DNA of 64,000 nucleotides from Antedon mediterranea (lineage: Eukaryota; Animalia; Echinodermata). Both the position numbers and the translations under genes were made by a program. The notes below the pieces were generated by a model that worked only from the letters and a program-made list of their open reading frames with translations, did not search any database and was not told where the DNA came from. Shown one piece after another: positions 1-64,000 of this stretch; the stretch's first letter is position 1, and every line of letters begins with the position of its first letter. The DNA is taken from NCBI RefSeq assembly GCF_964355755.1, contig NC_092671.1:16368001-16432000 (forward strand), in the 5' to 3' direction.

Positions 1-2799
1 GCGCATGCCCAGTCTGAGTTTTCAAATACCTATTTTTTCAGCCGTAGTAAGTAAACTATAAGCTACCGCATGGTAACTGTTTCCTAGTGCTTCCGTTCTC
101 TTGACCTTAAATTAGATCTAAACAACGTAGTCATCAAAATGACTTATGACCCAGAATCTCAACGGAGGTTTGATCCTTCGAGTAGTTCAAACTTTTAATT
201 TGAACCTGGAATCCAACCATTGCAAAATAAATGTATACCTATTATACCAAACTCATTCAATAGTTGGTAATGGTAGTGCAATTATTTTAAAATCACCAAC
301 AAAGTATTAAAACACACACAAAAAAACATTTTTCGAAGAAAGCTATTTTATGTACGAAAATTACTGTTTAGGTGGAGGTATGAATTTCGCTAAAAGTTAA
401 CCCAATAAAAATGTTATATCCTTAAACAATTAAATTAGAAGTATAAATATTATTTAGATTAAATGTTCACGTTTAAGTGTGAACTGCATATTTAAGGTTA
501 TATGTACATTATTTCTATTCGTTCTCCGTAAACGGGAAAATGGCAACTTTATCGTCCTCAAAAAGTTAAGACGACGGAATTTCACGCTAATCTCCGCCCA
601 CTTTGTTAAAGCTCATGCATATAATTATATGAGCACCGTCCTGTGGCTTCCCGTCGTGTTTCGTAAAGTCCCTAGTGACTGAATAATAAACCCCGATGTT
701 GTGTATCCAGTGACGACAGGTAGATGGAAACTTTTTAGACATTTCTGCTACGTACAATTCATTATATATATTAGGCCTACCTGTGAACATTAACGCAGAA
801 ATTATCTACGCTTAAAACTGTTTCATTATTTCTATTTGTTAACCGATAAACCATTGCTTATGCATGACTATAAATATAGTGAAATTCGTTATGACGGTGA
901 AATTCGTGTGATGGTAAATCTCATAACTTACGAGAGTTAACCGCACTGAGTACTGTAATGCTTCCTTCATCATTAGTCTGATGACGGCAGATAAATTATA
1001 AACTTACATGTTCAATTTTTGTTCCATTTGTAACAAAATTCTGAAACGACTATTAACGTTTAAATTGATTTTGTACTTATGCCTACACCTCATTTGTTTC
1101 TATTTAGCGTTTGTATGACAGAAGTCAACGTTTGTGTGCCAGAAGTCACCAGATGCCAGAAGTCATTAAACATTTTTAGCCCTAGAGCACAAGCCCTATA
1201 ACTAAAACGTAGAAATGTTATGTACTAGTTGCTTTTACCGTCGCTGTATACAATTCCCAGCCCGACATCGACTTTTGTACGCGCACCACAGCCTGTAATG
1301 TTACGTTGCAACGCGTGGTGCGTCACTGACAAGTCACCGTGCTTTCACTATCAAAGTGGAGTCAACATGTACCGTACTTCTTTATTCTATTTATTCTATA
1401 CTTATGAACAAACATTAAACAAACTTCATATCACTTTATGATGCAGACAACACTCTTTACGAGCGTTTACGTAATTGTATTTTCACGCTTACCATCCTAT
1501 TATGAAAATTGTATTCATTTTACGCGCGTATCAATATATTAATAGTAACCAATTTGGTTAAGTTAAGTCAGTTTTACACAGGCCCTTAAAACAATATATG
1601 ACATGCATGATGGGAAATGTATATATGCATTACGTTAACTCGTCAAATCTACTTAAAGAACGTCAAAATTAAATCAAAATATCTTTGACGAGAACATCAC
1701 TGTTACCTACTTACTGTATGTTGTACAGCCTTTTGAAGAATCAGGTTACGGGTTTAGTTACGTTTTCTCGTATGAACGTTACAGTTTATGATATCGCGCT
1801 AACATATGGCGCACATAAATCATTTGTTCACTTAAATAGATACCGACTACTTTATTGCTCATTTCAAAAGTCTACTTAACAGAAATCGTTCCATAATTTA
1901 CTCCCAATGTTTGTTAATGATATTTATCATAATCATAATTGTTATTTTCGATAATCCGTACACTATTTTTCAAAACCATTATATCCGTTATTTAGACTAC
2001 AAAATTATTAGCTACTAATAATGTTATTGTTGTTATAGTAGGTTTATTAAACATAACTATGGATTTTAACTGTAATCGTGTTTTAAATGTATTATGACTA
2101 TAAAACAATTTGCAAAATGGAAACACATTGCATGAAAAGTGGTAAACGTTTAAACTGTCGGCAGCATCGGGCATTCACATTCATTTTGCCAATTTTAATG
2201 TCCACCTCTCATAAGACAATATTACAAGTAAAAGATTAGAAATGTTACTCCCGGAGCCCACCTTTAATATTAGAATTATTACTACATATAATAATAATAA
2301 TTATTATTATTATTATGGAAATTTTGCGTTTTTTGTTTGATGTACCGTATTTTATGTATATTTTTTCTCTTTTCCATCATGATAAATATTTTATAACATT
2401 GAATTATTATCAGTAGGCCTACATGTTTCCTATAGGCCTAACTGTAATTTGTAGGCCTAAATGTACTGTTAAATAAAAAGCTTATTTTGATACAGAATAT
2501 TACTATTAGTAATATTATTATTCCTGTAGTGTTTCTAGGGTTATTTATATTTCAATATGCCAAGCTAAATTATTCCTGGACTGTCTGAAAATCAGACGAT
2601 TCTTAATGATAAATATTTCTAATTTATTATTCAAATCAACAACTACTGAACAGTAACAAATTGTTTACTGTATTTCATATTGAAACAATTATTTGAAAGT
2701 TATGAATAAATATAAGTAGGCCTATAATTGCTTTATTGATAAATTTCATGGTAAATAAGTTTTCCGACATATTCAATTTAAATGAGACCTCAGATGGTT

Positions 2800-3250
2800 C
2801 CATAATGAGGCCGGCTATATTCAAGGATTTTAATTATATAGACCAACATTTCATATTAAATGGTAGGCCTACCCGTTGCTACTATTGATATTCCAATGGT
2901 TTCATAATGGTTAATTTAAGGGATTCTAATTGTAGACAACAATTTCATATCAGATGATAGGCCTACCAGTCTATACTAGTAAGTGATATTACAATGGTTT
3001 TGATAATGGTTAATAAGGGATTCAAATTTTAGACCAAAACTTCATATCAAATGATAGACCTACCCTTCTATACTAGTAAGTGATATTCTCATGATTTTGA
3101 TAATGGTTAATAAGGGATTCAAATTTTAGACCAAGACTTCATATCAAATGATAGACCTACCCTTCTATACTAGTAAGTGATATTCTCATGATTTTGATAA
3201 TGGTTAATAAGGGATTCAAATTTTAGACCAAAACTTCTATCAAATGATAT
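2800..3250. repeat. 97-bp tandem repeat, ~4.5 copies
   Basis: TAATGGTTAATAAGGGATTC recurs at 3004, 3101 and 3198, with degenerate copies upstream. Confidence 0.85.
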
Positions 3251-3269
3251 ACGAATATAATAATTTAGT

Positions 3270-3460
3270 TATCCTTCTTGCTTGTCTTCGTTCGGTTGAT
3301 CAAAACTTACTGGTTGTTCCTAGAATAAACACCAAATCCTATGGACAAAGGTCTTTCATGTTCTCTGCTGCTTCTCTTTGGAATTCTCTCCCTTGACATA
3401 TTACTGAATCAACATCTATTGCTACTTTTCAAAAAAGAACTGAAAACGCATCTTTTTAAC
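3270..3460 (+). mobile_element. LINE (L2/CR1-type) ORF2 3'-end fragment
   Basis: Translates LLVVPRINTKSYGQRSFMFSAASLWNSLP*HITESTSIATF, then KKELKTHLF after a frameshift. This is the typical L2 ORF2 C-terminus. Confidence 0.75.
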
Positions 3461-3592
3461 ATTCAATACAAGCTTTGATTTTTACTTTTAGTTGATACTG
3501 GCGCTATACAAATACCTAAATTATTATTAAAAATTATATACCCATACCTACAAGTGATAATTTTAATAATTCTATTTTGTTTTTCAGTTAAA

Positions 3593-5088
3593 ATGGGCAT
3601 CAGTAAGATATACATTGGTTTGTTAGTTGTGTTAATATTACAAAGTATATTAACATCTAAAGTATCGTCGAATCCTGTTCGCAAACTGAACGAACCACCT
3701 TCACTAAGCAGATGGGGTAAACGTGCAATGAAAAGTAAGCCACCATAAGTCATCTTGTTACCTTTATTAATGTAATTACATCCGTATCAGACACTTTAAG
3801 GGGCCTATCATGTTAAGTATACCTAGTCGGAAACTGCATGGTATCCATTGGTTCAAAGAACCCACGTACCACAGGCAGTAAGAATGGTAATATAGACCTA
3901 GATCATAATAAAATTCTAAATAAAATCATCAAATGACCTCTGACCAGTATAAGATATTTGCCGAATCGTGGAGATATTTGTCTTTAGGTATGATACGTAC
4001 GTATTAGCGTATTGTATTAAGCGTGGTTCCCACTAGCGACGCAACACAACGCAAGTGAATTAACCAATCACAAGCAATGGCTTATTCGCTTGTGATTGCT
4101 AACTGTCTATAACTTCGCTTGTCATTGGTTAAAACGCTTGCGTTGCGTTTACGTCCTTGCGTTACGTTCTAGTGGGAACCAAGCTTTAGCGTAGTGTTAC
4201 GTACGCAGTAGGCATTAGCTATTCTAATATTGACTTGATATCTTAATATTGATTGACCTATTTTAGTACATTATGTATTTAGAATCAATTGTAAACTCGT
4301 CCAAGGTTATTATGATTTTGAATTTTAAAAGGTCCTCAAGCAAACAAGTTTGAGTTTACATAACTCTCCGAATAATTTTATCTATTTTTGTACTTGTTTG
4401 AATTGGCTACTGTAAACTATGATTGGGCCTTTAGTGTTGTATTGCTAATTGTATCATTTGTAATTTGAAACAATTAGGCCTAAAGTAGAAGAGGAAAAAC
4501 TGATCAATTAAAGAATACGGTAGTTCTATTCGATGACAATATAGCTTTTTCTTTAGTTTTTTCCAATTTGTATTTATTTGTTTATTTTCTTACTTAGTTT
4601 CAGAAGAAGAACCACAAGAATTAACCATAAAAATGTTCGGAGATGAAAACGCATTTTGTGTACACATAGCAGCTGGTGGAATATATAGATGTGTTACGAC
4701 GTAAGTTTCATTTAAAAAAAGAATAATTCGTGGGCTTGGGACTGATATGTCGAACGTCACATCATGGAAAAATAAAGGAGCTCATGGTTAAATCCGCTAA
4801 ATACAGTTCTGATATTTAAGGAACAGGGTGTAGTATTATACAGTATTGGGTTTACGCATGCGCAGATTAATCTTTTGTCGTTCCTCAATTTTATGTAAAT
4901 TAAAAGTCGGAATGTCGCTTCATCTCAATCTGGAATTGAAATCGACTAATTATTCAATGTAAAAACTTTTTGTGTGTATGCAAATGTGAAGTTGAAAATA
5001 TATTGGAAAGCTGATATACATTAATGTAATGTCGGTAACATTATGAAAACATTTGTCTTCTTTTGTCAGTGTACTTAACCTGCCATGA
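3593..5088 (+). CDS. Luqin-type (RWamide) neuropeptide precursor 1, 3 coding exons, 87 aa
   Basis: Exons 3593-3734 (donor a|gtaagc, phase 1), 4598-4700 (acceptor ttag|, donor ac|gtaagt, phase 2) and 5070-5088 (acceptor gtcag|, TGA). Translation: MGISKIYIGLLVVLILQSILTSKVSS-NPVRKLNEPPSLSRW-GKR-AMKISEEEPQELTIKMFGDENAFCVHIAAGGIYRCVTTVLNLP. It has a signal peptide, a single RW-G-KR amidated peptide right after it, and a C-terminal Cys pair 10 residues apart, which is the established luqin/RYamide precursor signature. Confidence 0.9.
4020..4185. mobile_element. Harbinger-like MITE family B (TIR AGC(T/G)TGGTTCCCACT), luqin-1 intron
   Basis: TTA TSD. A near-identical inverted copy lies at 45656-45834. 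Confidence 0.8.
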
Positions 5089-7526
5089 TTCTACAAATAA
5101 TGCGTTTGGAGCTTCATAAGAATAAATTGATCATTGATTGTTATGTTGAATTGTTAGAATAATAGATCTGTAAGTAGTAACTGGGGCATTCGTATTATTT
5201 GCAATAAACCTGTCATTCAAAGTACTTTAATCTTGCCGAGATTATTCATAAATTTATATTTCAACAAAAAAGAAGTGACCCACAATTATAGTGATAAAAA
5301 TATCCATTAATCATTATTTTGGATATTTTTAATGACAATAATAACGGTTTTAACATTCAATCAAAGGGTAATGGTATTTCACTGATGAGTACTGGTACTA
5401 CAGTATAATAACAGTGATTATTGCGTGGGAATAATAATTTAGCCGTGAGCGTGACCTTTTGTCTTTTGAACAAAAATATTAATTTCTTTTACAAATCGGA
5501 AAGGAAAACGCACTTAGTTTATTTTAGCAGTACAACTACAAAAAAACACGAGTTATGTACAAATGCTTAGCAAGTACGTGACTAAGAATACAGTAGCCTT
5601 TGAATATTATTTAACTAAAAATATATCAATTTCCTGAGAGCGTTAGTTTACGTGTTCATAAAAAAATCAATTGAAATTCACTTGCAACCACTGCAACCAG
5701 TTGTGATCAAATTACAAAAGCAATGTATTGCTATTTAACCAGCTGAACATGGGGATCGTTAAATGAAATCGAACAGCTAATTACGACTAATGATGAGTCT
5801 GTGTGACATTTAGTGGTGTGATTATGTGAAAATTATGCAAAGTGGACATACAACTTTCTACGAAGCCTTTGGGCAACTTTGCATGTAATTTGTCTCGGGC
5901 ACCATTGGCTCGTCGACTGTTGCATGGAAATTGTCCTATATGGACCTGTTCAGACCAATAAATTCTATATATAGTAACAGATAATATAGTACTGTTCAAT
6001 AATAATTTGTGACGTGTACAAACTATTCATGATTGACAATTCATTTTATTCTCGACAGTTTATGTAATTGATATATTGGGCTGATCTATGCTGTCAGTAT
6101 TACTAACACTAATGTTTCATTTAAGCACTAACGTCATTCAGAATAAATAACTGACAATAACAATTATAGCAGTTATGTGATAACTTGGTATTGGCAGCAA
6201 TATCAGTGACAGTCACTGCATTTCCAGTACTTAGACCTATCACGCGATTACAATCGATCAACATTTGGGATTTTTTATGCCTAGATAAATAGGCCCGGAT
6301 AGAAAGTATAAAAAATACTAAATTAAATGCCAATGACACTGAATGTACAACTTCGGGATAGTTTGTAAAATGTATAAAAGCTAATACTTTTACCATTGTA
6401 ATTATGTACCGATAACCAAATCATTTTTGAATAGGCCTACATGAATTCATTAACGGCCCACTACGGTATTCATTTGTGGTGTGGTACACATACAGTAGGC
6501 CTACCGATCTGTAAACATACAAAAAAGTTAAAATAACACAACTTACCACCGTCAGCATGGCTACAGTAGGCCTACATTCTATCGGTACAAAACGGGGTGT
6601 CAAGTCGTTAAATACCTCCTTTTTAGTGTACGGAACATCTCCAAAATTGGCCTGTTTTTTTTCAAAAGTCTATATCTGACTTCCCATCGTTATTTTTTTT
6701 TCAAACGTAAATACGTCATTTTCTGATGCGCCCTCAAATTAACTAATTTGCATGCGTAACAATCGTTTTCACGTCTTGAGATAATTGCCACATTAATCAA
6801 ATTTTTTTCTTTTGTTTTTCACAGTAAAGACGAGCGATACAACAACTACAGAAAATAACGTAAATTAAAGTCAAGTAAGAAGAAGACGTCAACGAGGGGT
6901 TATAAAATTATACAACATAATATGTTCCAACTTCCAATACCAATTCTTATGAAGAAAGTTTGACGGTGTCGATCATTGATAAGATATAGCATAGTTATTT
7001 TAAGTTGTAGCAGATGTAGCATCCTGCTAATAGAATACACCACTTTTATTATGATTTTGTATATTTTAAAATTTGAAATAATGAAAATGAATTTCTTCGA
7101 ACCGAATATACAAATTGTATTACTAAAGGGTAAAATATGGAACAGGGAATTATTTTATTACACTGTTTCCATAGCTTCCGATAATTTCAGGAACTTGGTT
7201 GGTGACTGGATTTTATTCCCGATTATCATATTTGCTTTACTAGAAATTTAATCAGATTTATTTTTAATCATTTTATATGTTGACATACTTACGCTATGAT
7301 ATCCAAGTTGTAATCATTTGTAAAAATATGATATTACATCGTTGTACATAAATTATATGGAAACCTATTATATTGTTACTAATAGACTATTTTATTTCGT
7401 TTTCCTCGTAAGTTCCAGAATCTAAAGTTCTGCAACGTCAGATGAGTGGCAAAATGGAAATAGGCAGTATTATAGATATGCGCACTAACTGTACTATACA
7501 GTAGCCGTGGAACCAGGGAAGAGTTA

Positions 7527-7707
7527 AGGGTCTTTCACACCTGTTCCGGCACGGTTCCAGTCCGGCGCGGGAAAATCCAATCGAACGTCAATGTTTCGAT
7601 TTTACGCTGCTACGCGCATATCGATTGGCGCATAGCCGCGTGAAAACGAAACATTGATGTTCGATTCGCCGGACCGGAACCGTGCCGGAACAGGTGTGAA
7701 AGACCCT
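7527..7707. mobile_element. Harbinger-like MITE family C (TIR AGGGTCTTTCACACCTGTTCCGGCACG)
   Basis: TTA TSD. A second copy lies at ~13684-13863. Confidence 0.8.
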
Positions 7708-8443
7708 TTAAATTGTAATTTAACTCTTCCCTGGTGGAACTAAGAATGTCAACTGTTATGTATTGTTTCTAATGCATCCTATCATTATTAGACTATGTTT
7801 GCGAGTTCATGTTACTTTACAGAGGTACAAGCGTTGTAATCATTATTTTTAAAAGCCGGAAGCTTATCTTTTTTCTTGTTCGATTACATGTATATATTAA
7901 TTTGTTTAATATTGTTTGCAGATAATTAGGACTACGTATAGGCCTATAAAACAATTATAGCTAATAAATGAATGATATGTGGATATACTGCATTGGTATT
8001 TCATTAGTTAATCTAACGAAAGTGGTCTAAGGAACACAATTTTCAAGCAGGTCTTGTTGTATCAACACAATAATTGTATTTTTTATCAAAATAAAATATA
8101 GCAATTTTAAGTTGGTCGTGTATATTTGTCAATAATTTACTTCGTTTCACTTTACCAGCAAACAATAGTCACTCCTACTGAATGTTATATTGATAATAAA
8201 ACTGTACCTTTATTAAATAATATCAACTTCTTTGCCGTCGTCATCTTGGTAGTCGTCATCTTGGTCGTCGACAACTCTGCCGTCGTCATCTTTGCCGTCG
8301 TCATCTTGACCGTCGTCATATTTGTCGTCGTTATCTTTTTCGTAACGTCATGTGCTTTTTTAGGCATAATTGATACCAAATGATGATTGACCTCAAAGGT
8401 AAAGACTTCACTCAATGTAGGCTGTGAACACTAGAATATTTAA

Positions 8444-8581
8444 AGCTTTGTCTACTATCAAACGTTGTGTTACAAAAAATGTGATTTGCCCATATATGAA
8501 CACGATGATGTCATATCACCACCAAATTTGGACACATCACATTTCTTTTTGTCAAAATATTTTGATAGTGTAGACAGAGCT
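8444..8581. mobile_element. Harbinger-like MITE family A (TIR AGCTCTGTCTACACTATCAAAC)
   Basis: ~140 bp with TAA/TTA flanks. Other copies at 22624-23056 (interrupted), 23260-23395, 38268-38410, 42011-42170, 45095-45258 and 54595-54689. Confidence 0.8.
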
Positions 8582-9350
8582 TTATGTACGATAGAACATG
8601 ATTACATTACTGCCGGATGAGATTTCTCAATTAGTGATTTTCACGCCGCGTATTTGGCAGTTATATTCAGGAGGACGAAGGCGCGGCATAAGGAAACTGT
8701 ATCACGCGCGGAAGCTTATAACTAACGGCTGAAAAAATAGGTATTTCAGACTATATTTACGTCACATAAAATGTTTACTACTGATTTTTAAACAAAAATA
8801 ATTTATAATATATTATTATTTCTTAAATTATTAAATAGAATATCGATGATAAAAAAAAAGCATCATTTAATGAAGAAAGAACGATAATTAAAACTGTTGC
8901 GTCTAAAAGGGGAGAGGCGTTTTTTGTAAGAATATTTCTTGTTTAGGCCAAATGTAGACATATTATTCAAAAATATTCTTATAATAATTGTTTACTAAAT
9001 AGGCATACTATTCAGAGACGTATACCTATTTGTTGGTGTCTGGAGAGCAGATTGGCAACAACAACGTTCGTACGACAGCAGACCTGTGAAATGTGTGTTT
9101 CGAAAGTTCTCCAAAGACCCTATCATTCAAAGTGAAATAATTAAGATAGTCGTCAAACAATTAAAAACGATGCCTTGTCAGTAGCCTACGCCTAGATCAT
9201 GTAGTCCTGTTTCACGTTTTACGGCATTTACATTCAATTCCATAAAATAATGCATGAATAAGGACTTACATTATTTTGGCTTAGATCATTATTGTGCATA
9301 TAAAGTATTTGTAATGACATGTTTGTTCATTCATTTCTATACTTACTTTG

Positions 9351-12179
9351 TTTACCTCCCCAAGGAGGTATATGTAATCGGTAGCGTGTGTTTGTTTGTT
9401 ACTTTGCAAAAAGAATTTTGCCAAGTATAGTGTATTCACTTTGTTTGTATGTATGTATGTATGTATGTATGTATGTATGTATGTATGTATGTATGTGTGT
9501 TTGTATGTATGTTTGTATGTATGTTTGTTTGTTAGCACGATAGCGCCTACAGTTTTCAAGTTATCGTTCTGAATTGTGTTATGTACTTTCAGACCATGCC
9601 TATTGAAAATCAACAAAATTGGTTTATTAATAACTTCACAAATAACAAAAATGATATTATTTTCAGACCGGCTAGTGTTAAAAGATAGGAGACAATTTTC
9701 AAAAGCCGGTGAGCAGTTTTAAAGTAACACGTAAACTGAAATTACATTTTCTCGAGAACTACTTGTCCAAAAAACCTCATTTTTGGACAAGAGGCAAGGG
9801 TTATAATTTGTGATTTGTAATTTTAAAACAAAAATTGATTCAATGTACCGGCTTTTTCATACGAGTAGTTTTAAAAAACCTATTTCTTTTCAAATCACCA
9901 GTTTGTTTTTGGCGTTGCTGTTCTATTGTTATTCAAATTAAACTATTGTTAGTTGATAATTAGGTTTGTTAGTACCAGTGTGTGTCCTTCCTTATTTCAT
10001 TCTGTACATAGGTATATACTTACAGAACATGCCTATTGATTTTCAGGTAAATTTTATTTTATTATTTTTTTTTATTTATTCAATTTCTGCCATATACATA
10101 ACAAAGAAGACAAAACAATTATAAAAGGAGGCACGGAAAGACCAAACAGGTACTAAACACCTATGCTAGTTGGTCAACCCAAAAAACAACGGGGCTCGTC
10201 CGGGAAATGAACCCGGGGCCTCTCGCACCCAAAGCGAGAATCATGATAATTGATATATTGTTTGTCAAAAAAGCTTATCTTCCGTACGATATATTAAACA
10301 GCACGCATTCTGTCTTCTTTTAACATGGACATATTCTTTGATATGGACCAAGACATTAGTCGACTGGTCAAGTGGTTAAACTTACTACATGGGTTAAGGC
10401 AGAGGCGCCGAAAATCGGCACAGCTTCAAGACACTCCTTGATCATTATTCTGGTCAATCTTGATTTTAGAAAGGTCATTATTGCAATGCCGGAATTGTTT
10501 GTATCCAAAAATTATTTAAACAAATTATTAACCCCAGCAATATTTTATCTATGTAAAGCTAATACCTAAGGCAAAAAAAATGTATCTTTCAACATGCTCC
10601 GAGTCAGTGGATATATTTTGCCAAGTACTTCACTCAGTTTCTGAGTGCTTTCATTTGTTTGTTAGCACAATAGCGCCTATAGTTTTCAAGTTATTCTTCT
10701 GAATTTGTGGGTGTAGATAGCTATATACTTTCAGACCATGCCTATTGAAAATCAACAAAGTTCGTTTATTAACTTCACAAATAACAAAAATGATATTATT
10801 TTCAGACCGGCTAGTGTTAAAAAGGAGACAATTTTTAAAAGCCGGCGAGCAATCTTAAAGTAACAAGTGTACTGAAATTGCATTTTCTCGAGAACTACTA
10901 GTCCAAAAAACATCATTTTTGTACAAGAGGCGAGAGTTATAAATTGTGATTTGTAATTTTTAAAACATAATTTGATTTAATGTACAGGTTTATTGATACG
11001 AGTAGTTTTAAAAAACCTATTTCTTTTCAAATTCACCCGTTTGTTTTTCGCGTTGCTGTTCTATTGTTATTCAAATTAAACTATTGTTAGTTGATAATTA
11101 GTCTTTTTAGTAGTGTACTAGCGTGTGTCCTTTCTTATTTCATTCTGTACATAGGTATATACTTACAGATCATGCCTATTGATTTTCAGGAAAACTGATA
11201 TATTGGTCATGTCTCAAAAGCTTATCTTCCGTAAGATATATTAAATAGCACGCATTCGGTCTTTTTTTAACATGGACATATTCTTTGATATGGATCAAAA
11301 TATTATTCGAATGGTCAAGCGGTTAAGCTTACTACATGGGTTAAGGCATAGGCGCCGCAAATCGACACAGCTTCAAGACACTCCTCGACCATTATTCTGG
11401 TCAATCTTGATTTTAGAAAGGTCATTGTTGCAATGCCGGAATTGTTTGTATTAAAAATTATTTAAACAAATTATTAACCTTAGCAGTATTTTAACCATGT
11501 AAAGCTAATACCTAAAGAAAAAATTGTATCTTTCAACATGCTCCCAGTCAGTGGATATATTTTGCCAAGTACTTCACTCAGTTTCTGAGTGCTTTCATTT
11601 GTTTGTTTTTTTGTTAGCAGGATTACTCAAAAAATAATTACAAGATCTTTACCAAAATGAATAGACAGATAGATATGTGGTCAAGGACCATGGGACCATT
11701 TGGGACCACAGTCCCAATTCTGGACCACTTTTTAGTATACTTTTTCAGACCTGCTAGTATTAAAGGATAGCACAGAATTTTTCAAAAGCCGGCGAGCAGT
11801 CTTAAAGTAACAAGTAAACTGAAATTGCATTTTCTCGAGAACTACTTCATTTTTTAACAAGAGGCAAGAGTTATAATTTGTGATTTGTAATTTTAAAACA
11901 TAATTTGATTTAATGTGCACGTTTTTTGATGCGAGTAGTTTCAGAAACCTATTTCACTCGTTTGATTTTCGCGTTGCTGTTCTATTGTTAGTCAACTGAA
12001 GCTATTGTTAATTGAAAGGCTTGTTACATAACCATTACACCAAACTCGCATACACATGCTTGTAATGAAATTAGCCACACACACAAATATATATATATAT
12101 TTTTTTTACCGGAGAAATCTTATGTAGGAGAATTTTACAGTAGGCGGAGGTATGCACTCTCGGAGTGGCTTTCTAGTTT
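9351..12179 (+). mobile_element. Nested/tandem Helentron-associated non-autonomous elements (HINE/DINE-1-like)
   Basis: Outer element: TTACCTCCCCCAAGGAGGT ... GGCGGAGGTATGCACTCTCGGAGTGGCTTTCTAGTT (subterminal inverted repeats, 3' hairpin, GTTT microsatellite). Inner family: ACTTTGCAAAA..TTTTGCCAAGT start, (TATG)n, ending TTGCCAAGTACTTCACTCAGTTTCTGAGTGCTTTCATTTGTT at ~10655 and again at ~11600. A ~950-bp body is duplicated head to tail, with a third partial copy at 11740-12010. Confidence 0.7.
10192..10244 (-). pseudogene. 5'-truncated tRNA-Pro(TGG) fragment
   Basis: The reverse complement ATGATTCTCGCTTTGGGTGCGAGAGGCCCCGGGTTCATTTCCCGGACGAGCCC matches the 3' two-thirds of metazoan tRNA-Pro (anticodon TGG, T arm, acceptor 3' strand). 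The first ~19 nt are missing, and a T6 run follows. Confidence 0.85.
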
Positions 12180-13683
12180 CATAATGTACCGATACACATT
12201 AAATTCACATACACATTATGCTTTGAAGACGTACATTTTCGAGGCTGTTTTGCTAAAGTGTCGTAACAGTGTCATATGCATCTTTACATGATCCACATGA
12301 CACTGTGTCATAAACTTTTGATTATGATACTGCATCAATTATCAAATTATAGTACTGAGAACATCTAATTCCATGACTTCTACTATTCATAATACTATTT
12401 CTACTGTACCAAGGCTACAATAACTAGGCCTACTAACTTCGTTAATTAACGGAAATGAAACATGGGTAGTCTTCATGAACATTATTCCATATACCTTGCA
12501 TCATCGTTAATTTCAAATTGATATTATTGAACCTCTTGTTAAATGAAGAAGAATACGGTAATAAGGTCAGTGGTAACCAATTACACAAGAAAATAATCTG
12601 CTTTGAACTAATTTGGTATGAAAATTCATTTTCATCAATGTGTATATTAGCTTGTGTATAGTATTACACACTAAGCAACATATCGAGGAAGTGGATAACC
12701 GTACGTCTATACTGCAAGGTTAGATGTAAATGGAAGATAATTATTGTAATTCAATAAGATATCTAATAATGTTTTCGATCAAATACTTCTATTAGTTGGG
12801 AGTTTGCGCGCGGTATATACACCTGATTTAATTAGTGTATATTATTTTAATAAAACAACAATATACATAGAAAGATTGTTCTACTCATTCACGACTATTA
12901 TACTGATTAAGACCAAGCACTGTACCAATGTATTACTGATGAAGAAGAAGCCTTTAAAGTAGATTTTAAAAGCTTTTAAAAAAATAATGTAATGATCTAC
13001 GTATCCACTATAACAATCCATTCAATTGAACATATCGTATTATAAAAACTTTTAATCAGCCAGCTAATTATTTACTGGTGTTTGTTCCCTGTTGACAGAC
13101 TACTTCGATTTAAATTGATCAATAGTATTCCAAGACTTAAGGAATATAGGCCCTATATATTATTATCTACAATATAATACATTACATACCGATAAATCCA
13201 ATTGCATACAGCTTACTAGATGTAACAGAAATGCCATGATAGAAAACAATATTTTGATATTAATAATACGAAAACAAAATAATATTTAGTTTCGAGCAAA
13301 AGTTTATTTTCTTTCTTTGTCCAAAAATAACAAATATCTCACGTTAATACATTTTCAAAATTATAAATATACATGGTACCGTATTCTCTATCATAACGTA
13401 ATAATTATGTTATTACTCCATGATTCTACCAAATTATAATAACAATTAAAAATCGTCAATTTTGTGTTGACGTGTTCGATTCACAATTTTAGATTGTATG
13501 ATCGGCGTTATATAAACAGAGACTATTTACCGCCAAAATTGCAATGACAAACATCCGACTGGCGTTCTGGTTTAACGTCAGTGCGTCGACGACGTGGTGT
13601 ACACGGAGTGGCATCTCGAATCTGCCCTCATCTTGGTACATTTGTTTGTAACTGGAGCATCAAGTTATTATTTTATTGTGTTA

Positions 13684-13863
13684 AAGGTCTTTCACACCTG
13701 TTCCGGTACGGCGCCGGAAAATCCAATCGAACGTCGATGTTTCGTTTTCACGCGGCTACGCGCATATCGATTGGCTCATAGCCGCGTGGAGCGTCATGAA
13801 AAAGAAACATTGATGTTCGATTCGCCGGACCGGAAGCGTGCCGGAACAGGTGTGAAAGACCCT
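13684..13863. mobile_element. Harbinger-like MITE family C copy
   Basis: Same TIRs and internal sequence as 7527-7707. Confidence 0.8.
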
Positions 13864-15577
13864 TTACTTCTGAATTAATTTCCATATAGAAGCTAAAAAA
13901 ATAAACTTAGGCCTATTTCCAAAAAAGCAGTAAAGGGAAATATAAATGGGCGCGGCGCTGCAACAGTGGTAATAATAAGGGCCTACTTAAGAATACCAAA
14001 CATTTTAATGACATTATTGTTTGTCTAATTCTGTTATGAAACAATGAATTACGGAATGACGCCGATGATTTTTAAATATCTAGAACAGACCAGTATTCAA
14101 ACTTCTTGATTTGAGAGGTCAATAAAATGTGTCTGTGACGTAATATCGTGCGTGTGTCGTGATCTGAAATAAAACAAAAATTATTATGGTAATGTCGAAT
14201 CATTAATCAAACTGAACTTTTGATCCAAATTATCTGTAAAAGAACAAATTAATCATTCATCTGAGTCAATATATAAAAATGTCAAAATTAAATGAATGAG
14301 GGAAAAAAAATTAAAATTCATAGCTTGTCAATCATGATAAAAATGAAATAAAAATATTAATTACACAGCGTATTAAATTATTATTTAAAATTGAAAGTAG
14401 AATTATTAGAATACAACAATGGAGATTATTATTTTTGTGACGTACGTGAGCACCAAGCTAAAATGCATAAAAGGCAGTCGCTTGTTCAGCCCCCGTCAGG
14501 AATGTTAGAGTAGGTCTTTGTTATTATTATTTATTTCTATTATAAATACTTAAAGATTATTTTCTGAAATGCCAAAGGGGGATAAACAATTAAGACCTTT
14601 TTGGCGTGTCATATTTTAATTTTGGTAAAATGTATAAATTAATATTAGGCCTATAACAACAGCGGCACAAACAAATCGCAAACATACATACATATCGAAA
14701 AAATACAAGAAAAAATTAAATCATTATAGCAAATACTTCATAATTCATGCCTTTTTTATATATCTTTTACTAAACTTATTAAATACATCATAAAGAGGAT
14801 TAGGCTAAACTTTGGGTCATTAATAAATTAGTCAGAGTTACCAAAAGTTAACATTAATTTTACACCAGAAATCAAAAGATATCAATGATTAAACTACTCG
14901 TGTTAGATCATGGCACTTTCAAGATTAAACAACGTTTTGACTCGCTGATAATACATTTAGGCATAGTAGGCCTATATAAAAAAGAAATGGATTATGAGAA
15001 TGAAAGGTGAAATAATTGGACTTTAGAGTATTTTACAAATGCGATTGATTGGAGTCAGTGTCCTACAATAAATACAATATTACTTTAATTAGTATTACAT
15101 AATTTCTAAATTTTATCAATTTCGTGAATAAAAAAATGCAATCTAAAATATATATACTTTATATACATATCAATCATATCCTGCTAGTTTGTTAACTTGA
15201 AATAATGGTAATGTTGACGTGGTATTAAAACAATTGCGACATAAAGCGTTTTTAATACGTACAATAAACCAGAATCACTGTGTCATAAAAGTGTCACATC
15301 CGATATAAACATCTATAAAAATGACTGTATTTAGCTCTCAGCAGTACTACATTCAAATTCAAACGAGTATATAATATGACGACCGAAAAAAGAAAGCTTC
15401 TTGAATCCAATCATTTTACATCGATTGTAATTGTTATAGGTTTTGTTCAGTTGTCTTGGATTGTTGTCAAATTATTATCCTATAATCACAACTAATATTA
15501 TAGACACCTTAATACTAGTAGAACAATTGCCGTCATCAAGTAAAATTACACCCATCACAATCATATTATTGGATCTA

Positions 15578-15812
15578 AGGCCGTGTTTCCGCAGCCAAAA
15601 AAACATTATCGGTTAATTTTTTAACCAATAAAGTGCGCATGGTTAGTCATTACCAAACAACCAGATGCCCAATCACAACGCAACAATTTGTCCTTCAGGT
15701 CAAAGGTTAAAAATTATCACATTTTATCCGATAATTATCCGGTTAAACCCCGTTTCCACAGGCAGTTTATCGGTTAATTATCGGTTAAGTTTTAGCTGCG
15801 GACATACGGCCT
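15578..15812. mobile_element. MITE (TIR AGGCCGT(G/A)T(T/G)TCCGCAGC), Harbinger-like
   Basis: Inverted termini and internal TTATCGGTTAA repeats. Confidence 0.65.
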
Positions 15813-16959
15813 ATACATAAACCGTTATCGTACAACCATGACTATTGGACTAGGTTTTGTTGAGTCAAGAAAAGAGAAAGCCATTCTTATCTACCGACAG
15901 AATAGGCATTTCATTTCTAAAACTGCATACGGCTTACTCTACAATCCACACCGTCTGTTGTTCGGTGACGAATCATTCTTCATTACGCTACCAAATCTAC
16001 GCGAATCTACTTTTACTATGGTGTTAATATAATATAACATAAGTCGTTTCATTAATGTATTATTATATAGTATTCTAACAGTCAAAGGGAAGCTCTAAAT
16101 TACCAGGCGACAATACTGCACGGAAAGATAATACAAGTGCGCATTGTAAAAATTATGATCAGATCTAATTTGTTTGTGGAATAAGAAAACTGAAATATTC
16201 AACATTTATTCTAGTAATTAATTGTAAATCACAGATTCTTTACTAGGCAAACTTAATAATACCGTCTAATCACTGCAGCATCTTATTCCAGTTAAGAAGA
16301 TAAGTACGCATAATAAATTTAATAGTATATTTCAAATTTGCTTTCAACGTGACGACGATATAACAAAACGATGCAATAGCCAATGTCATCATGTAAAAAT
16401 TATAATATATTTTTTATTTTTTTAGAAAACAGGTCTGATAATTAGTGTTTCCTTAAGATGCTATTATGAATCTGGACCACGATGGTACCATTATCTACTT
16501 GCCTGATTGTTATTATTTTCAAACACTTAGTATCCTAGTTATCGTTAGCAATTTCTCTTTAAATCGAAATCCCGGTTCAAAAGCCTCTACTTAATGAAAG
16601 TTCTACAGACTAGTACGTCTTTGTTAAATACATCCACCTACCTCACTAAAGAGCAGTTTTGACTGGTTTAATTTTGATTCATAACGTGCGCTATCAGGGC
16701 TATAAACAGATTAATCATAATTCTGTGGATGGCTAATGTCTATTGATTCATAATCCTTCTTAATTCGTTCGCAACTTCCATAACTCATTGATAGAATAGG
16801 ACATTTGATCTACGAATCTAGGCGGTAAGCTTTCATGTTCTATAGAAATATAATCATGAAATACTCATCTGAAGCCTATGATGATGTAATAGCAATTATA
16901 TGCAGGCCTATATAAGGAGTGTTTTTAAATAGTAAAATACCAAGAAAACGACTAACATT

Positions 16960-17480
16960 AGTAATGTTTGAATGATGAATAAACGATGATGGTGATGATG
17001 ATGATAAAAAATGATGATATTGTTGTTGATGCTGATGAAGAAGAGGATGAAAAATGACGATGTTGTTGTTGATGATGATGATGAAGAAGAAAAATAGGAC
17101 AAAAAATGATGATGTTGTTGATGATGAAAGAAGAAGATGATGATGATGATGAAGAAGAAGATGAGGATAAAAATTGATGACGTTGATTATGATGATGTTA
17201 AAGATGATGATGAAAAATGTTGATAATGAAGAAGAGAATGAAAAATGATGATGATGAAGAGGAAGAAAAATGATGATGTTAATGATAAGGATGATGATGA
17301 AGAGGACGAAAAATGATGTTGTTGATGATGACGATGGCTATAGGTAAGGAGGATGATAATGAATAGGATAATTACGACAGGGATGATGAAAAAATTGTTT
17401 TTTTAAAATATGTTGATGATGATGATAATGATGGTGACAAGAGTTGATATCGATATACTTAAATAAACATATGATGGCGA
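16960..17480. repeat. Degenerate (GAT/GAA)n low-complexity tract
   Basis: GAT, GAA and GTT runs with frequent frame-breaking insertions. Confidence 0.85.
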
Positions 17481-17719
17481 TAACGGTCAATGATGACGTG
17501 TTAAACTGTTTTAAAATTATATTATTACACATACATTACGTTCAATTGCTTTTACTCTAAAGAAAATTAAAAAGCATTCAGAAATGTCACCTAAATTGAA
17601 TACTTGAAGTTGTTTACGTCTGCTTCAAAGGGATGATGATGTTTGATGTAAACACTTTTTAGTTTTTCTATTTAACTGATTTATATTAGATATATACTCG
17701 ACTTTTTTTTATGGACAAT

Positions 17720-18244
17720 TGTTATGTAAACCGCCACTTACCGGTGATATGTTGTGTGTAAACCGCCACTTACCGGTGATATGTTGTGTGTAAACCGCCA
17801 CTTACCGGTGATATGTTGTGTGTAAACCGCCACTTACCGGTGATATGTTGTGTGTAAACCGCCACTTACCGGTGATATGTTGTATGTAAACCGCCACTTA
17901 CCGGTGATATGTTGTGTGTAAACCGCCACTTACCGGTGATATGTTGTGTGTAAACCGCCACTTACCGGTGATATGTTGTGTGTAAACCGCCACTTACCGG
18001 TGATATGTTGTGTGTAAACCGCCACTTACCGGTGATATGTTGTGTGTAAACCGCCACTTACCGGTGATATGTTGTGTGTAAACCGCCACTTACCGGTGAT
18101 ATGTTGTGTGTAAACCGCCACTTACCGGTGATATGTTGTGTGTAAACCGCCACTTACCGGTGATATGTTGTGTGTAAACCGCCACTTACCGGTGATATGT
18201 TGTGTGTAAACCGCCACTTACCGGCGATATGTTGTGTGTAAACC
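17720..18244. repeat. 32-bp minisatellite, ~16 copies
   Basis: Unit AAACCGCCACTTACCGGTGATATGTTGTGTGT, near-identical, head to tail with no spacers. Confidence 0.97.
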
Positions 18245-18689
18245 TAATCTAAAATGTTCTTCTTTTGTTGTCTTTGTGCAACGACATAAATTTACAAAAC
18301 AGTTCGAAGTAAACAAGATTCATATGACATTATTATTTTTAGTATTTTTATTCATTAGCATTATCAAGAATTGCCAAAAGCGAAATTAATCCGTTGTCTA
18401 TGTCTGCAGCAATGATCATACTATTTTTCAAAAACCACAATACAGTGCGTTTTCCCTTTTATTTATTTTATACTTTGTAGATTCGGAGAACTGGCAAAAT
18501 GTAATTATTCATTCATATTTAATAACATTATATTGATTAGATTATGATAAAATGTCAACATTTTTAGTTAAAGGTATTTACAAATCCTGACCATTATGAA
18601 TAATATATAAACGTATTTATATATTAATCCAAAGGCAAATTACTGAAAATATGACAATGCTGTGGGTATCAGTGGCTGGATCTCAATGG

Positions 18690-18960
18690 AGATACAAAAA
18701 AAAGCTAAAAGCTAAATCAAAACGATAAAGAAAAACAGCCAGAAAAGTTCGCAGAGCTTTCCAGCAACACTAGCCCTTCATCAGTGCAAGTGAAGGAATT
18801 TGGATAACGTCATAGTATAAGAACTGGCAAGTGCTGCCTGGGTGGACAGGAATAAAAGAAATACAACAAAGGGTGACAGGGTGGAGTCTGAATAAGAGTA
18901 GAAAACAAAGAAGGTAGCTTGGTAGAGATATAAACAATTTGGGAATTTAACTAAAAAACA
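18690..18960 (-). mobile_element. Penelope-like element terminal remnant with a minimal hammerhead-like motif (18749-18789)
   Basis: Minus strand TTGCA-CTGATGA-AGGGCTAGTGTTGCTG-GAAA-GC-TC-TGCGA. A related degenerate copy lies at ~39965-40057. Confidence 0.55.
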
Positions 18961-20318
18961 GCTTAAATTTATGTATTATTATATATTTAATATTTTTGAA
19001 GAACAGAAATGTATTAATATAAATTATGTAAATCATTAGAGGTGTTGATCGATTCGTAGTGGGTTAACTATGCTTAAAAACTAACCTACTGATTGTCTCA
19101 ATCAATACTGTACACAGCTGCTGTATTCAAAATTAAAACTATAGATCTAAAAAAGAACCACGTGCAACTAAACTAAATATATTTATCTGTTCAAGAAAGT
19201 TTCATCAGCGTTTCCAAACAACTAACATTGTTAATTTGCATGGTGCATATATGAAGGCCGATCAATAAACTAAGATTGTTTATTTATTGTTGATAAATTA
19301 ATTTTAAAAACACCTTATTGAATTAAGGGTAATATTATTTGAAGAATATAGGCCATTTTATCATAATTACTGTATGTTACCGTATTGTTCGTAAATGGAA
19401 TTTGTTTCCTAATTATTTGGCATAACTGCTTTTTTGGGTATATACATTATCTGAACAATTCAGTACAGTATCCAAGTTCTATAGAAAACAATACCGTGGA
19501 TATACCATTTATCTACATAATAACTGATATTAAGAAGAGTGTGATACTTTGCAATGTACAATATAAGGAATTCTCCAGAAAACTATGCAATGTACAATAT
19601 AAGGAATTCTCCAGAAAACTATACATTAAATAAACAAATTATCAGTCCTAAAGCCTGTATTCAGATCTAGTAGATCAGATCAAATAGTTATAACTAAATA
19701 AGTCGCCAAGATTGCAGCAAACTGAAAATATATAATGGATAATAGGATGTCTCTGAGAAGGCCAGTCATTATAATGAACCATTACATAGTAATATAGGCG
19801 TTATTGAAAAATCTATAGACAATTCTGTACATCAGTAATCCAAGGTTTAGTAACAAAACAATCGAAAAATATCGTTTAAGAAAAATGAACCTCATGCGTA
19901 CAATATCTATCGGTATGAATGAAGAAAGAATAAATACACGCCTACTCTAAAAGAGAAAACAAAATGATTATACAATGTTCGTTGACTTCAAATCTTGTTA
20001 AAAAAAAACCTAAAGATACAAAGTATAAATATACACTATAAATAAATGCACGTCAAACAAATATCTGGTCAATTAATCCTTTTCTGACGATTGTTTGTTT
20101 GCATCAAAGCGATTATATCGAACTACTTTGACGACATATCACCTGGGTCGTATTGTAGCATAATTGTGTTTGTCCAATATGATAAATGTATGATATTGCC
20201 TAAGTTGCTGTTGATAAATCATTCATTTTTTTCTAACTTGCATCTGAGTAAATCATTCAGCAGCCTAAACAAGTTAAATGTACTACCATTTTCTACTATA
20301 TTATAGGCGCGGAATCCT

Positions 20319-23300
20319 TTAAAGCTGACTTTGACTTCCATGGTAGCGTCTTCTGAATAAAACGGTTAGCAGCGCACAACAACTATACAATTCTTTTTAC
20401 AACAAATACTTTTAAAGAGTTTCTACGACAGAATTGCTTCAAAGACGAAAACAAGTATTGGAATATTAATGTAAATGGTTAGCTGTATATTCATAATATA
20501 ATATCTTCGCCGTTTTTAGTAAGTCAGTCAACATTACTCTTTAAAACGTCATATTCACATTGAAACTAAAGAACTTAAAGATTATGTTTTCGGGTAGCAT
20601 TTTCCTTCACAGAACTATGAAACTCGAGAAAAGAGAAACATAGCCAACAGCAGTGAGCGATATCTATCAACAGGAAATGTATATGTCTATATAGGACGTC
20701 AAATGTCGTAGTACGACATTGTACGCGCGCTTCCTTCATGTTCAAATATTAGCCTCGTCACGTTTGCATTAATTTTTGGCAATAATCATTTAACATTAAA
20801 ATTGTGTTTAGGGAATCAACACTTAACACTAGGTAATAGCACTTATATAGTGCCTAGATAAGTGAGTGAATAAATACGACCAAAAAAGGTTGGGAATCAA
20901 CGTCTAAAATAGTTCTTATATTCATAATAATATAAAACCACTACAATGACAAACTCTTGTCCGTTATTAATATGACAGTATACCGATATCCAATCAAATA
21001 TAACGTTGCTGAACAACCAAACACGGTTAATAATCCCCCTCTAATCAAATTAGAGGGGGATTTTTTTAATTTTAATAATTAGCTCTTTGTCTACTCTATA
21101 CGTTTACTAGGCTGATTTCTGAATGTACGTAAGCTTCAAATTCAACAGTTTTACTAAAATAATAAAAAGATCGTTAGTAGTACCTTATAATACACTTTAG
21201 TCTCTTTAGAAATGGCCCATCACATACACCAGGTGTGTCTATAAAATCAGTGTTATCTTTATTGAAGAGAGTGCTAAGTGTCGTAGATATGTTTAATAAG
21301 TCTTCTTTAATATCAGCCATGTCTTTATTGGATTCTGTAAAGAGATGAGTATACATTGTAATAACAGTATATTGACATACGTCATCATGCACATTTTTAT
21401 ACTTTGATTTTCCAACTTTTATTTACGCGATTTCATTGATAAAAATTGTCTTCCCGTACTATGATTAACAATGCTACACACAAACTTACATTTATTGTCA
21501 ATACTATCCAATCTTTTACATGTTTTAATGTTTTAGCACATTCAACGTTTAAAGTATACGTTAAATGTGTTAAAACATGAAAAATGTAAAAGATTGTTTT
21601 TATTTCTGACTGGGTTTATATTCTATTGGACATTGTGTCTCAATTGTAATTGTGTATGTTCTCGGCTCCAGGGAAAAAACAATCATGAGTTTATCTGGAT
21701 TTTCGTGGATAAATTGAATTTTAAAAAATGAAGTACAGTGGCATCTTTAGCTCAAATGACAACTGAAGTAAATTGCCCTAGGTTCAATTCCCTATAGTTG
21801 CAACCATAGTAATGTAAAAACTGGAATCTATGACCTTTCGCGCGCATATCGTGAATGTTATAGAATTTGTAGCAGGTGTATAAAATTGCGTTATATATGA
21901 CGTCATTAAAAATCAGAACAAGACACAATTATAAGGCAATTAAGCCGAGTCGTACAGCCCATTGGGACTATTCAACCTGGTTCTTTATTGAGTCTTTGAT
22001 AGATAAAAAGATGTGATCACTACTCATCTTGACAAGGTATTTAGAGTACAACGTTCTGACGCCGTATTCACATAAATTGTCGGTGACAGAGAGAAAACGA
22101 TGATACATAAATCGACGCGCGCGTACAAATGATGATAATAATACATCACACACTAGCGTAAACGTTTGTGTCACTATTATTTATTTATTACTCAAGTATA
22201 TATCTTTGTAAAATTAAAGCCAGTAAATTCCACAAAGCTCAAGAAGAAAGTTTAACTGATTTGATTTGTAGAATAATGATTGTTTTTCTCGGATTTGAGT
22301 ATAAATTAAAACTAAATCATTCACAAACACAGCTTATGAAAATTTGTTTAAATCCTATTAAGTTATACACATCATAATTAACTAATTATCATTATTGGTA
22401 AAGTAGCTTGTTCTTCTCAAACACCCGCCTTTGTTGCGTATAACCTTTTACCGTGATTTTCATTTACAGCCCTGTACTAATACGTAAATACATTTGATTA
22501 TCGGTGGTTAAAATGTCAATAAACTACAGCAAAACGAGAAATAATAAATAGTTAGTAGGGGGATTATTTACGTTTGGTAAGGCCTGTATACGCAAGTTTA
22601 GTACCTTACGGTGATGTATGTAAAGCTCTGTCTACACTATCAAATTAGTTTGACAAATAAAGTGTGATGTGCCCAAATACCTCCCACACACAACCATCAG
22701 CTCCAGTTCACCCTCCCCAAAGTCAGGACACAACGCACAAAAAACTTCATTAATTTCCAAGGAGTTTTCAATGATTGGTGAATAATCAGGAACTGAGTTA
22801 TGATTAGCAAATTGTGAACCCATTTTGGTTTGTTGTACACTATGTTTTTTTTTCTTTGATAAATTTTTTTAAATATTTATGTCAACTTCATCACTGTTTA
22901 CTTGATGCAATAACAGGAAATAAATAAAATAAATAATAAAATAAATAATAAAATATATGGTAGTAATATGGCCAATTATGGTAGTGATATTACATCATCA
23001 TGTCCATATATGGGCACATCACATTTTTTTGTCACATATAGTTTGATAGTGTAGACTTAAGGCCAATTGTGGTGGAAACTCATCTTTATGTCCAGCTTGG
23101 TACATTTGGTCCGCCTTGTGGTTCAAGGAAAGCTCTTGAGTTTGGGATAAACACCGTAAGAAAAACCTACTGACAACACGTCCTGCCAACGCATCAGTAT
23201 ATGGAAAACAGCCTCAAGTATGGTAACGGATGCTTGAGGAGGAGGGCTAAATTCCGTTAAGCTCTGTCTACACTATCAAACTTTATGCGACAAAAAATGT

Positions 23301-23637
23301 GATGTGCCCATATATGGACATGGTGATGCCATATCACTACTATTTAAGCATATCACACTTTTTTTTCAAACTAGTTTGATAGTGAAGACAGAGCTTTAGT
23401 AAGTATTTACATTTGAAGTAAAACAAATTGTATACAAACAAGAAAATATGTTTATTAAAATAATTAGTATTTGATTTACATACCTGATAATGATGTGTAC
23501 GTTCGTTTTCCCCATCTACTGTGTTTTGGAGGGTGATTGAGGCGGCGTACTGCTTCGATCGGCGTTACAGTGGATAGAATTAAAACATACACAAGAGTCA
23601 TACATAATATCGACGTCACCGGACTGTTGTTAACCAT
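20319..23637 (-). CDS. Luqin-type (RWamide) neuropeptide precursor 2 (divergent paralogue), 3 coding exons, 112 aa
   Basis: Exons 23637-23484 (donor g|gtatgt, phase 1), 21334-21184 (acceptor ttacag|, donor ag|gtacta, phase 2) and 20352-20319 (branch gctaac, acceptor ttattcag|, TAA). Translation: MVNNSPVTSILCMTLVYVLILSTVTPIEA-VRRLNHPPKHSRW-GKR-TYTSLSESNKDMADIKEDLLNISTTLSTLFNKDNTDFIDTPGVCDGPFLKRLKCIIRRRYHGSQSQL. Architecture and intron phases match precursor 1, but the Cys pair is spaced by 9. Confidence 0.82.
23260..23395. mobile_element. Harbinger-like MITE family A copy (luqin-2 intron)
   Basis: TTA|AGCTCTGTCTACAC...GTGAAGACAGAGCT|TTA. Confidence 0.8.
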
Positions 23638-24834
23638 CTTAAAACTGTAATCGAAACAGAGTGAACTTACTGAGAGATGTGTGTTTACTGAACAAGTTGA
23701 ACGTTTTGTGAAGCCTTCAAACAATAATTACGGATAACGTCACTAACATGTACAACTGAAACGCAACTCGATATTGGCATAGAAACAAAACATAGACATA
23801 AGCTATGATTATTATTTTCTAATTTTTACAATAAATTGTTATATTTATATGCAAATGAGAGCTACCAACAAAATAAGCGGATTAAAGTATTATATTTAGT
23901 TAATAATAATGTTTAAAGTATCGTAAGCCAAAACTGCCTTAGATGTTCGACCTATTTGTTGTTAAGTTATAACCAATCAAAAGAAAGAACGAACGCTATT
24001 TTTCATTTGTTAAAAATGAACCCAAAGACAAAATGTATACGGTATGCTGTTTGTATCTTTGGTGTAGTTTTCCAAATTTGAGTGTACTGTAAATGGTGAG
24101 TATTTAGTGTGGTCGCACTCTCCTACACCTCAATAGAAATGCTTAGCCTCAGTATCAACTTCTATGAAGTAAAACGTCATGCCAAGATATCGCAATATTA
24201 TTTTTAAAAATGGCAAAAGCAATTAGTATGTTCATTTTGAATGTTATAATATATCGAGCCTAAGTTATCAACGAAACATTCTCGGGGGATTCGAACCCGC
24301 AAAGGGCGAGTATCATAATAATCGTTACCACAATATCACCATACATATACAATATAATTTTTCTAATTACTGAAACGTTATAGCTTACTTTCTATACATT
24401 GCATCTATTCTATTATGACATTGATATTCAATTAGATATCAGTATGGCCCAGGTTCAAATTTTCTGAATTAATCAAACAATTTTTCTTGGAATTTAACCA
24501 AAATATACATTATAGGCCTATACACGATTCCAACGTGAAATAATAAAACAAGAAATAACATTATTTACTGTAATTTAGGTTGATACCTTTAGATTTAAAA
24601 CAAGAACAAAACGATGCTCATTATACGACTCTAATTTAATATGTCTCACAATGCATGGTAGGCCCTTTAAAATGACGAATTTAAAGTACTTCAAAAAGTA
24701 TTCAGGAATCTTCACACAGCTAGGTCTTGAGTAAATAGAAAAATAAATATATTCATAAACTCTAGCTAGATTTTCATAATACATTTTGATAGGTGAAAAC
24801 AATACAACGGTAAATAAATATGTGATTATCTTAC

Positions 24835-25042
24835 ATTCCTCATTGTGAAATATCAGAGGTTCTTCCTACACAACACAACATAGCCTATTGAACATCATTG
24901 TCCTTCAAACCTTATAATACTGTATAATCACACCTATAATTAGCAACCATCAATTTCATATTAATCATTAATTACGGACAATTTCAATTCGGCACTTTGT
25001 CAAAATACGTAAATGACACGGCAAACGAGATTAATGACGTCA
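24835..25042 (-). promoter_or_regulatory. Candidate promoter and non-coding first exon of luqin precursor 2
   Basis: Perfect CRE TGACGTCA at 25035-25042, TATAAG at 24916-24911 (- strand), Inr-like TCAAT at ~24889 and donor |gtaaga at 24834. The ATG exon begins just after an acceptor (23644), which implies an upstream UTR exon. Confidence 0.4.
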
Positions 25043-28000
25043 CAAGATTGTATAAACCGAAGTAAAGCGAGAAAACATTGCATATTCATACAGTAGTATA
25101 CTCGCGAGCATTCCACTCGCGTGTACTTTATTAAATGAACTTTAAAAACTACATTTTCGCAATTTTAAATTCGAAAATAGGTGTAGAGTTTCAGCATTTT
25201 GTCTGATACGTAAATGACGGTATAACCAGGAATGATGTCATCATAGATACGAAAGAAGGACGTTACGTTACATATTTTAACTACACCGGCGTAGTGCACT
25301 CGTACTCGCGATTATATATAATATCGCGAGTTTTGTTTATAAACATAGCTAATTACTCCTGATTTTTTAAATATAGATATTTATCATAATCATAGTACTA
25401 AGTACAAATAGTTGAACTGTAAAATCAACAATTCAAAAATCGTGAAAAATGGGTGTAGAGAGTTGAATTAAATCTGTCTAGATGAACACTGCTTTATTCC
25501 CAGTCTGGCAATACGTTAAATAGACCAGAGAAGTAATATCGCTTCCCTGAACACACTATATCACAATCCTAGACAATCGCAATAAGAGTTCGCACAGGAT
25601 TAATCACAAATCCACACAGAAAGGCTCGACACGCTACAGAGAGAAATTACTCTTTTAATCTAATTTTGATATGACAAGCATTTTACTTTCAGAACGGCAA
25701 AGAAAAACAACATATTATATCACAACATGTACATAACAAATATTCTTATGATTAACTTTCTTGGCAAGGTGAATCAGTAGTAAGATCGTATTGACAGTGA
25801 GCATTATGTAGTAGGATAGACGACGTTAATGCCGTTAGTATTAGATATTGACTATGACAAACTAATCATGTGATGAGACTGAGCTGTTAGTTATCTGGGT
25901 GAACTGGCATATTCATGAACGTAGTAATTTACCAGTGGCATAACGGCTAAAGCGCACACTGGCTAAGCCCCTGAGGGATTAAAATATGTCGAAAACGGCT
26001 AAAAACGCCCGAAGGCGTTGGAGGGTCACGGGCCTCAGGCCTTTGCGTTACGCCACTGTAATTTACCCGCTTGTTACCTACCCACCAAAGTTAGTAAATT
26101 CGTCCAAGCATCTAACTTAGTGGGTAAATTAACTAAGCTCGAACGGGCCAAATAATTTGGGATCAATTCTGGGGTTTATTTCTACAAAATTTTAAAGAAA
26201 TGTAAATATGATATGGGCCTACACTTTTGATTTATAGAAAATCGAATATAGGCCTATAGATATCTTTAAATGGTAGGCCTATAACTTGATATGTTTATTT
26301 CAGCCAAAACGGTTAATAAAAGTAGGCCTACAGTAATATAAAAAACAGATTTATGTATGGCTGATAACAAAATGTAAAAAAAATTTAAATGAGCGATATA
26401 CATGTCACTAAAATTTGAATAAATCAATTTATCATAATCATTCAACAATGACCTTAATTTATACATATTTAAATACTATTCATTAAGTTTAGTAATAGTC
26501 ATCGGAACAATTTTGACATTTCATAATTATTTCTCTGATGTGAAATTAATTAAACAAAAAGTCAATCGTTCTCAATCCGTTCACGCAAAAATCTGATCGC
26601 ACAGTCGTAATAAAAACGAACGTAGTAACAACTCAGCATTCGATAAATAGGTAAATGTTGATGGAATACTTTTCATAAATTGAATTTAACAGAACACCCG
26701 ACAGTCATACACAGTCTACGACTTATTATACTTACTGACGATTATATATAAATTCGAGGTGTCCAATACACATTATACGAATCGTGTTACTTCACTGCGA
26801 TACCGACAGCATATTCGTTAGATGTGATGTGAATGCGAACAGCACTAAGTGATATATATTTTGAATAATGCAAACTTTCTAACTATCCAGATATAATTCG
26901 ATAATCAGTGTAACACAACCAGTCATAATGTTGACGCGCGCGTACAAATTAGTTAGTATCAGTATTAACAAGTGCGCGTGATGTTATTGACGATATGTTC
27001 AATGACACCAAGGACACGGATAATACAGGAAGAATTCAAAAAGTCATATACGCTTCTATCCATGTTTCATTTTTAACAATTTAAGTTGTTGATGCTTTCG
27101 AAATAATATTTGCAATTCATTAAGGGAACATTTATCACTTAGTCTCAATAAGATAAAACGGATTATGTTTCCCGATACGTGATTAAATTTGCTTGTTGTT
27201 AAGGGTATCTTTCTACCAATCAACGTTATACTGAATATATTCATCTATAAATATAATACTGCTTGAATTCTACATAGGGAGCGTACAAAGTGCGTTTTAG
27301 ACGCCTTACTATGATTGAAGATTAAAAGAGCGAAAGATGACAGTGGGATAGCTACTTCACTGTCAACATTTTGAATCACACAACTTCCATAAGTATATTA
27401 CGAGTTAAAAACCCTGTAACTTTAAATTGAAATCGACAATAATATTAATAATTCAGATAAGTTACAACGATATTAACAATAATGATGACGATATTGATAA
27501 TAATACTGATAAATATGATGGTATATTTATAGTCATAGGCCTAATCATTTAATTAAACAAGAATTTCACAGCACGACAATTGTTGAACGCGCGCGCACAG
27601 GACTTTCGATATTATCAACGTTGCATCATGCACAAGGTACGTTGACATATTATTTTTCTATTCGTGGTAATAATAATAATAGTAATAATAATAATATTTT
27701 AACACGAATCACGATAAACATGAGGATTATGAGAGCTAGCTAGGACAGTGGGTTGCAACTCACAGCTCTTTCAACTCCACTCCCTAAGCCTCAAATGAGA
27801 CTTATTTTATAAGCACGATGAATTATAAAATAGTTTATCCATCTTGTAATTGGCGAGTTGGATGCGTATAAAATAAACACAATTCGATAAAAAAAACTTC
27901 AAAATTAGGCGTTATTATAATAACACACAACACACAAGTGATATCTTTTTTAACGATAATCAAACAGATAAACCCTTTTTTATATACACATTTACAAAAA

Positions 28001-29964
28001 ACTAACAAAATTATATTTTAATTTTGTTTCTAAAAATAAACAATAACGTCACTACGTAGTTGTTTGATTGATGACCAATGAAACGGTTAATTCGTTTTAC
28101 TATTAATTTATAAAAAAGAACAACAAATTATACATCAGAGCTTTTATCTGAAAATGTGGAGCAATTTAACATGGTTATACGTGAGAACCCATTGTCAGTA
28201 TAGTAATGTTTAATTGAAGACTGACCCGGCCCAGATCATGTTTTAAATAATACACCGTTTACTCATTCGCATTGGATCTAATTAATTTACGTGAGAAAAT
28301 AAAATAAAAATAATTTACATTTCACATTCATTTGTTTAGCAGGCAAAAATAAAGTTATATGCATCTTAGTTTTTGAATAAAGACAAGTTGAAAATTAAAC
28401 AAAGGAGAGAGAAAACAGTTACTAGGGAAGAGTTTCCCACTAGCTAATTACAAAATCTATGTTAGAGCAATATCACCTTTTATTTAAATCAGGTTCTTAC
28501 CAGTAAGCATCCTTTGATATTATAACAGCAATGAAAATACAATTATGTTCAGTCTAGACTATACATACCGTTTGAGATCTCTAAGTAGATTATTGAATGC
28601 GTTTGGTTTCAAATAAAACACCGATGAATGAATTCGTTGCTCGCTATTCTTAATAAAACTACAATAAAAAGGCAATTGCACTTAAGACTATAGTGTTATT
28701 CTTGTTTAACGAGGTAACCCATCAGTCTCAGATTTAATAAAAGTGTAAACTTGTTTCAGCTCAGCTGGCGGATTTATAACGCAACTGAGCTAGACTTTCA
28801 ATCGTTTGGGGGCAGTATAGAAAAAAGGAATGCAATGGGAGTCCCCCGGCGATGAATAAAAAAAAACACGCCCACCAGTTAAGAATGACAACTTAAGATA
28901 CCACGAAATAGCCTACTTTTATAGTTGATACAAGCTTATTTGTTGTCAATCAGTCTACAACTTACAAAATATCGTAATATAATAACGCGTGTACAGTAAG
29001 GTACTAAATATATTTCAATTTCCGGTTAAGAAAGTCTGAATGAGGGGTCTGTGGGTACCCAGTACAGCCAGACACACAACCGTTGTGTGTCTGGCTGCAC
29101 TGTTACAGTGTGTGAAGGCACACGTTCAAAAAGAGTTGAAAATCAACTTGTGTCGTTAGATCACTAAATTTTAAAAAAAATGTGTTTATGTAGGCAGGGC
29201 TTAGTGTAGGCAAGAAAGAGTATTGGCATTTTAAATGATACAATACACAATTAGTAAGCCTCAAATCATCTCTATGCTCAAATTAAGTCTTTTTGTTAAA
29301 TGAAAACATACATTTTTTTTGCAATCATGCAAACAAAGAATACAATGCATTGCTGAACTCACCTGGTACGAGACGTGTAGTACAACACCGTCAATTAGAA
29401 CTTGTTGTTTGTAGCTGACGTTCAGCCATTAATGCATTAATTAAGCTATATCCATTAGATAATATACACATAGAACAGCCAAAATATTATGACACGGTGT
29501 CCTCCCACGTTAAAGTTATTATATTACTATTACTATCGGTCCCCTAACGGGGTTTTATTTATGTTTAGGCCTCTGGCCCTTATATCTTACATACAAATCA
29601 TACAATAATATTTTCTGGTATATAAAATGTATACTGTACATCTTTATGTGGATCTACAGTATTTCACAATAACAGTGTCCATGATGTAAACAAAGTTTGT
29701 GTTTGCACTTTTTATTATCAAATAATTAATCAGTATAAGTATACTCATTCAGCGCGCCAAAGTTGTAAAAAAAAATTACCAACGTTATTACACTTAATTG
29801 ATAGATTACAACATTTTAAAAGAATTTTAGTCTCCTCTCCTAAATATTGTAGAGGAATGATCTGGTCTGTAAAATGTCCACTTGCAATATCGATTGAGGG
29901 CGCTAAACTAAACTTCTGGTTTTATATTGTTTGTTTATTTTCTGTATTTTCGTGTGCCGTCATT

Positions 29965-32900
29965 ATGTCAAATAAATCAACCTCAGAAAATGAACAACAG
30001 CAATATACACTTTCAGAAACATTTGATCATGCCTGGAAACATTTTGAGGACATTAAAGTATGTGAGGAAGCCACAAATTCTGTTAATTATCAGGTTCGTA
30101 TGGCTCTTCACTAGCTAGGCCTGGTTAGTTGGAGACTGTCCATTTATAGTTAGTTACCGCGCCCGCTTGAATAGCATGGAGTCTGTGGGGCATGTAGCGG
30201 GTTTACCTACTTAAAAAGCTAGGCCTACAATAGGCTTATTTATTTCGTTTGATATATATATCGTATGAATGGCTCATATCTGACGAATATCCATGGCCAC
30301 ACACAAGGATTTAATTAAATGTTTTTGATAGAAGAGTGCTTGCTTGCCACAACAAAAAGTTTACTGTACATACAGACAAGTATTTAATTTATATTAACTT
30401 TTATTTATAAACTATCTATTTTCTTTGCAGCAACAAGTATCCAAGGCAATTGCAATTTTAGAGAAAGCTACACATATGGTCAATGATTTGGCCTTATTCA
30501 GTAGTAATGAACAAGTAGATGAAATATCAACTCAAGACCTACGGTAATATTTTTTTTATTCTATTTTCTGTGCTAAAAAAAGAAACATTATAATTAATTA
30601 GTATTATTATGATGATTAAATAATATATTGTCTTACAATTTATAGGTACTTACTTTTACCAAGCCTTCTAGGTGAACTTACACTTAAAGTAACAAGTGGC
30701 GATAGACTAGAGATGCTTGATTTAGGTGAAGCCTACTTCATTGACTACCTTAAACGATGTAAAGACTACAGTATTACAGAAGAGGTACTAAAGAATTATT
30801 ATAAATGATAAGTGTTTGGATGTTGTTGGTGTATGATGGATAGAAATGGAGGGACATTAATTATCAAATAAGTGATGGTGATAGGCTAAAGAGTATACAA
30901 TATACTGATATCAATAAAGATGTTTATGAAATTTGTTAATACAGTATTATCAAAAAATATGTTTTAATTTTCAGAAAATTCCCACAACAGACAATTGTGT
31001 AGAGAGAAATGTGCAACCTACAGTTTCTGGACCAGGGAGGTTAAATATGAAATCAATGCAAATGGAAAGAGAAGCAAAATTAAAAAAATATAAAGAACAA
31101 AAAGAAAGAGAAAAAAAAATTAAAGAAATGGGCACATGGTTACAAATTCGACAAAAAGATGATGAAATTCAGGTACCAATTGATTACATAGTCAAGTTAT
31201 ATAGGTATTGACAGAGGGAGATGACACTAGGTGTAAACAGTTGCATGCAAACTTAGATGAGGCAACCTTTTTCAGATCCTAATATTAGTCAATGCTAAAT
31301 AATTTCTGATGTATATCTAGTCTTTTACATTAGTACAGTCAACTCTCTCAATACCGGACTCTCTGAAAAGCAGAAACTCTCCCAATGCCAGACTTTTCTT
31401 GGAGGACCAAATTCCTTTCTACCATTTATTAAAAACACATTCCAAATACCAGACTTTCCAGAAAACCAGACATATTAGGCTAGCTTACAGGTGGTATTGA
31501 GAAAATTGACTAGTACTAAAGACACGAGAACTGATGAAAAAAATAGTTAATAATTTAATTTTTTTTTTCATATATATTTCAGAGAGATTACTATAAATTA
31601 ATATTAGAAAGTTGTGTTAATGAAGCAATTGACCAAATAAAAAGCATTTCACAAGAAAAAGAAATATTACAACATATGGCAAAATCAAAATCAGCTGGTT
31701 CGATAGCAAAGACCGAGCCAAGTCTACCTGCTAAAGAAAGGAAGGTAAATGATCGGCTCTGTGTATAGTCTATGTCATATTTTTGTGACAATTGTTTATT
31801 TTGAGCTCTTGAAAAGTTTGAACCCTGTTTTCAAAATACCATCTAAAGATGTATTTTCCCCAAAAACATGAAAAATGAAGATTAAAAATCAGACTTTAAA
31901 TAGACCATTTTGTAGTTTTATTCACTTGATAAATTCCCATTGTCTGACAGACAATTTGGCTATTTCTTTCTTTTTTTTCAGGTCAATATTTCATTTTTTG
32001 ATCCAATTTTTGGTTAAACTTAAATAAAAAAATATTTTTTCAGGGGGACAATATACGTTGAATTTTAGGTATCGGACACGGACACCATTCCTATATCATT
32101 CTTTTTGTTATACTGTATATTCATTATTTTTCAGCCAATTAAGCCTTTTATAATTACAAGAGATTCAGTTCAAGCCAAAGTATTCGGAGCTGGTTATCCA
32201 AGCATACCAACTGTAACATTAGAAGAATTTTTCCAGAAAGAAGTTCGGGAAAGAAAGATACCACAAGAAGCATTGTAAGTATGAAAATCTATTAAATTTG
32301 TTCCTGTAAATAACAGGCAAACATTTACTGAAACCCTGTTCTGCAGAAAAAGTTACTATTTGAGACAATGTGGTCACAAATACAACTATATATCTTGGTT
32401 TTCTAAATGTAGAAATCTGAGAGATTTCTAGATCTAGAAAACCAAGATATCCGAGTTTCCTAGATCTAGAAAACCAAGATATCTGAGTTTCCTAGATCTA
32501 GAAAACCAAGATATCTGAGTTTCCTAGATCTAGAAAACCAAGATATCCGAGTTTCCTAGATCTAGAAAACCAAAATATCTGAGTTTCGTAGATCTAGAAA
32601 ACCAAGATGTCCGAGTTTCATAGATCTAGAAAACCAAGATGTCCAAGTTTTCTAGATCTAGAAAACCAAGATATCCAAGTTTCTTAGATCTAGAAAACCA
32701 AGATATCCAAGTTTCTTAGATCTAGAAAATCAAGATCCAAGTTTCCTAGATCTAGAAAACCAAGATATCCGAGACACCCTTATATTATTTAATCATAATT
32801 TAATTGTAAGTTACAGTAATTGTATTTATATAAGTTAATTGTATTCATTTTATCTTATTGAAGAAACCCATCAGCTGTTGTAGTTGAACACGGCCAACAA

Positions 32901-33137
32901 GATGATGAGCCAGAGGAGAAACCAGAAGTAGATGAGAATGACCCTGAGGAACTTAAAAGAGCAAGGGAGCTTGATGAATGGAAAGATGGTAATTTTTAAC
33001 TGTACAGTTCTTTTTAAAAAATGCATAGAATTTTTTTTTTAATTGTGTAAAAACATGCCATGTCACTTAATTATATCAACAATTCTTATCTTTCAGACCA
33101 TAAACGAGGCTGGGGAAATAGGTATAACCGTTCATAA
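29965..33137 (+). CDS. IGBP1: Immunoglobulin-binding protein 1 / alpha4 / TAP42 family PP2A regulator, 8 exons
   Basis: Exons 29965-30093, 30431-30543, 30646-30784, 30975-31172, 31583-31744, 32135-32274, 32864-32988 and 33097-33137, all GT-AG and in frame. Motifs LFSSNEQVDEISTQDLRYLLLP, KPFIITRDSVQAKVFGAGYPSIPT and RARELDEWKDDHKRGWGNRYN match TAP42/IGBP1. AATAAA at ~33260. Confidence 0.95.
32390..32780. repeat. ~32-bp tandem array with an inverted unit (foldback/MITE derived) in IGBP1 intron 6
   Basis: Unit TAGATCTAGAAAACCAAGATATCCGAGTTTCC, ~11 copies, ending GAGACACCC. Related to the palindromic element GGGTGTCTAGAAAACTCAGATC...TCTAGACACCC at 45547-45619. Confidence 0.85.
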
Positions 33138-35721
33138 TACCTTTTCATACATTTGCATACCGATAGGCTTGTCACCTTTGATGCATCTTAGTCAATTACA
33201 GTATTCTAAGAGGGAACTTTGTGGTAGATCACAAAATATCATATAATGGTCTATTGTAAAATAAAGATGTTACAAAACAAAAATGTATATAGATAGGCCT
33301 AATGCATTATAAAGAAAATGTACATATAAATGAATTGAAAAACATCTGCGATTGTATTAAAGTGATACGATTTACATTAAAATGTGTCCGACAATTGTTA
33401 ATAATGGTTCCTAACCGAGGGGCCTCAGGCCCCTGCATTACGCCACTGCAAAGGGGTTGGGCTCCTCTTATCTCAGGTGTTGCTTGCTTCAATCTCGCCA
33501 CTGCACCTCATTGCTGCAGCCGGACACAAATAAAGAACAAGAAAGAAGCAATACCTTGTTTAAAATAACGTTTTATCATACTTGACCTCAGCAATACATC
33601 ACACAATGGGCATCTCTGGCAGAAGAATTAGAAATTGAATATAAGTAAACCGCAGTTGCATTAGATTTTTCAAAGAAATTAAACAGTTAATCATCATGGA
33701 AGCAAGGAAACGTATGAACACTTAAACAGTTAAAAAGAGAATATCTTTATGTAAGATTAAGCAAAAAAGTTACGGTTTTATGCAGATCAAAATCATACCC
33801 ATAGGATACCACACCAAACAGATTAGTTTTCCATTTCAAACACACCTTCGCAATTCACACAGACAATTAAACTTTGACCCAAAAAACTGCTTAATCTTAT
33901 ACAAAATTTATTAACACCTACTTATTGAATGAATGCATGAGCAATAAACAATTTAATTGAAATGATAAATTGTAATAAAAATAACATTTACACCTGAAGT
34001 TAATGTTTAGTTAATCATGTGGTGTTTAAATATAATTTACATTGAAATTAGTCGAATCATGTTAGTGTTTCATGCATGTAATATACTTTTTATATTTTTA
34101 ATAGTGTACCGACTGTATGGTTTTCCAGCGTGCACGAGGAACACTATAGTGGGTTCACCTTAGCTCAACATGGATCAATTTACATGAAATTGTTCCAAAT
34201 TTGGGCATACAATTATATCCTTATTACTGTAGTAAAAACAATTTAATTACATCACAAAAATTGCCAAAAGAATTGTTTTCACGACTGAAAATATAATACT
34301 TATTTAATGTTAGGAATATTTTAAATAAAAAAAAAATACTTTTAATTCAATTTTCTAAATGTATAAAATGCGCCATGTGTAACGGCGACAAGTTTCTTCA
34401 CTAAATGAATGTGCTTAAAATCTATCATATACAATTGTCTCACAAATAAACCACTATCTTACACTACAGTACATACATAATTGTTGTAATAATATGAATT
34501 TATGAAACACTTTCTCAATACCTAATAACGATTTTATATACAACAAACACTTGGGCAACATATAAACACTATATACAAGAGTGTTTGAACTGCGGTGCCA
34601 GTTCACAGAAATTACACACTAAACACTTTTAAACAGCAAATCTTTGGCTGTATATCCATCTCATCCACAAATTCCCCTTAGAATTTACAGCACATAAATT
34701 TATATATTTATAATATATACATAACGAAACAGTAAAAATTCTAAAATGTACACATTTAACTTACAGACGCTACAGTCAATGTTACAATGATTATTGGAAG
34801 ATCATTATAGCAGACAATATGGACAAACATGGTTTCAACCCAACTATATAGCACATAAACTAATAATTCAAAAAATACTACATTTTAAATGTTTTTGCCT
34901 TGCAACACATAATTGTATAGTTTATTTCAGCCTTTTATATTGTCATGTATATAATAATCAACTGGAATATGATGCTTTTTACTATTATCAAAATGTCCAT
35001 TGCAAATATTTATTTCCCTGTATTCATTGTTTAAAGTTGGCTTTGAAATGTTGGAAGTAATATATATTTTATTTTAAATTACTACTTAACTAGTGTTTAA
35101 ATGAGGTAATTTTACCATTATTTTGTATCGTAGGGTGTCCATTAAAAAAAAGAGAAAAAATTGAGCTCCATAGTACAAGTAATGTTATGTAATATTGAGA
35201 AATTTTGTAATGGCATCATCAAAATGAACATCATTTAATTTGAATACTATGCAGTACCAAAGACTATGCATGCATACCAATCTATATGCAGTGATATATT
35301 CCACAACAACCACAATTCTTAAATTTGGCATAGTCACAAAAGCTATCACAACAAAGGTTGATTTGTGATTGGATGTTTTATAAGCTAAATTTACACTGAG
35401 TCTGGGTTGCGGTCTTGTGGCACGATAACAATGTTAAATGGGTGTATGTTTAAGAATACAACCGTTCAACATTCTAGAAAAAATGTAACCTAGCCTGGAC
35501 TTTCCCTATTGGTACCAGACCTAATCCATGTTCAGTGTGGACATGGCTTTATCTTTAACTAGTCTTTGGTATTACAGTGGAAAATACCTGATTACTCATG
35601 GTGCAGATCTTATCTGGTATCTACCACTTTATTTCTCCTGCTTTTTAGTCTTAGTAATAATCAACTATTAACATTTGACATTACATCATTAGTTTGACTC
35701 CTAACATTGCCCTTTAACTTT

Positions 35722-58010
<22,289 letters not shown>

Positions 58011-58675
58011 CTAGAAATATAAAATTTCTTTCAAATCAATAAAAACCTCAATAATACATTAAAAAAACTACTGTACCACTAATTCCAATAGATATTGAAA
58101 TATAAATTAATTGATGCATACCACACATCACACCCACTATACAAACACTTTCATCATAATTTACCATATGTTATTATATTCTTAAACCTTATTAAACCTA
58201 TTACAGTATCATATAGTACTGAAACTAATTGGGACTTGGAAGGCAAGTTAGTACAGGCTGTTTTCTACAAATACGATATCAAGTTGCTTTGAAAAGCATT
58301 TGGTAAGCAATGCTTTAACCAACTATAAAATGTATTATAGTGTAACAGTTTAAGCATGTAATTATAATGGTGATAAAGTGTTTATTACAATGTGTACAAT
58401 ATACAGGACTTGATCGTGTCATGTTTACCAGTATACAGTATTGTAATAAGTGTAATAGTATGACACGTTTAGTACCCTGATAATATCAAAATCTACTTGA
58501 TACACTCTGTAAATTGACTCTCTTGAGTGTGATATATTAAGCAAGAAACCTATATAAATTGACTAATGGCAGGTTGACAGGATGCAAGAAAGAGTAGACA
58601 CTAATTAATGTGCTAATTACCCTACATCAAGTAAAACTACCAAAATATTATAATGAATTCCATGCTATTATACTA

Positions 58676-59268
58676 AGGGCGCGTTTATACAACACGCTAT
58701 TACATGCATATTTAACACGCCTACGAAAAGTGTGTTGTATAACATCGAAGAGATTCCGTGTAATGAGTTTTTAATTTGCAAAAAAAAGGCTATTGAATCC
58801 TAAAATTTTGTGGATTTCCGGTTGCTGTTGGCGTGTTGGAAGTGTCCTCAGGGTATTGTTTTGACCTCTCGTTAAATATAAGTATGTGCTGTGAAAATGG
58901 TGACCAAATCTAGTAGATAATTGTGCTTTTTTTGCATATTTTAACTGTTTAGAACTTAACATTAACGCTAATCAAATGTTGGCATAATTAGTTTTATCCT
59001 AATTCTAAAACATTTTTTTTTTAAATTTCAAAAGCACATTTAAAAAATCAATAATTGAATAAACTAAATTTTAAACGAAATCATCCGTTTTATTAAAATC
59101 CTTAATAAACTAATATTAATTCATAATGCATGCGAGTATACAACTTAGGATTATGAACTATGGTATAACACGGTATTACGATTTAATGTATAACTGCAAG
59201 GTTTTTGTGGGGTTGACCTCGGCCCATGCAACAAGCTAAAAATTTAGGGTGTTGTATAAACACAGCCT
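58676..59268. mobile_element. Non-autonomous DNA transposon, Harbinger-like TIR (..GTTTATACAACAC)
   Basis: AGGGCGCGTTTATACAACAC ... GTGTTGTATAAACACAGCCT, with TAA-like flanks. Confidence 0.6.
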
Positions 59269-60213
59269 AAAACAGTATCAGTGACGTTCTGTTCTTCAAT
59301 GATACAGTATGATCACATACATAGAACTTAAATATATTCCAATCTCATTGATTATATTATTATTGTGGATGACATTTTGAAAGTCATTGATCATACAGTA
59401 CTACCCTTTACTAAATTATTGTGTATTATTTTAATGTATATATTTATATATATTTATATATGTGTGTAACTAAAAATAGTCTATATAGGCTATATATTTA
59501 TATTATATTTCCTCATCTTTATCGTTTCAAATTAATTAATTAAAATTTCAGTATATCACCGGGCGGTTTAGAACTAATGTTCTTTGCCTGTCGTGTTTAT
59601 ATATTATATTAATGAAATGTATTATTTGTAACTCGTACTTACTTTTTTTTTTTTTAATACCTTATTCATTTGTTTTATTATTGATTGAAAGAAAGAAAAT
59701 AAATGTTTACGTTGAATTGAATTGAATTGATGTATACAATAACTACTAAATCTATGAATGACTAAATTTGAACTAGAAATTTTAATATGAAGTACAGGTA
59801 CTGTATACAGTATATTATTAGGCTTTACATGACCTACTGTAATTGTGTACTGTAAATAAATTTATTAAACATAAAATTAACTTTTACACTGACTGTCTAT
59901 ACTGTGTGAGTAGGTGACATTTTTAAAAGTCATCGTTAGTGAAGTACAATCTCTATGGTATAATTAACATCTATTATTAATATCAACGGAGCCAACATTA
60001 TTATTTATCACTTTATTCCTTTAGTGTATAAAATCAATGTTTTTATGATGGAATTAGCATTTTTTACGAATTTACGTAAAAATTGGTAACGGAAAGTAAA
60101 CAAAATTAAACAATGTATTAGTTCTTTTTTGCAAAGCATCTAGAGTTTTCTCTAAAAAGAAAAACCAAAGTGTAAATACTGGTTACCTTGCAAACAATTC
60201 TAAATAAACTAAC

Positions 60214-60310
60214 CTGACCGCCGTCTACTTTTGTGATACTTGCGTTTACACCTTTCAAAACTACGTGTCCTCACAAATGGACTTCTTCGTATTTCTTTAT
60301 AACTTTCCAT
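60214..60310 (-). CDS. Candidate alternative first coding exon A of AGAP (MESYKEIRRSPFVRTRSFERCKRKYHKSRRRS)
   Basis: ataATGg start, 32 open codons plus 1 nt, donor g|gttagt. Phase 1 joins exon 58010 (at tct) to give ...RRS-DSFVN. Confidence 0.55.
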
Positions 60311-61285
60311 TATTAAATTGAATAAGATTTTACAAAGTGACAAGACCACAACAGCAAGACAACCATATGCAAATGTACTATCTCTTATTCACAAGAAAAT
60401 TCAAAGTACAATATTAGACAAACATCCACTAATTTATCCATAATATACTAACTGTAACATTTGAAAATCAGTAATGATGAACAGCCCTAAAGATTACACC
60501 TCAAAATCCACAATGTCATAACAAGTAGGAAGAGTTTTCTTCCATTTCTATCACCACCTACAGTAATAATAAACTAAAAGTATTATAACTATAAAATCTG
60601 CTAAACCTACCTAAAATGAATCATCACAATGAACTTGTTTCAGAGTTCATAAAAAGTCTTTTGTTGATTGCAACAATTATAAAACCACAAAAATAGGCAG
60701 AAGAATACAACGTCAGAATAGGAATTATCCGATTTTGTTTAGTGACACAAAAGATTGGATCTATGCACCGAGGAAAAACGTAAACTACATTGAAACCTTG
60801 ACTTTAATATGGAGGTGATCAATTTATCTAAGTCTACAGGATCTTATTTTACCTTCACAAATTTCTAATTGTTTGTTAATAATATGACATTCAGTTTATG
60901 TTTTGTTTATCTGTAGTATGCAATAAACAGTTCTAATTTCAACTACTGTATATTATCATCATAATTTATTTAACTGATTTAACTGATATAGAAACTTAAA
61001 AAATAAAGAAAATATATTTATTTATTACCATACTTCTGCAAGATTTACAAATTTGGGATAAAATATATATTGTAATACTGTATTAAAATAAGCTGCCTTA
61101 AAATTTAATTCCATGCTTAATAATTCTATTATTAGACATCATTAAATTTTACCTCATTTAAATATTGCAGTAAGTCGATTGAATTTTACTAAAACCATAT
61201 ACAGTACCACCAATACCAAATTAACTGAATGTTTCCCAAAATTAAAACATACAAACCTGGTTTATAGAATGTTAATTCAACGTAC

Positions 61286-61364
61286 CTAAACCACATTCAC
61301 TTAAACACTTGGTACTTCGTCGTAAACGAAAACTTAAACTCCTTCTTGTACGCCTAAAACTCAT
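61286..61364 (-). CDS. Candidate alternative first coding exon B of AGAP (MSFRRTRRSLSFRLRRSTKCLSECGL)
   Basis: agtATGa start, 26 codons plus 1 nt, donor g|gtacgt. Phase 1 is compatible with exon 58010. The frame stays open a short way further upstream. Confidence 0.5.
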
Positions 61365-63489
61365 ACTACGACAACTACTATTGAAACAGTAACCGCAAAA
61401 TATGTCATTGACTTTTCCCTGTATTCATAATATCCTATTCGTAAATAATTCCAGATCCCTTAGCTGGTAACAAGGAAATGCACTAATTGGTATAGCCACT
61501 GTTCAATACATAACTAAAATTATTTGAATCTTCATGAGGTAAAGCCACACACAACCAGCTGTTTATTTTAAACGTGTACATTGTCACTTTGGCTATGATG
61601 CGTAGATTTTTAAATAAAATTTGCTCTTAATAGCAAAACCTTTGGATCCATCCATATAATCAACATCAACAGCGTGAAATGTGTGTATTTCTCCATTCTA
61701 CATAAACAGATGACGTCATATTGAGTGACTAGTTAGTGATGAAGCAATGCGGATCAAAAGAGGATGTACTTCCAATTATAAACAACCATGAATATTAACG
61801 TATTGAAATTCGAAGAAGCATTCAAAAAAATTATGCATACTTTCTATGTTTTGAAAATACCCACAATTTGATTGATAACATAGCAAACATTATTGTAGAC
61901 CTATGTTAAATTAAAAATGAATAATTAATTAAGGAAGTAAATGAACAAAAATATATATCATGGCTGCAAGTCTACACCCAAATTTAGAATAATCTTCATG
62001 CAGAGTGATATGGTGTATTTGAGAGAGCATGTGACTGAGATGTGCAGGTTCAAGTCTGTATCAGGCAAGAGACATAGGCCCTTGGTTTAACACTCCTAAT
62101 GGGCCCTCTACGAATGAACTGGGTGTGAACCTTAGTTAAATTATGGCTCCTCCCACTCTTTTGCTTTCTATTTTTTTATACAAAAATATTTCATAATAGA
62201 AATTTTGACTTTCTTTTTTGAAATTTTTGTACGTTACATTTTCTTTTTTTAAACCTTATTATGTTTCATTGTTATTATTATTGATTATGTTTCTATTTTG
62301 TCTGTGTTTGAAGGAAATTTTTTTTTTTTTTAAACTGTTCATTCTCTGGGGGCTCTCAAGCTCTGGGGCCTTGGGTTTAGCCAGTAAGTGCTCATAGTAG
62401 ACGTTATGTTACTGGCCTTCTTTGTCATATTGTCTGCATCTTTATGCAAGATGCTAAAACACTTCATTGCTTCATCCTCCGGATGGGATGTAAAGCTGTA
62501 CAGTCCATGTTAATTTCCTAAGTAAAGCATGATTATTGCATTTACATTACACTTTTATATATATATTTAACAAATGATCTAAAGAGACCCATTAAATTTT
62601 GGTTTGCAGAATAATTCTCCAATTTACACCAATTTCAGACAACAAAAAAACCATTCTGCTTTAAATAAATTTCATCATTCAAAAACAAGCTGTAGAATCC
62701 ACTAGGATATTATAATACCATTAATGTATAGATCACAGAATATATGTAACACTGTATATATAATTCTAAGGTTTGGTTAAATTTATATGAATTCAATATT
62801 TCACTTGAGATCATACTAATTGATCGCAGCAGCTTCCGTAACGTGTAAAATAACTTTAGTGCCTATGGCGAAACACAAATATCACCACAGAGATCTATTA
62901 AATTTAGATGTGACCCAGATGAACGGAATAACTATTTGATATTCTGCCATGACAATTCATGCATGTTACTTTATACTTTATTTCCAGTTGAATTGCATTG
63001 TTGATTATTGGCTAAATATAAAAAGAGCATGTGACATTTGACATGCTGTGGTTCAAAATAATCCAATAAGAAAATGCAACGACGGAACAGGAACACTTGA
63101 ATTGAAGCAATCTGAATTCCAGTGCTTAATAGCTTAATAATAATAGACATTTCGTACTGTATTTGTACACCAAAACCATTGACTCCAGGATTTTGAAATA
63201 GGGGGAGGGGTTGAGCTCCCCTTGTCTCTACCTCGAATCTGCCTACTGTATGTCATTTTTAAGAGTTATTTATTTAATTACAAAACTAAACCCTATTGAT
63301 GAGAGTCTATCACCGGTTCAATACAGTAAAACTTGTTATCTTTTATTTTTGCCTTAATTTTTTTTTGGGTATTACTATTACTGCCCATCGTTAATTTAAC
63401 ATTTTGGTTATTGTAATATTAATTATACTAATTATATCAATATACATATTATATAAATATTGAAAAAATTTCATTTAGCTTCGATTTTG

Positions 63490-63597
63490 TATAGATGACG
63501 AATTTCGTTTTTGTAAAAGCTACAAGTTAACTTGTAGCTTTTACAAAAACGAAATTTGTACTTGTAGCTTTTACAAAAACGAAATTTGTCATCTATA
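63490..63597. repeat. Palindromic foldback element with a duplicated arm
   Basis: TATAGATGACGAATTTCGTTTTTGTAAAAGCTACAAGT|TA|ACTTGTAGCTTTTACAAAAACGAAATTTGT. The right arm is present twice, ending TCATCTATA. Confidence 0.8.
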
Positions 63598-63760
63598 TAA
63601 ATATTATTGTAAAGTATCTATCTTTAAACTGTTTATATTGCTTATATGAAAATATCATTGTACAATATGGGTACTAATGAAAACCAGTATAACACAGTAT
63701 TGCAGTTAGAGCATAGAGGGCGCCATCTATAAAAAAATAACTGAAACACTTGACATTCTA

Positions 63761-63920
63761 TTGTTGTGTTGATAATACTGTACTGTCTGTTGTTGTGTTG
63801 ATAATACTGTACTGTCTGTCAGTGTTAGTCAATTGTTGTGTTGATAATACTGTACTGTCTGTCAGTGTTAGTCAATTGTTGTGTTGATAATACTGTACTG
63901 TCTGTCAGTGTTAGTCAATT
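63761..63920. repeat. ~43-bp tandem repeat
   Basis: TTGTTGTGTTGATAATACTGTACTGTCTGTCAGTGTTAGTCAA, ~3.6 copies. Confidence 0.85.
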
Positions 63921-64000
63921 TCATTTCTTAAAAAATGTATTATTAATTTAATACAACAGAGATAAATTCTACAATATTGTATTATCATAATGTAGTATAG

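What the first reader, a model, noticed from the sequence alone, without database searches (positions are those of the whole stretch)
3593..23637. Convergent pair of luqin-type RWamide neuropeptide genes: a duplicated signalling system
Seen: two spliced precursors about 15 kb apart on opposite strands. Each has its ATG a few nt after an acceptor, a signal peptide, one RW-GKR peptide, a phase-1 intron after the cleavage site and a phase-2 intron just after the second Cys. The core peptides LNEPPSLSRW-NH2 and LNHPPKHSRW-NH2 share 7/10 residues (LNxPPxxSRW), and each is preceded by a dibasic RK or RR. Known: luqin/RYamide precursors have this layout with C-terminal C-x10-C, ambulacrarian luqins end in RWamide (typically ...FMRWamide), and the system is lost in chordates. 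Inference: this is an old local inverted duplication giving two ligands with an atypical SRWamide end, possibly paired with different luqin-type GPCRs. I cannot tell from here whether transcriptome surveys have already reported these.
Basis: partly seen in the sequence, partly recalled or inferred. Interest (0 to 1): 0.85.

Follow-up and report, generated by a model that had tools for sequence, protein, structure and literature searches.

The report
Feather star's two known luqin genes
These are the two feather-star luqin neuropeptide genes already published from transcripts in 2022; the genome only adds that they sit tail-to-tail 7 kb apart and likely duplicated before feather-star families split.

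Summary
Both genes are real and already described. The + gene (ATG 3593) is AmLQP2 and the - gene (ATG 23637) is AmLQP1 of Aleotti et al. 2022 (PMC9793003). That paper also reports two precursors in Antedon mediterranea and SRWamide as the normal crinoid ending. Signal peptides, RW-GKR peptides, 7/10 identity and intron phases check out. Contigs of run X1 join 3734/4598, 23484/21334 and 28569/23644. That gives 92 and 123 aa as published, and the 123-aa model equals RefSeq XP_071941440.1. The stop codons are 7.2 kb apart. The - gene has C-x9-C, not C-x10-C. Modest additions: the tail-to-tail linkage, and the fact that Anneissia's single published precursor is an LQP1 orthologue while Florometra's is an LQP2 orthologue. 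So the duplication likely predates these lineages and is not Antedon-specific as the paper suggested. Receptor pairing is untested; in starfish one ligand activates both receptors.

The parts
3588..3734 (+). Gene A (AmLQP2) first coding exon; CDS from 3593: signal peptide, neuropeptide, GKR site
   Evidence: X1 contig piece 3586-3734 with 0 other letters; matches published AmLQP2
3671..3724 (+). Predicted AmLQ2 NPVRKLNEPPSLSRW-amide (3671-3715), Gly amide donor (3716-3718), KR (3719-3724)
   Evidence: sequence; 15-residue amidated peptide predicted in PMC9793003; no mass spectrometry seen
4598..4700 (+). Gene A second coding exon with C-x10-C (Cys68, Cys79)
   Evidence: joint 3734->4598 GT..AG in X1
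6825..6858 (+).
28569..28848 (-). Gene B (AmLQP1) 5' UTR exon
   Evidence: joint 28569->23644 in X1 contig; motif from the published transcript maps here
23484..23644 (-). Gene B first coding exon; CDS from 23637: signal peptide, neuropeptide, GKR site
   Evidence: 100% to P0001 over the 51 aa queried
23503..23541 (-). Predicted AmLQ1 LNHPPKHSRW-amide (23541-23512), Gly (23511-23509), KR (23508-23503); preceded by RR
   Evidence: sequence; 10-residue amidated peptide predicted in PMC9793003
21184..21334 (-). Gene B second coding exon with C-x9-C (Cys89, Cys99)
   Evidence: joint 23484->21334 in X1
14097..14163 (-).
   Evidence: encodes the published C-terminus; the model equals RefSeq XP_071941440.1 letter for letter

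Best explanation
These are the two published crinoid luqin-type precursor genes, AmLQP2 (+, 92 aa) and AmLQP1 (-, 123 aa), lying tail-to-tail, and each is predicted to release one amidated SRWamide neuropeptide that likely acts on the feather star's luqin-type receptors. Shown: gene structure, splicing of three introns in one run's contigs, and identity with published precursors. Inferred from established neuropeptide biology: the signal peptide is removed, prohormone convertase cuts at KR (and at RR in LQP1), and the Gly is amidated, giving LNHPPKHSRWa and NPVRKLNEPPSLSRWa (or the shorter LNEPPSLSRWa if RK is also cut). Inferred by analogy with Asterias ArLQ: both peptides activate a shared set of luqin-type GPCRs and modulate neuromuscular tone such as tube-foot relaxation, differing mainly in where and when they are expressed. 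The pair most likely arose by one local inverted duplication before the Antedon and Anneissia lineages split. LQP2 kept the ancestral C-x10-C and LQP1 shifted to C-x9-C.
For: Published AmLQP2 is identical to the corrected gene A model (92 aa), and published AmLQP1 differs from gene B at 2 of 123 residues (72 and 88) (compared by eye). Run X1 carries exactly these two alternative letters (21273, 21227), so they look allelic. Gene B equals P0001/XP_071941440.1. Paralogy: local score 81 (20 of 51 identical) against a shuffle maximum of 41 in 500, same intron phases, and intron 2 three codons after the second Cys in both. Age: only 62 of 142 nt match in the anchored first exon, and 5 of 17 same-residue codons are identical. 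Anneissia P0002 scores 288 (56 of 119) with gene B but 79 with gene A, shares C-x9-C and has the same intron phases and positions. Florometra's precursor matches gene A at 63 of the first 79 residues with C-x10-C (hand count). C-x10-C is the usual family state, and one starfish ligand activates two receptors and relaxes tube feet (passages of PMC7041311 and PMC5940834).
Against: No receptor, peptide or physiology was tested here, and none for crinoid luqins appeared in the passages read. My searches returned no starfish, urchin or protostome luqin, so family placement rests on motifs and the published assignment, not on my own alignment. Pfam gave no family for the precursors. The Atlas look-alikes of P0001 were other neuropeptide precursors (CCHamide, GnRH, corazonin), and the tool itself flags that family as probably wrong. 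Gene B misses the C-x10-C spacing by one residue. The two corrected last junctions were not bridged by laid reads. The age inference uses only four crinoid sequences with no rooted tree, and no second gene has been shown in Anneissia or Florometra.
Confidence: 0.85

Rival explanations
1. Subfunctionalised ligand-receptor pairs: LQ1 and LQ2 each prefer a different luqin-type GPCR.
For: The peptides differ at 3 of 10 core positions, including charge (E/H, S/K, L/H), and each paralogue is separately conserved in another crinoid. Starfish and urchin have two receptors, and the starfish ones differ about 30-fold in EC50 for ArLQ.
Against: Two receptors exist in echinoderms that have a single ligand, and ArLQ activates both, so receptor duplication needs no second ligand. 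Both peptides keep the same PPxxSRWamide end. No crinoid receptor was examined.
Confidence: 0.25
2. The duplication is specific to Antedon mediterranea, as PMC9793003 suggests.
For: Only one precursor was found in each of Anneissia japonica and Florometra serratissima.
Against: The two single precursors belong to opposite paralogue types. The Anneissia search used annotated proteins only and Florometra a transcriptome, so a second short gene could have been missed.
Confidence: 0.07
3. Gene B (LQP1) is not a functional luqin ligand gene but a diverged paralogue or a different RWamide family.
For: C-x9-C spacing; similarity to gene A is confined to the first 50 or so residues.
Against: Same intron phases and second-intron position as gene A, intact and spliced, conserved at 47% in Anneissia. 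Spacing exceptions are known, such as C-x8-C in C. elegans.
Confidence: 0.07

Closest known systems
AmLQP2 (Antedon mediterranea luqin-type precursor 2; Aleotti et al. 2022, PMC9793003)
   Same: Identical 92-aa sequence to corrected gene A
   Different: Nothing at protein level; exon structure and linkage to LQP1 were not seen in the passages read
AmLQP1 (same paper; RefSeq XP_071941440.1, named 'uncharacterized protein')
   Same: 123 aa; identical to the RefSeq protein and 121 of 123 to the published one
   Different: Residues 72 (S vs R) and 88 (V vs L), both seen as alternative letters in run X1
Anneissia japonica XP_033105719.1 (P0002) and Florometra serratissima 'LQP1'
   Same: SRWamide, Pro-Pro, one peptide per precursor; Anneissia shares C-x9-C and intron positions with gene B, Florometra shares C-x10-C and about 80% of the first 79 residues with gene A
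   Different: Each was reported as the only luqin of its species, and both were labelled 'precursor 1' although they correspond to different paralogues
Asterias rubens ArLQP / ArLQR1 / ArLQR2 (PMC5940834)
   Same: Signal peptide, single RWamide peptide, KR site, C-terminal Cys pair
   Different: One precursor gene with MRWamide; ligand, receptors and tube-foot relaxation shown experimentally, none of which I saw for crinoid luqins

Membership tests
Luqin/RYamide precursor (ambulacrarian RWamide type) | N-terminal signal peptide | tested here: met
   Hydrophobic maximum in the first 20 residues of both; hydropathy only, no SignalP run
Luqin/RYamide precursor (ambulacrarian RWamide type) | Single peptide right after the signal peptide ending RW-G-KR | tested here: met
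Luqin/RYamide precursor (ambulacrarian RWamide type) | C-terminal Cys pair spaced by ten residues: gene A | tested here: met
   Cys68-x10-Cys79
Luqin/RYamide precursor (ambulacrarian RWamide type) | C-terminal Cys pair spaced by ten residues: gene B | tested here: not met
   Cys89-x9-Cys99, as in Anneissia P0002. The literature calls the spacing typical, not strict; gene B is filed as luqin-type on the published assignment and its paralogy with gene A
Luqin/RYamide precursor (ambulacrarian RWamide type) | Sequence homology to non-crinoid luqin precursors | tested here: inconclusive
   Searches returned only crinoid proteins or noise; no Pfam family
Luqin/RYamide precursor (ambulacrarian RWamide type) | Mature amidated peptide activates a luqin-clade GPCR | not testable with these tools
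   Needs mass spectrometry and a receptor assay
Crinoid luqin subtype (PMC9793003) | SRWamide ending and adjacent Pro-Pro | tested here: met
   Both peptides
AmLQP1 / AmLQP2 (already described genes) | Identity with the published precursors | tested here: met
   92 of 92 and 121 of 123 residues (by eye); 123 of 123 to XP_071941440.1

The most novel reading that the evidence does not exclude
Feather stars as a group carry two ancient luqin lineages, LQP1 (C-x9-C) and LQP2 (C-x10-C), kept as a tail-to-tail pair, and each peptide has become the preferred ligand of a different luqin receptor: two separate luqin signalling channels in a deuterostome. The first half alone (duplication older than the Antedon/Anneissia split, correcting the published 'species-specific' reading) has about 0.85 probability and interest of about 0.25.
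Probability: 0.2. Interest if true: 0.4.

Novelty: already known. Interest (0 to 1): 0.15.

Why it matters
Little is new: both precursors and the SRWamide motif are in print. The genome adds exon structures, tail-to-tail linkage next to IGBP1, and a correction of orthology: the single luqins reported for Anneissia and Florometra are different paralogues. This predicts an overlooked second gene in each species and moves the duplication back to at least early feather-star evolution. That matters to echinoderm neuropeptide specialists when choosing ligands for crinoid receptor assays, not beyond.

Tried and rejected
No whole genome is held for this window, so further luqin copies or receptors elsewhere in the genome could not be sought. 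The protein search with gene A's first exon against longer proteins found none of 10 candidates at E<=10 (weak evidence). The representative search with gene A's second exon gave 3 hits, none a precursor-sized protein; the best (P0003) is a long repeat protein and was rejected as noise. Pfam: 0 families for P0001, P0002 and two gene A exons. Atlas: generic neuropeptide look-alikes only, and structure hits all under TM 0.5. No holder on record as RNA was listed; X1 is only guessed to be RNA. The lack of X1 cover at 5070 and 20352 is not counted on its own. An alternative acceptor at 4603 (85-aa form) was rejected because the X1 joint lands at 4598. Of 59 ORFs of 45 aa or more between the genes, 3 had weak Pfam hits, all below cut-off, so no intervening gene was detected. 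A 20-mer from the published LQP2 5' UTR was not found in the window at up to 3 mismatches; that exon probably lies left of the window. No earlier findings of this scan matched. Conservation of the IGBP1-AGAP synteny in other echinoderms could not be tested. A computed comparison with the Florometra precursor was not made because no tool returned it; it was counted by hand.

Full report
Observation. Each has an N-terminal hydrophobic stretch and one RW-GKR site. The window holds 2 RWG[KR][KR] sites in six frames, and 0 of 60 base shuffles reached 2. The peptides LNEPPSLSRW and LNHPPKHSRW share 7 of 10 residues. Gene A has C-x10-C, but gene B has C-x9-C.

Already in print. A paper search for luqin and crinoid listed 15 of 16 papers, led by Aleotti et al. 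2022, PMC9793003. I read passages of its main text, its methods section 5 and the luqin rows of supplementary files 2 and 3. It reports two luqin precursors in Antedon mediterranea: AmLQP1 (123 aa, predicted 10-residue amide) and AmLQP2 (92 aa, predicted 15-residue amide). It states that SRWamide and a Pro-Pro pair are the crinoid pattern, against MRWamide in other echinoderms. The supplement's AmLQP2 matches gene A and its AmLQP1 matches gene B.

Corrected gene models. They lie at 6825-6858 (+) and 14163-14097 (-), each behind an AG acceptor. With these exons the models are 92 and 123 aa, as published. Gene A is identical to AmLQP2 and gene B differs from AmLQP1 at residues 72 and 88 (compared by eye). 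The gene B model equals P0001, RefSeq XP_071941440.1, letter for letter. The stop codons are thus 7.2 kb apart, and no Pfam family above cut-off was found in 59 ORFs between them.

Splicing evidence. Five runs hold the stretch, none on record as RNA; X1 is guessed to be RNA. In X1 a 488-nt contig joins 3734 to 4598 (GT..AG) with no mismatches, and the other run laid (X2, kind unknown) showed no such joint. If these start at 14163 they end at 13832, about 37 nt inside a repeat that begins at 13868. That is where such a contig would be expected to break, which is indirect support only. The same contig carries the two alternative letters (21273, 21227) that give the published residues at 72 and 88. 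The two replacement junctions rest on the published and RefSeq proteins, not on laid reads. This is one run from one study.

Paralogy and age. Genes A and B align over the first 50 or so residues (score 81, 20 of 51 identical, shuffle maximum 41 of 500). Both have a phase-1 intron shortly after the KR site and a phase-2 intron three codons after the second Cys. Nucleotide similarity is nearly gone: 62 of 142 positions match in the anchored first exon, and 5 of 17 same-residue codons are identical. The search with P0001 returned 2 proteins among 4 candidates: itself and the Anneissia japonica protein P0002. P0002 scores 288 against gene B and 79 against gene A, and shares C-x9-C with gene B. 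Its coding exons of 151 and 139 nt put its introns in the same phases and places as gene B's. The Florometra precursor in the supplement matches gene A at 63 of the first 79 residues and has C-x10-C (hand count). C-x10-C is the usual family state (passages of PMC7041311 and PMC5940834), so C-x9-C is a derived trait shared by gene B and Anneissia. I infer that the duplication predates the Antedon-Anneissia split. The paper instead called two precursors distinctive of A. mediterranea, but it searched only annotated proteins for Anneissia and a transcriptome for Florometra. Against my reading: it rests on four sequences without a rooted tree, and the predicted second genes have not been shown. 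One mitogenome paper (passages) groups Florometra's relative with Antedon, so the Anneissia comparison carries most of the weight.

How it works. From established neuropeptide processing (inferred, not shown): the signal peptide is removed, the precursor is cut at KR, and the Gly is amidated. LQP1 is also cut at RR, giving LNHPPKHSRWa. LQP2 gives NPVRKLNEPPSLSRWa as the paper predicts, or LNEPPSLSRWa if RK is cut. The function of the Cys-pair region is stated as unknown in the passages read. In Asterias one ligand activates two receptors (EC50 2.4e-8 and 7.8e-10 M) and relaxes tube feet. The simplest reading is that both crinoid peptides share the luqin receptors and differ in expression. Separate ligand-receptor pairs remain possible but have no evidence.

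Membership. Signal peptide, single RW-GKR peptide and crinoid SRW/PP motifs are met in both genes. C-x10-C is met in A and missed by one residue in B. I could not show homology to non-crinoid luqins myself: the searches returned only crinoid proteins or noise, Pfam gave nothing, and the Atlas gave generic neuropeptide look-alikes. Receptor activation is not testable here.

Novelty. The genes, the peptides and the motif are known. I did not see the genomic linkage or the cross-species orthology stated in the passages read or in the listings of searches for luqin with Antedon (6 papers), with Anneissia (4), with duplication, echinoderm and RWamide since 2023 (2), or for SRWamide (2). Only listings were seen for those other papers, figures are not held, subscription papers are mostly missing, and bioRxiv supplements were closed. 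Verdict: already known, two junctions corrected, one small evolutionary correction; interest 0.15.

Noticed in passing
window 29966-32996 (+): IGBP1/TAP42-family gene: six ORF pieces hit PF04177 in order. It starts about 1.1 kb from the 5' end of gene B's transcript, head-to-head.
   Followed up: partly
   Followed up: partly
window 48105-52679 (-): Intact 1524-aa single ORF with no Pfam hit at E<=0.1, next to a 166-bp tandem array at 47212-48050. Its C-terminal Cys cluster and XPG-like motifs resemble an Academ-type DNA transposon (label recalled, not tested).
   Followed up: no
window 7523-7710 and 13680-13868: The same roughly 190-bp palindromic MITE-like element (84% identical copies) lies downstream of both stop codons; these are the only two copies found in the window. 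Probably independent insertions.
   Followed up: partly
window about 4015-4190 and 22620-23380: Very high-copy palindromic repeats inside introns of both genes (summed contig depth above 1e5).
   Followed up: no
window 17725-18244, 32421-32773, 36911-37975: Minisatellite arrays: 32-mer x16, 32-mer x11 and 26-mer x41.
   Followed up: no
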